Position numbers and translations under genes: made by a program. From a virus, in IMG/VR virus record IMGVR_UViG_3300025450_000015, positions 89,701 to 153,700 of that record: a stretch of 64,000 nucleotides of DNA. One strand, 5' to 3'. Numbering within the stretch: the first letter of the stretch is position 1; the number at the start of each line of letters is the position of its first letter. Positions 1 to 64,000 of this stretch are shown here, piece after piece. Below the pieces are notes generated by a model. It had not been told where the DNA came from. It worked only from the letters and a program-made list of their open reading frames with translations, and searched no databases.

Positions 1-1
1 T

Positions 2-3000
2 TCTGCATCTTATGTAAGTGGCGGAGTTGTAAGTGGCCAAGCTACTGGATTACCAGCAGGCGATGTAGGAAGCACAACCGTAGTTAATCAAATTAACACA
101 AGTGTTAGTTTAATTAATGATATGATTTATAACGGTCTTCCAAAGACTCCTGCAATCACTATCCCACAATTAACTGGATACAATACAAGTTATCTAGTAG
201 GATTTGGATACGGTATAACACAGATTCAAAATAACTATTTGTTTATCAAAGCAGAAATTGCCGCATATCTAAATACATATTATAGTAGCGTGTGGACAAC
301 ATTTGGCGGTACAAACCAAACAGAAACATTACGTGATATCGGTTTCGTATTAGATGGCCTACAGTACGATATGACTTATGGTTGTAATAATCAAAGTATT
401 ATTAATGGTAGCTCTTATTACAGTTTACAAATTCCACAAATCTTAGCATCATACAATGCCGCAACTGTTGGAGCACTACAACGTTTACAAGCAATTATCA
501 GTCAGATAGTTACAGGTACAAGTGTAACAGCAACAAGCGGTAACTCTGTAACGCAGTCAACTGGCGGTTCAGCAGGTTCAGCCGCAGCCGCAAGTTTTGC
601 CGCAGGCCGCGTTGGTGATGTAATTTACTGGTTACAAAATGCTACAAGTAATGCAACTACATTAACACTAGTCGGTAGTGTGAGTGGTACAACTTTAACT
701 GTTACTTCAGGAACAGGTAATGGAATTTATATTGGTTCTATGTTAACTGGTACAGGTGTTGTGGCAGGTACATATATTGTTAATCAATTAACAAGTTCTG
801 CAAGTGCAACAGCGGCTACAACATTAGCCAGCGGAGGATCAGCTGGTACTAATACATTTGTGGTTTCAAGTGCAACAGGTATTGCGGCAGGACAATTAAT
901 TACAGGTACTAACCTTCCAGCTGGATCTTATGTTAGCTCATCATATATTAGCGGAACAAGTATTACCGTAGTTAATGCGTTTGGTGCTCCACAAAACTTT
1001 ACGTCAACTGGCGGTACAGGTGCATACTTATTCTATCCAGCTAACGGTGCAGGTACTTATACGTTGAGTACTAGTGGCAATACTGGTACAACATTTACAG
1101 CATTGTCAACATTCACACCAGTAACAAGCGGTGCGTATGCCTTAGTAACCAATCAATACTTACAAACAGCATATAATAATTTAATTGCAAGACAAACCGA
1201 AATTGCAAGCGATGCTCAAGTTTGGGTTCAAAAATATTATCAAGCATATCCAATCAGTCAATCATTAACTCAACGCGATGCTGGTTATATTGCATTGGCA
1301 TTAGCTTGGGATGTTTTATTTGGTACTAACTTTAATAGTATTGCATGCGGTCGTGCATTTAATCGTTTAAACGCAAGTGCGTTGGCATTAGTGGCAAATA
1401 CAAACCAAGAATTGAATGCAACAACCGGTGCAATAACATTTATTGGATTTAAAGCAAAACAAATTGCAAGTGCAGGTTCGACAGTTCAAGCACAAACATT
1501 GATTGATGATATCGTAACTAAGATCAATGGACAAGTAGCGTTTAATACTGTTGGTTCAGCAATTCTTGCAGGTACACAGACTATTGCCTATGGTACAGCA
1601 GACGTAATTACTGTAACAACATCGGGCGGTACAGCTACATTCTCAGTATCGTTGACTCCAGCAACTACTGGACAAACTATCACATACATTACTGCTGGTG
1701 GTTTAGCAACATTTAGTAGTGCTCAAACATTAGTTAAAGGTACATCTGTTACTCTTGCGGCAGCCGCAGGCGGTATGTCAGCAGGCACATATTATGTAAC
1801 AACTGGTGTAAACAACAGTTTTACTGTAAGTTTATCTAGCAGTTATGCAAATGCAGTGGCGGGAACACCTGGTTCATTTACAGGTGGTACAGTTACTGGA
1901 GCAGTTGGCGTAGTAACTATTGGTACATACTATAATACTATCGCATCTGTAACAGTAACATCTGGTGGTAACTGGAACAACACAAGTTTATACAGTGCCG
2001 CACAAGCAACAACAACTACAAGTTCAGGACAAGGTTTAACATTGTCATTAGGATTTGTATCAAGTAGTTATTCAACTACAGTAGCTGGTGTACAAACATC
2101 TAGCAATATTGTAACACTTGGAAGTACAGCAGGTATGCCAACTAACATGCCAATTACATTCTCAGGTTTACCAGCTTTAGGTTCTGTAACAGCAACAGCT
2201 ACTACAACAACCAGCAATTTAATTACAGTTGCAACTACAACAGGCTTATCAGTTGGACAGCAAGTGTACTTCACAGGTACAGTATTTGGTAATATTGTTC
2301 CAAGCCAGTTATACTATATTGCAAGTATCCCAACACCTGGAACTAACGGTACAATTACTGTTAGTTTAACATTTGGTGGCGGTAATGTGGCATTGATATC
2401 AGCAACTGGTACAATGACAATGGCATTCAATAACGCAGGCGGACTATGGAATAATACTACATACTGGATTAATTCATTGCAATCTGCCGCAACATTAAGC
2501 ACATTGGCAATTACTAGTACAACAGGTGTATTCAGTTGTGCAACAAGTTCAGTAACATTAACAGTAGGACAGCCAGTTGTTATTACTGGTACGTTCTCAG
2601 CTGGTAGTATCACTGGTTATACTAGTGGTGCAACATATTATATTATTGGTAATCCAACATCAACAGCTTTCCAATTGTCAGCAACATTAGGCGGAAGTGC
2701 TGTAACATCAACAACATCAGGTGGAACAATTACTGGTATTACTGTAACAGTTCCTGCCGCAACATTAACATTGACCAACAGCTTTAAGAGTGGTACAGCA
2801 TACACAATTACTAATACAGTAACTGGTATGTCAGCTACAACCACTGCTGGAGCAACAGTGACATGGCCATATTTAAATAATCCAATGATTAATGGTTCAT
2901 TAACTTACAATGATAACGTTCTAACAATTCAAGGCACAGAAATTCTTCGTGCTAACATTCCATTCCTGGCCGCAGAAGCATCTGCTTATACAGTAGCAAG

Positions 3001-6000
3001 TTACGGCGGTACAGTATCCAGTATAACATCTGGTAGTGTTGTTAATACAAGTGGCGCACATAATTTATTAGTAAATGACCCAGTAGTGTTTACTGGTACT
3101 GTTGGTTCAAGCAATATTGTTGCTGGTACTACTTATTATGTTTTAACTGTGCCAAGCTCAACAACATTTACTATCAGTGCAACTCAATATGGCACAGGTA
3201 CACAAACAACATTTACATTAGCAACAGGTTCGTTAGGAAGTTTAACTGTAGGCTACTACTATAACTATGCTAAGTGTGTACGCGATACAACAAACTTTAT
3301 CAATGCGTTGATTTATGATATTAATTATACAGGTAACTGGAAATCAATGCGTGCCGCAGAACTTTATGTTAACGCGGTGGCAGGATCTACAACACAAAAC
3401 TTCTATCTAGTAAGAAATGCATGTGGTATTCGTAATCAAACTATGAACGGATTGACTGGTGTTTTAAGTACAGCAAATGCTTATGGAACACGTCGACCAA
3501 CAGCAGGTGCGTATGCAAGTTTAGATCCAGGCTTTGGACCAAACGATCAAAATGCATGGGTCTATGCACGTTCAACATTCGTACAAAATTGTACAATGTT
3601 CGGTTACGCTTGCGTTGGCGCCAAAGTTGACGGTGCATTGCATGCCGGTGGATACAAATCAATGGTTGCAAACGACTATACTTGTGTTATCGGCGATGGT
3701 ATCGGTTGGTGGACAACTGGAACAGGTTCATTATCAGAACTTGTTTCAGTGTTTAACTACTACAGCTACGCTGGATACATGAGTGAATTAGGAGGACGCA
3801 TTCGTGCTACTAACGGTAACAGTTCATATGGTACATACGGTGTAGTTGCCGAAGGTGTTGACACATTTGAAACTCCAATTTACGGTACTGTAAATAACAG
3901 AAGTTACGGACCTCAAGTTACTAACGTGGTTACAGATAGTACAACACAAATTTTACGTTTAGAATACGAAAATGCAGGTACAAACTACACCAATGCTATA
4001 CCAACAATTAGTGGATCAGGTTATAACATTCTTTCTTTTGCAGATGAGTTCCGTGATGCTGGTGTATTTGAATCACGTTTAATTGACTTAAACAATGGTT
4101 TAGGTGTTGGCGGTTCAAGTTATGTAAGTTCTGTTAACGTAGGCCAAGGCGGTGCAGTAGGTTATATTACTATTGCGGCAGCCGACGTAGCATTGACTGG
4201 TTCATATAACGGAATGAAAGTACAAATTACTGCTGGTACAGGTGTTGGACAATATGCGTCAATACTAACTTATACTAACGGTAGTAAAATTGCACAAATT
4301 ATTCGTACAACATTTGCAACCTTAACTGTTACCAGTTCAAGTACTACTGCATTAACTGTGGCAAGTACTGCAACATTATATGTTGGTATGCCAATTTACT
4401 TGAGTACAACCGCTACTAATATGAATTTGACTGCATATCAAGTTTATTATGTACAGGCTATTTCAAGTACAACTCAGTTTACACTAGCATTAACATCAGG
4501 CGGTTCTGCAATTACTGGTTTAACAGCAACTAGTGGACAAACAGTCAGCTTATATGCCGCTGGTTGGGATCATGTTGTACCAGGTACTCCTATAGTTAAC
4601 ACATTAGATTTAACTACAGCATATATTATTGAACCTTATGTTTCATTCACAGGTCCAGGTTATGCCGCAACAGCAAGAACATTACCAGCTACAGCAATCT
4701 GGTCAAGTATTACATACGGTGCTGGAAATTATGTAGCAATTGCCAATGGTAGTACATCGACTGCAATTAGCACTAACGGTAAAACATGGACTCCAGGTGG
4801 TGCATTAACAGCTTCTGCATTTACAAACGTTGTTTACGGTGGAGGTCAAAGTGCTGCCGCAACAGTAACACTAGGTGGATTTGGCGGATCTGGTGCTCAG
4901 TTGACAGCAGTGATTGGTACTGGAACAAGTTTAGGACAAGTAGTTGGAGTCAACGTAATTAACGGCGGTTACAACTATAATACTGCTCCATCATTATTGT
5001 TTACAGGTGGTGGCGGTACCGGTGCCCAAGGAACAGCAGTTGTTCTTAACGGAGTAATTCAATCAGTTATTATTACAGTTAATGGTTCTGGATATACTTC
5101 AGCACCGACTGTAACAGTTGTAACTAGTGCTATTACTGCGATTACTCCTATCACTTGGGGTAAAAATTATTTCAATAGCGGAAACGTTAGCGTAACAATC
5201 AGTGCTCCATTTAGTGGAACTGTTTGGAGTGGAAGTTCGAGTGCAACAAGTGGCTCATACTATTACTATTATAGTGGTGCAACTCAAGCTACAAACTATT
5301 ACCTAGCAACATCGAGCGGAACATTTTCATCAACTGCTCCAACGTTTACAACAGGTACAGGATCTGCAGGAACATATGGTGTGTCATTGACATTCGTAGG
5401 TACTGCCGCAACTGCAACTCCAACATTGACAGATTACGGTGTCAGCAGTTACACAATTACTAACATTGGTTACGGTTATACTGCAACTCCTACTATTACA
5501 ATATTAGATACTAGTGCTAAATTTGTTGCAATTTCTACAACAACTACAGCAACAGCTTATAGTACAGTAGCTAATTTAGGATCATCTTGGACTTCTGGTA
5601 ACGCACTTCCATCCGCTGGATTTAACAGTTTAACTTATGGTAACGGAATTTATGTTGCAGTTGGTTACACTGGAACAACATCTAATGCCAGTGCTATTAT
5701 TACATCTAGTCCAGACGGTGTTACATGGACTGGCAGAACAGCTCCAAGCGGTGCAACACAAGCGTTTACATCTGTGGCATTTGGCTGGACTGGACCAGGA
5801 TCTAGTGCAACAACTACAGGTATGTTTGTAGCTATCGCAACTAACAGTACATCAACAGCTTACAGTACTAACGGTTTAACATGGACTACTGGTGGTGCAT
5901 TACCGTCAGTTGCTAACTGGTCTAGCGTAACTTATGGTAACGGACGTTTTGTTGCAGTAGCCGCAGGTAGCAATATTGTTGCATACAGCAACAACGGTGG

Positions 6001-9000
6001 TGTAACTTGGTACTCAAGTGTAGCAAATAACGGTACATACTTACCATTAGCACAAAACTGGGGAATCTCATACGGAGAAGGACAGTTCTTTGCAACAGCA
6101 ACAGGACCAACTCCTACAATGACAGCTACTACTTCAAGTGGTAACTTGATTACATTAAGCAGTACAGCCGGTTTGAACGTAGGAAATACTATTGTTCCAA
6201 CAGCAGTGACTGAAACTACAGTGGCTAGTCAGACAATTAATGCAACAGCAATTGGATTGTCAACATCGTTTATTTCTAACGGTATTGCAGGCAACGCAGG
6301 TACAACATTAACTGCACCAGTTGGTTTAGGTCCGTTTGCACTAGGTATGTATTTGACTGGTTCAAATGTGACATCAGGAACTTACATTACTGGTAGCAAT
6401 ACATTTAATTCAACATCGTCAACGATTGCAGGATCTATATTGACCATTGGCGGTACAGTTACTGGTACTGGTACAACCAGTGCTTATAGTGTACAACCTG
6501 GAATGGCATTAACTGGCGCACAATTTAACACTACAAGTTCATACATTTGGAACACGTACTATCCAAGTGGTGTACAAACTGGTGTATTTGTACCAGCAGG
6601 TACAACTACTGGTGTAATTACAACAGGTAGTCAGTTGAGCGGTACAAATATAACTACTGGTGCTACTTATATTGTTTCAAATCCAACTACTTCAGGTAGC
6701 ACAATTACTGGAACAGCATCTCCAAGCACAGTAGTTACATTCAACGGTAGTGTTTCTATAGTTAACGGACAAGGTATTTTAACTGTGTCTTCAACACCAA
6801 GCGGTGTTGGTATTCAACCAGGTTATATTCTAAGTGGTACAGGTGTTACAGCTGGCACAACTATTGTTGCACCATACGGTTCATCAACAACTCCAACTAG
6901 CTCAACCGGTCAGTGGATTGTCAGCGTAGCAACAGTAGTTAGTTCAACTGCATTGACAGGCACACCATATGTACTTACAACAACTGGTACTATCAACAAT
7001 AATACATTAATACCAGGTATGGTATTGGCTAGTACAGGCGGTACTGGTACAATTACCGCTGGTACATATATTACTGGACAAATCAGTACTACAAGTAGTG
7101 CGGTAGGTACAGGTACAGGAGTAAGCGGAACAATTGGTACTACTACACTAGTAATATCTGGTTCATCGACTGGATTCGCTGTAGGACAATTAATTACTGG
7201 CGGTAGTTTGTTCTATAACACTTATGTAGTTGCTGTTTCAGTTGCAACCAACACAACAATTACATTAAGTCAGCCATTATATGCAACAATCGGTGGCGGA
7301 ACATACAACGGTTATATTCCTGGTACTGCTGGACAATACTTTATTAGCACTACTAGTTTAGTAACCAGTGTTACTGTAACCGGTAATGCATGGGTAGCTA
7401 ACACTGGCTCATTAGTTCCATCTACAACAATAACAGGCGGATTGACTGCTTATATTGCATATCAAAATACAAGCTCTGCAAGTGCAGTAGCAAGTCCAAG
7501 TTGGGCATCTGGTGGTACTATTGGTGCAAGTTCTTTTGTTGTTAATACTGGAACAGGTATCGTAGCAGGCCAATTAATTATTGGTACAGGCATCCCATCA
7601 GGAACAGTAGTAGCAAGTTCATATGTTCCTGGTAGTACAACAGTTCCATTAGCCGTGGGAGTCGCAGGAGGCGCGGCGGCAACTATTGCTGGGTCAAATG
7701 CTACTGGTACTTATAACTTCTATACAGCAGGCGGAACTGGTACATACACATTGAATACTAGTGCATTAACTATTTCAAGTGCTCAGACAATTGGCGGACA
7801 AAGCTGGACAATTACTCCAAGTCAAACAGCGGCAGCTGGTGCAATCACTGGTACACAAAATACAATTACAGTTGGAAACACAGCCGGTATGTCAGTGGGC
7901 GAACCAATAGTGTTTACGAGTAATATTGTTAGCACAACATTGACTACAACAGCCGCTACTGGTAACTTGTTAACAGTTGGTACAACTGTTGGTATGGCGG
8001 TAGGTGCTCCAGTCGTGTTTACAGCAGTGACCCAAACTGGTAATATTACTTCTACATCTAGTACTGGTAACACAATTACATTGAACTCAACTACTGGTTT
8101 AGTACAAGGTGAAACTATTGTGTTCACAGCAGTTAGTCAAACAACTACATTAACTGCTACAACTAACGGATCATTTACATTATCAAGTTCTAGTATTACT
8201 AACAGTATATTAACTGTTGGTACTTTGAGTGCAGGTACAATCACTCCAGGAGCTGTTATTTCAGGTGGTAGTATTCCTGCTGGAACATATATTATATCAA
8301 ATATATCTGGTAGTGGTAACGGTAGTACTTGGAACGTAAGTACAAGTTCAGGATTTACACAAACTAGTACAAGTATTACAGGTACATTAAACATTATCAC
8401 TGTTAACTCTAACAGCGGTATGTTAATTGGTGAAACATTTACAGTTGCTACTAACGTAGGTAACTTGATTTCAGGTAACACATATTATATTACTAAAACT
8501 ATTAGTACTAACCAGCTTGCTGTAGGTACTGTGTATGGTGCCACAAGTGATTTGACTTTAGTAACAACTACTGGTCAAAGTGTTAGCGTAACAGCTGGTG
8601 CGACATTAGGCGGCGGTAATTTAACAGCTAGTACTACATTCTATATCACTAGTGTAGCAGGCAGTAATATTACAATTAGTACAGTATACAATGGTTCATC
8701 GGTAACTATTGCTAACGGTACAGGTGTATGGACATTTGTAGCAGGTGCCGCTTTTGGTAGTATTACAAGCGGTACAACATACTACGTTACAAGCATTCCA
8801 ACTCCGGGTGTAAACGGTACAATCACTGTAAGTACAACTTATGGCGGTTCTAACTTAACTGTAACAAACGGAAATGGATCATGGTCAGTAACTGAAGGTG
8901 CAACATTTGGTGGATTAACATCCGGCTCGACATATTTCATTACTGAAATTGTTGGAAGTACACTAATATCAGTAAGTACAATTTATGGTGGAACCAATGC

Positions 9001-10897
9001 GGTAGTTACTAACGCTGGCGGATCTTGGACTGCACAAGCAGGTTCATTATTTGGTAACTTGATTTCAGGTAATACATACTATATTGCTAGTATTGCAGGC
9101 AATCAGATTACTGTAAGTGCAAGTAGTACTTTATCTCCAGTAATTACATTAGTTAATGACACAGGTGCATGGACAAGTACAATTGGTACAAACATCGCGG
9201 CAACAAGTTGGGACGGTATCAACTGGACACAGCAAACATTGCCAACATACGCAAGTTGGATCACTCCATCATTTGGTAATCCATTAGTTACAACAACTGG
9301 TTACACACCACTATGGGTAACCGCAAGTAACCAATCTGGTACAGTAGCGGCAAGTATTCATACCGGTGCAACACCGTTGGCACGTACAAAAGTAGCTAGT
9401 GGTGCTTTAACTGAAATACGTATGATTGAACCAGGCAGTGGATTTGCTAAAGGTGTTGTTACTGGAACTACGTATGTTGCTGGTACAACAGTTACCGTAA
9501 CAGCCGTATCTGGAAATTCAATTACAATCGGTGCAACCAATTTAACAATTGGCCAACCAATTACATTTGCTACTGGGTTTGGTAACGTAGTTGCAAACAC
9601 AACTTATTATGTACAAGTAACAAGTTCAGGTACAACACTAACTATCAGTTCAACTTATTATGGTAGTCCATTTAATGCAGGTACTGCAAGTAGCATATCA
9701 GTAGCTGGTACAGTTGGACCATTGAATTTAATTACTGTAGATCAAACAGAAAACATGTATAATCTACAACCAATTGAATTCAATACTGTAAGCTCTGGCG
9801 GATTAAGCACACAAACAACTTACTATGTAATTGGATCAACAATTCAATCTACTACATTCCAAGTTGCAACTTCATCTGCATTGGCAACAATTGGTACTAG
9901 TGTTACATTAACAACAAGTACTCCAACTGGTATGCAATATACAACAGGACCAACATTAACTATTACCGATCCTAACCAAGTTAACAAAGCACCAACTCGT
10001 GTACGTACAGGTGATGGTGTGTTAGGTAACCCAAGTTTCCCATGTCGTGGTGCTGGAAATGCAACAGCAACAGCAAGTATTACTGGCGATGGATATGCTG
10101 ATATCTACCAGAATACAGCATTTATTAACGTTGCTAATTTATATGCATTACCTGCCGCAGGTGCTAACGTACAGTTCAGCAGTATTTCTAACGCATGGTA
10201 CAAACTAGTTGCTACAAGTAATCAATTAGGACAAGCAGGTAACTATACTGCTACATTCCAAGTAAGTCCAAGTCTAACAACTTATCTTGCTCCACCGAAC
10301 GGTGCATTGATTACTACAAGATTGAAATACAGTCAAACACGTTTAACTGGACATGACTTCTTGTATGTTGGCTCAGGTAACCAAACACAAACTAACTATC
10401 CAAACGTTACTGATGCAAATGCAATTCAGGCTAACCAAACATATCCAAATATTGGTGGTCGCGTATTCTTTACATCAACTGACCAAGACGGTAACTTTAA
10501 CGTTGGTAACTTGTTTGGAGTTCAACAAGCGACTGGTACAGCTACATTGAATGCCAACGCATTTAACTTAGCTGGATTACAGAGTTTGACACTAGGTTCA
10601 GTAAGTTTAGGTGTAAATAGTGCAACGATTACGCAATTTAGTACAGATCCGTACTTTACTGCTAATAGTGACAATATTTTACCAACACAAAAAGCTATTA
10701 AATCTTACATCACAGCCCAAATTGGTGGCGGATCAAGTAGTTTGAACGTAAATACACTAACGGCAGGACAGATATACATAGCTGGTAATACTATTAGTAA
10801 CCTAAATGGTAATCAAATTTATGTTAGCAGTAAGATGCTGTTCACAGGCGGAATTGACGGTGCTCCTGTAGCTACCGTATTCTTCTTATCAAGATAA
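2..10897 (+). CDS. Giant virion structural / tail fibre protein (5'-truncated, >3600 aa)
   Basis: The frame of ORF 122..10897 stays open back to position 2, so the gene starts upstream of the window. It is Thr/Gly/Ser-rich with repeated 'G..I.F...FGNL..G.TYY(I/V)' modules and propeller-like 'WSSVTYGNGRFVAVA / S.DG.TWT' repeats. The C-terminal GHDFL...GGRVFFTSTDQDGNF region resembles large structural proteins of aquatic T4-like phages. Confidence 0.8.
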   Translation, partial: SASYVSGGVVSGQATGLPAGDVGSTTVVNQINTSVSLINDMIYNGLPKTPAITIPQLTGYNTSYLVGFGYGITQIQNNYLFIKAEIAAYLNTYYSSVWTTFGGTNQTETLRDIGFVLDGLQYDMTYGCNNQSIINGSSYYSLQIPQILASYNAATVGALQRLQAIISQIVTGTSVTATSGNSVTQSTGGSAGSAAAASFAAGRVGDVIYWLQNATSNATTLTLVGSVSGTTLTVTSGTGNGIYIGSMLTGTGVVAGTYIVNQLTSSASATAATTLASGGSAGTNTFVVSSATGIAAGQLITGTNLPAGSYVSSSYISGTSITVVNAFGAPQNFTSTGGTGAYLFYPANGAGTYTLSTSGNTGTTFTALSTFTPVTSGAYALVTNQYLQTAYNNLIARQTEIASDAQVWVQKYYQAYPISQSLTQRDAGYIALALAWDVLFGTNFNSIACGRAFNRLNASALALVANTNQELNATTGAITFIGFKAKQIASAGSTVQAQTLIDDIVTKINGQVAFNTVGSAILAGTQTIAYGTADVITVTTSGGTATFSVSLTPATTGQTITYITAGGLATFSSAQTLVKGTSVTLAAAAGGMSAGTYYVTTGVNNSFTVSLSSSYANAVAGTPGSFTGGTVTGAVGVVTIGTYYNTIASVTVTSGGNWNNTSLYSAAQATTTTSSGQGLTLSLGFVSSSYSTTVAGVQTSSNIVTLGSTAGMPTNMPITFSGLPALGSVTATATTTTSNLITVATTTGLSVGQQVYFTGTVFGNIVPSQLYYIASIPTPGTNGTITVSLTFGGGNVALISATGTMTMAFNNAGGLWNNTTYWINSLQSAATLSTLAITSTTGVFSCATSSVTLTVGQPVVITGTFSAGSITGYTSGATYYIIGNPTSTAFQLSATLGGSAVTSTTSGGTITGITVTVPAATLTLTNSFKSGTAYTITNTVTGMSATTTAGATVTWPYLNNPMINGSLTYNDNVLTIQGTEILRANIPFLAAEASAYTVASYGGTVSSITSGSVVNTSGAHNLLVNDPVVFTGTVGSSNIVAGTTYYVLTVPSSTTFTISATQYGTGTQTTFTLATGSLGSLTVGYYYNYAKCVRDTTNFINALIYDINYTGNWKSMRAAELYVNAVAGSTTQNFYLVRNACGIRNQTMNGLTGVLSTANAYGTRRPTAGAYASLDPGFGPNDQNAWVYARSTFVQNCTMFGYACVGAKVDGALHAGGYKSMVANDYTCVIGDGIGWWTTGTGSLSELVSVFNYYSYAGYMSELGGRIRATNGNSSYGTYGVVAEGVDTFETPIYGTVNNRSYGPQVTNVVTDSTTQILRLEYENAGTNYTNAIPTISGSGYNILSFADEFRDAGVFESRLIDLNNGLGVGGSSYVSSVNVGQGGAVGYITIAAADVALTGSYNGMKVQITAGTGVGQYASILTYTNGSKIAQIIRTTFATLTVTSSSTTALTVASTATLYVGMPIYLSTTATNMNLTAYQVYYVQAISSTTQFTLALTSGGSAITGLTATSGQTVSLYAAGWDHVVPGTPIVNTLDLTTAYIIEPYVSFTGPGYAATARTLPATAIWSSITYGAGNYVAIANGSTSTAISTNGKTWTPGGALTASAFTNVVYGGGQSAAATVTLGGFGGSGAQLTAVIGTGTSLGQVVGVNVINGGYNYNTAPSLLFTGGGGTGAQGTAVVLNGVIQSVIITVNGSGYTSAPTVTVVTSAITAITPITWGKNYFNSGNVSVTISAPFSGTVWSGSSSATSGSYYYYYSGATQATNYYLATSSGTFSSTAPTFTTGTGSAGTYGVSLTFVGTAATATPTLTDYGVSSYTITNIGYGYTATPTITILDTSAKFVAISTTTTATAYSTVANLGSSWTSGNALPSAGFNSLTYGNGIYVAVGYTGTTSNASAIITSSPDGVTWTGRTAPSGATQAFTSVAFGWTGPGSSATTTGMFVAIATNSTSTAYSTNGLTWTTGGALPSVANWSSVTYGNGRFVAVAAGSNIVAYSNNGGVTWYSSVANNGTYLPLAQNWGISYGEGQFFATATGPTPTMTATTSSGNLITLSSTAGLNVGNTIVPTAVTETTVASQTINATAIGLSTSFISNGIAGNAGTTLTAPVGLGPFALGMYLTGSNVTSGTYITGSNTFNSTSSTIAGSILTIGGTVTGTGTTSAYSVQPGMALTGAQFNTTSSYIWNTYYPSGVQTGVFVPAGTTTGVITTGSQLSGTNITTGATYIVSNPTTSGSTITGTASPSTVVTFNGSVSIVNGQGILTVSSTPSGVGIQPGYILSGTGVTAGTTIVAPYGSSTTPTSSTGQWIVSVATVVSSTALTGTPYVLTTTGTINNNTLIPGMVLASTGGTGTITAGTYITGQISTTSSAVGTGTGVSGTIGTTTLVISGSSTGFAVGQLITGGSLFYNTYVVAVSVATNTTITLSQPLYATIGGGTYNGYIPGTAGQYFISTTSLVTSVTVTGNAWVANTGSLVPSTTITGGLTAYIAYQNTSSASAVASPSWASGGTIGASSFVVNTGTGIVAGQLIIGTGIPSGTVVASSYVPGSTTVPLAVGVAGGAAATIAGSNATGTYNFYTAGGTGTYTLNTSALTISSAQTIGGQSWTITPSQTAAAGAITGTQNTITVGNTAGMSVGEPIVFTSNIVSTTLTTTAATGNLLTVGTTVGMAVGAPVVFTAVTQTGNITSTSSTGNTITLNSTTGLVQGETIVFTAVSQTTTLTATTNGSFTLSSSSITNSILTVGTLSAGTITPGAVISGGSIPAGTYIISNISGSGNGSTWNVSTSSGFTQTSTSITGTLNIITVNSNSGMLIGETFTVATNVGNLISGNTYYITKTISTNQLAVGTVYGATSDLTLVTTTGQSVSVTAGATLGGGNLTASTTFYITSVAGSNITISTVYNGSSVTIANGTGVWTFVAGAAFGSITSGTTYYVTSIPTPGVNGTITVSTTYGGSNLTVTNGNGSWSVTEGATFGGLTSGSTYFITEIVGSTLISVSTIYGGTNAVVTNAGGSWTAQAGSLFGNLISGNTYYIASIAGNQITVSASSTLSPVITLVNDTGAWTSTIGTNIAATSWDGINWTQQTLPTYASWITPSFGNPLVTTTGYTPLWVTASNQSGTVAASIHTGATPLARTKVASGALTEIRMIEPGSGFAKGVVTGTTYVAGTTVTVTAVSGNSITIGATNLTIGQPITFATGFGNVVANTTYYVQVTSSGTTLTISSTYYGSPFNAGTASSISVAGTVGPLNLITVDQTENMYNLQPIEFNTVSSGGLSTQTTYYVIGSTIQSTTFQVATSSALATIGTSVTLTTSTPTGMQYTTGPTLTITDPNQVNKAPTRVRTGDGVLGNPSFPCRGAGNATATASITGDGYADIYQNTAFINVANLYALPAAGANVQFSSISNAWYKLVATSNQLGQAGNYTATFQVSPSLTTYLAPPNGALITTRLKYSQTRLTGHDFLYVGSGNQTQTNYPNVTDANAIQANQTYPNIGGRVFFTSTDQDGNFNVGNLFGVQQATGTATLNANAFNLAGLQSLTLGSVSLGVNSATITQFSTDPYFTANSDNILPTQKAIKSYITAQIGGGSSSLNVNTLTAGQIYIAGNTISNLNGNQIYVSSKMLFTGGIDGAPVATVFFLSR

Positions 10898-10917
10898 AAT
10901 AAAAACGGAGAAATAAC

Positions 10918-11256
10918 ATGGCAGGATCAGGAAATAAAGCAACGACACAATTGAACGCAGGTACACAGTCTACTTATTCGTTAATCTATACAGTACCAAC
11001 CGGTTACTACGGTGTTTATAACATTTCATTTACAAACACTACAGCTTCTGCGGCAACTATTAGATTATATATAGGTGCAAGTACTGCGGCATCTCAGGTT
11101 GCCAGTGAAGCATATGAATACTTAACAACAGTAGTTGGTTATGGTGTGTTTGAACGTACAGGAATTGTAATGGCAGCTGGTGCAAACATTGTTGCTAGCT
11201 CAAGCGTTGCTGGTGTAAACGTTAACGTTTACGGAATTGAAACATCGACATCATAA
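10918..11256 (+). CDS. Small virion/tail-associated protein
   Basis: 112-aa beta-rich ORF with a GGAG RBS and an 'IYTVP' motif, lying between two fibre genes. Confidence 0.6.
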   Translation: MAGSGNKATTQLNAGTQSTYSLIYTVPTGYYGVYNISFTNTTASAATIRLYIGASTAASQVASEAYEYLTTVVGYGVFERTGIVMAAGANIVASSSVAGVNVNVYGIETSTS

Positions 11257-11278
11257 TTAGTATAAGAGAGAATAAAAC

Positions 11279-13249
11279 ATGGCACGTTATAATACATCGC
11301 TGGCAACAGAAATTGTTTCCGGAGCACAAACTCTGTTAACACCTGCACAAGGTGGTTACACAGAATTTCAAGGATCTGCACCGTACACGGTGGTTATCCC
11401 AGGACCAACATTATTTTTAGGACAGTCGCAAAGTTATTTTAACAACACTAGTGGTGTTGTTACACTTTCTGCTCCTAGCGGATATATTGCTGGTAGTCCT
11501 AGTTCTCCGGTGTTTAACGGACCAGGTGGTTCTAGTACAAACTTATTGGCCATGCCAGCAGGATCTAGTTGTATTATTGGATCTGATGGTACTAACTATA
11601 GTATAATTACATTCCCAGGCGGTAATCAATTTGGTATTAACGGAACTTTTTCAGCTGATTTGATTAGTACCAATACTGGTACCACCAATATCTACAATAC
11701 AAATACTCAGACAGTTAACTTTGCAGGCGCGGCAACTAGTATCAATATTGGTTCTAGCACTGGTACAACTACTATTAACAATCAATTGTTAGTAAAAGGC
11801 GGAACAGTTGTTCTTAACTCTAGTTCAGTACGTACAGAAGATAAAAATATTGAAATTGGATATGTTAATCCAGTTACTTATGGTGGCGGTACTGTTACAA
11901 CTATCGGTGGTGCGTTAGGCGGTAGTACAACATTTACAAGTATTACTGGTACAAAAGTAACTGGTGCAGGTACATACAGTGGTGTTGGACAATTTGCTAC
12001 AAGTGGTAGCGGATCGGGTGCAACTTTTAACATCACTACAACTGGGTCAGGTACAACTTATACTGGTGTAACTACAATTACATTGGTTAATCCAGGAAGT
12101 AACTATGCAATCAATGATACAATTACTATTGGTGGTAACTTACTTGGTGGTACTAATAGTCCTAACAACTTAACATTCACTGTAAGCAACGTTAACTACA
12201 GTCCTTGGATTGCAACTATTACCGGTATGCCCAACACTACCAACTTGGTAAACGGTCAAGCTGTTAGTGCAACTAACGGTACAGGTAGTTTAGGCGGCGG
12301 CGGTACAAGTTATGTAATAAGCAACATTGTAAGTGGAACTAGTATTCAGGTAACAGTAACAGGCGGCACAACTCCTGTAGCTGGTACAATTACAGCTATT
12401 ACTCCAGGTAGTGCTGATACATTTGCCAACGGCGGCGGCATATTATTATATGGAACTAGTAATCACACATTACAATGGGCAAGCAGTACATTAGGTCCAA
12501 CAAGCGGTGGCGGTAACCCAGCTTGGGTTAGTTCAGAAGGGTTGTATATCAATACTTCTAATACATTTGGTATTCAAAGTGGTAGCAACGTTAACTTTAA
12601 CTTATTGACCAACGGTCAAGCTACTGGTACTGTTAACATTGCAACCAACGCTGGTACAGGTAACTTGTTTACTGGAGCAAGTTCAGCAGTTAACATTGGT
12701 GCTAGCGGTGGTACTGCTACAATCAGCAACACTAACTTTACAGTTGGACAGTCTGGTGGTACAGTTACTTTTAACGGTATTACAACTTTCACAATGAATA
12801 GCGTAACAGCGTTTAACTTAACTGGCGGCGGTACAATGAATGCTGGTAGTACATATGGTTATTTTAGTTCGCTAGGCGTTGGTACTAACACTAACGGTGG
12901 TGGTGGTACAATTTATGCGGCAAACAACATTGTTGCTTACTACTCAGATGACAGATTAAAGACACGTTTGGGCAAAATTGAAGATGCTCTTGCTAAGTTA
13001 GAAACATTAAATGGTTTTTACTTTGAAGCTAACCAAACTGCTCAGGATTTGGGATATACTGTTCAACGTGAAGTTGGAGTTTCTGCTCAAGAAGTTAATG
13101 CAATCCTGCCAGAAATTATCAAACCAGCTCCAATCGACGCTAAGTACATGACAGTTCAGTACGAAAAGTTATTACCATTAGTGATTGAAGCAGTTAAGGA
13201 ATTGTCAAGCCAAGTTAAAGAATTAAAAGCACAGATTAACAAGGAATAA
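11279..13249 (+). CDS. Tail fibre protein with C-terminal peptidase S74 intramolecular chaperone
   Basis: Gly/Thr-rich body. The C-terminal YYSDDRLK...GVSAQEV...YEKLLPLVIEAVKEL coiled coil is the S74 auto-cleaving chaperone signature. Confidence 0.85.
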   Translation: MARYNTSLATEIVSGAQTLLTPAQGGYTEFQGSAPYTVVIPGPTLFLGQSQSYFNNTSGVVTLSAPSGYIAGSPSSPVFNGPGGSSTNLLAMPAGSSCIIGSDGTNYSIITFPGGNQFGINGTFSADLISTNTGTTNIYNTNTQTVNFAGAATSINIGSSTGTTTINNQLLVKGGTVVLNSSSVRTEDKNIEIGYVNPVTYGGGTVTTIGGALGGSTTFTSITGTKVTGAGTYSGVGQFATSGSGSGATFNITTTGSGTTYTGVTTITLVNPGSNYAINDTITIGGNLLGGTNSPNNLTFTVSNVNYSPWIATITGMPNTTNLVNGQAVSATNGTGSLGGGGTSYVISNIVSGTSIQVTVTGGTTPVAGTITAITPGSADTFANGGGILLYGTSNHTLQWASSTLGPTSGGGNPAWVSSEGLYINTSNTFGIQSGSNVNFNLLTNGQATGTVNIATNAGTGNLFTGASSAVNIGASGGTATISNTNFTVGQSGGTVTFNGITTFTMNSVTAFNLTGGGTMNAGSTYGYFSSLGVGTNTNGGGGTIYAANNIVAYYSDDRLKTRLGKIEDALAKLETLNGFYFEANQTAQDLGYTVQREVGVSAQEVNAILPEIIKPAPIDAKYMTVQYEKLLPLVIEAVKELSSQVKELKAQINKE

Positions 13250-13252
13250 ACG

Positions 13253-13654
13253 ATGACAACTCCTTCAAGTCCTATTTATATTAGTCAAATTGACGGCGAA
13301 ATTGGACTGCCTAACAGCAGTCCATACAGCAATTTGAGTAATCTTAATGGATATGTAATTCCAGGACAACGTGATAGTTACCCAACTATGAACGAAATGC
13401 GTAACAGAGCATACTATCGTTCAAATAACAAGGGTAATTGCAACAACGGAAATTGTCCAAATAATTGTAATTGTGGTAACATTTGCTGTACAAACTGTTA
13501 TAATTGTAATAACATCAATTGCACAAATTGCGATGGTCAAAACTGGTTACAAAACAACTGTAATTGCAACTGCACTTACAACTGTAACATTAATACCAAC
13601 GTATATTATAACTGTAATTGTAACTGTAATTGTAACTGTAACTGTAACTGCTAA
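13253..13654 (+). CDS. Asn-Cys-rich protein; putative radical SAM substrate (RiPP-like precursor / tail-tip protein)
   Basis: AAGGA RBS. Residues 1-62 contain no Cys. Residues 63-133 contain 21 Cys, 19 of them preceded by Asn, and end in (NC)7. The gene lies immediately upstream of a rSAM/SPASM gene. Confidence 0.8.
   Translation: MTTPSSPIYISQIDGEIGLPNSSPYSNLSNLNGYVIPGQRDSYPTMNEMRNRAYYRSNNKGNCNNGNCPNNCNCGNICCTNCYNCNNINCTNCDGQNWLQNNCNCNCTYNCNINTNVYYNCNCNCNCNCNCNC
13610..13651 (+). repeat. (AAY TGY)7 hexamer tandem repeat encoding (Asn-Cys)7
   Basis: aac tgt aat tgt aac tgt aat tgt aac tgt aac tgt aac tgc. Variation occurs only at synonymous third positions. Confidence 0.9.
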
Positions 13655-13672
13655 TATACCACAAGGAATCTT

Positions 13673-15139
13673 ATGATTTTTGAAATACTGACAGAAAAGT
13701 TTGGATCAAACCCACCTGATCTAAGAACGTTCTTCTATGACAACGAAAAAAATGTCTTAAGCGATGAAACAGGATTCGTCTATGAGTATCCCGATGCTTA
13801 TGCAAATAATTTTGAAAATCGAGTACCATACAAACCATTTGATAAAGATCGTCCTTTAATTAAATCTCGCAGTACTAATCACGTAAAAATTCAACTAGGA
13901 TTAAGTTGTAATTATAGTTGTGATTATTGCAGTCAAAAATTTGTGGAACGCCCACGTGAAACTAATGCTAAAGACATTGAAAATTTTATGGAAATGTTTA
14001 AGACTTTAGAGTTTAACGAAGAAGACGGTTTACGAGTTGAATTTTGGGGAGGTGAACCTTTAGTTTACTGGAAGACATTAAAACCCCTGGCCGAAGCAGT
14101 AGCAGAATTTTTTAAAGATTGGAGAAAGAAACCAGTTTTTAGTATTATTACTAATGGTAGTATTTTAACAGAAGAAATCTGTGCTTGGCTATACAGTATG
14201 GAATTCCATGTAGCTATCAGTCATGACGGGCCAGGACAACATGTACGCGGACCAGATCCATTTGCAGATCCTAAGAAACGTGAAATTATTTTAGATTTAT
14301 ACCAGATTTTGCGTCCTTTAAATCGCATCAGTTTTAACTCAATGTTAAACAGACAAAATCTTAGTCGTAAAGCTATATTTGATTATTTTATTAATTTTAC
14401 AAATGATCCCAATGTTAGTTTAGGTGAAGGTACCTTTGTAGATGCATATGATGCCGATGGCCTACAACACAGTTTACAAACTAAACAAGATCATTTCGAA
14501 TTTAGAAAAATCGCGTTCGGAGAAATTTACGGATCTAACGGTGAAATCGGCTTTGGCAACATATTACAAAAAGTTGATAATTTCACAGAATCAGTATTGA
14601 CCCATCAGCAAGCAGACTATTTAGGTCAAAAATGCGGCATGGATGACGAAAGAACCGTTGCATTTGATTTAAACGGCAATGTAATTACTTGCCAAAATGT
14701 CAGTGCTATCGAAATTAACAAAAACGGAGAACCTCACTTAGGTGGTAAGATTACTGAGATCGAGGACGTAAAAATTACTACTAGTACACACTGGAGTAAT
14801 CGTGCAGAATGTCCAAGTTGTCCAGTGTTGCATATTTGTAAAGGTGCATGTATGTTCCTTTCAGATGAATTCTGGACTACAAGTTGCAATAACGCCTATA
14901 GCGATAACGTACCATTGTTTGCCGCAAGTATTGAAAAAATAACAGGTGGTTATGTTCCTTACCATATTAAGGGCAAAGGATTACCATTAGAGCGCCAAGA
15001 TATCTGGGGCGGTGTATTCAAACACGAAGAAGAAAAGAAAAAAATAATACCTATTAAGATTGTCAGTGAAAAAGTTGCTGTAATCGACAATGTCGAAGTT
15101 TACGGTAAGAGTTCCTTGATAAATACTGAACAGGAATAA
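13673..15139 (+). CDS. Radical SAM/SPASM-domain protein (putative peptide/protein maturase)
   Basis: CNYSCDYC (CX3CX2C, C79/83/86), FWGGEP, ITNG and ISHDG motifs. The C-terminal CX13GX4C...CX2CX5CX3CX11C seven-Cys pattern is SPASM-type. Confidence 0.92.
   Translation: MIFEILTEKFGSNPPDLRTFFYDNEKNVLSDETGFVYEYPDAYANNFENRVPYKPFDKDRPLIKSRSTNHVKIQLGLSCNYSCDYCSQKFVERPRETNAKDIENFMEMFKTLEFNEEDGLRVEFWGGEPLVYWKTLKPLAEAVAEFFKDWRKKPVFSIITNGSILTEEICAWLYSMEFHVAISHDGPGQHVRGPDPFADPKKREIILDLYQILRPLNRISFNSMLNRQNLSRKAIFDYFINFTNDPNVSLGEGTFVDAYDADGLQHSLQTKQDHFEFRKIAFGEIYGSNGEIGFGNILQKVDNFTESVLTHQQADYLGQKCGMDDERTVAFDLNGNVITCQNVSAIEINKNGEPHLGGKITEIEDVKITTSTHWSNRAECPSCPVLHICKGACMFLSDEFWTTSCNNAYSDNVPLFAASIEKITGGYVPYHIKGKGLPLERQDIWGGVFKHEEEKKKIIPIKIVSEKVAVIDNVEVYGKSSLINTEQE
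15118..15125 (+). promoter_or_regulatory. Putative T4-type late promoter (GATAAATA)
   Basis: Same TAAATA core as found upstream of the structural genes. It lies in the rSAM 3' end, upstream of ORF 15153. Confidence 0.45.
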
Positions 15140-15152
15140 GGAATAGCAGATC

Positions 15153-16148
15153 ATGAATTTAACTCAAAATTTAATACAGTTTCAACATTCGCAGTTGATA
15201 GCACTAGATATAAAATTTACTGACACTGGATTTCAGTGGACAGTATTTGATGCCTATAAAAAATCAGAATTGCAGTTGGAATGGGCTAGTTTAGCAGATA
15301 ATACCGTTACTGCTAGAAAAGTAGCCGGAGTTAGATATCCAAGCCCTGCTGACGAATTTGCATGGGAAACAGAAACACATAGAGTTTATAGTCAAACTTC
15401 AGGAGTCTATCCTGGTGTAACAGCAGGAATTTCTGGAGAAATAAATTGGACAGATATTACCAACAATGAGGGATTTTCAGATCATGCTATTTTTGCAATC
15501 ACTCACCCAGCTGACCAAGTTACTGTAAGAAATTTAAATGTAAGATACGTTCAACAAACTGCTTTGAATACAAGAACAGGTATCCCATTATACAATTTAG
15601 TAGCCAATTCACAACTACATAAGAAAAATCCAGTTAGGGCAATGTCTTTGCAAAAGAATAGTCCTATGATTTTAATTTCTATTCCGTTTGCAGAAATGAA
15701 TCCATCAGATTGGAACATGATGGTTGCGTTGGGCGATAGCGATCCTGGCCTAGTAAGAATATCGTCAGGCGAACAATTCACAAATGTAATCACCGACGAG
15801 CTTGGCAGAATCGTATATACTATGCCAAAAGTTTATTTTACAAATAAGACTGCTACTGTCAGCCCAGACGGCTATGTCGATTTACCGTTTTACTTAGGAA
15901 CTCCTACCGATTTAAATCCCCCAGCAAAAACAAGCTCTGAGCATGGATTGCCTATAACGGATCACAATGCAACTATATATTTAAAAACTACGGCAGGTCA
16001 CTTGAATAAACAACAAGTACAAACAGTCAACGGTGTAGGAACTGTTCGTTTAATTGCAACACATCTTGTTCCAGGTGACACTATCACAGTAAGTTGTGGT
16101 TTTCAATATTGGTCAGGATCAGACGACTGCGTTATAACCGTACAATAA
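15153..16148 (+). CDS. Hypothetical protein in rSAM cluster, probable C-terminal Ig-like beta-sandwich
   Basis: 331-aa ORF with an AAGGA RBS. The C-terminal ...VNGVGTVRLIATHLVPGDTITVSCGF segment is a run of beta-strands. Confidence 0.6.
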   Translation: MNLTQNLIQFQHSQLIALDIKFTDTGFQWTVFDAYKKSELQLEWASLADNTVTARKVAGVRYPSPADEFAWETETHRVYSQTSGVYPGVTAGISGEINWTDITNNEGFSDHAIFAITHPADQVTVRNLNVRYVQQTALNTRTGIPLYNLVANSQLHKKNPVRAMSLQKNSPMILISIPFAEMNPSDWNMMVALGDSDPGLVRISSGEQFTNVITDELGRIVYTMPKVYFTNKTATVSPDGYVDLPFYLGTPTDLNPPAKTSSEHGLPITDHNATIYLKTTAGHLNKQQVQTVNGVGTVRLIATHLVPGDTITVSCGFQYWSGSDDCVITVQ

Positions 16149-16155
16149 GGTTTTT

Positions 16156-17358
16156 ATGAAAATAGGCATTATAGGTAGTGGTACCGCCAGCGCCGTTTCA
16201 TTACTTGCAATTTTTGATAAATTTAAATTCCATAGATGCAAACACATAGATGTGTATTGCATATACAATCCTGACATTCCTGTAACTACTGTGGGCGAAA
16301 GTACTAGCCCTATAATGCCTAGTTTACTTTATCATGCTATTGATTTTTCTGTTACTGAAGAATTAAAAGAGTTCGATGGTACCCTTCGCTGGGGTACTCG
16401 TTACTACTGGGAAGATATTAATGATAAAAATTTCCTAGTAAGGCATGGACATACAGGATTGCATGTCAACAGTGAAAAATTTAGCGGATTTGTTATCAAC
16501 AAACTTGATAAATTATACGATAATTTTTTTCAAATACACGGTAATGTCTCAGACATAACACAAGATCATACTCACGTATCGATATTAGTCGACGGAGTGC
16601 AACATAAATTTGACTATATCATCGATTGTAGAGGATCACCGTCGGCCGAAGAAATGGATAGTGGACTATACGAATTTCCAAAATTTGAAACAGTTAACTC
16701 AGTAATACTATTTCCTGACTTTAAAGAGTATAACGAAGATTTAACAAGTGCATATCCACATGACGACGGCTGGATGTTTGGAGTACCATTAACTCATCGT
16801 AAAGCCTTTGGTTATCTATATAATAAAAATATAACAACTCAGGAAGAAGCGATTGAAAAATTTTCTAAATTAAAAAATATTGATGCTAGTAAATTAAGAA
16901 AATTTAGCTGGAGACAGTATTATAAAAAAGAAGCAATGAATGGACGCATATTATCCATGGGTAACAGACTATATTTTCTTGAACCTGCACAAGCATTGCC
17001 GTTACATTTTTATATAAATTTGTCTGTAGAGTTTATTGAAACATTAATTAAAGGTACTAATTTACAAACACCGCATTTTAATAGAGGAATTAATACTTCT
17101 TATCTTAAAAGTATGGAAGATATGTTGAATTTAGTTGCACTAAACTATGTAGGTCCTTGCAAAAAAGATACGCCTTTCTGGAATACAGTCACAGCACTGG
17201 CTAAAGAACGTTTACAAACATCGGAAAGATTTCAAAAATATGTAAGATTGTGTCAGCAGACTGGAGAATACGAGCAGTATTGGGCACACAATTCAGCCTT
17301 GATGAAAGAATATATCGAAGGCTTTGATATTAAACTAGATCAACTAAGTCAAATATAG
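16156..17358 (+). CDS. Flavin-dependent tryptophan-halogenase-like oxidoreductase
   Basis: Rossmann IGIIGSGTAS, plus VGEST, IDCRG, GWMFGVPL (WxWxIP-like) and FLEPAQA (FxEPLES-like) motifs. Confidence 0.8.
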   Translation: MKIGIIGSGTASAVSLLAIFDKFKFHRCKHIDVYCIYNPDIPVTTVGESTSPIMPSLLYHAIDFSVTEELKEFDGTLRWGTRYYWEDINDKNFLVRHGHTGLHVNSEKFSGFVINKLDKLYDNFFQIHGNVSDITQDHTHVSILVDGVQHKFDYIIDCRGSPSAEEMDSGLYEFPKFETVNSVILFPDFKEYNEDLTSAYPHDDGWMFGVPLTHRKAFGYLYNKNITTQEEAIEKFSKLKNIDASKLRKFSWRQYYKKEAMNGRILSMGNRLYFLEPAQALPLHFYINLSVEFIETLIKGTNLQTPHFNRGINTSYLKSMEDMLNLVALNYVGPCKKDTPFWNTVTALAKERLQTSERFQKYVRLCQQTGEYEQYWAHNSALMKEYIEGFDIKLDQLSQI

Positions 17359-17779
17359 TTTGTAATTTGGTACGAATAGTTTTACTGTTAAAACTATTAC
17401 GTAGTCCTTGATGTAAGGGTTTAGGTGTGCGATCTACAGTAGTCCAAGCCCAACCAATGTGTTCGTCACTCAAGACAGGAACAAACTCGTTATCTATTAC
17501 ACACAAATAAGTATGAAAATTAAATACTTTATCGTTACTGACAAATGTTTCTAATGGGATTGTTTTAATTATTTTAGGCACTGCACCTATTTCTTCTTTA
17601 ATTTCGCGTTGAAGACCTTGCCAAGGTGTTTCACCTATGATGTTTGTCCCGCCGACTAATCCCCACGTGCCTTCGTGTTTACCGTGACTTTTTTGAAGTA
17701 ATAAAAATCGTTGTGTAGATTTAGCATAAAATAATGCACCACTACAAACTATTCTATCTTTTACAATATTATTTTCCAT
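17330..17779 (-). CDS. NUDIX hydrolase
   Basis: Nudix box GTNIIGETPWQGLQREIKEEIG (GX5EX7REUXEEXG) and a downstream LSDEH motif. Confidence 0.88.
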   Translation of the reverse strand: MENNIVKDRIVCSGALFYAKSTQRFLLLQKSHGKHEGTWGLVGGTNIIGETPWQGLQREIKEEIGAVPKIIKTIPLETFVSNDKVFNFHTYLCVIDNEFVPVLSDEHIGWAWTTVDRTPKPLHQGLRNSFNSKTIRTKLQTIFDLVDLV

Positions 17780-19224
17780 TGGCCCACACCATATTCACCT
17801 TCAAAGCTCTTGACCCATGCAACCCCGTTCCACAAGTACTGAACTCCAGTGTATATATTCGTTTGCCATACCATAGTGTCTGATTCTAGAGCGGCATGAA
17901 AAATAACTTGCCATACTGAACCAGTATATTCTATAATGTCATTAGCATTAGCTACTAAACTGCCCCATACGACAGCAGGATTTGTATTAGTCGTGTTGCC
18001 TATATCTTCAATAATTAGATAACGTGTACCTGCTATTGGGTTGTTAGGTGTATAAGTTTGAGGATTAATAATGGCATCAAAAGTACCAGGGCTGTTTGGT
18101 CGATAACTAGTAGCGGCATTGTAATCTTTTACATCTGTACTTAAAAATCCGTTACTATCAATTCCAGTATTGCTAGTCAATGTATCTGTATTATAATTAA
18201 TTTGTAAAATTGCAGGATTTGTAGGATTAATAGCAATAGTACCTATAACGTAAGTCCCATTTGGTTGCAACAAATACAACATACTAGAACCTGCAACATA
18301 TTTTCCGGGGAATAAATTGAATACACTTTCCCAACTTTGAGGATTACTGATCGGAGTAGGAATAGTCAACGTCGGTTCTGGAGGATTAACACCTCCTCCT
18401 GATTCTAACAAAGTTGCCTGGCCGTCGTATACTGCTATAGGAAATCCTGTAACTGTAACATTTTCAGTAGCAAGCAAATTGCTAAATGACGGACTAGTGC
18501 CATCAGATTGTAGTGCAGGATCTATTCCTAATCCTTCAACATACCCAGACGGATAAGTTCCTTCGGACCCATAGACACTTGTAATAATTTTTGTAATAAC
18601 ACCAAGATGTTTGACCTTAACTGGAGGACTAATCCAGATAGGAGAATCTAAACTTAATGTTGCTATATCAATAGGAGTATCATTGCCGACAGGAACTTGT
18701 CTACTATCCCAAACGATATCTCCTAAATTAAGAACTGATAAACTAGTCCAGTCAATATAGTTGTCTGTGGTTTGCAATTCTAAACTAGGGTTGAATAACA
18801 CTAGTATTTGTTCTAATATTTGTAATTTTTGATCAGTACTGCTAGTCCAAATATCGCATTTCATCTTTAATTGAAAAGGAGTAGGCATCAAGCGTTCAAC
18901 TGTATAATTACGTCCTTGATTTCCGGTATAATTATTTCCGTTAATATCTCTTTCGCGAAAATGCAACTTGCCTACATAAGTTTGATCAGCTAACCTATTT
19001 CTATCTAGTTCTAAACCAGTTACATACACACTTATACGTGGAATACTATTAACAGCATTTTCACTGTTTTGACGTATGATGCTGGCCACTTGACGATCTG
19101 CATCGCCGTACATTACGGGTACTTGATGTAGTGTTCCATCTCCATATTTGACCACAAAATTACTGAGCACTCGTATAGTTTGTGTCAAATATCTTCTTAC
19201 TTGTCCGTCATAAAACCACTGCAT
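17761..19224 (-). CDS. gp15: Tail terminator / sheath stabilizer (T4 gp15-like) with C-terminal extension
   Basis: N-terminal WFYDGQVRRY, VPVMYG, PRISV and LQILEQILVLFNP motifs; adjacent to the neck genes. Confidence 0.75.
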   Translation of the reverse strand: MQWFYDGQVRRYLTQTIRVLSNFVVKYGDGTLHQVPVMYGDADRQVASIIRQNSENAVNSIPRISVYVTGLELDRNRLADQTYVGKLHFRERDINGNNYTGNQGRNYTVERLMPTPFQLKMKCDIWTSSTDQKLQILEQILVLFNPSLELQTTDNYIDWTSLSVLNLGDIVWDSRQVPVGNDTPIDIATLSLDSPIWISPPVKVKHLGVITKIITSVYGSEGTYPSGYVEGLGIDPALQSDGTSPSFSNLLATENVTVTGFPIAVYDGQATLLESGGGVNPPEPTLTIPTPISNPQSWESVFNLFPGKYVAGSSMLYLLQPNGTYVIGTIAINPTNPAILQINYNTDTLTSNTGIDSNGFLSTDVKDYNAATSYRPNSPGTFDAIINPQTYTPNNPIAGTRYLIIEDIGNTTNTNPAVVWGSLVANANDIIEYTGSVWQVIFHAALESDTMVWQTNIYTGVQYLWNGVAWVKSFEGEYGVGQWKIIL

Positions 19225-20684
19225 TATAGATCCGCCCTAGGTTTGAGAGCAGTTGATAAACTTGATCGTTGTGCATCTCGTGTATTATATAGTGTAACTG
19301 TCCATTGACCAGCAGTAGGTATGGTTTGTTGCGTGTTGTTTATAGTTGGCAATGTGATTCTTAAACAAGTTGTTTGTATTCCTGCTGGACTTGTATACAA
19401 ATATGAACTATACATTGTCGGATAATCACTTAATGCATATTCTAATTGCGTTACACCAAATTTAAATACTACATAAGGAATAGCATTGTTTGTTGCATAC
19501 AATATTCTAGTATTGATTTGTGTGTCGCCCAGTGCTAATGAAATCACATCACTTGATACTTGATCATTATAGGTATAATTTGTATTGTTGATAAAGCCAG
19601 TTTTTAATGTTGATCTTGTATCATTATTAGTCATATTCATTCTAACCGCATCTTCTACTTTAATCCATGCACTGCTTGGTCCGTCAAAACGAAATAATCT
19701 GTTAGGTAAGAAATCTGTTCTCAAGAAAAAATCATCTGTGCCTGGGTTTTCGGGAAATTGTATACCAAACCCAAATGCATTACCATTGGCAGGATACCCA
19801 TTACCAATTAAATATCCTGTGTATCCAGGACGAACTGGTTTAGCATTGTTTTCATTAGCAAGATAATTGATTTGGCTTGCATCTAATGTAGTTTCGTCAG
19901 CAGTCTCTAGTAAGGGTTTTCCAGTGGTTGGATCTACAGCCAAGGTGTAGAATTGTCTAGTTTCATATCCGCTCATAGGAGAATCTGCTTCTGCCTGTGC
20001 AACTATTTGTTGATTAATTTCCATCTCTTTGTTGAATGTACTCAACAAGTCTTTAAGAGTAACGTTAGCTCCAACAATTGGATCGCCATTGGCATCTGTA
20101 GCGGCTTGATTAAAAATTGATTGAAATTGTTGTTGATCGTTGATACGTTTAAGTTTTAATCTATATAGATGCGGAAACCACGTAACACTAAATCCTTCAC
20201 TTGCACGGCCTACATCGGTAACTTGATAATATCTAGGTAAACTTACATCAAAATCGTTTAGAGCAAAATCGTCACGTAGATGCGGCAATTCTAAAACATC
20301 TCCGCTAATAGGTTTACGTCCAATAGTTTTAATAATGTCATTAATATGAACAGTCATATACAACGTATCGTTATCAATAAACAATCCAAATTGACTTAAA
20401 TTAAAATCAATATTCTGTACGTTATACATGCCTCTAATTCTATACACTTCAGTTTCATACTTACTATCGCGATTTTCTAAAAAAAGCAAATCTTGAATGT
20501 TAGTAACATTATCATTTGGATAAAATGGCTGTTCGGCAGTGGCATTGGCTTCCTGGGTATTTGCACCCAACAATTTGTGCCAATAAACATCGGTTCCACC
20601 TACTGTGAACATTTCGCTAGCTTGACGATCTATAAATTGATAGTCGTTGCCTTTTTCTGGTTTGTATAAGGATAATCGTGGCAT
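19224..20684 (-). CDS. gp14: Neck/head-closure protein (T4 gp14-like)
   Basis: LSQFGLFIDND and GRKPISGDVLELP motifs; lies between gp13-like and gp15-like genes. Confidence 0.65.
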   Translation of the reverse strand: MPRLSLYKPEKGNDYQFIDRQASEMFTVGGTDVYWHKLLGANTQEANATAEQPFYPNDNVTNIQDLLFLENRDSKYETEVYRIRGMYNVQNIDFNLSQFGLFIDNDTLYMTVHINDIIKTIGRKPISGDVLELPHLRDDFALNDFDVSLPRYYQVTDVGRASEGFSVTWFPHLYRLKLKRINDQQQFQSIFNQAATDANGDPIVGANVTLKDLLSTFNKEMEINQQIVAQAEADSPMSGYETRQFYTLAVDPTTGKPLLETADETTLDASQINYLANENNAKPVRPGYTGYLIGNGYPANGNAFGFGIQFPENPGTDDFFLRTDFLPNRLFRFDGPSSAWIKVEDAVRMNMTNNDTRSTLKTGFINNTNYTYNDQVSSDVISLALGDTQINTRILYATNNAIPYVVFKFGVTQLEYALSDYPTMYSSYLYTSPAGIQTTCLRITLPTINNTQQTIPTAGQWTVTLYNTRDAQRSSLSTALKPRADL

Positions 20685-20689
20685 ATTGA

Positions 20690-20697
20690 TATTTATC
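20690..20697 (-). promoter_or_regulatory. Putative late promoter GATAAATA
   Basis: Reverse complement of tatttatc, 5 nt upstream of the ATG at 20684. Confidence 0.65.
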
Positions 20698-20701
20698 GTT
20701 A

Positions 20702-20709
20702 GCTAAATA
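20702..20709 (+). promoter_or_regulatory. Putative late promoter GCTAAATA
   Basis: TAAATA core upstream of the GAGG RBS and ATG 20728. Confidence 0.6.
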
Positions 20710-20727
20710 TAGTAAGAGGACAAAAAT

Positions 20728-21513
20728 ATGGACGATTTGCCATCAAGTACGCAAAGCAATTCTACTCAAGAGCGAAATAAAGTGTTTGATTATATCAAAA
20801 CTATGCTGGGTGACGGCATGATTGATGTAGAGCTAGATAATAAACATCTAGAAATTGCGTTAGATCGTGCATTAAACCGCTATCGTCAACGTAGTCCAAA
20901 TGCTGTAGAAGAAAGCTATTTGTTTTTAGAACTAATACAGGATCAAAATGAATACAGATTACCTGACGAAGTTATTACGGTACGTCAGGTATTTCGTCGT
21001 GCTATCGGTTCCCGTACCGGTATTGGTGCTGGCGGCACATTATTTGAACCATTTAATTTGGCCTATACAAATACCTATTTAATGTCAGGTAGTATGATGG
21101 GCGGTCTAGCAACTTATGATGCGTTTGCTGGATATCAAAAGTTAGTAGGTCGTATGTTCGGTAGCTATATTGAATTTTTATGGAAACCAACTACGCATAT
21201 TTTAAATATTTTACAACGTCCTTTTGCCCAGGGTGAACAGATTCTTGTTCAAAGTTATAACTATCGTCCTGATTGGGTTTTACTACAGGATGTCTATGCT
21301 AAACAATGGTTAAAAGATTATGCACTTGCCACCGCCAAAGGTATGCTAGGGGAAGCTCGTAGCAAATTTGGTAGCATTGCAGGTCCTGGAAGTCCTATTA
21401 CTTTAAATGGAACCGCTTTGCTAACTGATTCAAAAGCTGAATTAGAAAAATTAGACAAAGAGATTGAGAATCTAATTTCTGGCGGAACGGGCTATTACTT
21501 TATAACTGGTTAA
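20728..21513 (+). CDS. gp13: Neck protein (T4 gp13-like head-tail adaptor)
   Basis: YIKTMLGDGMIDVEL and WLKDYALATAK...GEARSKF...G..ITLNG motifs typical of the gp13 family. Confidence 0.8.
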   Translation: MDDLPSSTQSNSTQERNKVFDYIKTMLGDGMIDVELDNKHLEIALDRALNRYRQRSPNAVEESYLFLELIQDQNEYRLPDEVITVRQVFRRAIGSRTGIGAGGTLFEPFNLAYTNTYLMSGSMMGGLATYDAFAGYQKLVGRMFGSYIEFLWKPTTHILNILQRPFAQGEQILVQSYNYRPDWVLLQDVYAKQWLKDYALATAKGMLGEARSKFGSIAGPGSPITLNGTALLTDSKAELEKLDKEIENLISGGTGYYFITG

Positions 21514-21521
21514 GAAATTTC

Positions 21522-21550
21522 TTGACCTTGTAATAAAACTGTTATATACT
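21522..21550 (+). promoter_or_regulatory. Sigma70-type promoter
   Basis: TTGACC-17 bp-TATACT upstream of the dNMP kinase gene. Confidence 0.7.
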
Positions 21551-21572
21551 AGAGCTAATATTAGGGGGCTCT

Positions 21573-22283
21573 ATGATTATAGGTGTGTGTGGTTTTATTG
21601 GATCAGGCAAGGATACTATTGCTGATTATCTTACTAACTTTCACGGATTTAGACGAGAATCGTTTGCAAATTCATTAAAAGATGCAGTGGCACAAGTGTT
21701 TGGTTGGGACCGTACTATGCTGGAAGGCCGCACTAAACAAGCTCGTGAATGGCGCGAACAAGTAGATCCGTGGTGGGCAGAACGTTTAAGTATGCCAGAA
21801 TTAACTCCACGCTGGGTATTACAATACTGGGGTACCGAAGTTTGTCGCAAGGCTTTCCATGATGATATTTGGATTGCTTCATTAGAGAATAAACTACGCA
21901 ACTCAAAAGATGACATAGTTATTAGTGACTGCCGTTTTCCTAATGAAATTAAATCAATTAAAGATGCCGGCGGAATTGTTATTCGTGTAAAGCGTGGTCC
22001 AGAACCCGACTGGTATCGAGATGCCGCTGATATGAACGCTGGCGACAAATGTATAAATTGGATGCTAGCTAAAACTAGAATGGAAAAACTAGGAATTCAT
22101 GCTAGTGAAACTGCTTGGGTTGGAACTAAGTTTGATTATGTGTTTTCTAATGATAGTAGCATTGATGATTTATACGCTCAAGTAAAAACTCTCATAAATC
22201 CGGAACAAGATCCCCTTGCCGCCATTGAACACCTTCTCGATGAAGAACCCGTTGACAATTGGCGCACACAGTCTTTAAGTTAG
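21573..22283 (+). CDS. gp1: Deoxynucleoside monophosphate kinase (T4 gp1-like)
   Basis: P-loop GFIGSGKDT, plus FANSLKD, TPRWVLQYWGTE, ISDCRFPNE and HASE motifs. Confidence 0.9.
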   Translation: MIIGVCGFIGSGKDTIADYLTNFHGFRRESFANSLKDAVAQVFGWDRTMLEGRTKQAREWREQVDPWWAERLSMPELTPRWVLQYWGTEVCRKAFHDDIWIASLENKLRNSKDDIVISDCRFPNEIKSIKDAGGIVIRVKRGPEPDWYRDAADMNAGDKCINWMLAKTRMEKLGIHASETAWVGTKFDYVFSNDSSIDDLYAQVKTLINPEQDPLAAIEHLLDEEPVDNWRTQSLS

Positions 22284-22518
22284 TTTGTTTACAATTATCT
22301 AAATTTCCATCAATGTGGAACACATTAAATACTTCTTTGTGCGGGCTTTTAAACCCGCATTTGTCGCAAGTATGTTTTAGTTTGTATCCAGCCTGCTGCC
22401 ATCTAGGCAGTTTGACACCTCGTAGGCAGTTACCGCACAGGCTTCTGTAATAAGTCTGTCCGTTTTTATAATAATTGATGGCTACCGGTGCCCTTCCGCA
22501 TGAACATAATGGTCTCAT
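22192..22518 (-). CDS. HNH endonuclease-like zinc-finger protein
   Basis: CDKCG...HIDGNLDN...NLKTVCANC HNH motif with extra Cys pairs. Preceded by CTTAAATA (22523-22530, minus strand). Confidence 0.75.
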   Translation of the reverse strand: MRPLCSCGRAPVAINYYKNGQTYYRSLCGNCLRGVKLPRWQQAGYKLKHTCDKCGFKSPHKEVFNVFHIDGNLDNCKQTNLKTVCANCQRVLHREGVQWRQGDLVPDL

Positions 22519-22582
22519 ATTTTATTTAAGCCTTTTTAGAGCCTTTTTGTAGGCTTATATAAGCATTGATTTACCAAAATGC

Positions 22583-22590
22583 CATAAATA
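22583..22590 (+). promoter_or_regulatory. Putative late promoter CATAAATA
   Basis: Upstream of the GGAG RBS and the sheath ATG at 22623. Confidence 0.65.
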
Positions 22591-22622
22591 CATTAAGAAC
22601 ATGTACTCATGGAGATAACACA

Positions 22623-25600
22623 ATGGCTCAATTAAGTTCACCTGGAATTAGCGTAACCGTAGTTAACGAATCGTTCTACACGCCTTCTGCACCAGGTACC
22701 GTACCCCTTATCGTAGTTGCTACTCAAGCAAACAAAATGAATTCAGCTGGAACAGGTATTGCTCCAGGCACACTAGCGGCAAATGCTGGAAACGTATACC
22801 TGTTGACAAGTCAAGCAGACTTAGGCGCAACATTTGGTGTACCATACTTTCAAACAGATGCTAGCAACAATCCTATCAATGCAAGCGAAATTAATGAATA
22901 CGGTCTACAAGCCGCTTACAGTTTCTTAGGTGTTAGCAGTCAAGCATACGTTGTTCGTGCCAATGTTGATACAAGTCAATTAATTGGTTCAGCATCAGTT
23001 CCAGTAGGACTTCCATCAAATGGTACATACTGGTGGGATACTGCAACAACAAGTTTTGGTGTTTTCCAATGGAACGCAAGTGCAGTTACAGCAACTAACG
23101 GTCAAAGTTTTGTAGTACAAAATCCAGCAGTAATTAACGCAGGATCTGGTCTATACAATACTGGAACTTTTGCTCCAAATCCAAGTTTTGGTGCTGTCGG
23201 TAGTTATGCAGTTGTAACAGCTACAACACTAGCTCAGTTATGGTACAAACAATATAATACTGCCAACGACGGCACAGGTGGAGCATCCGCCGCCGCAAGC
23301 ACAGCTGGCACATGGGTACAAGTTGGTTCAACAGCTTGGGCCGCAAGTATGCCAACTGCTACAAGTACAGTAGCATCCACAGCCGCAACAGTTAGTAGTA
23401 GCGATACATTAATTGTTAATGGATACACAGTAACTGGTGCAACAACATACGCTGGATTAGTAACAGCATTAGGTTCACATGTATCTGGTGTAACAGCAAG
23501 TGTAATCAACGGTTATTTGAATTTATATTCAACAGGTGCTAACATTGTATTAAGTGGTACACTAACCAGTACAAACAAAATTATTGCCGCTGGGACATAC
23601 TATGCTCCTACAGTGACTATTGCTCCACACTATCAAGTTCCTAACTATGGTTCTTATACAAATTCAGGTAGTGTTAACGGTTACCCAACTGGTTCTATCT
23701 GGATTAAAACAACTCCAGTAAACCAAGGTGCTAATTTTGACATCGAACTATATAATTCAACAACAGCAAGTTGGATTCGTCAAGCTGTAGGTCAGTTATT
23801 TGCAAGCAATCAAGCGGCAATGGCAACATTAGATCCAACAGGCGGCGGTATTAATATTCCAGTTGGACAAGTATATGTAAAATATAACGATGATGAAATC
23901 ACAAATCCAACTTATGTAAATTACAAAATTTATCAACGTTTATCAACAGGTATAACAAGTTCAACTAGTGCTATTATAACAAATAGTACATTTGGTTCAA
24001 GCTCATTTACATTTGCTCTTTCATCTAGCCAAGTTGGTTCAGCAACATTACCAAGTTATGTAACAGTTAGTTTTACAACAACTGGCAGTGCTAGCTCTGA
24101 TGCAAACGCATTGGCAGCCGCAATTAACACAGCAGTAGTTCCATTGGCAAACGTTGTGGCAACTGTAACAAGTACAAATCAAGTTACAATTACCCATACG
24201 CAAGGCGGTGACATTAGAATCCAAGACGGTACTAATTTACCTATTGGTAAAATATTTACTGTAGGAACTAATAATGAATTTTATGCTGATCCATCCGGAA
24301 CAGCAAACTACTATATCATTACTGCATGGGCGGCAGCCAATAGTAGCGGTACTGCATTGGTTACACCTAGTGCAACAGCACCTTCAACATTACCAGTTAA
24401 CGGACAATTATGGTATAATAGTTCAATCACTGATGTAGATATTTTAATCAATGATGGTACACATTGGAGAGGTTATACTTCAACTGCTGGTAAAGTTGTT
24501 GTTAACCAGGGTGTTGGATATACAAATAATTATACACAAACTGATGCTAACGGTCCAATCATTAGTTCAACACAACCAACTACTAACAGTACAGGCGGTG
24601 TACTACAACATGGTGATTTGTGGATTAATTCAAGTAATTTAGAAGCATGGCCAACAATTTATCGTTGGAATTTCTTAACAAAAGCATGGGTATTGATTAA
24701 CAACACAGATCACACAACTAGTAATGGTATCATATTTGCCGATGCACGTTGGAGCGATGAAACATTAAATGCAAATACTGTAAAAACTGGTGCTGATACA
24801 CTGGATTCGATTGCATTATTATTATCAAGCGACTTTGTTGACTTTGACGCTCCAAACGCACAATTATATCCAAAGGGAACTTTGTTGTATAATCTACGCC
24901 GTAGCAGTTTTAACGTTAAAAAGTACGTTTCAGGTTATGTAAACACACAAGCCTATAATACAAGCGTTACCGGTAACCCAGTAATGACTTACTATTATCC
25001 AGATCGTTGGGTAACAGATGCCGCTAATGATTATTTAGGTGTGGGCGTGTTTGGTCGTAAAGCTCAACGTGCTGTTGTTGTAGCGGCTTTAAATGCTACA
25101 ATTAACGCTAATCAACAAATTCGTAACGAAGATAGTGTTACATTTAACTTATTAAGTTGCCCAGGATATTTAGAAACAACATCCGCATTGGTTAATTTAA
25201 ATACTGGTCGTGGATTACTATCATTTATTGTAGCAGATGCTCCTGCACGTTTACCAAACGATGCAACAAGTTTAAGTAACTGGGGTAATAATACAAATAA
25301 TGCAACAGGCGATGGCGAAGTTGGTCTAGTTACAACAGATGCAAATACTGGTGTATATTATCCATGGGGCTATACAACAGACTTATACGGTAATGACATC
25401 GTTGTTCCTCCAAGTCATATCATGTTGCGTACAATCGCATTAAGCGATAATGTTGCTTATCCTTGGTTTGCACCAGCAGGTGTACGTCGTGGTGGTGTAA
25501 CAAATGCAAGTAGTGTAGGTTATGTAACTGCACAAACTGGTGTGTTTAATCCTATCGCATTGAATACTGGGCAACGTAACACATTAGCCACAATACAAGT

Positions 25601-26006
25601 TAACCCAATAACATACATTGGCGGTGTTGGACTTGTAGCATACGGACAATATACTCGTAGTTTAGTCGCAAGCAGTTTAAATCGTATCAATGTAGCACGT
25701 TTAGTAATTTACTTACGTTACCAGTTGAACGCCATTTCTAAACCATATGTATTTGAACCAAATGATACAATTACACGTAACGAAATTAAACAAGAAATTG
25801 AAAAATTGTTGCTTAACCTAACAGCTGAACGTGCCCTGTACGATTATATTGTTGTATGCGACACTTCAAACAATACTCCAAGCAGAATTGATGCTAATGA
25901 GTTGTATGTTGACATTGCAATCGAACCAGTTAAGTCTGTGGAATTCATCTACATTCCATTACGTCTTGAAAATACTGGCGCAATTGCCGGTTTAAGTGGC
26001 AAATAA
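22623..26006 (+). CDS. gp18: Tail sheath protein (T4 gp18-like), enlarged
   Basis: Start reassigned to ATG 22623 (GGAG RBS, MAQLSSPGISV). Sheath motifs PWFAPAGVRRG, VNPI, LNRINVARL, FEPND and IEPVKSVEFIYI. Confidence 0.95.
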   Translation: MAQLSSPGISVTVVNESFYTPSAPGTVPLIVVATQANKMNSAGTGIAPGTLAANAGNVYLLTSQADLGATFGVPYFQTDASNNPINASEINEYGLQAAYSFLGVSSQAYVVRANVDTSQLIGSASVPVGLPSNGTYWWDTATTSFGVFQWNASAVTATNGQSFVVQNPAVINAGSGLYNTGTFAPNPSFGAVGSYAVVTATTLAQLWYKQYNTANDGTGGASAAASTAGTWVQVGSTAWAASMPTATSTVASTAATVSSSDTLIVNGYTVTGATTYAGLVTALGSHVSGVTASVINGYLNLYSTGANIVLSGTLTSTNKIIAAGTYYAPTVTIAPHYQVPNYGSYTNSGSVNGYPTGSIWIKTTPVNQGANFDIELYNSTTASWIRQAVGQLFASNQAAMATLDPTGGGINIPVGQVYVKYNDDEITNPTYVNYKIYQRLSTGITSSTSAIITNSTFGSSSFTFALSSSQVGSATLPSYVTVSFTTTGSASSDANALAAAINTAVVPLANVVATVTSTNQVTITHTQGGDIRIQDGTNLPIGKIFTVGTNNEFYADPSGTANYYIITAWAAANSSGTALVTPSATAPSTLPVNGQLWYNSSITDVDILINDGTHWRGYTSTAGKVVVNQGVGYTNNYTQTDANGPIISSTQPTTNSTGGVLQHGDLWINSSNLEAWPTIYRWNFLTKAWVLINNTDHTTSNGIIFADARWSDETLNANTVKTGADTLDSIALLLSSDFVDFDAPNAQLYPKGTLLYNLRRSSFNVKKYVSGYVNTQAYNTSVTGNPVMTYYYPDRWVTDAANDYLGVGVFGRKAQRAVVVAALNATINANQQIRNEDSVTFNLLSCPGYLETTSALVNLNTGRGLLSFIVADAPARLPNDATSLSNWGNNTNNATGDGEVGLVTTDANTGVYYPWGYTTDLYGNDIVVPPSHIMLRTIALSDNVAYPWFAPAGVRRGGVTNASSVGYVTAQTGVFNPIALNTGQRNTLATIQVNPITYIGGVGLVAYGQYTRSLVASSLNRINVARLVIYLRYQLNAISKPYVFEPNDTITRNEIKQEIEKLLLNLTAERALYDYIVVCDTSNNTPSRIDANELYVDIAIEPVKSVEFIYIPLRLENTGAIAGLSGK

Positions 26007-26017
26007 GGAGAAATTAA

Positions 26018-26653
26018 ATGGCAATCGCGGCACTATCAAATTTTACAGTACCACTAGCAAGTGATCAAAGTGCGGCTTCACAGGGCATGCTAATGCCTAA
26101 GTTGAAGTATCGTTTTAGAATTAACTTTGAAAACTTTGGTGTAAGTACTCCAACAACAGAACTAACAAAACAAGTTGCTGAAGCGGCTCGTCCACAAGTT
26201 GAATTTGAAGATCAAAAGATCGATATCTACAACAGTATTATTCATTATGCTGGCAAACCTAAGTGGAAAGCACTTACAGTTAAATTGCGTGATGATGTTA
26301 CTGGTGCAGTTAGCAAATTGGTCGGTGAGCAGAACCAGAAACAGTTTGACTTTTTTGAACAAAGTTCAGCGGCAGCGGCTGGTGATTACAAGTTTACAAT
26401 GCGTATTGAAATGTTAGACGGCGGTAACGGTTCTAATGTTCCTAACGTTTTAGAAACTTGGGAATTGTATGGATGTTATGTACAACAAACTAACTGGCAA
26501 GATTTAAAATACAGCGAGCAAGGTCCTGTAATGATTGATCTAACAATCCAGTTTGATAATGCAGTACAAACTGATCCAGTTCCTGCAATTGGTGCTCCTA
26601 AATCTGTACAAAAATCAGGTGCAAGTAGCGGTCATAACGCATTAGGTTCATAA
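26018..26653 (+). CDS. gp19: Tail tube protein (T4 gp19-like)
   Basis: Directly follows the sheath gene. PKLKYRFR, YAGKPKW and WELYGCY...LTIQFDNA motifs. Confidence 0.88.
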   Translation: MAIAALSNFTVPLASDQSAASQGMLMPKLKYRFRINFENFGVSTPTTELTKQVAEAARPQVEFEDQKIDIYNSIIHYAGKPKWKALTVKLRDDVTGAVSKLVGEQNQKQFDFFEQSSAAAAGDYKFTMRIEMLDGGNGSNVPNVLETWELYGCYVQQTNWQDLKYSEQGPVMIDLTIQFDNAVQTDPVPAIGAPKSVQKSGASSGHNALGS

Positions 26654-26660
26654 TAAAAAT

Positions 26661-26681
26661 GCCTACACACGTAGGCTTTTT
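26661..26681 (+). terminator. Intrinsic terminator
   Basis: GCCTAC-acac-GTAGGC hairpin followed by a T-run and preceded by an A-run. Confidence 0.75.
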
Positions 26682-26729
26682 ATTGACTATTCATTATGTA
26701 CGTAGTTAATTATTTAAATAAATAATACT

Positions 26730-27725
26730 ATGAGCTTTACATCTAACCGTAATTTACAAGCAAGTAACCATCTTTTTTTTAAAGATTGGCGCCACGCCTA
26801 TAACACCTTTGTAACTGATCAATTCAGATTAGCGCCTAAAAGTAAATTTTTATTCCATGTTGCATTTGGCATCGATAATTCTACAGTTTATAATTTAAAT
26901 TTAGTACAGCGTTACGGAAAAGAAATTAACTTGATGGTTAAAAGTGTTGATTTACCCCATTTCACAGTCAAGACTGACATGGCAAATCAATACAACAGAA
27001 AGAAAAATATTCAGTTCATACATGAACCCATGGAACTTGGAATAAAATTTCATGATGATAATATGGGACTGATTAATGCCCTGTGGCAAAATTATTACAA
27101 CTATTATTATGCTGATCCAACTAGTGCAACTATACCCGGAGCATACAATAGAACTGCCACTAAAAACGCAAATTATATTCCGACAGCATACGGATTAGAC
27201 AACGGTAGTACAGTTCCTTTTTTTAAGTACATTAAGATTTATCAAATGGCTAGACACGAATATGTACAATATACCCTAGCTAATCCTATTATCACTAGTT
27301 GGAATCATAATAAATTAGATTACAGTCAGCCAGGTACGCATGATTTTGATATGAAAATCAAATATGAAGCTGTAAGTTATAGTGTAGGAGCAGTATCCGA
27401 AGATAGCCCCGAAGGATTCGGAGAAGGGCATTATGATCACAGTCCGAGTTCTTTAAAAGGTATCAATCCAGATCCTAGTGTGCCAAATCCCAGTTTTGTA
27501 GAATCTTTAAATGTTAAGGGCAATGCGGCAAGTTTCCTTGACAGTGTGATTACACAGATTAATTCCTATCAAAACACACAACAACCAATTAATTCGAATG
27601 GTACTATGGGAATTATTGATTCAACTTCCAATAATAATGCAGGTGGGTTGAGTGGTTACAACTTTCCACAAAGTAACGATAACGATAACACAACCCAAGC
27701 TACCCAACAAAAACCAGGAGGATAA
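26730..27725 (+). CDS. Tail tube-like baseplate protein (gp54/gp48-like)
   Basis: Tube-fold-like VKSVDLP...FHDD...IKYE pattern. Preceded by AATAAATA (26717-26724). Confidence 0.55.
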   Translation: MSFTSNRNLQASNHLFFKDWRHAYNTFVTDQFRLAPKSKFLFHVAFGIDNSTVYNLNLVQRYGKEINLMVKSVDLPHFTVKTDMANQYNRKKNIQFIHEPMELGIKFHDDNMGLINALWQNYYNYYYADPTSATIPGAYNRTATKNANYIPTAYGLDNGSTVPFFKYIKIYQMARHEYVQYTLANPIITSWNHNKLDYSQPGTHDFDMKIKYEAVSYSVGAVSEDSPEGFGEGHYDHSPSSLKGINPDPSVPNPSFVESLNVKGNAASFLDSVITQINSYQNTQQPINSNGTMGIIDSTSNNNAGGLSGYNFPQSNDNDNTTQATQQKPGG

Positions 27726-27728
27726 TAT

Positions 27729-28094
27729 ATGATAGGAAATTTACCTTCGGCAACACAAAGCGGACCAACAAATGTTAAAACATTTTTTGATACGTATTAT
27801 AATACTCCTGTAAGTTTTCCAGCGGCAGAGATCGACGCAACAATCGCATTTTTTGTCAAGCGTGGTTTTGATTATGCAGGTGCAAGTAGTACGGCAATTA
27901 TATTATTAAATCAATCTAGAGTAGAAAACGTCAGTGTGTTTAGTTTGTTAGATAAACTAAAAAGTTTAACTGATGTGCAACTTAGCCAAGTGGTTGCACA
28001 GGTATTAAATGCTTACAGAGAAAAAACCAGTCTATTAGGTTTTAGAACTGCTCAAGTTACTGACACGTTTGAATCACGTAACATATTAGTATAA
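27729..28094 (+). CDS. Hypothetical protein (structural region)
   Basis: 121-aa ORF with an AGGAG RBS. Confidence 0.6.
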   Translation: MIGNLPSATQSGPTNVKTFFDTYYNTPVSFPAAEIDATIAFFVKRGFDYAGASSTAIILLNQSRVENVSVFSLLDKLKSLTDVQLSQVVAQVLNAYREKTSLLGFRTAQVTDTFESRNILV

Positions 28095-28095
28095 T

Positions 28096-28524
28096 ATGGC
28101 TAAATTTGCACGTGGAAAATTCACCATGAAACATCCAGAAAAGTATGTAGGTACTAAAACGCCTACTTACAGATCGAGTTGGGAATGGAGTTTTATGAAT
28201 TTCTGCGACAACAACGAAAATGTGCAAAAATGGGCAAGTGAAGCTGTGCAGATTCCTTATAGAGATCCGCTAACTGATAGACAAACAGTTTATGTTCCTG
28301 ATTTTTTTATACAGTATGTAGACCGACATAATCATGTCCTTACAGAACTAATTGAAATTAAACCAGCTAGCCAAACTATACTAGAACGTGTGGGCAAGAA
28401 CAAGTACAACCAAGCACAGTTTGTTAAAAATCAAGCCAAATGGGCTGCCGCTGGACTATGGTGTAAACAACAAGGTATTAAATTTCGTATCCTTAATGAA
28501 AATGATATCTTCAGTCAAGTTTAA
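28096..28524 (+). CDS. gp4: Head completion nuclease (T4 gp4-like, TnsA-type)
   Basis: PEKYVG, YRSSWE, WASE, YVPDF, IEIKP and NQAKWAAA motifs. Confidence 0.88.
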   Translation: MAKFARGKFTMKHPEKYVGTKTPTYRSSWEWSFMNFCDNNENVQKWASEAVQIPYRDPLTDRQTVYVPDFFIQYVDRHNHVLTELIEIKPASQTILERVGKNKYNQAQFVKNQAKWAAAGLWCKQQGIKFRILNENDIFSQV

Positions 28525-28538
28525 GCATAAGTAATAGT

Positions 28539-29021
28539 ATGACTAAAAAACTTGAAGAAATCCTAAATCTTCCCGATAGTAAAAAAATCGTTAAACAGGA
28601 AGAAAAAGCACAAGCCAAAGCTGAACTTGCTCAGCCATTCCTTCGCGACATGAGTGAGTTTGATAAAATCTCAGCCGCGTTACCAGCGGTAAAAGGTCTA
28701 GGCGATATTGCCGATAATGAACTGGACGAACTAGCACAAAAAGCAAAAGATGCCTACGAAGATATCATGGATTTAGGCATGAACGTTGAAGCTAGATACA
28801 GTGCCAGATTGTTTGAAGTAGCCGCAGGTATGTTAGGACACGCTATCAGTGCTAAAAGTGCCAAATTAGATAAAAAGCTAAAGATGATTGATCTACAGCT
28901 CAAGAAACAAAAGTTAGACCAAGATACTAACGGTCATGATGAAGGTGTTACGATTCCAGGCGATGGAGTCATTATTTCGGATCGTAATAGCTTGTTAGAG
29001 AAATTAAAGAATTTAAAATAA
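28539..29021 (+). CDS. Putative terminase small subunit
   Basis: Helical 160-aa protein with ARLFEVAA and a coiled coil, upstream of terL. Preceded by CATAAGTA. Confidence 0.55.
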   Translation: MTKKLEEILNLPDSKKIVKQEEKAQAKAELAQPFLRDMSEFDKISAALPAVKGLGDIADNELDELAQKAKDAYEDIMDLGMNVEARYSARLFEVAAGMLGHAISAKSAKLDKKLKMIDLQLKKQKLDQDTNGHDEGVTIPGDGVIISDRNSLLEKLKNLK

Positions 29022-29042
29022 ATATAGTACTAGGATCAGACT

Positions 29043-29678
29043 ATGAAATCATACAAAGAATATTTGACCGAAAGCAAAAAAGTTTACGAATTTAAAGTAA
29101 AAATTGCTGGAGATCACCCAGATAATGCTGTTGAGCAAATCAAAGGCTCTTTGAGCCAATTCCACGTTACTAAAGTTAATAAAGGAATTACAACACCAAT
29201 TCAAGAACGTCACAGCGAATTTCCAGAGCACAAAAATGTTGGTATGACTATCTACGATGTTACTACAGATTATCCTGCAACTAGTTTACAAATTCGCGAT
29301 ATGGTTGCAACTGGCCTAGGCGTTACCCACAGCCACGTAATTGTACGCAACATGTGGGAAGAACGTGAACACGAAATTAATCACGAACACGATGAAAAAA
29401 CTGGTAAAGCAGTTGGCGGAACTACTCAAGATCCTAGTGATCACAGCGACCTAGTTAACGACAAATACAAGTATGACTTGTTAAAAGAACTAGGTAAAGA
29501 AAAACACAACATGACACAAGTTAAAGGATTTAATGATCAAATTCTTGCTGAAAAAATGCCAGGTGTCGCAGAAGAATATAGAAAAGTTAAAGAATTTAAC
29601 ACAAACAAACCAGGGACAACTAGTACCATTGGTACTAAACAAAATAAACTCCCTAAATTGCCTAAGGGGACAAAATAA
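29043..29678 (+). CDS. Hypothetical protein, probable head-associated
   Basis: N-terminal MKSYKEYLTES resembles prohead-protease-processed propeptides. Preceded by AATAAATA (29017-29024). Confidence 0.55.
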   Translation: MKSYKEYLTESKKVYEFKVKIAGDHPDNAVEQIKGSLSQFHVTKVNKGITTPIQERHSEFPEHKNVGMTIYDVTTDYPATSLQIRDMVATGLGVTHSHVIVRNMWEEREHEINHEHDEKTGKAVGGTTQDPSDHSDLVNDKYKYDLLKELGKEKHNMTQVKGFNDQILAEKMPGVAEEYRKVKEFNTNKPGTTSTIGTKQNKLPKLPKGTK

Positions 29679-30961
29679 TGCAACTATACGATTTAATGGC
29701 AAAATTAAAAAAGATTGAAGAAGGTGTTGAGCCACCAAATCATTACGGTGGTCAAGGACCAGAAGGTGCTAAATTTGACCTTTATATGCAACAACGTAAA
29801 AATCAGTTAGCGGCTCAGAAACCAAAAGAGGAAAGTGTTGAAGAATGTGGTGAAGGCCCACTTCCAATGATTGCACATGCCCAACAAAGTCAACAGGACA
29901 ATGTTTCGATGAATGTTACTATGTCTGGTCAAGGATCTGGCGGTATTAAAGATCTGATGAGTATTCTACGTAATATTGAAAATGGTTCAAGCGAAAAAGA
30001 ACCAGCTATGATCATTGGTAAAGATTCCAGCGAACACGATCATGAAGAGCCTATGATGGGTGATATGGTTGCAAGTATGTCTGCCGAAGAAGGACAAAGC
30101 GATATGAGTCCTCTTACAACAGATGAACGTGGTATGGAAGAAGAATTTGACGACGATGAAGAAACTTACGGTAATAGTGCTCAAGGATCAGCAGGTCATC
30201 ATGTTCACGGTGTAGATGCTGTAACATTCAGCGGAGATGATATGAATAGTAAGGGTAAGATTAGTCCTATTCAACGTGCAGTTGGAACTAACCCATTACG
30301 TGAACCAAGTAATTTTGATGAAAGTCTAGTTAATAAACTTTCAGCAATGTACGAAGAAGTTAAACAAAAATCAATGAGCCGCAAAAGTGAAAAAATGTCT
30401 AAAAAAGATGTAAAAGAAAACGCTCATCACGATGATGATGAAGAGAAAAAGATTCGTCACCTAATGCGAAAATACGGTTGGAGTCATCAAGAAGCACTAG
30501 AGCATTATCACTATGAAGAACATGATCCTAAAGATTATGAAGACATGGAAGAATCTGCTAAATGGCGTGATCCTAAATACAAAGGCCAATTGTTTACTCA
30601 AAAGAAAGGCGACAGTGATGATTACGATAGCATAGATTACGGATACGGTATAAAAGAAAGACCTAAAAAAGATCCAGGTCAAAAACGATCTACATTTGAC
30701 AGGGATACTGTATGGACAGATCCATTAGATACTAGAAGTAATTTACCTAAGCATCACAACGATCCTGAGAACTGGGGGCATGGTAGTATTTCTAGTAAAG
30801 GCGACTCAAAAGGAAAACTTACGGCCGATAGAAGAAAGCGTATGAAAAATGATATTCGAGGAAGTTTAGGACAACACCATACTCCAACCTTACCAGAACA
30901 GATGAATGAAAGTAAAGAATTAAATGCTATGCTAGCATTAAACAAAAGATTAAACGGTTAA
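29678..30961 (+). CDS. Hypothetical highly charged protein, probable prohead core/internal protein
   Basis: Low-complexity acidic/basic sequence with many hydrophobic-X-E sites and C-terminal MNESKELNAMLAL. Confidence 0.55.
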   Translation: MQLYDLMAKLKKIEEGVEPPNHYGGQGPEGAKFDLYMQQRKNQLAAQKPKEESVEECGEGPLPMIAHAQQSQQDNVSMNVTMSGQGSGGIKDLMSILRNIENGSSEKEPAMIIGKDSSEHDHEEPMMGDMVASMSAEEGQSDMSPLTTDERGMEEEFDDDEETYGNSAQGSAGHHVHGVDAVTFSGDDMNSKGKISPIQRAVGTNPLREPSNFDESLVNKLSAMYEEVKQKSMSRKSEKMSKKDVKENAHHDDDEEKKIRHLMRKYGWSHQEALEHYHYEEHDPKDYEDMEESAKWRDPKYKGQLFTQKKGDSDDYDSIDYGYGIKERPKKDPGQKRSTFDRDTVWTDPLDTRSNLPKHHNDPENWGHGSISSKGDSKGKLTADRRKRMKNDIRGSLGQHHTPTLPEQMNESKELNAMLALNKRLNG

Positions 30962-30995
30962 GTTTCGTCGCAGTTAGCACCCTGTCCAAGGTGCC

Positions 30996-31023
30996 AAATA
31001 GACCCTCCGGGGTCTATTTTTTT
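30996..31023 (+). terminator. Intrinsic terminator
   Basis: AAATAGACCC-tccg-GGGTCTATTT hairpin followed by a T-run. Confidence 0.8.
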
Positions 31024-31037
31024 GTGTAAATAAAGTT

Positions 31038-32639
31038 ATGGCAAAATCACTAGACGGCGTCTTAACAAAGAAGGCGCATACAAAAGAAAAATTTACAGAA
31101 CAACAAGTTCAAGATTTGTTGGAGTGTGCCAACCCCGAGACTGGCTATTTGCATTTTGCAAAACATTTCTTTCATATACAGCACCCTGTAAAAGGAAAGG
31201 TTAAATTTGAACCTTACAAATACCAAACAGGATTATTAAGTGCTTACCACAACTATCGTTTTAACATTAATATGTTGCCACGTCAAAGTGGAAAGACTAC
31301 TTGTGCATCAGCGTACTTGTTATGGTATGCTATGTTTCATCCAGATCAGACTATTCTAATTGCCGCACACAAATACACAGGCGCACAGGAAATTATGCAA
31401 CGTATTCGTTACGGATACGAATTATGTCCTGATTATATTAGATCAGGTGTTGTAAGTTATAACAAAGGGAGCATTGATTTTGACAACGGATCAAGAATTG
31501 TATCAGCTACTACTACTGGTAACACCGGTCGTGGTATGTCCATATCCTTATTATATTGTGACGAGTTTGCGTTCCTTCAACCTAACATTGCTGATGAATT
31601 TTGGACATCAATCAGCCCCACACTAGCAACTGGTGGACGAGCAATTATTACTTCAACACCTAACAGTGACGAAGATACGTTTGCTATTATCTGGAAAGAA
31701 AGTCAAGATTTCTTTGACGAGTACGGTAATGAAAAGGATGACAAGACTGGACGTAACGGGTTTCATGGATTTAAAGCCGATTGGTGGGAACATCCAGATC
31801 GCGATGACGAATGGAAGAAAACTGAGATGGGACGTATCGGTGAAGAACGTTTCCGTCGCGAGTACGGTTGCGAATTTTTAGTTTATGATGAAACCTTAAT
31901 CAGCAGTTTAAAACTTGCAGAATTAGTAGGACGAGAGCCTGCTTTTAAAATGGGTCAAGTGCGTTGGTATAAAAAACCCGAACCTGGACATGTTTATCTT
32001 ATAGCCCTGGATCCTAGTTTAGGTACTGGCGGCGACTACGGTGCCATCGAAGTGTTTGAAATGCCCAGTATGACTCAAATAGCCGAGTGGCAACATAACA
32101 TTACACCTATACAACAGCAGGTTAAAATACTTAGAGATGTTATCAAATACATAGCAGATGAGATAGGAGAAGATAGTTTTAATCAAATCTACTGGAGTGT
32201 GGAAAATAATACTGTGGGTGAAAGTGCCCTAGTTGTCATAGACAATCTAGGAGAAGAAACTTTCCCAGGGTTATTTTTAAGTGAACCCTTACGAAAAGGG
32301 CATGTTAAGAAATTCCGCAAAGGGTTTAATACTACATTTGGTACTAAAATTGCCACTTGTGCTAAAATTAAATACCTAATCGAAGAAGGAAAATGTACTA
32401 TAAACAGCCGTACTTTACTAAGCGAACTTAAAACTTATATTGCAAAAGGTACTACTTTTGCGGCCAAAGAAGGGCAACACGACGACCTAGTAGCGGCTTT
32501 ACTATTAATAGTACGTATGGCTATTGTACTGGCAGAATGGGATCCTAATGTATTTGATAGACTAAAAGTACATAGCGATTGGGCCGAAGAAGAAAATTAC
32601 GAACTACCCTTGCCTATATTCATATCTACGGGGATGTGA
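31038..32639 (+). CDS. terL: Terminase large subunit (T4 gp17-like)
   Basis: Walker A PRQSGKT, Walker B LLYCDEFAF, ITSTPN, REYGCEF, and nuclease motifs ALDPSLG and HDDLV. Confidence 0.95.
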   Translation: MAKSLDGVLTKKAHTKEKFTEQQVQDLLECANPETGYLHFAKHFFHIQHPVKGKVKFEPYKYQTGLLSAYHNYRFNINMLPRQSGKTTCASAYLLWYAMFHPDQTILIAAHKYTGAQEIMQRIRYGYELCPDYIRSGVVSYNKGSIDFDNGSRIVSATTTGNTGRGMSISLLYCDEFAFLQPNIADEFWTSISPTLATGGRAIITSTPNSDEDTFAIIWKESQDFFDEYGNEKDDKTGRNGFHGFKADWWEHPDRDDEWKKTEMGRIGEERFRREYGCEFLVYDETLISSLKLAELVGREPAFKMGQVRWYKKPEPGHVYLIALDPSLGTGGDYGAIEVFEMPSMTQIAEWQHNITPIQQQVKILRDVIKYIADEIGEDSFNQIYWSVENNTVGESALVVIDNLGEETFPGLFLSEPLRKGHVKKFRKGFNTTFGTKIATCAKIKYLIEEGKCTINSRTLLSELKTYIAKGTTFAAKEGQHDDLVAALLLIVRMAIVLAEWDPNVFDRLKVHSDWAEEENYELPLPIFISTGM

Positions 32640-32649
32640 TAAATATTAT

Positions 32650-34884
32650 ATGGACACAAATCTGAATAAAATAGCCAAGGACTTGTATGGAAAGATTGAA
32701 ACACGCTTTCCAGACATTAAAATTGGCGATGAAAATGCTGAAGTTTTAAGTAGAAAAGGCGATATTCCCAGAGCACGTTTTTTTGAATTTGAATACGAAG
32801 ACCGTGGTGTTAAACTTGGTAACGTAACAATTACATTGGACAGAGAAGACGGAGTAGTTGTACAAATTAGTGGAAGCCTAGCTGAAAAAAAACATCCAGG
32901 AGTTTTTAAATTTATTCGCGGATTAAGATCATTTGCCAAGGACAGACTATTAAATTTTGATATTCAAAACATAAACAAAGATCAATTAGACAAAAGAGAT
33001 TATGAGTTCCAAGCGAAACCCAAGGAAGAATTTACCATGATGGAAAGTAAAATGTACGGTACTGCTAAGATCAGTTACCAAGACCTCGGAGAGGCAAGAC
33101 TGGTAGTTAAACACAGTCAGCCAGTTAATACCGACCTAGCCGCAGGACGTACAATGCATATTGAATCTATCTATGTTGAGAATGCAGATGGTGAACGTTT
33201 TAAATATCCGTTTAAACATCTTGCAGGTGCCCGTGCTCTTGCAGAACATTTAAAACATGGCGGTATCCCTTATGATAGTATTGGTAAACATATTACAAGT
33301 TTATCAGAAGAGCTAGCACAATTACGCAAGTTTAAAGGTTATGTTGGTCGTAACGAAGCATTAAGTGAGGCAATGGGCGACATCACTAGTAAAGTTATGG
33401 AACGCATTGATTCTGTCAAAAAAGAAATTCAACAATTAAGCCGTACATCATACTACGAAGCATTTGTAGAATCATTTGAAGATCATGAAGAACAAATGAT
33501 TCCAGAGGCAGTAATGGATGATTGGATCGATAGATTAACTATCCGCACATTCAACGAAGAACTACGTACAGCATTTCCATACATCTTTAAACTAGTAAGT
33601 GAAAATGATATTCCTGTTAAAGAATTAACACCAGACGATTTATTAGACGAAGCAGGAAATCCTGTACAAGCGGCAATTGCAATTTCTAAAAAGGAATCAG
33701 GCAAATACAATAAAGAAGGTAAACGAATCAAAGAATCCCCAGAAGATCAATTCGAATCATTCATGAATCAACTTGTTGCTGAAGATGAAACAACACAACA
33801 AGGTGTTAATACATTATTCAGTACAATTCCAGAAATAAGATCACAAGCAGTTAAAAATTTAAAAGATAAAATCAGTCAAGGACTAAAGCCAGGAACCGAT
33901 GGTGTTAACGCGGCACTTACTTTAAAAGGTATTATCGACAGTGACAAATTTACTGAAAATTATTTAAAAGGTTTATCAGATAACGACAATATCGTTACTG
34001 TGTTAAAACAATATGTAAAAGATGTTGCCAACAATGATCCTAAAGCTGTTACATCTGGAAAAAATCCAGGAGCACAGGACGCCGCAAGAGAACTATTGGC
34101 AAGTAAAGAATTAGATAATATGAGTTCAGACGCAAGCACTCCTCCAGACATGGGTGCAGAACCAGCGGCTCCAGCTCCAGGTGGCGAAACTCCACCCGCA
34201 CCTGACATGGGTGCAGAAACTCCTCCGGCTCCAGGCGGTGAAACTCCTCCTCCGGCTCCAGGCGGTGAAACTCCACCCGCACCCGTAGCAGAAAGTGGAT
34301 TGCAAGCATATCTTGGTAATAAAAAATATGGCAAAGACGGTATGGATCAATTACGTCAGGCTGGGCGTGATCATGTTGGTTCAGACAAAATTGCCAAACT
34401 AAAAGCCAAATTAATCAAGGCAAGAGAAAGTGGTGCAGAGTTACATGACAAAGTAGATTTTGGTCATAAAGAAATGACATTGCATGACTGTATGAAACAG
34501 TTTAAGATTAATCCAATGGAGTGCGGATTCAAGTCTCCTACTATGAGTAGTTCAGTATCAGATGGTAGTAAATCACCAGGCGAGATGGAAATAGAAAGCA
34601 GTATTAGTGGATTCTGGAATAAAGACGCTCCAATGCACGAAGGAAATTTTACCATCGGGCCTACAAGAGTAATTACAAAAATTCTTAAAAGTTATAACAA
34701 CGGCGAATATCGTCATGCTAAACCGCATGATGTAAAAAAAGTTATTGCTAGAGTTAAACAAATGGATCCACCAAGTAGTGTTAAAGGTATAGAACATAAA
34801 CCTAATGCACACCCAACTAACATGCCATATTCAGTAGCAGAATCGGACGAACTGGCAAGAATTAAAAAATTGATAGGAATGTAA
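32650..34884 (+). CDS. Hypothetical large protein, probable head-associated, with Pro-rich linker
   Basis: 744-aa ORF preceded by GATAAATA, ending in VAESDELARIKKLIGM. Confidence 0.6.
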   Translation: MDTNLNKIAKDLYGKIETRFPDIKIGDENAEVLSRKGDIPRARFFEFEYEDRGVKLGNVTITLDREDGVVVQISGSLAEKKHPGVFKFIRGLRSFAKDRLLNFDIQNINKDQLDKRDYEFQAKPKEEFTMMESKMYGTAKISYQDLGEARLVVKHSQPVNTDLAAGRTMHIESIYVENADGERFKYPFKHLAGARALAEHLKHGGIPYDSIGKHITSLSEELAQLRKFKGYVGRNEALSEAMGDITSKVMERIDSVKKEIQQLSRTSYYEAFVESFEDHEEQMIPEAVMDDWIDRLTIRTFNEELRTAFPYIFKLVSENDIPVKELTPDDLLDEAGNPVQAAIAISKKESGKYNKEGKRIKESPEDQFESFMNQLVAEDETTQQGVNTLFSTIPEIRSQAVKNLKDKISQGLKPGTDGVNAALTLKGIIDSDKFTENYLKGLSDNDNIVTVLKQYVKDVANNDPKAVTSGKNPGAQDAARELLASKELDNMSSDASTPPDMGAEPAAPAPGGETPPAPDMGAETPPAPGGETPPPAPGGETPPAPVAESGLQAYLGNKKYGKDGMDQLRQAGRDHVGSDKIAKLKAKLIKARESGAELHDKVDFGHKEMTLHDCMKQFKINPMECGFKSPTMSSSVSDGSKSPGEMEIESSISGFWNKDAPMHEGNFTIGPTRVITKILKSYNNGEYRHAKPHDVKKVIARVKQMDPPSSVKGIEHKPNAHPTNMPYSVAESDELARIKKLIGM
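34141..34284 (+). repeat. Imperfect tandem repeats encoding PAPGGETPP / PDMGAE
   Basis: gctccagg(t/c)gg(c/t)gaaactcc occurs three times and gacatgggtgcagaa twice. Confidence 0.85.
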
Positions 34885-34885
34885 C

Positions 34886-35545
34886 ATGAAAAAAATCACA
34901 GAACAACAATTAATCGAATCAGCCCGTAATCTACAAGCTAGATTGAAAGAAGGCGATGGTCCAGGAATCGTTTCAAAATATTTGGCGCATCCTGTAAAGA
35001 CTGTAGGATCTTGGTTTGGCGCGAACGATTATAGAAATGAAGACCGCAACGATCCTAATGGTAATGAAGGTCAAAAGGTTACAGTCGGGGATGCCAAAAT
35101 GTGGGGAAAACTAGGATGGCTCGGTGGTAACGGACAAACTGGAGCTATTAAAAATGCAGGAGAATGGTATACTACGCCTGATAACAAGCTAGTTCCTAGT
35201 GAAAACACTAATCTTGTATTAAACTTAGAAAGATTAGGAGTAAAATCACAAGGCAGAGATCCTAAAACAACTATTGATCCAAATAATTACAATGCAGGTT
35301 CTCCGACCACCCAAGCTGGTACTTATGATCCCGATACCGGAGTAGTAACTAGTGGATCTAATCAGACTAACAGCAGTGGCCAATATGTCGATGCTACTAA
35401 TAGTAAACCACAGACACAGCAAACTCAAAATCAGTCAAGCGGACAAACACAGAACCAATCAAATGGCCCAAAAGAAGGTGATCGAAAACAATCAAAAAGT
35501 GGTAAGGACATAATTTTTAGAAATGGTGCTTGGGAGTACTTATAA
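34886..35545 (+). CDS. Hypothetical protein, possibly internal/ejected virion protein
   Basis: N-terminal ITEQQLIES, a Gln/Ser/Asn-rich linker, and C-terminal PKEGD...IIFRNGAWEYL. Confidence 0.55.
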   Translation: MKKITEQQLIESARNLQARLKEGDGPGIVSKYLAHPVKTVGSWFGANDYRNEDRNDPNGNEGQKVTVGDAKMWGKLGWLGGNGQTGAIKNAGEWYTTPDNKLVPSENTNLVLNLERLGVKSQGRDPKTTIDPNNYNAGSPTTQAGTYDPDTGVVTSGSNQTNSSGQYVDATNSKPQTQQTQNQSSGQTQNQSNGPKEGDRKQSKSGKDIIFRNGAWEYL

Positions 35546-36603
35546 TGAGACAATGGATTGATTTACTGATAGAAGGTACAAAAGTACCAGCTGATGATTT
35601 ACCAGATAGCGGCACTCAATCGTCTAGTAAGAGAGTACCAGCTGATGATTTACCAGATAGCGGCACTCAATCGTCTAGTAATAGAGTACCAGCTGATGAT
35701 GCACCTTCTGGAGGCAATCAATCATCAACAAATACTGCTCCAAAGAAAAAAACTGGTCCAAAAAATCCTAATGTTAAGGCTCTACAAGATGAAATCGTCA
35801 AAGCTAGCGGCGATAACAAGATTTTTCCAAAGTATGGTGCAGACGGTATATGGGGAAATGAAACTGCTGGTGTAGTATTCAGCGATCCGAAATATATAGA
35901 AATTGCTAAAAAATATGCTGATACAATTCCTCAAGTTAAAAGTATTATGGATGCCAAGGGTGTTGCACAGGATATCGGAAAACGAACACAGGATAGTAGT
36001 GACCAATTAAACAAGCAATTTCCTAATTCATCAGCCCAGGCGGCAACTACAGGACAATCTAATTCATCAGCCCAAGCGGCAAACGCAACACCTGAACCTG
36101 TAGTTGATCAGGATGCTGGTGCAAAAGAAACTGCTAAAAAATTCGTTGATAACACTACAGCTCCGGCATATATTGACAGCAAAGATGGTATGATCAAGTA
36201 TATGGATTCATCTAGTAAACAACCTAAAATTATGCCAAGCGATTGGATTCCACAGTATGCCCCAGAATTAGATAAGGCTTTGAAAGATTTAAAAGCAGGA
36301 ACACCACAGACAACTAAATTTTTATGGTGGAACGTCAATAATGGGACAAAAGTTGATATCCGTGCGTTAGATGCATTAAGTCCTAATGCTAGTAATGGTA
36401 CTGGATTGAAGATGCCAAATACTAATACAATGAGTCTTGGACAGCAAACTCCATCGGCCGCTGATAATTCAAACGCAACTCAGCCTAATCCGTATAGTCT
36501 AGTTCCACCTAAACCGCAACTCAATCCACTCACAAAAGATGTACAAGAGTCAGTTGGATTTGACGAATTACAACGTTTGGTAAGTTTAGTACATCACAGA
36601 TAA
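35545..36603 (+). CDS. Putative virion protein with peptidoglycan-binding-like motif
   Basis: Start reassigned to ATG 35545 (TAATG coupling). VKALQ...YGADGIWGNET resembles PG_binding_1. C-terminal VQESVGFDELQRLVSL. Confidence 0.55.
   Translation: MRQWIDLLIEGTKVPADDLPDSGTQSSSKRVPADDLPDSGTQSSSNRVPADDAPSGGNQSSTNTAPKKKTGPKNPNVKALQDEIVKASGDNKIFPKYGADGIWGNETAGVVFSDPKYIEIAKKYADTIPQVKSIMDAKGVAQDIGKRTQDSSDQLNKQFPNSSAQAATTGQSNSSAQAANATPEPVVDQDAGAKETAKKFVDNTTAPAYIDSKDGMIKYMDSSSKQPKIMPSDWIPQYAPELDKALKDLKAGTPQTTKFLWWNVNNGTKVDIRALDALSPNASNGTGLKMPNTNTMSLGQQTPSAADNSNATQPNPYSLVPPKPQLNPLTKDVQESVGFDELQRLVSLVHHR
35583..35700 (+). repeat. 51-bp tandem repeat (about 2.3 copies) encoding VPADDLPDSGTQSSS(K/N)R
   Basis: Near-identical units start at 35583, 35634 and 35685. 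Confidence 0.92.
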
Positions 36604-36640
36604 TTCGAGTAAAATACTCATATTTCCAGCAAGATTTCAC

Positions 36641-36669
36641 TTGCAAACATAAATAAAAGTGCGTATACT
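36641..36669 (+). promoter_or_regulatory. Sigma70-type promoter with embedded late-promoter motif
   Basis: TTGCAA-17 bp-TATACT, with CATAAATA at 36648-36655 inside the spacer. Confidence 0.65.
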
Positions 36670-36757
36670 TATGTATATGCACTTTTTGTTTTATCAGGGT
36701 TGGTAAAACAATAATAGGCACATAAAAAAGCAAACAGGCTAACAATAGGAGAATATT

Positions 36758-37744
36758 ATGGCAACTTTAGCTGAAATTAGAGCAAAATTAAAATCATCTG
36801 AACAAAAAGGTTCAGGAGAACGTACAGGCGGAGATAAATCAATTTATCCGTTTTGGAATCTCAAAGAAGGCGGCGAATCTACACTTAGATTCCTACCAGA
36901 CGGCAACACAGATAACACATTTTTCTGGGTTGAACGTGCAATGATCAAACTTCCCTTTGCAGGTATCAAAGGCGAATCTGAAAGCAAAAACATCACAGTA
37001 CAAGTACCATGCGTTGAAATGTATGGCGACACTTGCCCAATCCTTACAGAAGTACGTGGTTGGTTCAAAGACCCAGCATTAGAAGACATGGGTCGTAAAT
37101 ACTGGAAGAAACGCAGTTATATTTTCCAAGGTTTTGTTGTTGAAGACGGACTAGGTGAAAAAGCTGAAGATCAACCAGAAAATCCAATTCGCCGTTTCAT
37201 TATCGGTCCACAGATTTTCCAATCAATTCGTGCGGCACTTGTCGATCCAGAGTTGGAAGATTTGCCAACTGACTACGTGCATGGCTTAGACTATCGCATG
37301 AAGAAAACAAGCAAGGGCGGATACGCTGACTACTCAACTTCTAGTTGGGCACGTCGTGAGCGTCCACTAAGCGATGCTGAAACTGCGGCCAAAGATAAAT
37401 TTGGATTATTTAACTTGACAGACTTCTTGCCTAAGAAACCAGGCGAAGTTGAATTGAAAGTTATGAAGGAAATGTTTGAAGCATCAGTTGACGGCGAGCC
37501 ATATGATATGGATCGTTGGGGTCAATATTTCAAACCAGCCGGTATGAGCCAAAATACTGGTGATCCTAACAAGGCAACTCCTAAAGCATCGGCTCCAGTA
37601 GCAGATGACATCGATGATGAAGAAACACCAGCTCCAGTGGCTAAGGCAGCACCTGCTCCTAAAGCTGAAGCTAGCTCAGATGCCGGCGGCGATTCACGTG
37701 CCCAAGACATCTTGGCAATGATTCGCAATCGTCAAAAGCAATAA
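36758..37744 (+). CDS. gp32: Single-stranded DNA-binding protein (T4 gp32-like)
   Basis: LRFLPD, C...CPI, YWKKRSY and GYADYSTS motifs with an acidic/Ala-Pro tail. AGGAG RBS. Confidence 0.85.
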   Translation: MATLAEIRAKLKSSEQKGSGERTGGDKSIYPFWNLKEGGESTLRFLPDGNTDNTFFWVERAMIKLPFAGIKGESESKNITVQVPCVEMYGDTCPILTEVRGWFKDPALEDMGRKYWKKRSYIFQGFVVEDGLGEKAEDQPENPIRRFIIGPQIFQSIRAALVDPELEDLPTDYVHGLDYRMKKTSKGGYADYSTSSWARRERPLSDAETAAKDKFGLFNLTDFLPKKPGEVELKVMKEMFEASVDGEPYDMDRWGQYFKPAGMSQNTGDPNKATPKASAPVADDIDDEETPAPVAKAAPAPKAEASSDAGGDSRAQDILAMIRNRQKQ

Positions 37745-37810
37745 ACACTTGGCTTGGGCCTCTGCAACCTAGTTGTACGCCCTAGTTATCTTTTTTAGGA
37801 GAATTAACTT

Positions 37811-38866
37811 ATGGCTACAAAAGCCTTCGATCTATCGAAATTTAGAAAGACCTTGACCAAGAGTATCGATGGTCTTGGCGTTGGGTTTAACGACCCGACA
37901 GACTGGATTAGTACAGGCAATTATACGCTTAACTATCTAATTAGTGGCGATTTCCATCGAGGAGTTCCACTGGGTAAAGTTACTGTATTTGCTGGCGAGT
38001 CCGGTGCTGGTAAGAGTTTTATCTGTTCAGGTAATCTTATCCGTAATGCACAAAAAGATGGTATCTACGTTATTTTGATTGATAGCGAAAACGCACTTGA
38101 TGAAAAGTGGTTACACGATTTAGGTGTTGATACATCAGAAGAAAAACTTCTTAAACTCAACATGGCAATGATCGACGATGTTGCCAAAACTATCAATGAG
38201 TTTTGTAAAGAATACAAGGAAATGACTGACCGTCCGAAGGTCCTCTTTGTCATAGACAGCCTTGGTATGTTACTAACTCCAACTGACGTTAATCAGTTTG
38301 AAGCAGGTGATTTGAAAGGTGACATGGGTCGTAAACCTAAAGCATTGACAGCACTTGTTCGTAATTGTGTTAATATGTTTGGTAATTTAAATGTTGGTCT
38401 AGTTGCTACTAACCACACATACGCAAGCCAAGACATGTTTGATCCAGATGACAAAATTTCAGGCGGACAAGGCTTCGTATACGCAAGTTCTATCGTAGTT
38501 GCTATGAAGAAGTTGAAATTGAAAGAAGACGAAGACGGCAACAAGACATCAGAAGTAAATGGTATTCGTGCGGCATGTAAGATTATGAAGACACGTTATG
38601 CCAAACCTTTTGAAACTGTACAAATTAAGATTCCATATGAAACAGGTATGAATCCTTACAGCGGTATGGTTGATATGTTAGAAAAACAAGGTATACTTGT
38701 ACAACAAGGCAACAGATTAAAATATGTTGACCCAACCTCCGGTGAAGAATTCTTATTTTACCGAAAAGAATGGAAAGATGATAAATTAGATATGATAATG
38801 CAAAATTATCATTTAAAAGTTAAACCAACAACCATTCCTGAGGAGATAGAAGATAATGTTGACTGA
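37811..38866 (+). CDS. uvsX: RecA-like recombinase (UvsX)
   Basis: Walker A GESGAGKS, plus IDSENA, VIDSLG, NHTY and SGGQG motifs. Confidence 0.93.
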   Translation: MATKAFDLSKFRKTLTKSIDGLGVGFNDPTDWISTGNYTLNYLISGDFHRGVPLGKVTVFAGESGAGKSFICSGNLIRNAQKDGIYVILIDSENALDEKWLHDLGVDTSEEKLLKLNMAMIDDVAKTINEFCKEYKEMTDRPKVLFVIDSLGMLLTPTDVNQFEAGDLKGDMGRKPKALTALVRNCVNMFGNLNVGLVATNHTYASQDMFDPDDKISGGQGFVYASSIVVAMKKLKLKEDEDGNKTSEVNGIRAACKIMKTRYAKPFETVQIKIPYETGMNPYSGMVDMLEKQGILVQQGNRLKYVDPTSGEEFLFYRKEWKDDKLDMIMQNYHLKVKPTTIPEEIEDNVD

Positions 38867-39095
38867 AACACAAATTAGCGATATCTGGGTATTCTTTACT
38901 GAGTACATTGATAAAAAACAACTAGAAGCGGCGGCAGAACGATATGTCGATCTACTAGCAGATTTTGGTGTTCCTGACAGAGTCATGCAGGCGGTTACTG
39001 GCGTCGACACCATATTAGATAATGCAATAGAATATTATCTTGATGAGGTTGACGAAGAAAAAGACAATGACGATTACGACGAATTGGAGTTTTAA
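38856..39095 (+). CDS. Hypothetical acidic protein
   Basis: 79-aa ORF overlapping uvsX and coupled to uvsY. Confidence 0.6.
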   Translation: MLTETQISDIWVFFTEYIDKKQLEAAAERYVDLLADFGVPDRVMQAVTGVDTILDNAIEYYLDEVDEEKDNDDYDELEF

Positions 39096-39550
39096 TGGGA
39101 TGGTATTCTAAGGTTTCAAAAGATATTAGTAACATACCAGATGCGGCTGAATTCTTTGAAAGCGAATTAGTTGAAGCTAAGAAAGAATGTAAGATTAGTG
39201 GAAATGTTGAACGTGCCGCGGCTGCAATGCCCGGCATCGTTGAACAACGATTCATGCAATTACAGGAAATCGAAGCAATACTAGAGTATCTTAACATTGA
39301 ACTACGTCGTCTAAAGAGCCAACACTTTCGTAAATACTTAGAGAATTATCAACGTGCTCTTAGTAGCAGAGATTGTGAAAAATTCGTCGAAGGTGAAGCA
39401 GACGTAGTCGACTTTGAAAAAATTATCAATGAATTTGCCCTGTTAAGAAATAAGTGGTTAGGTATTACTAAAGCACTTGATCAAAAACAGTGGCAAATTA
39501 CAAATATTGTAAAATTACGTGTTGCTGGTATGGAAGATGCAAGCATATAA
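39095..39550 (+). CDS. uvsY: Recombination mediator (UvsY-like)
   Basis: Helical 151-aa protein ending KALDQKQWQITNIVKLRVAG, located between uvsX and uvsW. Confidence 0.7.
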   Translation: MGWYSKVSKDISNIPDAAEFFESELVEAKKECKISGNVERAAAAMPGIVEQRFMQLQEIEAILEYLNIELRRLKSQHFRKYLENYQRALSSRDCEKFVEGEADVVDFEKIINEFALLRNKWLGITKALDQKQWQITNIVKLRVAGMEDASI

Positions 39551-39573
39551 CTAATTTGTCCAAAATTATGACC

Positions 39574-39606
39574 ATAGGCCTTAAATAATATGAGGCCTAT
39601 TTTTTT
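39574..39606 (+). terminator. Putative intrinsic terminator
   Basis: ATAGGCCT...AGGCCTAT inverted repeat followed by T6. Confidence 0.6.
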
Positions 39607-39614
39607 CTAACCGG

Positions 39615-39643
39615 TTGACCTTTGAAAAAAGTAAGTGTATACT
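39615..39643 (+). promoter_or_regulatory. Sigma70-type promoter
   Basis: TTGACC-17 bp-TATACT, 7 nt before ATG 39651. Confidence 0.7.
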
Positions 39644-39650
39644 AACACAT

Positions 39651-40844
39651 ATGAACGTAGATACATTATTAAAAAATATTCTTGACGAACCAGACAATTA
39701 TTCTCAGGCAAATTTGCCTAAAAAAGAGTATAATACTCTGCTGAGTTTATTTTCGTCAATTTCTTCGCATAACTACATCACTGAGAATCAAGGTCGGCTA
39801 ATTCTTAAAATTCTCCAAGAAAATTCCAAAAAAATATCGAAATTTTCCGAGGCAATTTTTGAAGCCAATCGCGATCCTCAGTGGTCGAAGACGTTCAGAG
39901 TGGTTGAACAGGTAAGAAAAATGTATGTGACCACGGACCATGAAGAAAAAATGCTATTGGCCATAGATTTTACATTTTCTTCACAAATTCGTAAAATTTT
40001 AGTAGACAACGCTAAAAATATTGAAAACTTTTTGACCAAGGATGATGGTAAAAAATATGTCGCAGACCTAACAGAACGTAATATTGTATTTTTACTTGAA
40101 CTTCTAAAACCATTCAAATTTGATGTTGACCAACTGATACAAAATCATTATGAAACCATAAAATCTTGGTCCGAAGACGAAATTCGTGACCAATTTTTAA
40201 TCGGTAATATTAGTAATACCAACTTCCAAAAACACATTACTAACGACTTAGGGGTCGAGACCGCCATTGATCAAAACATAATTATTGACCGAAGTATGCG
40301 GTACCAATATCGACCAGAAATTGCCAGAAAAATCGGTGAAAATTTGACCGAAAGTATTGCTCATCGAGAAAAATCAAGAGTATGGGTCAACAAACATGAA
40401 CACAGTTTATCCGAAATTATTGAAAGTTTGATAAAATTAAGAAGACTACCGTTGCTGGTTGTATTCGATACAATGGTCAATAACAAGTACCTAGAAAATC
40501 TCGAAATTTTGTCAGATGCCCTGGAAAAAAATGGAATTTTTGACCACACTGGAATTTATTTTAGATTGGCTAATGATGAATTGGGTAAGAAATTTAATGA
40601 ATTTATTTCAGAAAAACAGTATAATTATAACTTAACAAATGACACAATCGTGGCCGGTGTAATGAGTGGAAAATTACCGAAATTTTTCCTAAAAAATGCG
40701 TGGCGGCCAATGAGTGTAATAACCTTAGATACAAAAATGGGGCTACGTCACGGTAAAACTTCAGTGTATGCCAACTGCTGTGATTGCATAATTGAGTGGG
40801 CAGATGAGCCTACAATGTTCGAAGGCAAGGTGATTGGACGATGA
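39651..40844 (+). CDS. Hypothetical protein
   Basis: Long ORF with ATGA coupling to uvsW. Start moved to ATG 39651 because the track start (TTG 39615) is the -35 box. Confidence 0.7.
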   Translation: MNVDTLLKNILDEPDNYSQANLPKKEYNTLLSLFSSISSHNYITENQGRLILKILQENSKKISKFSEAIFEANRDPQWSKTFRVVEQVRKMYVTTDHEEKMLLAIDFTFSSQIRKILVDNAKNIENFLTKDDGKKYVADLTERNIVFLLELLKPFKFDVDQLIQNHYETIKSWSEDEIRDQFLIGNISNTNFQKHITNDLGVETAIDQNIIIDRSMRYQYRPEIARKIGENLTESIAHREKSRVWVNKHEHSLSEIIESLIKLRRLPLLVVFDTMVNNKYLENLEILSDALEKNGIFDHTGIYFRLANDELGKKFNEFISEKQYNYNLTNDTIVAGVMSGKLPKFFLKNAWRPMSVITLDTKMGLRHGKTSVYANCCDCIIEWADEPTMFEGKVIGR

Positions 40845-42310
40845 GTGTAAAATTAGTAATTCGTGACGAAGTCAACATAAAACTTGAAAATTTGCCTTTA
40901 GAAATTCGCAAGAAATTAGTCGCAACATTCAAGTATGAGGATCCTACGGCACGTTATAGACCAGCTTATAAACTAGGTCGGTGGGATGGAAAAGTCAGTC
41001 TATTTGGTCTTGGTGGTAACGGTTATTTGAGCCAGTTAGAAAAGATACTTGAAATACTTTACAATCAAAATATTGAAGTAGAGGAAATAGACGATCTCAG
41101 AAAAACTAGTAAAATTCAGTTCGAACCGGTGACTACAAACTATTGGGCAGACCAGGGAAAAGTGTGGCCAGAAGGTCATAGATTTGCTGGAGAACCTATT
41201 GTACTGCGTGAAGATCAGGTTGAAGTTGTTAACCGTTTTTTCACCAATACACAAGCACTACAAGAAGTTGCAACAGGTGCTGGCAAAACTATTATGACAG
41301 CAACGTTGGCGCATTGTGCTGAAAAATATGGACGTTCAATAGTCATAGTTCCTAATAAAGATCTAGTCACACAAACAGAAGAAGACTTTGTAAACGTTGG
41401 GTTAGATGTTGGAGTTTACTATGGTGATCGTAAAGATATAGGTAAAACTCACACTATATGTACCTGGCAAAGTCTTAATATTTTAGATAAGAAAAGTAAA
41501 AACTGGGATGCTGATCTTGCACTAACATTGGCAGAATTTCTCGATGGTGTCCAGACTGTCATAGTTGACGAAGTACACATGGCCAAGGCAGAAGTGTTGA
41601 AGAATTTACTCACACAGAATCTATGTAATGCACCTATACGTTGGGGACTAACTGGTACAGTACCTAAAGATGCGTTTGAAAGAGAACCCATTTTTGCCAG
41701 CATTGGCCCAGTGGTCGGAGGCATCAAAGCACACGAATTACAAGAGATGGGAATTCTTAGCAATTTACATGTAAATGTGTTACAACTAATAGACTTACCA
41801 GAGTTTAAATCATATCAAGAAGAATTAAAGTATCTTGTCACTAACAAAGATAGGATGCAATATTTTAGTAAACTTGTTCAAGGCATCGCAGATTCAGGCA
41901 ATACATTAATCTTAGTCAATAGGATTGATACAGGCAAATTATTAACAGAAATGATAGAAGGCGCTGTGTTTATTTCAGGCGAAGTTAAGGGAAAAGATCG
42001 TAAAGAGGAGTACAAAGGACATGCAACAAATGACAATAAGATTACTGTGGCGACTTATGGTGTGGCCGCTGTGGGTATTAATATTCCTCGTATCTTTAAT
42101 TTGGTTTTGTTGGAATCCGGAAAGAGCTTTACTCGCGTTATCCAATCTATTGGACGTGGTATTAGGAAAGCAGAAGACAAAGACTTTGTACAGATCTGGG
42201 ATGTAACTTCAACCTGCAAATTTGCCAAGCGTCACCTCACAACGAGGAAAAAATTTTACAAGGACGCCAAATATCCATTTACTTTAGAAAAAGTGGACTG
42301 GCAAAAATAA
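40841..42310 (+). CDS. uvsW: SF2 DNA helicase (UvsW-like)
   Basis: WDGK, ATGAGKT, DEVH, GLTGT, GINIP and QSIGRGIR motifs. Confidence 0.92.
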   Translation: MSVKLVIRDEVNIKLENLPLEIRKKLVATFKYEDPTARYRPAYKLGRWDGKVSLFGLGGNGYLSQLEKILEILYNQNIEVEEIDDLRKTSKIQFEPVTTNYWADQGKVWPEGHRFAGEPIVLREDQVEVVNRFFTNTQALQEVATGAGKTIMTATLAHCAEKYGRSIVIVPNKDLVTQTEEDFVNVGLDVGVYYGDRKDIGKTHTICTWQSLNILDKKSKNWDADLALTLAEFLDGVQTVIVDEVHMAKAEVLKNLLTQNLCNAPIRWGLTGTVPKDAFEREPIFASIGPVVGGIKAHELQEMGILSNLHVNVLQLIDLPEFKSYQEELKYLVTNKDRMQYFSKLVQGIADSGNTLILVNRIDTGKLLTEMIEGAVFISGEVKGKDRKEEYKGHATNDNKITVATYGVAAVGINIPRIFNLVLLESGKSFTRVIQSIGRGIRKAEDKDFVQIWDVTSTCKFAKRHLTTRKKFYKDAKYPFTLEKVDWQK

Positions 42311-42316
42311 GGAATT

Positions 42317-42823
42317 ATGCAGATACTGACATTAGATAATACAACGTTCTTATTGAACAACTTACCAGAAGAAGTGGATGAGAATACACGGTTTGCGGTC
42401 CTAGACAATAGTAATCCAGCTGAACCAGATTTTTTCTTTATGCCATTAATCTTCTTGGAAAGTTTCAACGCACCAGCAATGGTATTAAGGATCGGTGACA
42501 GCGAAATTGCAATGCCGTTGGATTGGTCAATAGCAGTAGGAGATAGTCAAAGCGGATGCGACATTGAAATTTTACCGTTAACAAGTTTAAATGACAGAGG
42601 GTTTGAAGCCTTATGTTTTAACCCATTAAGCTCGTTTAGGGTAGAGTTTAAAAAAATAGAAATAGTAAATTTTTACAATGATGTAAAATGGTACTTTCCT
42701 AAAATGAAAAACAGTCAGTTATTAGCAACACCAATTTCACAAGGTGCTAAACCTGATTGCGTATATTTTGTCAAGGAGATATCGAGACAAAATGAAATTA
42801 TTCAGTTGGATAAATTATTATGA
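42317..42823 (+). CDS. Hypothetical protein
   Basis: 168-aa beta-rich ORF with an AAGGA RBS. Confidence 0.65.
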   Translation: MQILTLDNTTFLLNNLPEEVDENTRFAVLDNSNPAEPDFFFMPLIFLESFNAPAMVLRIGDSEIAMPLDWSIAVGDSQSGCDIEILPLTSLNDRGFEALCFNPLSSFRVEFKKIEIVNFYNDVKWYFPKMKNSQLLATPISQGAKPDCVYFVKEISRQNEIIQLDKLL

Positions 42824-43458
42824 CATTACAAGTAGCATATTTTCAACCAATTATTATGGCTATCGACACAGTTCCTCCTGTGGAGTTTAGCAGAATTTAT
42901 AGCCTGGCAGAAACACTACATGCCCATCCAGAACTAAACGATTCTGGGGAAGATATTCTTAGTATCAGAGGTGGACAACAGGTACATGTATATCCCAATG
43001 AACTAGGGTTAGACGTTAGTTGGTTAATTACATGGATTGAAAAAATTTGTCAAGGATACATGGATTTAGTCACAGCACAATCCGGACATCAGGATCTAAA
43101 ACTTTGTAAACCTGTAGTTGGAAGCATTTGGACCATTAGACAAGAGTCAGGTGATTACCAGGAAATTCATGTACACCCTAACGCACACATTAGTGGAAAT
43201 ATCTATATCAGTGCTCCTGAATTAGACGAGTTAACTAAAAAGCCCAGCGATAGTCAGTTGATTTTTCAGTTGCCTATGAACCGAGACATATCTAAATTTG
43301 TTATGCAAGACACTTGGAAATATACGCCAAACCCTGGTAGTGTAATTGTTTTCCCAAGCTATCTTCCGCATACGGTTTATCCTTGGAAAGGAGCCGGGCA
43401 TAGAACAGTTATGGCGTTTGATGCTAAATTATACCCCATCGACGAGGAAGTAAAATGA
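42820..43458 (+). CDS. Putative 2OG-Fe(II) oxygenase (TIGR02466-like)
   Basis: HVH...SGNIY...PGSVIVFPSYLPHTVYP...R.VMAF motif set. Confidence 0.78.
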   Translation: MTLQVAYFQPIIMAIDTVPPVEFSRIYSLAETLHAHPELNDSGEDILSIRGGQQVHVYPNELGLDVSWLITWIEKICQGYMDLVTAQSGHQDLKLCKPVVGSIWTIRQESGDYQEIHVHPNAHISGNIYISAPELDELTKKPSDSQLIFQLPMNRDISKFVMQDTWKYTPNPGSVIVFPSYLPHTVYPWKGAGHRTVMAFDAKLYPIDEEVK

Positions 43459-44042
43459 ATTTAATCCCAGTTGGAATACAAATATATCAAAGTTCAATCT
43501 CCGATGATTTTTATAAATTTTTATTAGACGAATATGAAAACCATCTGGGAGATTACCAGCCACTAGAACAAAACGAAAATTTCTGGAATGGCGGTGCAGA
43601 TTTTAAATTTTTAAAAGAAGAGCATAGAGATTACTATAATAAACAGATTGGTCGTCATGTTAATCAGTATGTTGGTAACAATGATTTAAAATTATCAAAT
43701 CAGTGGATCAATGTACAAGCACACGATGGGTTCTTGCCTATGCATGATCATTATGGTATATTGTCTTATGTGATTTATCTAAAAGTTCCTAAATTTAGAG
43801 CCAATTATTTTTATAAAAAGAAACAAGATATCGGTTATGTTGAGGGTGCTATTCAATTTAATTTTGGATACAAAAATAGTTTATTTCCACCACAGGCTCT
43901 CATTCATCCTGAGGAAAAAATGATATTAATTTTTCCGGCAGAGATTCAGCATTATGTTTATCCGTTTAGAGATAGGGAATCAAAGAGAGTATCTATTTCA
44001 GGTAATTTTGTCAAAATTAAGGATATCGAAGTCGATGGGTAA
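43455..44042 (+). CDS. Putative 2OG-Fe(II) oxygenase (TIGR02466-like)
   Basis: WIN...PMHDH...LSYVIYL...ILIFPAEIQHYVYP...RVSISGN motif set. Confidence 0.78.
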   Translation: MNLIPVGIQIYQSSISDDFYKFLLDEYENHLGDYQPLEQNENFWNGGADFKFLKEEHRDYYNKQIGRHVNQYVGNNDLKLSNQWINVQAHDGFLPMHDHYGILSYVIYLKVPKFRANYFYKKKQDIGYVEGAIQFNFGYKNSLFPPQALIHPEEKMILIFPAEIQHYVYPFRDRESKRVSISGNFVKIKDIEVDG

Positions 44043-44283
44043 CCTTAAACCTGGAGCTACTTATATCTATGAACGAGCAGATGGAGTGACCTATGCTCGA
44101 GAAGTAGGAGCCGATCCCGATACAAGAACACCAATAGGGTGGGATTATGATCCAGTGAATGGTCACCGCATAAACGACTTTTGGCGGGGTGTAATTGAAG
44201 AGGCACAAACCAATCCTGCTTTACAAAAGGCCTTGGATCGTGTTATAATGTTATATAAACTAAGTAAAGAACGTTATGAGTGA
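44035..44283 (+). CDS. Hypothetical protein
   Basis: Start reassigned to ATG 44035 (MGNLKPGATYIYER); overlaps both neighbours by 8 bp. Confidence 0.6.
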   Translation: MGNLKPGATYIYERADGVTYAREVGADPDTRTPIGWDYDPVNGHRINDFWRGVIEEAQTNPALQKALDRVIMLYKLSKERYE

Positions 44284-44752
44284 TAAAATTGAACTTAAAG
44301 AAAAAATAGCGTTTGTTGATTTGAACGCAAAATCTGTTTGGGATGAAATGACTCCTGAACAACAAAAAAGTCTTAAAAGCGAATTGTACATTCTTAATCG
44401 TTATATCAGTAACGTAAAAAGTAACAAACGTGAAATACAAGAACATTTTGTATTAACAGTTAACGAGTATTTTAACAAGCATTGGAATACTTTACAAAAA
44501 CATCCTAAGCTACTTTGGCAATTATTGTGCATGTGTAGCTATGATGGATCTACACAATTTTATCATGAATGGATTGGTTTTAAGAAGAAAACTGGTAGTA
44601 ATAAAAAGACAAAATTCTTAGAAGAATTGATGCCTAATGCCAAACGTGATGAAATTGAAATGTTGGCAGAAATGTCAACAGATAAAGAAATAAAAGATCT
44701 TGCACGCCTGCATGGCATGGACGAAGCCACCATTGCTAAAAAATTAAAATGA
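44276..44752 (+). CDS. Clamp loader small subunit-like protein (T4 gp62-like)
   Basis: YILNRYIS...VNE..N...W.LL...WI..KK pattern and size resemble gp62; lies in the replication module. Confidence 0.55.
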   Translation: MSDKIELKEKIAFVDLNAKSVWDEMTPEQQKSLKSELYILNRYISNVKSNKREIQEHFVLTVNEYFNKHWNTLQKHPKLLWQLLCMCSYDGSTQFYHEWIGFKKKTGSNKKTKFLEELMPNAKRDEIEMLAEMSTDKEIKDLARLHGMDEATIAKKLK

Positions 44753-45441
44753 TGGCACTAGCACCGCAACCATATATCTGTCAATATTGTAATAAAGGGT
44801 TTATGCAAGAAAAAACCCTGTTTGTACATGTGTGCGAACAAAAACGAAGAGCACTTGCACGTACAGAAAGACACGTAGTATTAGCTTATGATACCTTTAA
44901 TAGATTTTATCAAACAACACAAAACAACAAAGGTAATAAGACCTATGACGAATTTGCAAAAAGTCCTTATTATAATGCTTTTGTTAAGTTTGGGTCTTTC
45001 GTCAGTAATGTTAACCCTTTATATCCTCATAAATTTATTGATTATGTGGTTACATCTGGGGTAAAACTAGATCATTGGTGTCGTGAAGAATTATATGAAC
45101 AATATGTTTTTGATTTAATTAAACGTGAATCAGTGGAGACGGCACTTGAACGCAGTATCATTCATATGCAGGAATGGAGTGATGCAAATAATGCGCCATG
45201 GAATCATTATTTCTTATATGTTAGCCTAAGTCGTGCTTGTTATGATATCAAAGACGGAAAAATTAGTCCTTGGCTGGTCTTGAATAGTGCCAGCGGCAAA
45301 GCCATGCTACAAAAATTTAGCGACGAACAACTAGCACATATACAAAATATTATCGACCCACCGTTCTGGGTAAGTAAATTTAAAAAATTACCAGCAGATG
45401 TAGAATTAGTAAAACAAGTAGTCAAAGAGAGTGGAATTTAA
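44749..45441 (+). CDS. Hypothetical protein with N-terminal zinc finger
   Basis: CQYC-X12-HVC zinc-finger-like motif. Confidence 0.65.
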   Translation: MMALAPQPYICQYCNKGFMQEKTLFVHVCEQKRRALARTERHVVLAYDTFNRFYQTTQNNKGNKTYDEFAKSPYYNAFVKFGSFVSNVNPLYPHKFIDYVVTSGVKLDHWCREELYEQYVFDLIKRESVETALERSIIHMQEWSDANNAPWNHYFLYVSLSRACYDIKDGKISPWLVLNSASGKAMLQKFSDEQLAHIQNIIDPPFWVSKFKKLPADVELVKQVVKESGI

Positions 45442-46010
45442 TGCCAGATATCGATATCGACTTTGCAGATAGAACAAAGGCTTTAGCATTATTAAAGCAT
45501 GTAGACGCACGGATTGATACTAATAAGAAACATAATACTGGTGTGTATTGCACTAGTATTCCGCATAATCCTATCGATGGAATTTCTACATTAGATTATA
45601 AAACGGCAGAAGAAAGAGGATATTTTAAACTCGATTTTTTAAACGTTTCAGTGTACGAAGGCGTTAATAGTATACAGCATCTAAAAACTTTATTGAATAC
45701 GGAGCCTATATGGGATCTATTATTAGAAGACGATTTCGTCAACAAACTGTTTCACGTGAATGGTCATGGGGCAATACTCAGAGAGATGAAACCAACAACG
45801 ATCGAACAACTGGCGGCTGTTTTGGCAATGATTCGTCCTGCAAAGCGTCACTTAGTTGGAAAAGATTGGAATACCGTGAACTTAGAAGTTTGGCAGAAAC
45901 CCGAAGGAGATGAATATTTTTTTAAGAAGGCACATGCTGTAGCCTATGCACATGTAATTGTTGTGCAGATGAATTTAATTTGTGAACAATTAGCGAACTT
46001 TTCTAACTAA
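45441..46010 (+). CDS. Miniature DNA polymerase III alpha (DnaE)-like protein
   Basis: PDIDIDF, KHNTGVY, GYFKLDFL, LAMIRP and FKKAHAVAYA occur in DnaE order within only 189 aa. Confidence 0.8.
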   Translation: MPDIDIDFADRTKALALLKHVDARIDTNKKHNTGVYCTSIPHNPIDGISTLDYKTAEERGYFKLDFLNVSVYEGVNSIQHLKTLLNTEPIWDLLLEDDFVNKLFHVNGHGAILREMKPTTIEQLAAVLAMIRPAKRHLVGKDWNTVNLEVWQKPEGDEYFFKKAHAVAYAHVIVVQMNLICEQLANFSN

Positions 46011-46364
46011 TTGAACACTTTTACGCTTGACTCTTTTTAAAGTAAGATTCATTAAATTAACCACAGGACCTAGTAATACTCTTACATCTTTACTGTTAAA
46101 TGTTTTAACACAATAATTAAAGGGATGAATTTGCTCCCTACAGAATATGTTTATAGGAAATTGACGGTTACTTTCCCACCACCAAGTTTCACCTATTTCT
46201 AGGAATTGTGTCTTTTCTTCGGGAGTTTTAATAGCATTGAGATCATAGAAACTAGTGACGTACTGGTCCTGGTTGATTATGATGCCCACGTATTCATTTT
46301 CGCCGTAGTTAATGACGCTGATAAAGGGTAAATTTTGTTCGATGTTGTCTCTTAATTTTGCCAT
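45990..46364 (-). CDS. Hypothetical protein
   Basis: ORF with a WWWESNR motif. The likely start is ATG 46364 (MAKLRD), which avoids overlap with the divergent gene. Confidence 0.6.
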   Translation of the reverse strand: MAKLRDNIEQNLPFISVINYGENEYVGIIINQDQYVTSFYDLNAIKTPEEKTQFLEIGETWWWESNRQFPINIFCREQIHPFNYCVKTFNSKDVRVLLGPVVNLMNLTLKRVKRKSVQLVRKVR

Positions 46365-46388
46365 AAATACTATTAAAGGTTCTGCCAA

Positions 46389-47492
46389 ATGCAAAAAATC
46401 CAAAGTTATTTATATCCTAATAGGATCATTCTATTAGCCGATTTGGCAGGATTCACTGTGGAGAACCGTGTCGTGTACGCAAGAACAATAAAAATTTACA
46501 ATGGAGTCGACAACGTCCTTGAATTTGACATTCAGAATGTTGATCAAAAGCGTCTCGACCTAACAACAGCTTTGAATAATATTGTAGTTAATATTATGGA
46601 TCAAGGCGGCAAAGCATTGCCCAACAGCCCATATAACATGAATTTGCAAAGTGTAGCTAGTGCAACTAATGCCACAGTTGTTGCTACTAACGGAAAAAGT
46701 TCTAGTACAACTATTACTATTCCAACCGCAAATATCACTGGAACATTTTCAGTAAACTATCAAGTAACTGGAACAAATATCATAGGCCCAGTATTTGTCA
46801 GCGGAGTTGCTAGCGATATCGATAGTGCAACTACAACATTAACTGTAACGTTTCAAAGTCAAACAGTTGCTGGTGCTAATGGCTTGTCAATTAATAACAT
46901 TGTTAAAGGTTTAGGAAATATTGTAATTCCTCAAGAAGATCTTTCAGACTTAGCAGATCAGTATTTGACTTATAGCGTTACAGGTATTGACCCAGCTGGC
47001 AATGAAATTATGTTGTATAATGACAGTCAGTTTGGTGCACCTGGTAGAATACAATTGATTGGTAATGCTACTCCAACTTTCAGAAATGAAATGGTTTACG
47101 ACAGTTTTGTTGGCGAAATCAACTTCATGGGTAATGTTATTAATCATACTCCTGCGATTCCTTGTAAATTTTACGAAGCAGTTCCGATTGAGTATATGAA
47201 TTTTGAAGTAACTCTAGTAAACTTTATTGGAACAGTTTATGTCGAAGCCACTGAAGACATGACTATTGCAGTTAGTTCGTTTTTAAATAGTCCGCAACTT
47301 CAAAGTTACACATTCAATACCGCTACAACTACCACTGTGACCTTTAATAATGTTCCAGTAGCAAGCACTGGTGGGCAATACAACTACATGCGTATCAGTT
47401 GGCAGTATCCAGATGTTTGGCAATATGGTAGTCAACAAAACCCAACTTTGACTTATGGTTCGATAACCGAAGTAGTAGCATATTCTTCATAA
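46389..47492 (+). CDS. Putative virion structural protein
   Basis: Beta/Thr-rich 367-aa ORF preceded by CATAAATA (46362-46369). Confidence 0.55.
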   Translation: MQKIQSYLYPNRIILLADLAGFTVENRVVYARTIKIYNGVDNVLEFDIQNVDQKRLDLTTALNNIVVNIMDQGGKALPNSPYNMNLQSVASATNATVVATNGKSSSTTITIPTANITGTFSVNYQVTGTNIIGPVFVSGVASDIDSATTTLTVTFQSQTVAGANGLSINNIVKGLGNIVIPQEDLSDLADQYLTYSVTGIDPAGNEIMLYNDSQFGAPGRIQLIGNATPTFRNEMVYDSFVGEINFMGNVINHTPAIPCKFYEAVPIEYMNFEVTLVNFIGTVYVEATEDMTIAVSSFLNSPQLQSYTFNTATTTTVTFNNVPVASTGGQYNYMRISWQYPDVWQYGSQQNPTLTYGSITEVVAYSS

Positions 47493-47495
47493 ATC

Positions 47496-47504
47496 TGTTA
47501 TAAT
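47496..47504 (+). promoter_or_regulatory. Extended -10 promoter (TGnTATAAT)
   Basis: tgttataat, 5 nt before the primase ATG at 47510. Confidence 0.55.
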
Positions 47505-47509
47505 AAGGC

Positions 47510-48478
47510 ATGAGCCTAATAGCGGATACATTACTTACATACCTGCCTGCAAAGCGTAAACATACTCCAAGTGGTTGGATTGGGTTCAACGCGGTATGTT
47601 GTGATGATAAACGACAGCGTGGCGGATTTATTGTTAATCAAGGCGATGCTGTAAGTTATCATTGTTTTAATTGCGGATTTAAATGCAGTTGGCAACCTGG
47701 TAGACACATAAGCAAAAAAATGAATGAGTTCATGCGGGATCTAAATATCCCCGATGATATCATTTCGCAGATGAGATTGGAAGCATTACGCTTAGATCAA
47801 AATAATACCGCAGAAGTTCGTAATATAATTCCTAAATTTGATATCCGTGCATTGCCCATGGATAGTATTGCGATTACAGACTTATTATCTAACCCTCCAG
47901 AAAAACTTATACCTGTATTAGAATACATGGTAAGTAGACGACTTTTTCCTGAAGATTTTCTTTTCTATTGGACTCCAAAAGTTGGTTTTAGTAACAGGTT
48001 AATTATTCCTTTTTTATACAAAGGAGAAATTGTAGGCTGGACTGCCCGTGCAGTCAACGATGCACAACCTAAATATTTGTCAGAGCAACAACCTGGGTAT
48101 GTGTTTAATTTAGACAACCAACACAATGATCGAGAATTCATAATTGTTAGCGAAGGCCCGTTTGATGCACTAAGTATTGATGGTTGTGCATTGCTCGGAG
48201 CAGAGATCAAAGACAGCCAAAATTGGCTACTAAGACAGCTAGGTAAAGAAATAATTTTAGTACCAGATAGGGACGAAGCTGGTAAAGCAACACTAGAACA
48301 CGCACTTGAATATAATTGGTCAGTAAGCATGCCTGATTGGCCCGAAGGCATTAAAGATATCAATGATGCTGTGATTAAACTAGGTAAACTAGCTACGATG
48401 TGGTTGATTGTTAGTTCTAAAGAGTCTAACAATCTTAAAATACAACTCAAAGCAAAAAAGTGGTTTAAACATGATTAG
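47510..48478 (+). CDS. gp61: DNA primase (T4 gp61-like)
   Basis: Zn-binding CC...YHCFNC, RLIIPF, and TOPRIM motifs EGPFDA, PDRD and KDIND. Confidence 0.88.
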   Translation: MSLIADTLLTYLPAKRKHTPSGWIGFNAVCCDDKRQRGGFIVNQGDAVSYHCFNCGFKCSWQPGRHISKKMNEFMRDLNIPDDIISQMRLEALRLDQNNTAEVRNIIPKFDIRALPMDSIAITDLLSNPPEKLIPVLEYMVSRRLFPEDFLFYWTPKVGFSNRLIIPFLYKGEIVGWTARAVNDAQPKYLSEQQPGYVFNLDNQHNDREFIIVSEGPFDALSIDGCALLGAEIKDSQNWLLRQLGKEIILVPDRDEAGKATLEHALEYNWSVSMPDWPEGIKDINDAVIKLGKLATMWLIVSSKESNNLKIQLKAKKWFKHD

Positions 48479-49940
48479 TTGGGGAATTTCTGCAAATAGT
48501 CACGATGCCGCAATAGCGGTATTCTGTGATGAAAAATTAGTGTTTGCTAGTCACAGCGAACGATTTAGCGGTATAAAAAACGATAAAAATCTATGTCGTG
48601 ATTTGGTTATGGCCGCAAAACAATACGGAGCTCCTGACCAAGTTTATTGGTATGAACGTCCATTTCTTAAGACTTTAAGACAATTTTATGCCGGTCAAGG
48701 TTGGAAAGGTCGAGACAATGATATTGAAATTTACATGGCTCGTTACGAGATCAATGCACCTATAACTTATGTCGACCATCATCTTAGTCATGCGGCTGGT
48801 GGATATTTTACCAGCGGATTCGATGAAGCATGTGTAGTAGTTATAGACGCTATTGGTGAGTGGGATACTGCTACAATATGGGAAGCAAAAGGTAGCAAAC
48901 TTAAAAAGCGATGGAGTTTACGTTATCCACATAGTATCGGATTATTCTATAGTGCCATGACTCAACGTGTGGGATTAAAGCCTAAGGAAGATGAATATAT
49001 CTTAATGGGCATGGCCGCATATGGTGATCCTAGCAAGTTAAATTTTGACATGAGTCATGATTTTATAGACAATTATGGCAACTTAAAATTTTTACGTAGT
49101 TGTCATAGAGGTGTAATGGATTGGCGTCCTGACTTAACCGTTAAAGATAGTTTTGAGATTGCGGCCACTACACAAGAAATTTATGAAGATTATTTTGAGC
49201 ATTTGTTGATAAAAGCAACAAGGCTAGTTAGTAGTAAAAATCTAGTGCTGATGGGCGGATGTGCGTTAAATTGCCTCGCCAATAGACTAACGGGCAACTA
49301 TTTTGACAATACTTGGATAATGCCGAATCCAGGAGATGCTGGTAGTGCCATAGGTGCAGTATTAGCCAAACATCCAGAATGGCAAATGACGCAAAATGAG
49401 TTTAACCCATTCCTAGGTTACAACATGGGCTATCGTGCAACTAATGAACAAATTGTCGATTATTTAGAAATTAATAAAATATGCGGTGTTGCTCGAGGAC
49501 GTGCAGAATTTGGTCCAAGGGCATTAGGTAATAGAAGTTTATTAGCGGATCCCCGCGATACAGATATAAAGGATAAAGTAAATGAAATCAAACAACGACA
49601 ACAATTCAGACCGTTTGCTCCAGCAATACTCGAGGAGTTTGTTGATGAGTATTTTACTATGCCTCGTAATTGGCATAATAGTAGGTATATGCAAGTCATC
49701 GCCCGTTTACGGAATCCTGAGCTTTATCCTGCTGTCGTGCATCGTGATGGAAGTTCACGTGTACAAACTGTTCCAAACGATGGATCGCCGTTCAGAAAAC
49801 TCTTAGAGCTATGGTATGCTCGAACTGGATGCCCGATGTTACTTAATACCAGTTTAAACATTAAGGGTAAACCTATGGTGAATGATCATGCAGATGCAAA
49901 GAGCTTTGAACGCCATTACGGTGTTAAAGTGTTTAATTAA
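48471..49940 (+). CDS. Carbamoyltransferase (NodU/CmcH family)
   Basis: Start reassigned to ATG 48471. HDAA, ERFS, HHLSHA, MGMAAYG, GGCALN, GDAGSAIG, EFGPRALGNRS, FRPFAP and LLNTSLN motifs. Confidence 0.93.
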   Translation: MISWGISANSHDAAIAVFCDEKLVFASHSERFSGIKNDKNLCRDLVMAAKQYGAPDQVYWYERPFLKTLRQFYAGQGWKGRDNDIEIYMARYEINAPITYVDHHLSHAAGGYFTSGFDEACVVVIDAIGEWDTATIWEAKGSKLKKRWSLRYPHSIGLFYSAMTQRVGLKPKEDEYILMGMAAYGDPSKLNFDMSHDFIDNYGNLKFLRSCHRGVMDWRPDLTVKDSFEIAATTQEIYEDYFEHLLIKATRLVSSKNLVLMGGCALNCLANRLTGNYFDNTWIMPNPGDAGSAIGAVLAKHPEWQMTQNEFNPFLGYNMGYRATNEQIVDYLEINKICGVARGRAEFGPRALGNRSLLADPRDTDIKDKVNEIKQRQQFRPFAPAILEEFVDEYFTMPRNWHNSRYMQVIARLRNPELYPAVVHRDGSSRVQTVPNDGSPFRKLLELWYARTGCPMLLNTSLNIKGKPMVNDHADAKSFERHYGVKVFN

Positions 49941-49955
49941 AGTGTATAATACAAT

Positions 49956-51374
49956 ATGAAACAAAATACAGATTACGGATATGATATACAAAAAGTATAT
50001 CTAGAAATGATGTTGGCAGATGCCGCCACGTTTAGTAGATGTCAGGGCATTTTTGATCATACATTGTTTGATCGTAGATTGCAGCCGGCGGCTGAATTTA
50101 TGCATCAGTACATTGAAGAACATTCTGTAGTGCCCACAGAAGAGATTATCAATGCCGCCACTGGTAGCAATTTTAAAGTGCCACATGATTTGCGTGATGA
50201 ACACTATGACTGGCTACTTAATGATTTTGAAACATTCATTCGACATAAAGGTTTGGAAAAAGCAATCTTAGAAAGCGCCGATTTGTTAGAAAAAGGTGAA
50301 TACGGTAGTGTTGAAGAAAAGATCAAGTTAGCGGTACAAATTGGTCTGCAGAGAGATTTAGGTACAGATTACTGGCTGGATCCTCGCACACGTTTGATGA
50401 AGATTAAAGACAAAAATGGTCAAGTATCGACTGGCTGGAAAGCAGTCGATGACAAATTATTCGGCGGATTTAATCGTGGTGAGTTGAATATTTTTGCAGG
50501 CGGATCAGGAGCAGGCAAGTCGTTATTCTTAGCAAACTTAGGTATCAACTTTGCAGAAAAAGGCATGAATGTAGTTTACTTAACCCTAGAACTTTCAGAA
50601 GAACTCGTTGCTATGCGTATGGATGCAATGGTAACAGGTATGGCTACTAAGGATGTGTTTAAGAACTTAGATGATGTTGAAATGAAGGTCAAAATGGTAG
50701 GTAAGAAGTCTGGTACATATCAGATCAAATATATGCCAAGCGGTAAAACTACAAACGATATTCGGGCGTATTTGAAAGAATATGAAATTAAATTAGGACG
50801 TAGAGTCGATGTGTTGTTAGTTGACTATTTGGACTTGTTAATGCCTATGGGTAAGAAAATTAGTGCTGAAAACTTGTTTGTCAAAGACAAATATGTGTCA
50901 GAAGAATTACGCAATTTAGCTATGGAAAAGAACTGTGTGTTTGTTACTGCGGCACAGTTAAATCGCGGTGCTGTGGAAGAAGTTGAGTTTGATCACAGTC
51001 ATATTTCAGGTGGATTGAGTAAGATTCAGACAGCAGATAATGTGTTTGGTATCTTTACAAGTCGTGCTATGCGTGAGCGTGGTCGCTATCAAATTCAGCT
51101 GATGAAGACACGTAGTTCAAGCGGTGTTGGTCAAAAGATTGACTTGGAGTTCAATATTGACAGTTTGCGTATCAGCGACCTATCCGAGGAAGATAGTTAT
51201 GGAAATAACAACAGTCAAAGTGCTGGCAGTGCATTACTTAACACTATTAAGAATCGTCAAACGGTAGCTCAAGAAAACCCAACAGATGGACTTGCTGTAC
51301 CAAAAGTTCGTGCAGAAGTTGCAAGTAGTAAATTAAGAGACCTATTGAATAATCTTCCGTCTGATGATATTTGA
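49956..51374 (+). CDS. gp41: Replicative DNA helicase (T4 gp41/DnaB-like)
   Basis: STGW, GGSGAGKS, LELSE, VDYLDL, TAAQLNR and MKTR motifs. TATAAT at 49945-49950. Confidence 0.92.
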   Translation: MKQNTDYGYDIQKVYLEMMLADAATFSRCQGIFDHTLFDRRLQPAAEFMHQYIEEHSVVPTEEIINAATGSNFKVPHDLRDEHYDWLLNDFETFIRHKGLEKAILESADLLEKGEYGSVEEKIKLAVQIGLQRDLGTDYWLDPRTRLMKIKDKNGQVSTGWKAVDDKLFGGFNRGELNIFAGGSGAGKSLFLANLGINFAEKGMNVVYLTLELSEELVAMRMDAMVTGMATKDVFKNLDDVEMKVKMVGKKSGTYQIKYMPSGKTTNDIRAYLKEYEIKLGRRVDVLLVDYLDLLMPMGKKISAENLFVKDKYVSEELRNLAMEKNCVFVTAAQLNRGAVEEVEFDHSHISGGLSKIQTADNVFGIFTSRAMRERGRYQIQLMKTRSSSGVGQKIDLEFNIDSLRISDLSEEDSYGNNNSQSAGSALLNTIKNRQTVAQENPTDGLAVPKVRAEVASSKLRDLLNNLPSDDI

Positions 51375-51408
51375 TGGTTTTTAGACAGAATAGATAAGTA
51401 CGTATATA

Positions 51409-51852
51409 ATGGAACTATATCATCTACGCTCAACCGCAGACCCTTTAACTCGTGTAGTTAAAGATGATCCAGTACGTCCTCATATTCCATTAGAGCAACG
51501 CATTAATGATGCCGCTGAAATTTTAATCTTAAAAGCAGGGGAAGAAATCCTAGCCGCTACTTGTTTGCAATGGCTTAAAGATATTCCTACAACTGAAGAA
51601 GATTTAATCAATATGGACAAGACTAAAGATACAGCAGTATTTTATACCATATGGAGTTATGCACCCGGTGCCGGTGCAGAACTGTTAAAAAGAGCCGCTG
51701 AATGGATTTTAGGCGAATACAAAGATGTTAAAAATATTGTTACCTTAAGTCCGCAAACACCTATGGCTCGTCGTTTTCACTTAAAAAATGGTGCAACTGT
51801 GCATAAAGAAAACGAAACCACCGTTAATTATCAATATTACCACAAAGAGTAA
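51409..51852 (+). CDS. GNAT-fold-like protein
   Basis: AVFYTIWS..PGAGAELL...VTLSP....ARRFHLKNGA motif; preceded by GATAAGTA. Confidence 0.5.
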   Translation: MELYHLRSTADPLTRVVKDDPVRPHIPLEQRINDAAEILILKAGEEILAATCLQWLKDIPTTEEDLINMDKTKDTAVFYTIWSYAPGAGAELLKRAAEWILGEYKDVKNIVTLSPQTPMARRFHLKNGATVHKENETTVNYQYYHKE

Positions 51853-51886
51853 AAACGGTAAATACTAGTTATAAGGACTGGTATTT

Positions 51887-52594
51887 ATGAGCAAAACCCA
51901 ACACTCGGTTAAACTATACGGGTATGACGCTGTTAATTTAGCAAAACTAGCCTATGACCGCGGGGACATAGTTTACGATGTAACTAATCAAACAATCCGT
52001 TTGATGGATGGATCAACTGTTGGTGGCTATCCTATGGCTACTCAAACTTATGCAAATAATGCCGTTACAACAGCCTTACAGAATTATACCACTACAACTA
52101 ATTTAAATACGATTTTATCTAATTATGTTCTTACAACAGCGTTAACAACTACATTACAGTCGTATGTAACTAATACTAGTTTAAGTACTAGTTTAAGCAG
52201 TTATACTACCACAACTGGTATGAATACTGCTATCTCTAGTGCTGTAAGTACAGAAGTTACTAATAGAAATACTGCTATTTCTAGTGCTGTAAGTACAGAA
52301 GTCACTAATAGAAATAGTGCTATTACATCTGCATTAACTACATATCTTCCAACAGCTAATGCAACACTATCCATTACAGGAACATCAGGTTCTCCTGTTT
52401 CTTTTAATACAGCTGGTGGTAGTTTGACATTTGCTAGTACTAGCGGAATCTCAGTCGGTGTGAGTGGCACAACAGTAACTATTAATAGTTCTCAAGATTT
52501 AAGAACTACAGCAACACCTACTTTTGCCAATCTTAAAATTGGTAATACAACTATTCGATCTTTGGCGCTGGCATTGGCCGCGGCAATGGCGTAA
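51887..52594 (+). CDS. Fibre/whisker-like virion protein
   Basis: Thr/Ser-rich coiled-coil-like repeats; preceded by GGTAAATA and an AAGGA RBS. Confidence 0.6.
   Translation: MSKTQHSVKLYGYDAVNLAKLAYDRGDIVYDVTNQTIRLMDGSTVGGYPMATQTYANNAVTTALQNYTTTTNLNTILSNYVLTTALTTTLQSYVTNTSLSTSLSSYTTTTGMNTAISSAVSTEVTNRNTAISSAVSTEVTNRNSAITSALTTYLPTANATLSITGTSGSPVSFNTAGGSLTFASTSGISVGVSGTTVTINSSQDLRTTATPTFANLKIGNTTIRSLALALAAAMA
52223..52324 (+). repeat. 45-bp tandem repeat encoding NTAISSAVSTEVTNR
   Basis: Units start at 52223, 52268 and 52313 (partial). Confidence 0.88.
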
Positions 52595-52603
52595 GGATTT
52601 GGA

Positions 52604-54157
52604 ATGACAACATTAACACAAATTTTATTAAGAAGAGATACAGCGGCCAATTGGACCGCAGTCAATCCAATATTAGGTGCAGGTGAAACAGGAATCGAAC
52701 AAGATACACTTAAATGGAAATTCGGTGACGGCATTACTCCGTGGAATACTCTTTCTTATCCTACCCTATTATCTACCCCAACACCATCAAGTGCATTAAC
52801 AGGAACAACATTACCACCTAACGTAGTTAACTCAAGTTTAACCAGTGTTGGCACATTGCATGGATTATCTGTTACTGGAAATTTAGCTGTCACTGGTACA
52901 ATTAGTGGAACAATTAGTGCATCGAATGTCAGTGGCACGGTTTCTAATGCTACCAATGCTGTCAATTCAGTGAATGCCGGTACAGCAACTACGCTAGCAG
53001 GTGGTGCATCGAATCAATTAGTTTATCAAACAGGTTCAGGAACGATTGCTTATGTAACTGCACCAGCTGTCAGCAGTACATATTTAAGTTGGAGTGGAAG
53101 TGCATTTGTATGGGGAACTGTAGGATCTGCCGGTACAGCCGCAACTGTTACTAATGCTTCTCAGCCAAATATTACTAGTCTTGGTACACTAACAAGTTTA
53201 ACAGTGAGCGGAAATTTAACTGTAGGCGGGACAATTAATGGAACAGTTACTACTGCGGCAGGTGTTGCGGCTAGTGGTATCACTGGATCAGCTTTACCTA
53301 CTACAATCACTAGTGCGGCTGGTATCACTACACTTGGCAACATAACTAGTTTAACTGCTACTTCATTATCAGTAACTAATCCAATCAATGGAACTATATC
53401 GAGTGCAAACATCACCGGAACTTCGTTACCTAACACGATTGTGTCATCTAGTTTAACTAGCGTAGGAACACTGACAAGTTTAACATTAGGCACTAGTGCA
53501 GTTATTACCGGCGATTTTGATAATGCCACATTTGCTAACCGAACACTATTTACTACTAAAACTACTAACGCATCAACTGGTATCTATGCTGTACCAAACG
53601 GTACTAGTGGAGCCGCTAGCTGGCAAGCATTAAACAACAGTAGTCCGACTAATGCTAGCAAAATTTTAATTGCTACCAATGGTACAACCGATGTGCAGTT
53701 AGTGTCTGGAATAAATGGAAGTGGAACATATTTGCCGTTGAGTTTTTACAACAATGGTGTACAACAAATGCAGTTGGCAGTTAATGGTGCGTTGAACTTC
53801 ACTAACCCAACTATAACAACTGCAAGTACTGGCACTGTGACATTATTCAATACCAACGCTACCACTGTAAATGCATTTGGTGCGGCAACTACTATGAATA
53901 TCGGTGGTGCAGGCACCACAACTTATATTGGAGCAAATACTGGAAACACAACATTGAGTTTATTAGGAAACGGAACAACCGGTACTGCAACTATAACTAC
54001 AAACGTTACTTCTGGTACAGTTAATTTATTCGCCGGAGCACAAGCGATAAATATTGGTGCAAGTGGTGGTAGTGTTGCATTCGGTGGATCGTTAACTTCT
54101 AACGGTGTTGCCATTCCTACCATAACTACTGTATTAACTTATCAGCTGGCGTTCTAA
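52604..54157 (+). CDS. Tail fibre protein with Mtd_N/hyaluronidase-like N-terminal domain
   Basis: QILLRRDTAANWTAVNPILGAGETGIEQDT..WKFGDG.TPWN.L.Y at the N-terminus; repeated SSLTSVGTL motifs. Confidence 0.75.
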   Translation: MTTLTQILLRRDTAANWTAVNPILGAGETGIEQDTLKWKFGDGITPWNTLSYPTLLSTPTPSSALTGTTLPPNVVNSSLTSVGTLHGLSVTGNLAVTGTISGTISASNVSGTVSNATNAVNSVNAGTATTLAGGASNQLVYQTGSGTIAYVTAPAVSSTYLSWSGSAFVWGTVGSAGTAATVTNASQPNITSLGTLTSLTVSGNLTVGGTINGTVTTAAGVAASGITGSALPTTITSAAGITTLGNITSLTATSLSVTNPINGTISSANITGTSLPNTIVSSSLTSVGTLTSLTLGTSAVITGDFDNATFANRTLFTTKTTNASTGIYAVPNGTSGAASWQALNNSSPTNASKILIATNGTTDVQLVSGINGSGTYLPLSFYNNGVQQMQLAVNGALNFTNPTITTASTGTVTLFNTNATTVNAFGAATTMNIGGAGTTTYIGANTGNTTLSLLGNGTTGTATITTNVTSGTVNLFAGAQAINIGASGGSVAFGGSLTSNGVAIPTITTVLTYQLAF

Positions 54158-54165
54158 GGACAAAT

Positions 54166-54609
54166 ATGAAACAACTATTAAATTTTCAACCAATTTTTAC
54201 ACCAGGTGCTGGCGGAGTTGGTACATTAAACTTTACAAACTACCCTGGATTCAGTTTCAGTAAATTGTATGGTGTAATCGATACTACACAAAACACTCCT
54301 TTATATGTTGCCGGTGCTCCTGGCTTAGGTGCTACAGCAAGTGGATCAATAGTTACGCTGACACTTAATACTAGTACATTTAGCTCAACTGATAAACTAA
54401 ACGTTTATTATGATACTGCTCCTGGTTTTGAAAGTAATTTCTTAGCAGAATACGGCGGACAAGCCCAAAAAATGCAGGAATCGCTGGATCAGATTCTACA
54501 AGAACTAAGAGTAATGAACGTAATTTTAGCACAGGGGCTAAATATTAATGACGATATAGACGGGTTACGTAATGACGTAAACTCTGTCAATAATAACCCG
54601 ATCAATTAA
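54166..54609 (+). CDS. Hypothetical virion protein
   Basis: AAGGA RBS; its N-terminus resembles that of ORF 55437 (IFTP.AG.GT). Confidence 0.55.
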   Translation: MKQLLNFQPIFTPGAGGVGTLNFTNYPGFSFSKLYGVIDTTQNTPLYVAGAPGLGATASGSIVTLTLNTSTFSSTDKLNVYYDTAPGFESNFLAEYGGQAQKMQESLDQILQELRVMNVILAQGLNINDDIDGLRNDVNSVNNNPIN

Positions 54610-54621
54610 GGAGATTTAAGA

Positions 54622-55326
54622 ATGTTAATTCAAGGACAAGTAGGCGCACCAGCTGGTTCAAACCAACCAGGCGCTACCCCAGCAATCCGTCAAGGACAAT
54701 TAGGCGATGTAATCGTAACAGAATTACATGATCGTTTTTATGAGCAGACATACCGTGGTAACACATTTAGAACTGGTACAACTGCTATTATTGCAGGTTC
54801 ATCGACACACGGTACTGCAACAGGTGGTTCAGCTACACTAGCAACAGCCGCAACAGGTACTCCAATGCTAGGTATTTGGAACCCGGTAACTTCAGGTGTT
54901 AACGCTGTTTTGACACAAGCTCAATTTTCAGCATTTTATAATACTGTAACAACACCAACACCATTTGGTGCATTAGTTTGGTATGTAGGTACAGGTAACA
55001 GTGCAATTTCAACTGGTCTAGCACCATTCAACAGCAAGACATTGACACAAGCTGGTTCACAAACTAAAGGTTTTGCCGGCGCTACTGCTCTTACTGGTTT
55101 AACTAACCCATTGACAGCTTTAGAAGTTGCTGACTTCCAAAGTGGCGGAGCAATACAGCTTGGTACTATTGCCAACACATCAGTTGCTCCAGGATTAACA
55201 AGCGTACAAAACTTTGATGGACAATTAATTATTCCACCAGGTGGCGTACTAGCTTTATACAACACAGCGGCTACAACATCATTCAGCTTTGCTGGTCGTT
55301 TATTGTGGGAAGAAGTTCCAGTTTAA
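54622..55326 (+). CDS. Hypothetical virion protein
   Basis: Strong AAGGAG RBS; Gly/Ala/Thr-rich, ending in the beta-sandwich-like LLWEEVPV. Confidence 0.6.
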   Translation: MLIQGQVGAPAGSNQPGATPAIRQGQLGDVIVTELHDRFYEQTYRGNTFRTGTTAIIAGSSTHGTATGGSATLATAATGTPMLGIWNPVTSGVNAVLTQAQFSAFYNTVTTPTPFGALVWYVGTGNSAISTGLAPFNSKTLTQAGSQTKGFAGATALTGLTNPLTALEVADFQSGGAIQLGTIANTSVAPGLTSVQNFDGQLIIPPGGVLALYNTAATTSFSFAGRLLWEEVPV

Positions 55327-55346
55327 TTAATTAGACTAAACAAAAT

Positions 55347-55371
55347 ACCCGTACTAGTTACGGGTTTTTTT
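55347..55371 (+). terminator. Intrinsic terminator
   Basis: ACCCGTA-ctagt-TACGGGT hairpin followed by a T-run. Confidence 0.8.
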
Positions 55372-55436
55372 GTGACCTTAACAATATTATGTGCTAGTAT
55401 GGGTTTGATAAATATAAACAAGATACGGAGATTTGA

Positions 55437-58400
55437 ATGGCAAAAGCACAGCTTAGACAATATATTTTTACACCAGTGGCTGGCGCCGGTACAATAGAAA
55501 TACCTGGAAAATATGATCTACAACAGTTTCTAGTAATTACAAATACCACACGAAACACAATACTTTATAATTTTGCAGATACAACTTATACTGGTACAAC
55601 TGTTTCTTTTTTACGTGGTATTAACGATATTAGTTTCCCAGACGCATTAGATAACTCAGACGGTGTTACTATTATCACCTTGGCAGCAGGTACAACTACT
55701 GGCATGGCATCAACTGATACATTACAGATATTGTATGAACAGCCATTTCAATATGTACGTAGTCCAGAAGTAGGAACCGATGCGTTTGAACGTCAACGTG
55801 TTGCTTCTCCGCAATCATTATTAGATGCTGACTTTGAGTATGGTATGCAACCGACTAAGTGGTTGACCATTAGTCAGCAACGTAGTGTTCCTGCAATCTA
55901 TGAAATTCCAGGAACAGATTTAACAGTGACTGCCGCAACAACAGACGCAAGTTCTGGTGGCGGTGGACTAACTACATCAGAATCAGTTATTACAATTACC
56001 ACTGCTAGTGTTCACGGATATAGTGTAGGGCAGCCAATCACTATTAGAGGATTTAATAGTGCTTACACTGGCTATGATCGTGCTGAAGGATCTTTTGTTG
56101 TTTATCAAATAATAAACTCAACATCGTTTACATACATAGCAAAAGGTAAAGTAGGTTTTACTAACGGTGATAATATTTGGACTGCCTTTATTCAACTTCG
56201 TCAGGGCGGGTTTTATAGTGGATCGAATATAAATGCAGTCCTTAATACAACAGCAACAGCAACTAGTGGTGTAACTTATCAAATTACACTTGGCTCAACT
56301 ACTGGTATGACTCAAGGTAGTCCTATCACGTTTAATACTATCAATACCAATGCATTTGCAACCAACGCATCAACTGGTTATATTTCTGTTGGAACTACTG
56401 TTGGTATGGTAACCGGTATGCCTGTGACATTCTCTGGAGCACCATTCGGAGGATTATTAAATGGTGTCACATATTACATAACTGGTATTATCAACACCAG
56501 TACGATTACTATAAGTCTTGCCAGCGGTGGGTCTAATTTTACACCTTCTGCTACGGTTAATGGTGGTAACATGGCAGTTGTTGGAGGCGGCAACTTTGGC
56601 AATCTAACTTCTGGTACACAATATTATATTTCAGGTATTAGCGGTAATCAAATTACAGTTAGTTTACAACAACAATATACTACAACAATTACTGGTACCA
56701 ATGCGTTATCCAACGGAGTTTATTTTAGTAACTATATTTTAAATGGTGTATCTGTTGGCGGCACTACTAACATGGTAGTAGGTGAAACAGTCAGTATCAG
56801 TGGTACTACTATTGGTAACTTATTAGCTGGAACATATTACATTTATGCAATCTTAGACAGTAACTATGCACAATTAAGTCTTACTAGTCCAACCAGTTTA
56901 AACGGACTAGTACTAGCAACTCAAACTACTGCTGTGTATTCTGGTAGCCCAATGAACGTAACTGTTGGTACAAACGTAGTCTTAACTAACAGTACAGGAT
57001 ATTTGTGGGCGGTAGCTATTTCTCCTCCAACAATAACATATACTACACCTAGTTCTGTTGCCAGTTTTGCTGGAACAATTTCAGGAAAAGTTTTAACAGT
57101 TAGTTCTGTGACAAGCGGAGTTCTTGCTCCTGGACAAGGATTGTCTTCTGGTACTGCTACAGTTCCTAGTGCAACTTCTATCATTATTCAATTGACTCCT
57201 ACCGGCGCAAGTCCTGTAGTAAGTCCAACTTTAACTGCTGGCGGAACAGCAGGTACATATAGTTTTACAGTAAACAGTCCTACAAATATTGTAGTTGGAC
57301 AAATTGTGTCAGGAACTGGTATTCCTAACTCAACATTTGTTACAGGCATTGTTGGTAGTGTTATTACTTTATCCAATGTGTTCAGTAGTGCTGGTTCAGG
57401 TACTTATAATTTTTATACAGCATACCAGCAAGGTACTTATAGTATAAGTCAATCGGCCACAGTAGGATCTAGCAGTACATTTTCAGCTGTTAACGTCAAT
57501 CCTACCATTACAGTTAACACAACAAGTCCGCATGGATTTACTCCAGGTGAAACAATCAACGTTGTAGTAAATAGCGAAAACGGAACTAACAACAATACAT
57601 TAGCAAATGGTCCTTTCTTCGTTGAGGCAGTAACAAGCCCTACAACATTTACATATACTGCTCGCGGTGCAGGAGTTATAACCGGTACAGTTTCTGCTCA
57701 AATTTATGCTCGTCCTGATAGTTTTTATTCACATAGACCGTTCGACGGCGGAGTACAATTAGGTACAGGTGGCCCAGCTTATGCAACACAGGCCATCCGT
57801 ATGAGCAAGAAATACATACGTTATCAATCAGGTAAAGCAATTAACTTTAATACTGGTTTACTAATGGCACCAAATTACTTTGTACGTAGTGCAGTTGCTA
57901 CAGGTCAAAATTATGCTACAGGGTTGTCAATCACTGTGGCTAATACTAACGGATCTGTTGTAATTACTAGCGGTACCTATGTACAAGGACAGGCATTAAT
58001 AATATCAAACGTATCATTAAATGGTGCAGTGGGATTAACAGCCGGTACATACTATATTGCAGTTGGCGGTACTGGAACTAGTATTACACTAGCCAGTTCT
58101 TATGCAAACGCCATGGCAGGAACAGCAATTACATCTGTTACCCAATCGGGGTCTCTGACTGCCACGGCTATATTAACTCCAGTATTAACTATCACAACCG
58201 ACGACGTAGATCACGGTTGTCAGCAAGGTACTAGTGTAACACTTAGTGGTATTATAACAACAGGATACAATGGTACATATACTGTAGTCAACATTATCGA
58301 CGAACGTACATTACAAGTGTTAGCTAATCAAACGTTAGGTGCACCTACTGGATTAATTGGTGCCGCAATTGGCGATCCTTGTTTATTAAGTTTAAACAAC

Positions 58401-60845
58401 TGGTATGGTGCAGTAGTGCGTTCAGGCACATACGACGAACAAAATGGAGTATTTTTCCAGTATGATGGCCAAGTGGTCAGCGTGGTCAAACGTTCTAGCA
58501 CATTCCAGTTAGCAGGTACTTTTTCTGTTGTGATTGGTTCAGGACAAGTTATTGGAGTTAACACACGTTTTACAAGTCAGTTGTTTGTAGGCGACAAAAT
58601 TGTTATACGTGGTATGAGTCATACCGTTATTCAAGTTGTTAGCGATACTTTAATGTATATTAACCCTCAATGGCGTGGATACAGTAATGCACAGGGTATT
58701 AAAGGTACAAAAACTGTAGATCGTATTATTCCACAAAATCAGTGGAACGTGGACCGTATGGACGGATCCAACAGCATATACAACCCAAGTGGTTATCAAA
58801 TTATTCCAACTAAAATGCAAATGGTGGCCATGCAATGGACATGGTATGGTGCTGGATTTATTGACTGGATGATGCGTGGTCCCGAGGGCAAATATGTAAC
58901 TGTACATCGTTTGCGTAACAACAACTTAAACAACGAAGCTTGGATGCGAGCAGGTAACATGCCGGTACGTTATGAAGTGCAAAATGAAGGCGCCCGTAGT
59001 TTTATTGTTGGATCAAGTCCACTGGGTGTTAGCGATACAACTGTAACTGTATTTGATTCTACATATTTCCCACTGCCAACACTAACAGCCTGTACAATTT
59101 ATATTGACAATGAATTGATAACTTATAAAGGTAAAATTAATACACAAGCCACAGCTACCAGTGCAACGGGTAATACTGTAACAGTTGGTTCAACTACTAA
59201 TATGGCTGTAGGACAACCTATTGTGTTTATGAGTTACAACAGCAACACCAACAACTTAGGTAACATACAAGTCAACACTACTTACTATGTAAACACAGTT
59301 ATAGATGGTGCTACTATCACCCTGGCCACTAGCCTAGCCAATGTGGGCGTAACTGTGATGACTCAAGTTAACGCCGCGGCCACTGGCACTGTTACATCGT
59401 TGACCATTAATGCGTTGACAGGATTAACTCGAGCAGTTACTATAGTGCCATGGGCAAGTGGTGGTTATAGAACATTTACAGCAGGTGCAGCCGCAAGTCA
59501 TGCAGTACAAACTGGTGTAGTATTGGTTAATGGTTGTGCCAGTCCTATTGTCAGTCACTGGGGCGCGGCATTTATTGAAGACGGCGGATTTGATGCAGAC
59601 CGTTCATACATTTTCAACTATCAGGTTACCAACGTTCCGCTTACAACTAAGAAGACTACAGCGTTTGCTATTCGTCTAGCACCCAGTGTAAGTAATGCCT
59701 TGTCAGGCGATCTTGGAGCACGTGAACTCATTAACCGTGCTAGTTTCTTGCTACAACAGCTGGAATCATCATCTGGTTCAGGTGGTACTAACGCGGCCAT
59801 TGTGGTTGAGGGTGTTATTAATCCTAGCAACTTCCCTGCTTTGACCAACGTCAGCTTTAACAGTTTAAATTCAGCAGTTAACCCAACTGGACAGCCAAGT
59901 TTCAGTCAAGTGGCATCTGGTACCAGTATTATTTTCAGTAATGCTGTCAACAACTATCTAGTATGTCCAATATATGTTCCGGCTGGCACTAGTGCTATAC
60001 CTTTGATTGGTAATCCAACCAGTACAACAGTACAAGTGGGTGACGACGTTTATTTCCCAACCAGTACTGCATCACTGTATGGTTTGACCAAAGTTTCCAG
60101 TCTAGTAACAACTTCTGCTGGTATTACTGCCACTATATCTAACACAACAACCTGTAGTTTTACTGCCAACTTTGCCGGTAACGTTATGACTATTACCGCA
60201 GTGGGTTCAGGTACTGTTACAATAGGTATGTTGTTGACTGGTACTAGCTTGGGTTCAGGTACTTACATTACCAACAACATTACTGGTACAGGTTCTGGAG
60301 TTGGAACTTGGGGTGTATCAGTTACACAGACCATTGGTAACGTGACTGTGACAGGTACCGCAGTTATCATGACAGTAACAGGTACTCCAAGCGGTGTGGT
60401 TACAGTGGGTAGTTTGTTGGCAGGTGGTAGTGTCAGTGCTAACACATATATTATTGCCAACGGATCAGGTACAGGCGGTGCAGGTACATACTATGTCAAC
60501 GTAAGCCAAAATACAACCACAGCAACCACAGCAATTTACTATGGTATTACTATTAACCAAGCATTGTTGGCTCCGGTTATTTTATACGGTGGTACTGGTA
60601 CAACAGTTCAGTGCAGTCGCGGTACATACGCACTGCCTGGCGAAACTGTGTTTTCCTACATTAACTCACCAGCCAACAAGGACGCATTGGATTTGAGTAA
60701 CTTGAAAGAACTTACCAATACTCCAATTGGTGGACGTGGTACATATCCCAACGGGTGTGATACTTTGTTTATTAATGCTTATATTACACAGGGTGCTCCA
60801 ATTTCAACCAACTTGGTTCTACGTTGGGGCGAAGCTCAAGCCTAA
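55437..60845 (+). CDS. Large virion structural / fibre or baseplate-associated protein (1802 aa)
   Basis: GATAAATA (55407-55414) and a GGAG RBS. Shares the TYY beta-modules of the giant fibre and carries WYGAG, NMPVRYE and SHWG motifs. Confidence 0.75.
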   Translation: MAKAQLRQYIFTPVAGAGTIEIPGKYDLQQFLVITNTTRNTILYNFADTTYTGTTVSFLRGINDISFPDALDNSDGVTIITLAAGTTTGMASTDTLQILYEQPFQYVRSPEVGTDAFERQRVASPQSLLDADFEYGMQPTKWLTISQQRSVPAIYEIPGTDLTVTAATTDASSGGGGLTTSESVITITTASVHGYSVGQPITIRGFNSAYTGYDRAEGSFVVYQIINSTSFTYIAKGKVGFTNGDNIWTAFIQLRQGGFYSGSNINAVLNTTATATSGVTYQITLGSTTGMTQGSPITFNTINTNAFATNASTGYISVGTTVGMVTGMPVTFSGAPFGGLLNGVTYYITGIINTSTITISLASGGSNFTPSATVNGGNMAVVGGGNFGNLTSGTQYYISGISGNQITVSLQQQYTTTITGTNALSNGVYFSNYILNGVSVGGTTNMVVGETVSISGTTIGNLLAGTYYIYAILDSNYAQLSLTSPTSLNGLVLATQTTAVYSGSPMNVTVGTNVVLTNSTGYLWAVAISPPTITYTTPSSVASFAGTISGKVLTVSSVTSGVLAPGQGLSSGTATVPSATSIIIQLTPTGASPVVSPTLTAGGTAGTYSFTVNSPTNIVVGQIVSGTGIPNSTFVTGIVGSVITLSNVFSSAGSGTYNFYTAYQQGTYSISQSATVGSSSTFSAVNVNPTITVNTTSPHGFTPGETINVVVNSENGTNNNTLANGPFFVEAVTSPTTFTYTARGAGVITGTVSAQIYARPDSFYSHRPFDGGVQLGTGGPAYATQAIRMSKKYIRYQSGKAINFNTGLLMAPNYFVRSAVATGQNYATGLSITVANTNGSVVITSGTYVQGQALIISNVSLNGAVGLTAGTYYIAVGGTGTSITLASSYANAMAGTAITSVTQSGSLTATAILTPVLTITTDDVDHGCQQGTSVTLSGIITTGYNGTYTVVNIIDERTLQVLANQTLGAPTGLIGAAIGDPCLLSLNNWYGAVVRSGTYDEQNGVFFQYDGQVVSVVKRSSTFQLAGTFSVVIGSGQVIGVNTRFTSQLFVGDKIVIRGMSHTVIQVVSDTLMYINPQWRGYSNAQGIKGTKTVDRIIPQNQWNVDRMDGSNSIYNPSGYQIIPTKMQMVAMQWTWYGAGFIDWMMRGPEGKYVTVHRLRNNNLNNEAWMRAGNMPVRYEVQNEGARSFIVGSSPLGVSDTTVTVFDSTYFPLPTLTACTIYIDNELITYKGKINTQATATSATGNTVTVGSTTNMAVGQPIVFMSYNSNTNNLGNIQVNTTYYVNTVIDGATITLATSLANVGVTVMTQVNAAATGTVTSLTINALTGLTRAVTIVPWASGGYRTFTAGAAASHAVQTGVVLVNGCASPIVSHWGAAFIEDGGFDADRSYIFNYQVTNVPLTTKKTTAFAIRLAPSVSNALSGDLGARELINRASFLLQQLESSSGSGGTNAAIVVEGVINPSNFPALTNVSFNSLNSAVNPTGQPSFSQVASGTSIIFSNAVNNYLVCPIYVPAGTSAIPLIGNPTSTTVQVGDDVYFPTSTASLYGLTKVSSLVTTSAGITATISNTTTCSFTANFAGNVMTITAVGSGTVTIGMLLTGTSLGSGTYITNNITGTGSGVGTWGVSVTQTIGNVTVTGTAVIMTVTGTPSGVVTVGSLLAGGSVSANTYIIANGSGTGGAGTYYVNVSQNTTTATTAIYYGITINQALLAPVILYGGTGTTVQCSRGTYALPGETVFSYINSPANKDALDLSNLKELTNTPIGGRGTYPNGCDTLFINAYITQGAPISTNLVLRWGEAQA

Positions 60846-60851
60846 TATGAT

Positions 60852-60880
60852 AAAAAAGCACCATTCGTGGTGCTTTTTTT
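60852..60880 (+). terminator. Bidirectional intrinsic terminator
   Basis: AAAAAAGCACCA-ttcg-TGGTGCTTTTTT. Confidence 0.85.
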
Positions 60881-60901
60881 ATGGCTGGTGTAAATATTTG
60901 T

Positions 60902-61156
60902 ATGTATGCTAACCCCAGGGATTACTTCCCAGACCAGCACAACTTTGAATTCATAGCTGATATTCAATGGCCAGGTACTCATGGCCAGCAATTAGATTGG
61001 ATTACGGGTGTAACCAGTATAGAACACTGGCTGTTAAACTACACAGGTCCCAAGTATCAGCGTTGGGCATGGCACTGGGCACAGGAGTGTTACCACGTGG
61101 GAGTGGCCTTCAAGTACGACAAACATCGTACACTGTTTTTACTTACCTGGACCTAG
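60902..61156 (+). CDS. Hypothetical Trp-rich small protein
   Basis: Start reassigned to ATG 60902, 5 nt after TGTAAATA. Confidence 0.55.
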   Translation: MYANPRDYFPDQHNFEFIADIQWPGTHGQQLDWITGVTSIEHWLLNYTGPKYQRWAWHWAQECYHVGVAFKYDKHRTLFLLTWT

Positions 61157-61738
61157 TTGCTGTTTGATCCACGCAGTACGGTCAAACCAAATGTTAAAGC
61201 TGATGACCTTGCGTGTGTCGTCTGTTGTGTTTTTGGTAACGCCATGACGTAGCCATCCAGGAAACAGTAAAATCATACCTTCAACAGGACGCATTTCAAA
61301 ACGATCACCCAGATCTGTAAAAGCCAAACTGGTATGTTCTTGTCCAGGGCGTTCAAAGTAGATATTGCCATCATCCCCGGTGGTTTGATAGTAGTAGACT
61401 CCGGCAATGTCAGCAGTTCCATGATCATGACTGGCACTGAAATCATTCCTATTGTACTCAGCTAGCCAACTGGCACGATCATGAGCAATCACAGTGAAAT
61501 CTAGCTCACGACAGTATTCAGCTAGATGATATTCAAGTTCAGCCGCAAACAAGTCCAGTTGAGCTGATGCTATAACGTCATCAAAGTAGGTAACAGTAGT
61601 GATAGGATGTTGATCATCCAGCTCACCGGAATCAGCCCATGTGATTCGATTCTGTGCTTGCTCAAGTTCCTGGGCCAAACTGGCAGGATCGCTGGCACGG
61701 CTCATGTATAGGGGAATGGGGAATAAGTTGTGTATCAT
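61139..61738 (-). CDS. Putative 2OG-Fe(II) oxygenase (TIGR02466-like)
   Basis: LFPIPLY, SW...HDH...AGVYY and P.EGMILLFPGWLRHGV...R.VISFN motifs. Start reassigned to ATG 61738, 5 nt after GCTAAATA. Confidence 0.8.
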   Translation of the reverse strand: MIHNLFPIPLYMSRASDPASLAQELEQAQNRITWADSGELDDQHPITTVTYFDDVIASAQLDLFAAELEYHLAEYCRELDFTVIAHDRASWLAEYNRNDFSASHDHGTADIAGVYYYQTTGDDGNIYFERPGQEHTSLAFTDLGDRFEMRPVEGMILLFPGWLRHGVTKNTTDDTRKVISFNIWFDRTAWIKQQLGPGK

Positions 61739-61878
61739 GCAGATATTTAGCAGGCCATCAGGCCCGGCAGAAAATTTTATCGGCGAAGCTGAAAGCGGAA
61801 AAATTTCCAGTAGCCTACGCGAAGCGTAGCGGACAACGCAAGTTCTGCTAGCTGTAGCCCTGGACGAATAAATACAGT

Positions 61879-63054
61879 ATGACGAAAAAAAGCCTAGATT
61901 CAATCATAATGGAAGACTTCTTGTACCGTATATGGACCATAGAAGAACAAGCCCGCACCCTAGCTGAAAAGCGGAAGAGCCTACGTAGCAACAACCCCTG
62001 CTGGAAGGGCTATCATCCTGTGGGTACCAAAAAGAAAGGTGGTGCCACTGTGCCCAACTGTGTGCCCACAGAAGAAAACTATGTTGACAATCAAGACATG
62101 GGCATGGGTGCAGAACGAGCACAGGATCAACGTATAATGGAAACAGCCGCATGGCAAAAGAGCTCAGGCAAGAACAAAAATGGCGGCCTTAACAAGAAAG
62201 GTGTTGCCAGCTATCGTGCGGAGCATCCTGGATCAAAGTTACAAACTGCTGTAACTACCAAGCCCAGTAAATTAAAGAAAGGTTCAAAAGATGCCAAACG
62301 ACGTGCCAGTTTCTGTGCTCGTATGACGGGTATGAAAAAGCACAATACCAGTGGTAAAACAGCTCATGATCCCAACAGTCGTATAAACAAGAGTCTACGT
62401 AAATGGCACTGTGAAAGTCTACAAGAATTTGCTGTAACACCCGGAGATGACGATTACGATCAGTTTAAAAAGCTGGCTCGCATGTGGTATCAAGGCAGTG
62501 ATCATGTGCAACAGGCCATAGAACACACACTGGATCGCATGGGATGGGGTATTAGTGAAGTGGAAGATGGATCGGATCAAATACAGCTAGTACACCATGA
62601 AGATGTCAATGGCGATGATGTCATAGTGTTTGATGCTCATGAGCTGGACGAACATGCAGACATGCAGTCAATTGTGGAAGGTTTGGGATTCGACTGGAGT
62701 CAGTTTGGTCCTACAATAAGTCGTTTGGCTGTAGAAGCTGCCAAGGGACAACTGCCCTCTGCCGCTATTACAGTATTGCAAAAAGCTGGTGAATATGCCA
62801 ATTTACCCATGGTCAAATGGGGAGCCAGTATAGCCAGTGATTTAGAACAGTTGTGGACGATAGCAACAAGTCCAGCGGGACTGGCATTCTTTATGGCCAC
62901 ATATACTTCAGGATTAAACCAAGGTGAAGATGCAGAGTTGGCTAGAATTAGAAGCCAAAATCAGCCAAAGAAAGAACACATTGGACAAACTATAGGATTT
63001 GATTCAGGCGCTGGTAATTGGGCAGATACTGGTAGCCGTAATAAGCAGATGTAA
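61879..63054 (+). CDS. Hypothetical modular protein, probable head-internal protein
   Basis: CWKGY...KKKGG..VPNCVP and GGLNKKG...RRASFCARM...SLRKWHC modules, as seen in aquatic T4-like phages. Preceded by AATAAATA. Confidence 0.6.
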   Translation: MTKKSLDSIIMEDFLYRIWTIEEQARTLAEKRKSLRSNNPCWKGYHPVGTKKKGGATVPNCVPTEENYVDNQDMGMGAERAQDQRIMETAAWQKSSGKNKNGGLNKKGVASYRAEHPGSKLQTAVTTKPSKLKKGSKDAKRRASFCARMTGMKKHNTSGKTAHDPNSRINKSLRKWHCESLQEFAVTPGDDDYDQFKKLARMWYQGSDHVQQAIEHTLDRMGWGISEVEDGSDQIQLVHHEDVNGDDVIVFDAHELDEHADMQSIVEGLGFDWSQFGPTISRLAVEAAKGQLPSAAITVLQKAGEYANLPMVKWGASIASDLEQLWTIATSPAGLAFFMATYTSGLNQGEDAELARIRSQNQPKKEHIGQTIGFDSGAGNWADTGSRNKQM

Positions 63055-63258
63055 CTATTGGCGAGTTCTAGCAACAATGCCAGCAATCAAGTGCTGAGCA
63101 TGTGCGTTATTAGTGTTAATACGATCTATATCTTCCAAGGCCAATTCTAACTGTTCTATACGCTGTTGTTGCGTGTAGACACGATTACGCAGATTGGCAC
63201 TGTCTAAGAGACTCATTATAGCGGTTATGATTCGGGAAATGACAACATGTGTATCCAT
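63055..63258 (-). CDS. Hypothetical small coiled-coil protein
   Basis: 67-aa ORF convergent with ORF 61879; GCTATATA lies 4 nt upstream of its ATG. Confidence 0.45.
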   Translation of the reverse strand: MDTHVVISRIITAIMSLLDSANLRNRVYTQQQRIEQLELALEDIDRINTNNAHAQHLIAGIVARTRQ

Positions 63259-63514
63259 AGTGTATATAGCCGAATGGGTCTTACAGGATCAAAAAAATTG
63301 TGTGCGAAAAATTTTGGTGAAGTACTTGAGCTGGACCGAGGGGTATTTTACAGGGCAAAAACTTGGCTCGCGAAAAATTAAAAAGAAGTACTTATAGTTT
63401 TAGAGGGGTGAAAATACTTCGGTACCCATGCAGTTTAGCTAGTTAATAAATCATTTTGTATATATATGCCCCGCCCTGGTCAAATTCTTCTTCATCACAC
63501 CGCCGACCTTGAGC

Positions 63515-63566
63515 CAAAAAAATCCCCAACATGACCGGGAGCGAATCGGATTTATCATGTTGGGGA
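63515..63566 (-). terminator. Long hairpin / putative terminator for the minus-strand gene
   Basis: 12-bp perfect stem TCCCCAACATGA / TCATGTTGGGGA followed by a T-run on the minus strand. Confidence 0.6.
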
Positions 63567-63661
63567 CCAACTGACTGCCTAGTGGGAGCGAATCACGCAG
63601 GCGTCTGTCTGCTGGGGCTGTTCTAGTATAGTAGTGCCCCAGCCTTACTGTATGCTAGCCC

Positions 63662-64000
63662 TTAGCGGCTACCACGCATACATGTAACCTCTGCTACTGC
63701 CCGCCATGTGTCTGGAAAGCTAACACGCAAGTCTGCTACCTTAAGTACTGTACGCAGGCTCAGCTCACGCATACGAGCCTTGTACTCGTCTACGAAGTTG
63801 ACTACATCCAGCTTGGCTTCATCCGATAAGTCATAGCTGTCTAACATGCCATGCTCAGTGACCACCTGCTTGATTCTGAGTACCTTCTCACGCTCTGTAT
63901 CAATAGTCAAGTCCAAGTAGTGGCAACGTGACTCCAATGCTTCCAAGTGATCCTGTAGCTTCTTGCTCTTCACGTGATCGAACTTGATGTTGGTAATAAA
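63662..64000 (-). CDS. Hypothetical protein (5'-truncated by window end)
   Basis: The frame stays open from the window end through the stop at 63662. Confidence 0.55.
   Translation of the reverse strand, partial: FITNIKFDHVKSKKLQDHLEALESRCHYLDLTIDTEREKVLRIKQVVTEHGMLDSYDLSDEAKLDVVNFVDEYKARMRELSLRTVLKVADLRVSFPDTWRAVAEVTCMRGSR

Follow-up and report, generated by a model that had tools for sequence, protein, structure and literature searches.

The window, a 64,000-nucleotide stretch of jumbo phage DNA, carries genes in the order S74 fibre, Cys-rich protein, radical SAM/SPASM enzyme, 331-aa partner protein and flavoprotein. A small protein of 112 aa is encoded before the fibre (10918..11256, +) and has a weak match to a PHROG tail-fibre family (phrog_11338, E 2.2e-5); related contigs (L003-L008 and L069) keep it in this position. 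The fibre gene (11279-13249, +) encodes 656 aa. Its shaft and tip (residues 1-555, 11279..12943, +) match PHROG long-tail-fibre distal-subunit and tail-fibre families (E 1e-17 to 1e-28), and residues 556-656 (12944..13249, +) form a Peptidase_S74 intramolecular chaperone (Pfam PF13884, E 2.7e-8), with the domain match at residues 556-613 (34.4 bits against a cut-off of 22). We predict that the fibre cuts itself between Y555 and S556, at the junction of ...NNIVAYY and SDDRLKTRLG, and the tip before this cut reads ...GGGGTIYAANNIVAYY. Both the C-terminal S74 domain and the Ser-Asp cut site of a self-cleaving S74 fibre are present, and the SDDRLK motif is common to all S74 fibres found adjoining family members of the Cys-rich protein.

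The next gene (13253-13654, +) starts 3 nt past the fibre stop and has an AAGGA ribosome-binding site, so the original prediction was right to place a Cys-rich protein directly after a fibre with an S74 chaperone. The 133-aa product begins MTTPSSPIYISQIDGEIG, contains 21 Cys and ends in (NC)7. A comparison with its relative in L006 gives 53 codon differences that are synonymous only and 17 amino-acid changes, which indicates that the ORF is a real gene. Its N-terminal domain (residues 1-60, 13253..13432, +), a candidate docking domain, is free of Cys. It is followed by a conserved Asn-Cys-rich domain (residues 61-119, 13433..13609, +). Positions invariant in alignments of seven and eight sequences include C63, N65, G66, N67, C68, C72, G75, C79, N81, C82, N89, C90, N92, C93, D94, Q100, N104, C105, Y109, N110, C111, and Y119. 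The C-terminal (NC)7 tail, with the stop codon (13610..13654, +), is a likely enzyme substrate tract, and its codons are mixed for both residues (AAC/AAT and TGT/TGC).

The N-terminal domain is predicted by AlphaFold2 to fold into three short helices and one strand (pLDDT 74-88), while confidence is below 50 over the Asn-Cys-rich domain, so that the Cys-rich part is not modeled with confidence. An alignment of 43 relatives shows the conserved consensus MTLPxSGxISxSDxxxExG, in agreement with the pattern MTLPSSG.IS.S.I..E.G that the original prediction gave for small fibre-adjacent proteins. Among 48,161 PDB chains the only match at Z>=2 is a weak one to the N-terminal domain of S16 gp38 (6f45_D, gp38 residues 2-46, Z 2.4, rmsd 2.0 over 45 residues). 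A Foldseek search of the PDB with the model of the window protein gave no match, and a BFVD structure search returned one family member and weak matches to phage proteins with glycine-rich domains. The N-domain profile found chance-level matches only among PDB sequences. The window protein has no Pfam match to Gp38_N or GP38, none of the 43 N-domains has one even at E<=10, and hhalign against S16 gp38 gave a probability of 0.1 and no link to Gp38_N.

The key to the locus is the gene that follows (13673..15139, +), which the original prediction did not mention. It encodes a 488-aa radical SAM/SPASM enzyme (Pfam Radical_SAM, E 2.3e-8; SPASM domain TIGR04085, 30.6 bits against a cut-off of 27) with both motifs of a radical SAM/SPASM maturase, CxxxCxxC and the seven-Cys SPASM motif. 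The first (C79x3C83x2C86) is invariant in six relatives, as are the seven Cys and one Gly of the second (C321, G335, C340, C380, C383, C389, C393, and C405), and the N-terminal region of the enzyme is also conserved. In NCBIfam it scores best against enzymes that form thioethers at Cys-Asp/Glu, first PapB (E 1.2e-20) and then QhpD (E 2.7e-19), and TIGR04463 also matches (E 4.4e-11). None of the equivalog cut-offs of PapB, QhpD, CcpM, CefB, SCIFF, TIGR04463, and anSME is reached (for example 74 against 340 bits), with QhpD (69 against 453 bits) and TIGR04463 (42 against 525 bits) both far below. Membership of anSME, the formylglycine-forming family, was rejected (45 against 349 bits), although the enzyme may still carry out chemistry of that kind. 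Sequence comparison with the PDB gave two matches to the enzyme, one of them CteB (5wgg).

Downstream lies a gene for a 331-aa conserved protein (15153..16148, +), a homologue of ORF047 of phage RSP15 (BLASTP E 6e-10) with no Pfam, NCBIfam, or PHROG match. The last gene (16156..17358, +) encodes a 400-aa halogenase-family flavoprotein, a possible tailoring enzyme (Pfam Trp_halogenase, E 1.3e-31; phrog_2928, E 5e-60), relatives of which occur in 15 of 63 viral loci. Aligned to RebH, it has Arg for the halogenase Lys and Gln for the Glu, and the second Trp of WxWxIP reads Phe (WMFGVP); this alignment is partly weak, its N-terminal stretch scoring 7.5 bits. The Cys-rich gene shares its orientation with the late fibre genes and no terminator-like site lies between them. 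A scan for promoters and terminators gave no excess of sites over shuffled sequence. No protease or exporter was found between 10.9 and 17.4 kb with Pfam, NCBIfam, and PHROGs. The original prediction had said as much of the cluster and taken it as a point in its favor, but such an absence says little for a lytic phage.

At least 107 clusters, all of them viral, make up the family of the Cys-rich protein. Its members combine an N-domain of the type MTLPxSGxIS..E.G with a conserved domain rich in NC and a tail, (xC)n, whose length varies from (NC)3 to about 25 xC units. In 61 of 63 non-redundant viral loci the radical SAM enzyme is encoded next to the gene for this protein. S74 fibres among the neighbors cluster at position -1 (13 of 19). 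Counted by enzyme lineage, an S74 fibre lies at most three genes upstream in nine of 27; one further lineage has a Phage_tail_fib gene upstream, and in two more S74 is fused to the Cys-rich protein. The remaining 15 show none of these links (an upstream S74 or other recognized fibre gene, or a fused S74), and their neighbors are 2OG-Fe(II) oxygenases, Asp/Asn hydroxylases, halogenases, and DNA-metabolism genes. These fibre-free neighborhoods also look like a biosynthetic cluster, which counts against a fibre-tip reading.

Relatives of the Cys-rich protein carry fibre-type modules of three kinds: S74, Hint, and a glycine-rich domain. S74 directly follows the (xC)n tail in L057 (Pfam, 29.1 bits against a cut-off of 22), and both L057 and L058 have a C-terminal S74 chaperone of their own, which implies that the Cys-rich protein forms a trimer with itself. 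Hint directly follows the tail in L073, L091, P0052, and P0062. In three relatives (P0079, P0108, and P0147) a glycine-rich domain is found as an insert; Pfam Gly_rich_2 is confirmed for P0079, where the domain sits between the N-domain and the Cys domain, and the modeled domain resembles the Bxb1 tail-tip protein (Z 14.2) as well as the fibre of cyanophage Pam3 (Z 14.0). The fibre-type domain inserted at this place is 200 residues long. P0148 and P0149 combine a glycine-rich fibre domain with a different N-terminal module, which suggests that the N-terminal anchors are interchangeable.

Searches for further relatives returned little. Megablast and tblastn against cultured phages gave no match for the locus, the whole Cys-rich protein or its first 60 residues (a result limited by low-complexity filtering and by the possible absence of the record to which the window belongs), nor did a search with P0079. 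Residues 1-62, used in a word-based search, retrieved no more than two close relatives. The N-domain profile detected 30 longer proteins, and Hint-type domains, present in five of them, were the only Pfam domains they showed; with just 8,000 candidates scored, the test is a weak one. P0110, a 1,038-aa tandem-repeat protein, and P0112 were discarded as spurious profile matches. A cyanophage gene downstream of a domain-D protein was also set aside, being unrelated to the gene of about 120 aa that follows the metagenomic domain-D forms.

The same enzyme is encoded in bacterial genomes, in loci that are apparently prophages. A nearby co-oriented gene with a run of at least four xC units is present in 45 of 72 such loci, and in 42 of those 45 the run lies at most seven residues from the C-terminus; over all 72 loci, 49 of 1,042 ORFs carry the (xC)n motif. 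Five representatives were scanned; three match PHROG tail-fibre families, two of them with collagen repeats. Most of these enzyme-linked (NC)n fibres are without the MTLP N-domain. A six-member profile of the 331-aa partner detects relatives in 43 of the 72 loci, where their usual place is between the enzyme and the (NC)n fibre. The C-termini of the (NC)n fibres in bacterial genomes escape detection by the Cys-domain profile. By eye, the window protein and these fibres have the repeat and short NGNC/NCNCG motifs in common, with no demonstrable homologous domain.

Two cultured phages, in which the proteins of the system are annotated just as hypothetical or radical SAM, resemble the window in their radical SAM enzymes (46% identical). 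In Achromobacter phage JWF (gp028-gp030) the fibre carries NCNCDCNCNCSC before a Hint domain, so that gp028 is a fibre, an (NC)5 tract and Hint in one chain. The N-terminus of gp028 is 42% identical to an L091-type S74 fibre and its (xC)n-Hint part is 40% identical to the L091 Cys-rich protein. In Ralstonia phage RSP15 (ORF048-ORF045) the fibre ends ...NTNCQCGN and the 331-aa partner is present as ORF047. The tract is within the fibre chain in both phages, whereas in the window the fibre ends in S74 and the tract is carried by a distinct 133-aa protein that has an N-domain of its own.

The original prediction was modeled on phages in which a gp37 with a chaperone is capped by the product of the next gene, the gp38 adhesin. 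This precedent is sound for phage S16: gp37 bears Peptidase_S74 (E 1.4e-11) and gp38 is the next gene (PDB 6F45; PF21721, PF05268). As in the window, a distal fibre that ends in S74 is followed by a small protein with a short folded N-domain, and the relative P0079 shares a glycine-rich domain with gp38. The window protein differs in having a dedicated radical SAM enzyme, which S16 gp38 lacks, and an Asn-Cys-rich module in the place of the glycine-rich sandwich, with no sequence similarity to Gp38_N or GP38. Some of its relatives have their own S74 and are implied trimers, unlike S16 gp38. In the S16 structure gp38 is monomeric, and the implied trimers count against docking of the gp38 type.

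In the ranthipeptide and sactipeptide systems (PapB/freyrasin, CteB/SCIFF, and NxxcB/NxxcA) the enzymes share their architecture with the window enzyme. NxxcB joins Cys to the beta-carbon of Asn, a reaction that would fit Asn-Cys repeats. The window differs from these systems in the lack of a protease or exporter, in the nature of the substrate (a whole tail fibre or a folded protein of the virion type), and in an enzyme that falls short of every equivalog cut-off. A second likeness is to QhpD/QhpC of quinohaemoprotein amine dehydrogenase and CrpC/CrpA of Methanococcus voltae, where the enzyme is also encoded beside a Cys-rich protein that stays a protein and yields no free peptide. Radical SAM/SPASM enzymes install thioethers in the protein substrates QhpC and CrpA (PMC13692751), and in the tract of the window the neighbor of Cys is Asp or Asn, which resembles the Cys-Asp links of QhpC (PMC13692751). 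Unlike QhpC and CrpA, the window substrate is a strict C-terminal (N/D/A-C)n run in a phage tail fibre setting, and its cross-link is putative.

We think it moderately likely that the 133-aa protein is a structural module at the fibre tip of the virion, that the radical SAM enzyme modifies it, and that it is no precursor of a released peptide. The enzyme would modify the C-terminal (xC)n tract and perhaps also the NC-rich domain. Our best guess, and a tentative one, is that the modification consists of thioether cross-links, which would be Cys-to-Asn/Asp links of the ranthionine type. Attachment of the modified module to the virion would be through the folded N-terminal domain, here most likely at the tip of the 656-aa fibre once the S74 chaperone has cleaved itself off, as gp38 caps S16 gp37. 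Docking in the style of gp38 is suggested by gene order, the JWF fusion, and one weak fold match (Z 2.4), and we regard docking on this particular upstream fibre as possible, if somewhat short of likely. In other phages the (NC)n tract is written at the C-terminus of the fibre itself, sometimes with a self-removing Hint or S74 domain after it, which would lead to the same end product.

The claim that the Cys-rich core is displayed at a fibre tip and modified, not released as a diffusible peptide, stands up to independent comparative evidence: the (xC)n fibre ends, the relatives with S74, Hint, and glycine-rich domains, and the JWF chain. The claim that the apparent leader is a fibre-docking domain fares less well. 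It gains from the predicted fold of this region, which is unlikely to be a leader alone, and loses from the missing sequence link to Gp38_N, a single fold match at Z 2.4, and an S74 fibre upstream in only a third of the lineages. Since the same enzyme lies beside fibres that end in the same Asn-Cys tract in many phages and prophages, phages probably modify their host-binding fibre tips enzymatically. A broader form of this proposal is that in many unrelated phage types a radical SAM/SPASM enzyme and its conserved partner, often with oxygenases, cross-link a distal (Asn-Cys)n fibre tract, possibly metal-binding, on a fibre or a small docking protein; we judge it evenly balanced between right and wrong.

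A modified structural protein might instead be a small independent fibre, with its own trimer, attached elsewhere, for example at the baseplate or another fibre joint. This would suit the self-trimerization implied by L057 and L058, the many family members that adjoin no fibre gene, the swappable anchors suggested by P0148 and P0149, and the lack of a sequence link to Gp38_N. We consider it unlikely because the gene starts 3 nt after an S74 fibre here and eight other lineages also have such a fibre upstream, because the JWF fusion joins exactly such a fibre to an (xC)n module, and because the only fold match of the N-domain (Z 2.4) is the N-terminal domain of gp38.

A classical RiPP precursor, in which a 60-residue leader precedes a modified Cys-rich core that is freed at lysis as a bacteriocin, metallophore, or signal, is very unlikely. 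The bipartite layout, in which an N-part without Cys is joined to a Cys-rich C-part and a radical SAM/SPASM enzyme of the peptide-maturase type is encoded alongside, does resemble one, and the core adjoins the maturase in nearly all viral loci (61 of 63). Many loci also hold oxygenases, hydroxylases, and halogenases, and such cyanophage arrays have been read as secondary-metabolite clusters (Iyer et al. 2010, PMC2938197). Against this, no protease or exporter is encoded between 10.9 and 17.4 kb, the supposed leader is a predicted folded domain, a fibre-type domain of 200 residues can sit between leader and core, and in relatives the core is followed by S74 trimerization chaperones or Hint domains. 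In the bacterial loci the (xC)n run is the C-terminal end of a nearby co-oriented protein (42 of 72), and three of the five scanned match tail-fibre families. Because the N-domain is predicted to fold and most enzyme-linked substrates do without it, it is unlikely to be a RiPP leader alone; nor does it appear to be a required leader, since the N-terminal region of the enzyme is still conserved although most (NC)n fibres have no MTLP N-domain. The first residues of the protein are strongly conserved and look like the recognition sequence of CrpA; by that analogy they could still be recognized by the enzyme. Least probable of all is a plain metal-thiolate module that needs no covalent modification and leaves the enzyme another role: alternating Cys put all thiols on one strand face, CxC spacing is typical of metallothioneins, and T4 gp37 offers an analogy in its His-x-His iron needle, but the near-obligate pairing with one enzyme family in unrelated phage types and apparent prophages argues for enzyme and substrate, and metal binding and cross-linking can coexist.

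No paper in the literature searched on radical SAM, SPASM, and RiPP with phage tail fibres describes such a fibre-tip modification or radical SAM cross-linking of virion proteins. As the cultured phages JWF and RSP15 carry the system, the fibre-tip modification that we propose is directly testable. If it is true, chemistry of the RiPP type builds the receptor-binding end of a virion. Protein-level thioether formation, as in QhpC and CrpA, would be extended to viruses, and some of the oxygenase and halogenase arrays of marine phages, so far unexplained, would gain a purpose. The length of the tract and its flanking residues vary like a host-range determinant, and the modification, if real, would be a further level at which phages build and diversify their receptor-binding tips.

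The Cys-rich protein is encoded in a plus-strand cluster, between a tail fibre and a radical SAM/SPASM enzyme. First comes a fibre-like giant (122-10897), a single Ser/Thr/Gly-rich ORF of 3,591 aa with no Pfam match in its first 1,293 residues; other lineages have at the equivalent place giant ORFs (1,700-2,100 aa) akin to ORF044 of the cultured phage RSP15, for which DUF4815 is the best Pfam match. A 112-aa gene separates the giant from the 656-aa fibre (11279-13249), which closes with a 100-residue Peptidase_S74 intramolecular chaperone (Pfam E 2.7e-8), predicted to cut between NNIVAYY and SDDRLK. The 133-aa Cys-rich ORF (13253-13654) directly follows this S74-ended fibre, as originally predicted, with a 3-nt gap and an AAGGA ribosome-binding site ahead of its start. 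The protein starts with MTTPSSPIYISQIDGEIG and is Cys-free up to residue 62; the rest has 21 Cys, with (NC)7 at the end. Downstream lie the enzyme (488 aa, 13673-15139), with CNYSCDYC and the complete seven-Cys SPASM pattern, a 331-aa protein without a family match (15153-16148) and a halogenase-family flavoprotein (16156-17358). There is no terminator-like site, protease or exporter among the genes from fibre to flavoprotein; the lack of the latter two had been claimed. The IMG/VR record is a 102-kb fragment estimated to be 28% complete, which makes this a jumbo phage.

The Cys-rich protein is genuine and conserved, and its family is confined to viruses. When 1.84 billion representative proteins were searched with a profile of its first ~120 residues, at least 107 clusters matched (90 at E<=1e-10), with matches nearly always beginning at residue 1. 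The ESM Atlas neighbours of the protein are viral. Between it and an 86%-identical relative, 53 codon differences are synonymous and 17 alter the amino acid. The family has three parts. The N-domain consensus, MTLPxSGxISxSDxxxExG...SW, is exactly the pattern given in the original prediction. It is followed by a conserved domain based on Asn-Cys dipeptides (GNCNNGNC...NCNCGNIQCxNC...INCxNCD...LQxNCNCxxTYNC...YNCNC) and an (xC)n tail of 3 to about 25 units. P0110, a 1,038-aa metagenomic protein with ~15 near-identical tandem repeats of ~66 residues, was rejected as a chance match to the N-domain profile and is unrelated.

We reduced 80 IMG/VR loci to 63 non-redundant ones; in 61, the Cys-rich gene has a radical SAM/SPASM gene at most three genes away, usually as its immediate neighbour on one side or the other. 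Six concordant lines of evidence also link the family to fibres, from its gene neighbours and fused modules to fibres beside the enzyme in other phages and in bacterial genomes. S74 fibre genes cluster at position -1 of the Cys-rich gene (13 of 19 S74 neighbours). Among 27 enzyme lineages, defined at 75% identity, nine have an S74 fibre no more than three genes upstream, two have S74 fused onto the Cys-rich protein, and in one further lineage (contig L014) the Cys-rich gene comes after a Phage_tail_fib gene, as part of a baseplate module; in the remaining 15, no fibre link was found. On L014, a 184-kb phage-like contig, a periplasmic-binding-protein-family gene and a class-III aminotransferase (12635-15090) lie just downstream of the fibre/Cys-rich/enzyme cassette.

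In longer relatives, the modules after the (xC)n tail are of fibre type: S74 (NCNCACFW, then SDDTLK), Hint (CDC, then CFPADALVTMADG) or a ~170-aa domain (domain D) that recurs at the end of a 616-aa protein, encoded by Synechococcus phage SynMITS9220M01 within its fibre cluster. The latter protein (gene 028, L096:5669-7519) has Ig-like repeats, a glycine-rich domain and a run of 33 Pro followed by 8 Arg before this domain, which has a hydrophobic C-terminal end and also terminates ~300-aa Cys-rich forms. Another relative, P0079, has a glycine-rich insert between N-domain and Cys domain; modelled with AlphaFold2, the insert resembles the Bxb1 tail-tip protein (Z 14.2) and the cyanophage Pam3 fibre (Z 14.0). 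As a rival to docking on the upstream fibre, the Cys-rich protein, if modified, could form a short trimeric fibre of its own, as suggested by the S74 fusions and the many lineages without an adjoining fibre gene.

The system extends to bacterial genomes. We scanned prokaryotes with one genome per species and kept the best 80 loci holding the enzyme. Most come from freshwater Burkholderiales, and they are apparently prophages; an enzyme gene can be recognised in 72. In 45 of the 72, a co-oriented gene between six genes upstream and one downstream of the enzyme contains (xC)>=4; among all 1,042 ORFs of these loci, only 49 have the run. In 42 of the 45 it lies within seven residues of the C-terminus, e.g., RTQYNFNCNCNCNCDCYC. 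Several of these proteins are demonstrable tail fibres: of five scanned, three match PHROG tail-fibre families (E 5e-89, 1e-48, 6e-7), two of them with collagen repeats, and the L137 protein had no match. A relative of the 331-aa protein is encoded at 43 of the 72 loci, usually between the fibre and enzyme genes and often accompanied by a 2OG-Fe(II) oxygenase. At L104, L118, L137 and other bacterial loci, the cassette closes tail modules and is followed by small, putative lysis genes, judged from position alone. Since hosts include many freshwater Burkholderiales (among them Limnohabitans, Polynucleobacter, Polaromonas and Rhodoferax), the data point to widespread prophages or tail-like elements.

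Two cultured phages, JWF and RSP15, encode enzyme homologues (46% identical) directly downstream of fibre genes, and here the Cys tract lies in the fibre chain itself. The RSP15 ORF048 fibre ends in NTNCQCGN. The JWF gp028 fibre reads KPRQNCNCDCNCNCSC and then FPAGTMVL (Hint, Pfam 47.5 bits). It is a natural fusion: its N-terminus, by eye common to several bacterial (xC)n proteins, is 42% identical to the S74 fibre encoded on viral contig L091, and its C-terminus is 40% identical to the (xC)n-Hint segment of the Cys-rich protein from that contig.

We infer that the (xC)n tract is the substrate which the enzyme modifies and that the product would be located at the distal fibre end. In the window phage, a separate protein would deliver the tract, with the N-domain as its docking part and the 656-aa fibre, after S74 cleavage, as the simplest site. 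The premise drawn from phage S16 is correct: gp37 ends in S74 and the next gene is gp38. AlphaFold2, with a 75-sequence alignment, predicts that residues 1-60 fold into a small domain (pLDDT 74-88) and gives the Cys-rich parts pLDDT <50. Of 48,161 PDB chains compared exhaustively with the N-domain model, only 6f45_D reaches Z>=2; the matching part is gp38 residues 2-46 in the complex of S16 gp37 and gp38 at the fibre tip (Z 2.4, with 45 residues superposed at rmsd 2.0). This modelled likeness is a lead, not proof, and Foldseek, hhalign and Pfam found no N-domain link to gp38. The original prediction took the apparent leader for a fibre-docking domain. The N-domain is missing from most enzyme-linked fibres while the enzyme's N-terminal ~65 residues stay conserved, so it is not a required leader; an anchoring role fits. 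It may also contribute to enzyme binding, by analogy with the CrpA N-terminus (PMC13692751). A classical released RiPP could still be encoded, but this is weakened by the predicted fold, the fibre-domain insertions, the S74 and Hint additions and, most weightily, the (NC)n-ended fibres.

For chemistry at the fibre end, our best guess is Cys to Asn/Asp thioether cross-links, because the top NCBIfam matches of the enzyme are PapB and QhpD (far below cut-offs), each Cys of the tract is preceded by Asn or Asp, and radical SAM/SPASM enzymes are known to cross-link the proteins QhpC and CrpA (PMC13692751). Formylglycine formation or metal-thiolate assembly is possible. An unmodified metal-binding tract fits poorly with the near-obligate enzyme pairing.

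In lineages without a fibre link, the Cys-rich/enzyme pair lies among 2OG-Fe(II) oxygenases (37 loci), Asp/Asn beta-hydroxylases (22), halogenases (15) and desaturase-like genes (13), with a second radical SAM gene in seven loci. These neighbourhoods resemble the cyanophage dioxygenase and halogenase arrays of Iyer et al. 2010 (PMC2938197); the enzymes may tailor the same Asn-rich substrate or may merely be neighbours. L022, L079, L081 and about 35 other viral loci have, beside the pair, PF13759 oxygenase arrays that also hold a PF05118 beta-hydroxylase, a fatty-acid-desaturase-like protein and sometimes a second radical SAM gene. Aligned with RebH (weakly in the N-terminal part), the window flavoprotein has Arg for the catalytic Lys (TLRWG), Gln for the Glu of FVEPLES (FLEPAQA) and WMFGVP for WxWxIP. 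Halogenase hallmarks thus appear absent, and it may be a monooxygenase instead.

A full-text literature search found no account of phage fibres being modified by radical SAM enzymes. Fibre-tip adhesins are known, and so is the cross-linking of Cys-rich proteins by radical SAM/SPASM enzymes; unexpected here are the setting and the breadth of the system, which is directly testable in the two cultured phages that carry it.

Follow-up and report, generated by a model that had tools for sequence, protein, structure and literature searches.

The 133-aa Cys-rich protein encoded directly after a tail-fibre gene of a giant freshwater phage was predicted to be a fibre-tip or adhesin component of the virion, whose Cys/Asn-rich domain would be modified by the adjacent radical SAM (rSAM)/SPASM enzyme, with thioethers as the most likely product; a probability of about 0.6 was assigned to this reading. 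Both genes belong to a cassette of four, found in the 64,000-nucleotide stretch of DNA that was analyzed (the window). Directly observed were the arrangement of the genes and their motifs, the conservation of the link between the two genes, and the fibre character of the proteins in the substrate family. A literature search found no paper describing such a phage system.

The four cassette genes, all on the + strand of the ORF list and co-directional with the tail fibre, encode the 133-aa protein (13253-13654), an rSAM/SPASM enzyme of 488 aa (13673-15139), a conserved partner of 331 aa, here called gene 3 (15153-16148), and a 400-aa halogenase-fold flavoprotein (16156-17358). The gaps from the tail-fibre stop through the flavoprotein start were 3, 18, 13 and 7 bp, an AAGG(A) sequence preceded the ATG of each gene, and no terminator-like site was found on the + strand within 13253-17358. 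The ORFs agreed with the original prediction, which had described four co-directional genes with short gaps and AAGG(A) ribosome-binding sites, starting 3 bp after the fibre stop. The upstream fibre (656 aa, 11279-13249, + strand) matched PHROG tail-fibre families and carried a C-terminal Peptidase_S74 intramolecular chaperone (Pfam PF13884, 2.7e-8, residues 556-613), which began at its cleavage Ser, Ser556 (SDDRLK). The 133-aa protein itself had no S74 domain.

Recounting of the 133-aa protein bore out the bipartite composition described earlier: residues 1-62 (13253-13438) contained no Cys, residues 63-133 contained 21, 19 of them directly preceded by Asn, and the final 14 residues formed (NC)7 (13610-13651). 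Within the 71-aa core the NC dipeptide was counted 18 times, which none of 100,000 shuffles reached (maximum 17). The gene was under purifying selection (dN of 0.12 against the homologue in locus L006, with synonymous sites saturated); lake metagenome contigs from 2018 and from 2020 carried it intact and free of repeat indels, and the length of the (NC)7 tail was constant in three other metagenomes. Among homologues, the tail varied in length and in its non-Cys residue. The Cys/Asn-rich domain preceding it (aa 63-119, 13439-13609) had GNCNNGNC, C.NC, NC.NCD, Q, NC and YNC as invariants of the homologue alignment, contained W98, the sole Trp of the protein, and, out of 1.84 billion proteins, matched 130 cluster representatives at E<=1e-3.

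The N-terminal module was conserved in 24 aligned homologues, with relatives beginning MTLPxSGxIS..E.G, and it also headed proteins of 300-370 aa with Gly-rich or other inserts. Among its structural neighbours in the Atlas were clusters of GP38-adhesin and Gly_rich_2; as a lead this is weak, the GP38-type neighbour being a weak match between predicted structures (TM 0.58 over 54 residues). The Pfam GP38 model (PF05268) did not match the 133-aa protein even at E<=1. The gene lies directly after a fibre gene, which is the position of gp38-like genes; judging from this position and from the weak predicted-structure neighbour, the 62 residues most likely attach the protein to the particle.

In the 488-aa enzyme, the two predicted motifs were verified: the CX3CX2C cluster motif (C79-x3-C83-x2-C86, 13907-13930) and a seven-Cys SPASM region (C321-x13-G-x4-C340, C380-x2-C383-x5-C389-x3-C393 and C405; 14633-14887). 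The domain scores exceeded the cut-offs for Pfam Radical_SAM (PF04055, 34.8 bits vs 29.5) and NCBIfam SPASM (TIGR04085, 30.6 vs 27). Homologues at E<=1e-20 numbered 2290. In nine homologues with identities as low as 45%, all ten motif Cys, those of the cluster motif included, were invariant, and the invariant Cys within the SPASM region numbered only seven. Every NCBIfam equivalog score was far under its cut-off. Identity with PapB (NF047865) was rejected at 74.1 bits against a curated cut-off of 340, with the rSAM core alone covered; QhpD (TIGR03906) was rejected at 69.2 bits against 453, the neighbours being phage structural genes, and anSME (TIGR03942) at 44.8 bits against 349, the substrate motif being missing.

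The pairing of both genes was analyzed in 164 related loci, nearly all of which had an alternating-Cys protein on the same strand beside the rSAM gene. The Cys-rich ORF was directly upstream of the enzyme in 10 of 10 close viral loci. When the strict motif CxCxCxC was applied to the 159 loci with an rSAM ORF, matches on the rSAM strand were upstream in 82 and downstream in about 35 more, and minus-strand matches were about 4 in total. Among 97 loci whose flanks were complete, 82 passed the relaxed motif test. Of the 15 that failed, 13 had an NC motif that was shorter, a copy with a frameshift or fewer Cys than the filter required. The other two were L071, where only an 84-aa fragment remains, and L144. 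The pairing recurred next to or inside the tail fibres of well over 100 other phages and prophages, and the cassette was found inside tail modules of myo-, sipho- and Ackermann-type phages. Since the linkage was near-universal, the refutation proposed for the original prediction, a lack of conserved linkage, fails, and the predicted pairing with a Cys/Asn-rich protein next to a tail fibre was upheld. Judged from these sequences, the enzyme-substrate link is real.

Furthermore, the relatives of the 133-aa protein were fibres or parts of them. The annotated fibre gp028 of Achromobacter phage JWF contained ...NCNCDCNCNCSC, followed by a Hint domain, and the side tail fibre of Ralstonia phage RSP15 ended in ...NTNCQCGN; in both phages a 45-46% identical rSAM was encoded within 2 kb of the Cys-tailed fibre, that of JWF carrying the annotation anSME. 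Prophage fibres of 300-620 aa ended in NCNCNCxCDC(C/Y/W), and NC-tailed prophage fibres showed collagen repeats (PF01391, 2.4e-34), gp36-like N-termini and a PHROG tail-fibre match. Small homologues in three loci (L013, L031 and L081) were fused to Peptidase_S74, the motif stopping exactly at the first Ser of the chaperone. The distance from the motif to the protein end was 0-12 aa in 62 loci, 90-110 aa in 4 loci (S74 after it) and 150-185 aa in 14 loci (Hint or an unnamed domain after it). Because the motif was either terminal or placed before S74 or Hint, it would form the mature C-terminus; as the Cys tail of the relatives ends fibres or precedes self-cleaving modules, this C-terminus would be the tip of a fibre or adhesin in the virion. 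The recurrence of the pairing in or next to fibres thus indicates that the enzyme most likely modifies a host-binding tip and not a free peptide.

The last two genes of the cassette were also compared with their relatives. Gene 3, modelled by AF2 with pLDDT 79.6, consisted of an N-terminal domain and a C-terminal Ig-like domain of the Big/intimin type (aa 225-331), the latter matched with Z of 9.2-11.0 and rmsd of 2.2-2.7 Å over 88-92 residues. Of the 164 loci, 60 had a member of its family, as a rule immediately downstream of the Cys-tailed fibre gene, and the full-length matches of gene 3 were uncharacterised phage proteins only. The flavoprotein matched PF04820 strongly (1.3e-31, 110 bits), but a functional Trp halogenase was rejected: in the alignment with RebH the catalytic Lys (K79) was replaced by R78, the catalytic Glu (E357) by Q and WxWxIP by WMFGVP. 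The loss of the three features was conserved across its subfamily; related loci also encode a second flavoprotein subfamily in which all three are intact. Since the catalytic Lys and Glu are replaced, the window flavoprotein probably performs oxygenation rather than halogenation. The conserved oxidases of related loci were 2OG-FeII_Oxy_5 (115), PF05118 (39), an Asp/Asn beta-hydroxylase family, and the flavoprotein (25). These oxidase partners are O2-dependent, with 2OG oxygenases in most relatives and halogenase-fold flavoproteins in others.

Regarding the chemistry, thioether cross-links appear most likely. The best partial NCBIfam matches of the enzyme were all Cys-thioether maturases (PapB 74 bits, QhpD 69, CcpM, CefB and SCIFF), and no residue class but Cys was conserved along the whole tail. 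NxxC occurs many times in the window's protein; in homologues it becomes AxxC, DxxC or VxxC, and isolated NC dipeptides without Cys at +3 are found. The residue between Cys in relatives was A, D, Q or V as often as N, and isolated Asn-Cys dipeptides were the invariant feature, so an NxxcB-type reading of NxxC would be only one option among several. That the enzyme treats this fibre substrate in another way, oxidising Cys to formylglycine in the manner of anSME, epimerising residues or forming C-C cross-links or a Cys-Trp linkage, is unlikely, even if some of its features point to such a reaction. The anSME model and structures alone aligned over nearly its whole length (TIGR03942 positions 7-324 of 363; 4k37 residues 14-335), and only about 60 aa precede the cluster motif, as in anSME; nevertheless, the anSME score stayed at 45 bits vs a cut-off of 349, and the 133-aa protein lacked the sulfatase motif C/S-x-P/A-x-R (CxPxR). 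Among solved structures, the closest by sequence was TvgB (8vpo), a cyclopropylglycine synthase that forms C-C bonds, and therefore the sequence does not fix the chemistry; CteB was the second closest solved structure. Additionally, intact halogenase-type flavoproteins co-occurred with substrate tails ending in Trp, and aromatic residues would therefore also be targets in the family.

No fold was obtained by AF2 for the Cys domain alone (pLDDT 46), a result that fits a fold needing cross-links, metal or oligomerisation. A metal-binding tip, whose alternating Cys would line the trimer axis and hold metal ions or Fe-S clusters, the rSAM having no covalent role on them or merely aiding cluster loading or repair, would agree with this lack of a fold without ligands, with (xC)n setting every second residue on one strand face, with a non-Cys residue varying freely between N, A, D and Q, and with the location of the motif at the distal end of trimeric fibres with collagen repeats and an S74 chaperone. 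It is nevertheless quite improbable, as it leaves unexplained both the retention of an rSAM/SPASM enzyme and an oxygenase beside the substrate at almost every locus of unrelated phage types and the invariance of Asn-Cys dipeptides beyond Cys alone. A metal-binding tip is compatible with cross-linking. The reading as a classical RiPP, with the N-half as leader and the Cys/Asn core released during infection as a diffusible cross-linked toxin, signal or metallophore, suits a bipartite protein with a Cys-free N-half and an enzyme class best known from RiPP pathways, but it is very improbable and the precursor and core framing of the original prediction was abandoned with it, given that the N-half is a conserved globular module common to larger adhesin-like proteins, the Cys tail ends real tail fibres (300-620 aa) or precedes fibre-type autoprocessing domains, the cassette sits within tail modules of three phage types, and no protease, transporter/exporter or immunity gene was found in it, nor any protease or transporter across the 164 loci.

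Under the preferred reading, a virion tip protein modified by its neighbouring rSAM enzyme, we infer as follows that the enzyme acts on the 133-aa protein, by which chemistry it does so, in which order the steps occur and what gene 3 contributes. The protein would follow the chaperone-bearing tail fibre as a small fibre-tip or adhesin component of the virion, much as gp38 comes after gp37 in T2-type phages, and its N-terminal 62 residues would fix it to the particle. The Cys/Asn-rich domain ending in (NC)7 would be the substrate of the rSAM/SPASM enzyme, working in the cytoplasm while the fibre is being assembled or earlier; a carbon of Asn/Asp or of a residue next to it would have a hydrogen abstracted and would then be captured by a Cys thiolate. 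Several thioether bridges of the sactionine or ranthionine type would result, bracing the small tip domain and possibly stapling the chains of a trimer; such bracing would be useful because disulfides cannot be used while folding in the reducing cytoplasm. A modification requiring O2 would then be made by the flavoprotein, a step that in most relatives would fall to 2OG oxygenases, and gene 3 may serve the substrate as a chaperone or adaptor or be another part of the fibre. More tentatively, and doubtful in its full form, the rSAM could build a thioether ladder on the receptor-binding tip, possibly inter-chain, with flavoproteins or 2OG enzymes oxidising or halogenating Trp, Asn or Asp; the degenerate halogenase of the window would then be a QhpG-like peptidyl-Trp or sulfur oxygenase in complex with the rSAM and its substrate. 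If true, radical chemistry of the RiPP or QhpD type would serve phages in building their virions, and the part touching the host would be covalently stapled and non-proteinogenic in its chemistry, with a role in stability or receptor recognition.

Compared with known systems, the cassette resembles gp37-gp38 of T2/S16 in that a small protein is encoded right after the distal fibre gene, here S74-bearing, and the Gly-rich inserts of its relatives are reminiscent of gp38; it differs in that the N-terminal resemblance is a weak predicted-structure neighbour only, with no Pfam match. An every-second-residue repeat at the very tip is shared with T4 gp37, HxH there and NC here; the HxH repeats of gp37 bind iron. 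We know of no enzyme-dependent modification of gp37 or gp38. Like the window enzyme, anSME acts on proteins and lacks a large N-terminal recognition domain; unlike anSME, the window has no sulfatase gene near the cassette. PapB, NxxcB, CteB, CcpM and CefB share with the window enzyme CX3CX2C, a seven-Cys SPASM and Cys-rich repetitive substrates; PapB was the best NCBIfam match, and the NCNC and NGNC of the window fit NxxC. In contrast to these ranthipeptide and sactipeptide maturases, its scores lay far below the family cut-offs, NxxC was not conserved in relatives, which carry CACAC and CDCAC, and the substrate is structural, with fibre domains and no leader-processing or export machinery.

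Precedents for proteins as rSAM substrates are QhpD/QhpC and CrpC/CrpA. In the Qhp system, the rSAM/SPASM enzyme introduces Cys-to-Asp/Glu thioethers into a small protein, the gamma subunit of quinohemoprotein amine dehydrogenase, which is then oxidised by QhpG, a halogenase-fold monooxygenase that acts in a ternary complex (PMC7876137). The window likewise pairs an rSAM with a halogenase-fold protein without the catalytic Lys and Glu, QhpG not being a halogenase either, and QhpD was its second-best NCBIfam match; however, with 69 bits against a cut-off of 453 the enzyme is not a QhpD orthologue. The window also differs in having no dehydrogenase subunits, QhpE-type protease or signal peptide, in a substrate with 21 Cys in a phage tail-fibre module, and in relatives that mostly use 2OG oxygenases in place of the flavoprotein. 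In Methanococcus voltae, the rSAM/SPASM enzyme CrpC installs ranthionine cross-links on the Cys-rich protein CrpA (PMC13692751, 2026). Set beside CrpC by description, the window enzyme would likewise modify an adjacent Cys-rich protein and not a short peptide, and gene adjacency led to the discovery of both; whereas CrpC/CrpA is archaeal and cellular, with a predicted RRE in CrpC, the window has a phage fibre-tip substrate, an N-terminal extension of about 60 aa and conserved oxygenase partners.

The cassette in the window was made up of five ORFs on the + strand, which matched exactly the layout of the original prediction: a tail fibre of 656 aa (11279-13249), the Cys-rich protein of 133 aa (13253-13654), the radical SAM/SPASM enzyme of 488 aa (rSAM, 13673-15139), gene 3, a 331-aa protein of unassigned family (15153-16148), and a flavoprotein of 400 aa (16156-17358). 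The intergenic gaps were of 3, 18, 13 and 7 bp, every start codon of the cassette genes was preceded by AAGG(A), and no terminator-like site was found on the + strand inside the four genes after the fibre. The 656-aa fibre carried a C-terminal Peptidase_S74 intramolecular chaperone, with Ser556 as its first residue. In the 133-aa protein, residues 1-62 were devoid of Cys and residues 63-133 contained 21 Cys, 19 of them preceded by Asn, with (NC)7 as the C-terminal end; its count of NC dipeptides was unmatched by any of 100,000 composition-preserving shuffles. Neither this protein nor gene 3 had a match in Pfam, NCBIfam or PHROGs, and no GenBank phage was matched by the cassette in megablast. 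The viral record containing the window has 102 kb and an estimated completeness of 28%, and the baseplate-type proteins of the window were similar to their counterparts in Atu_ph07 and further jumbo myoviruses. An ORF of at least 3591 aa (2-10897, + strand), located upstream of the fibre genes and open at the 5' end of the window, had an extremely high content of Thr, Ser, Gly and Ala and many near-repeats, and resembles a fibre or decoration protein of huge size. A NUDIX hydrolase gene (17330-17779, - strand; PF00293, 1.9e-15) was convergent with the end of the cassette and overlapped the 3' end of the flavoprotein gene by 29 bp.

The operon was intact in lake metagenomes of other years, with 19-24 substitutions and zero indels, and the comparison of the gene for the 133-aa protein (NC gene) with its homologue in L006, one of the fetched rSAM loci, gave a dN of 0.12 with saturated synonymous sites. 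Hence, the NC gene is a real gene under purifying selection and not a slipping microsatellite. A polymorphism at position 13535 (G>A, Gly95Ser), inside the NCDGQNW segment, was found in the 2018 and 2020 lake metagenomes and in the viral contigs L004 and L005, and the repeat number of (NC)7 was constant. The metatranscriptome contigs of one lake run, which are no measure of expression, overlapped the fibre gene and gene 3 and not the NC and rSAM genes.

A total of 164 loci with a homologous rSAM were fetched, from 2 isolated phages, 1 metagenome contig, 81 viral contigs and 80 bacterial genomes or MAGs; the latter, mostly from freshwater Burkholderiales such as Limnohabitans and Polynucleobacter, look like prophages. 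The Cys-rich ORF lay immediately upstream of the rSAM gene in all of the 10 closest loci. A strict CxCxCxC motif on the rSAM strand was located upstream in 82 loci and downstream in about 35, with about four matches on the opposite strand when all loci were pooled, and a relaxed Cys criterion was satisfied by 82 of the 97 loci with full flanks. On these counts, the linkage between enzyme and Cys-rich ORF on which the original prediction depended is conserved. Among the 15 misses, 13 had an NC motif of reduced length, a copy with a frameshift or a motif with fewer Cys than the filter required; of the remaining two, L071 retained just an 84-aa fragment and L144 was not re-read. No Cys motif was seen in L141, L149, L158, L159 and L160, whose upstream flanks were short, so that this is not evidence of absence. 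In the Comamonadaceae MAG locus L097, the prophage fibre (4675-5715) had lost its Cys tail through an apparent frameshift near the end, explained either by decay of this copy or by misassembly.

The architecture of the homologues did not bear out the framing of the 133-aa protein as a RiPP precursor with leader and core, since the Cys motif ended tail fibres and adjoined S74 or Hint modules. In the Achromobacter phage JWF, gp028, annotated as tail fibre, has an N-terminus of the T4 gp36 type and contains the sequence ...NCNCDCNCNCSC, followed at once by a Hint domain, and the side fibre of the Ralstonia phage RSP15 ends in ...NTNCQCGN; the rSAM genes of both phages, gp030 in the case of JWF, were 45-46% identical to that of the window and lay within 2 kb of the Cys-motif fibre. 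Furthermore, prophage fibres of 300-620 aa combined the N-terminus MQNYTxIPSS, collagen triple-helix repeats (PF01391, 2.4e-34), the motifs SRVAKSGDTMTG and NYGWLHDYFF and a PHROG tail-fibre match with the C-terminal end ...NCNCNCxCDC(C/Y/W). In three homologues of the 133-aa protein (L013, L031 and L081), the Cys tail ran directly into a Peptidase_S74 chaperone, the Pfam domain beginning at the Ser that follows ...CNCACFW. A Hint/intein-like domain (C/FPAGT...) came directly after (NC)n in JWF gp028 (L002, 3799-5250), in a Burkholderia paludis prophage (L094, 3784-5259) and in L118 (3268-4395), and self-cleavage of these fibres would leave the Cys tail as the C-terminus. In many viral contigs, among them L026 (7468-8373), L027 (5342-6328), L046 and L054, the Cys tail of homologues of the 133-aa protein (...NCNC/SKIICTKLFDLGLM...) was followed by a domain of about 170 aa (SKIICTKLF...). 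The C-terminal part of this domain is hydrophobic; it matched nothing in Pfam or PHROGs and may be, after S74 and Hint, a third kind of module for assembly or autoprocessing at the C-terminus.

The distance between the last alternating-Cys stretch and the end of the protein fell into three classes: 62 loci had 0-12 residues after the stretch, 4 had 90-110 and 14 had 150-185. From these classes and the S74, Hint or unnamed modules that follow, it is predicted that the mature protein ends with the alternating-Cys motif in each of the architectures. The presence of the motif on annotated fibres of isolated phages, the fibre hallmarks of the prophage proteins that carry it and its fusion to autoprocessing modules weakened the classical RiPP reading.

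The 62 N-terminal residues of the 133-aa protein formed a conserved module, MTLPxSGxIS..E.G, which was also N-terminal in 360-aa proteins with Gly-rich inserts. In L018 (311-1402) and L020 (4876-5976), a poly-Gly-rich insert of about 230 aa, which recalls glycine-rich motifs in adhesins of the gp38 type, separates this module from the Cys domain, and GP38-adhesin clusters were among the predicted-structure neighbours of the module, a weak lead. A profile of the small Cys proteins retrieved 130 cluster representatives, many of them fused forms of 220-330 aa. The AF2 model of the 133-aa protein (24 homologues) was unusable (pLDDT 46).

All ORFs of the 164 loci were clustered, and the cassette that recurred had four components: a fibre or adhesin with a Cys tail; either a member of the gene-3 family, found in 60 loci and represented in RSP15 by ORF047, or instead a protein of 240 aa of the type of JWF gp029; between one and four oxidases that depend on O2; and the rSAM. 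The oxidases were 2OG-FeII_Oxy_5 (115 loci), 2OG-FeII_Oxy_3 (a cluster of 15 members), the Asp/Asn beta-hydroxylase family PF05118 and a halogenase-fold flavoprotein (25 loci). PF05118 (38.4 bits against a cut-off of 22.6) was found in 39 loci, L053 (4136-4909, 1.4e-9) and 38 others, adjoining the Asn/Asp-rich substrate. The clade of the window is atypical, the flavoprotein being its sole oxidase, without 2OG oxygenase. RSP15 ORF046, which by eye resembled a 2OG oxygenase, was dropped for want of a Pfam match. The JWF cassette had the central tail fibre on one side and the lysis genes on the other, and the same upstream tail genes recurred in prophage loci. The model of gene 3 was confident (pLDDT 79.6). 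In Foldseek and VIA searches with this model, assignments were confined to the last 107 residues, an Ig-like domain as in intimin/GH2 (88-92 residues aligned with Z 9.2-11.0 and rmsd 2.2-2.7 Å), and the 224 N-terminal residues matched uncharacterised phage proteins only.

The rSAM had the cluster motif C79x3C83x2C86 and a full SPASM pattern (C321, C340, C380, C383, C389, C393 and C405), all invariant among homologues as distant as 45% identity, and its Pfam and NCBIfam domain matches exceeded thresholds. The family numbered 2290 proteins at E<=1e-20, mostly from freshwater phages and Burkholderiales prophages. The best NCBIfam matches of the enzyme were Cys-thioether maturases (PapB, QhpD, geopeptide, CcpM, CefB and SCIFF), all scoring far under the cut-offs and covering mainly the rSAM core. 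By sequence, the nearest solved structure was the cyclopropylglycine synthase TvgB (8vpo), followed by CteB and anSME. A single-sequence PDB search gave alignments restricted to the rSAM core. The anSME models aligned over the full length of the enzyme, but with a low score, and the sulfatase motif was absent. The chemistry is not decided by sequence alone, and the substrate is more informative than the enzyme.

Cys was the sole residue class conserved along the entire tail. In the structured part, the invariant unit was the Asn-Cys dipeptide (GNCNNGNC, C.NC, NC.NCD, NC and YNC). The residue between tail Cys varied among relatives (N, D, A, Q or V), so that a strict NxxC rule fails among them. 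The inferred chemistry is thioether cross-linking, probably onto Asn/Asp carbons and accompanied by additional hydroxylation, and it is favoured by several arguments: the partners of the Asp/Asn hydroxylase type are conserved; a Cys-rich extracellular tip must fold in the reducing cytoplasm; and thioethers on a protein have been published, for QhpD acting on QhpC with the halogenase-fold monooxygenase QhpG (PMC7876137) and for CrpC acting on CrpA (PMC13692751). The rival readings are a purely metal-binding tip, a different rSAM reaction, yielding formylglycine, C-C or Cys-Trp links, and a released RiPP peptide, which is the least compatible with the fusions to fibres and chaperones.

The flavoprotein of the window gave a strong PF04820 match and differed from RebH by Lys79 to Arg78, Glu357 to Gln and WxWxIP to WMFGVP. 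When the flavoproteins of all loci were aligned, two subfamilies were distinguished. That of the window (L003-L008 and L016) conserved these substitutions, and in this clade another reaction has probably taken the place of halogenation. The second, from viral contigs (L024, 9171-10313; L038, L040, L050, L059, L068, L074 and L079), looks like a working halogenase because it retains GGGTAGW, Lys, WxWKIP and EPLEATS. It co-occurred with substrates ending in Trp (...CACACW, or ...CFW ahead of the S74 Ser). A flavoprotein was present in the locus of 14 of the 15 Trp-ended substrates vs 9 of the 116 others, although the loci are related and these figures overstate their independence. This co-occurrence suggests that the flavoproteins act on an aromatic residue of the substrate, and hints that the C-terminal Trp of the fibre tip is halogenated in the second-subfamily loci. 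W98, which lies in the conserved segment NCDGQNWLQ, is the only Trp of the 133-aa protein.

The original prediction knew of no characterised phage example, and full-text searches combining radical SAM/SPASM enzymes with phage tails or tail fibres likewise yielded no description of such a system. A cyanophage paper with an rSAM "antibiotic synthesis" gene concerned a different context, and existing annotations of this rSAM read "radical SAM domain protein" or "anSME". As far as the literature search reaches, rSAM-made cross-links on a receptor-binding fibre of the virion are undescribed. If the reading is true, rSAM/SPASM "peptide" chemistry reaches viral structural proteins, this very large orphan family would be explained, and the abundance of genes for 2OG oxygenases and "halogenases" in the tail regions of phages would gain a rationale; genetically encoded, reduction-proof staples would be on offer for protein engineering. 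Since the culturable phages JWF and RSP15 carry the system, it is directly testable. Four points are new here: processing domains of three kinds follow the motif and would fix it as the end of the mature protein, the Asn-Cys dipeptides are invariant, the flavoproteins form two subfamilies with a correlation to Trp-ended tails, and the system parallels QhpC/D/G.
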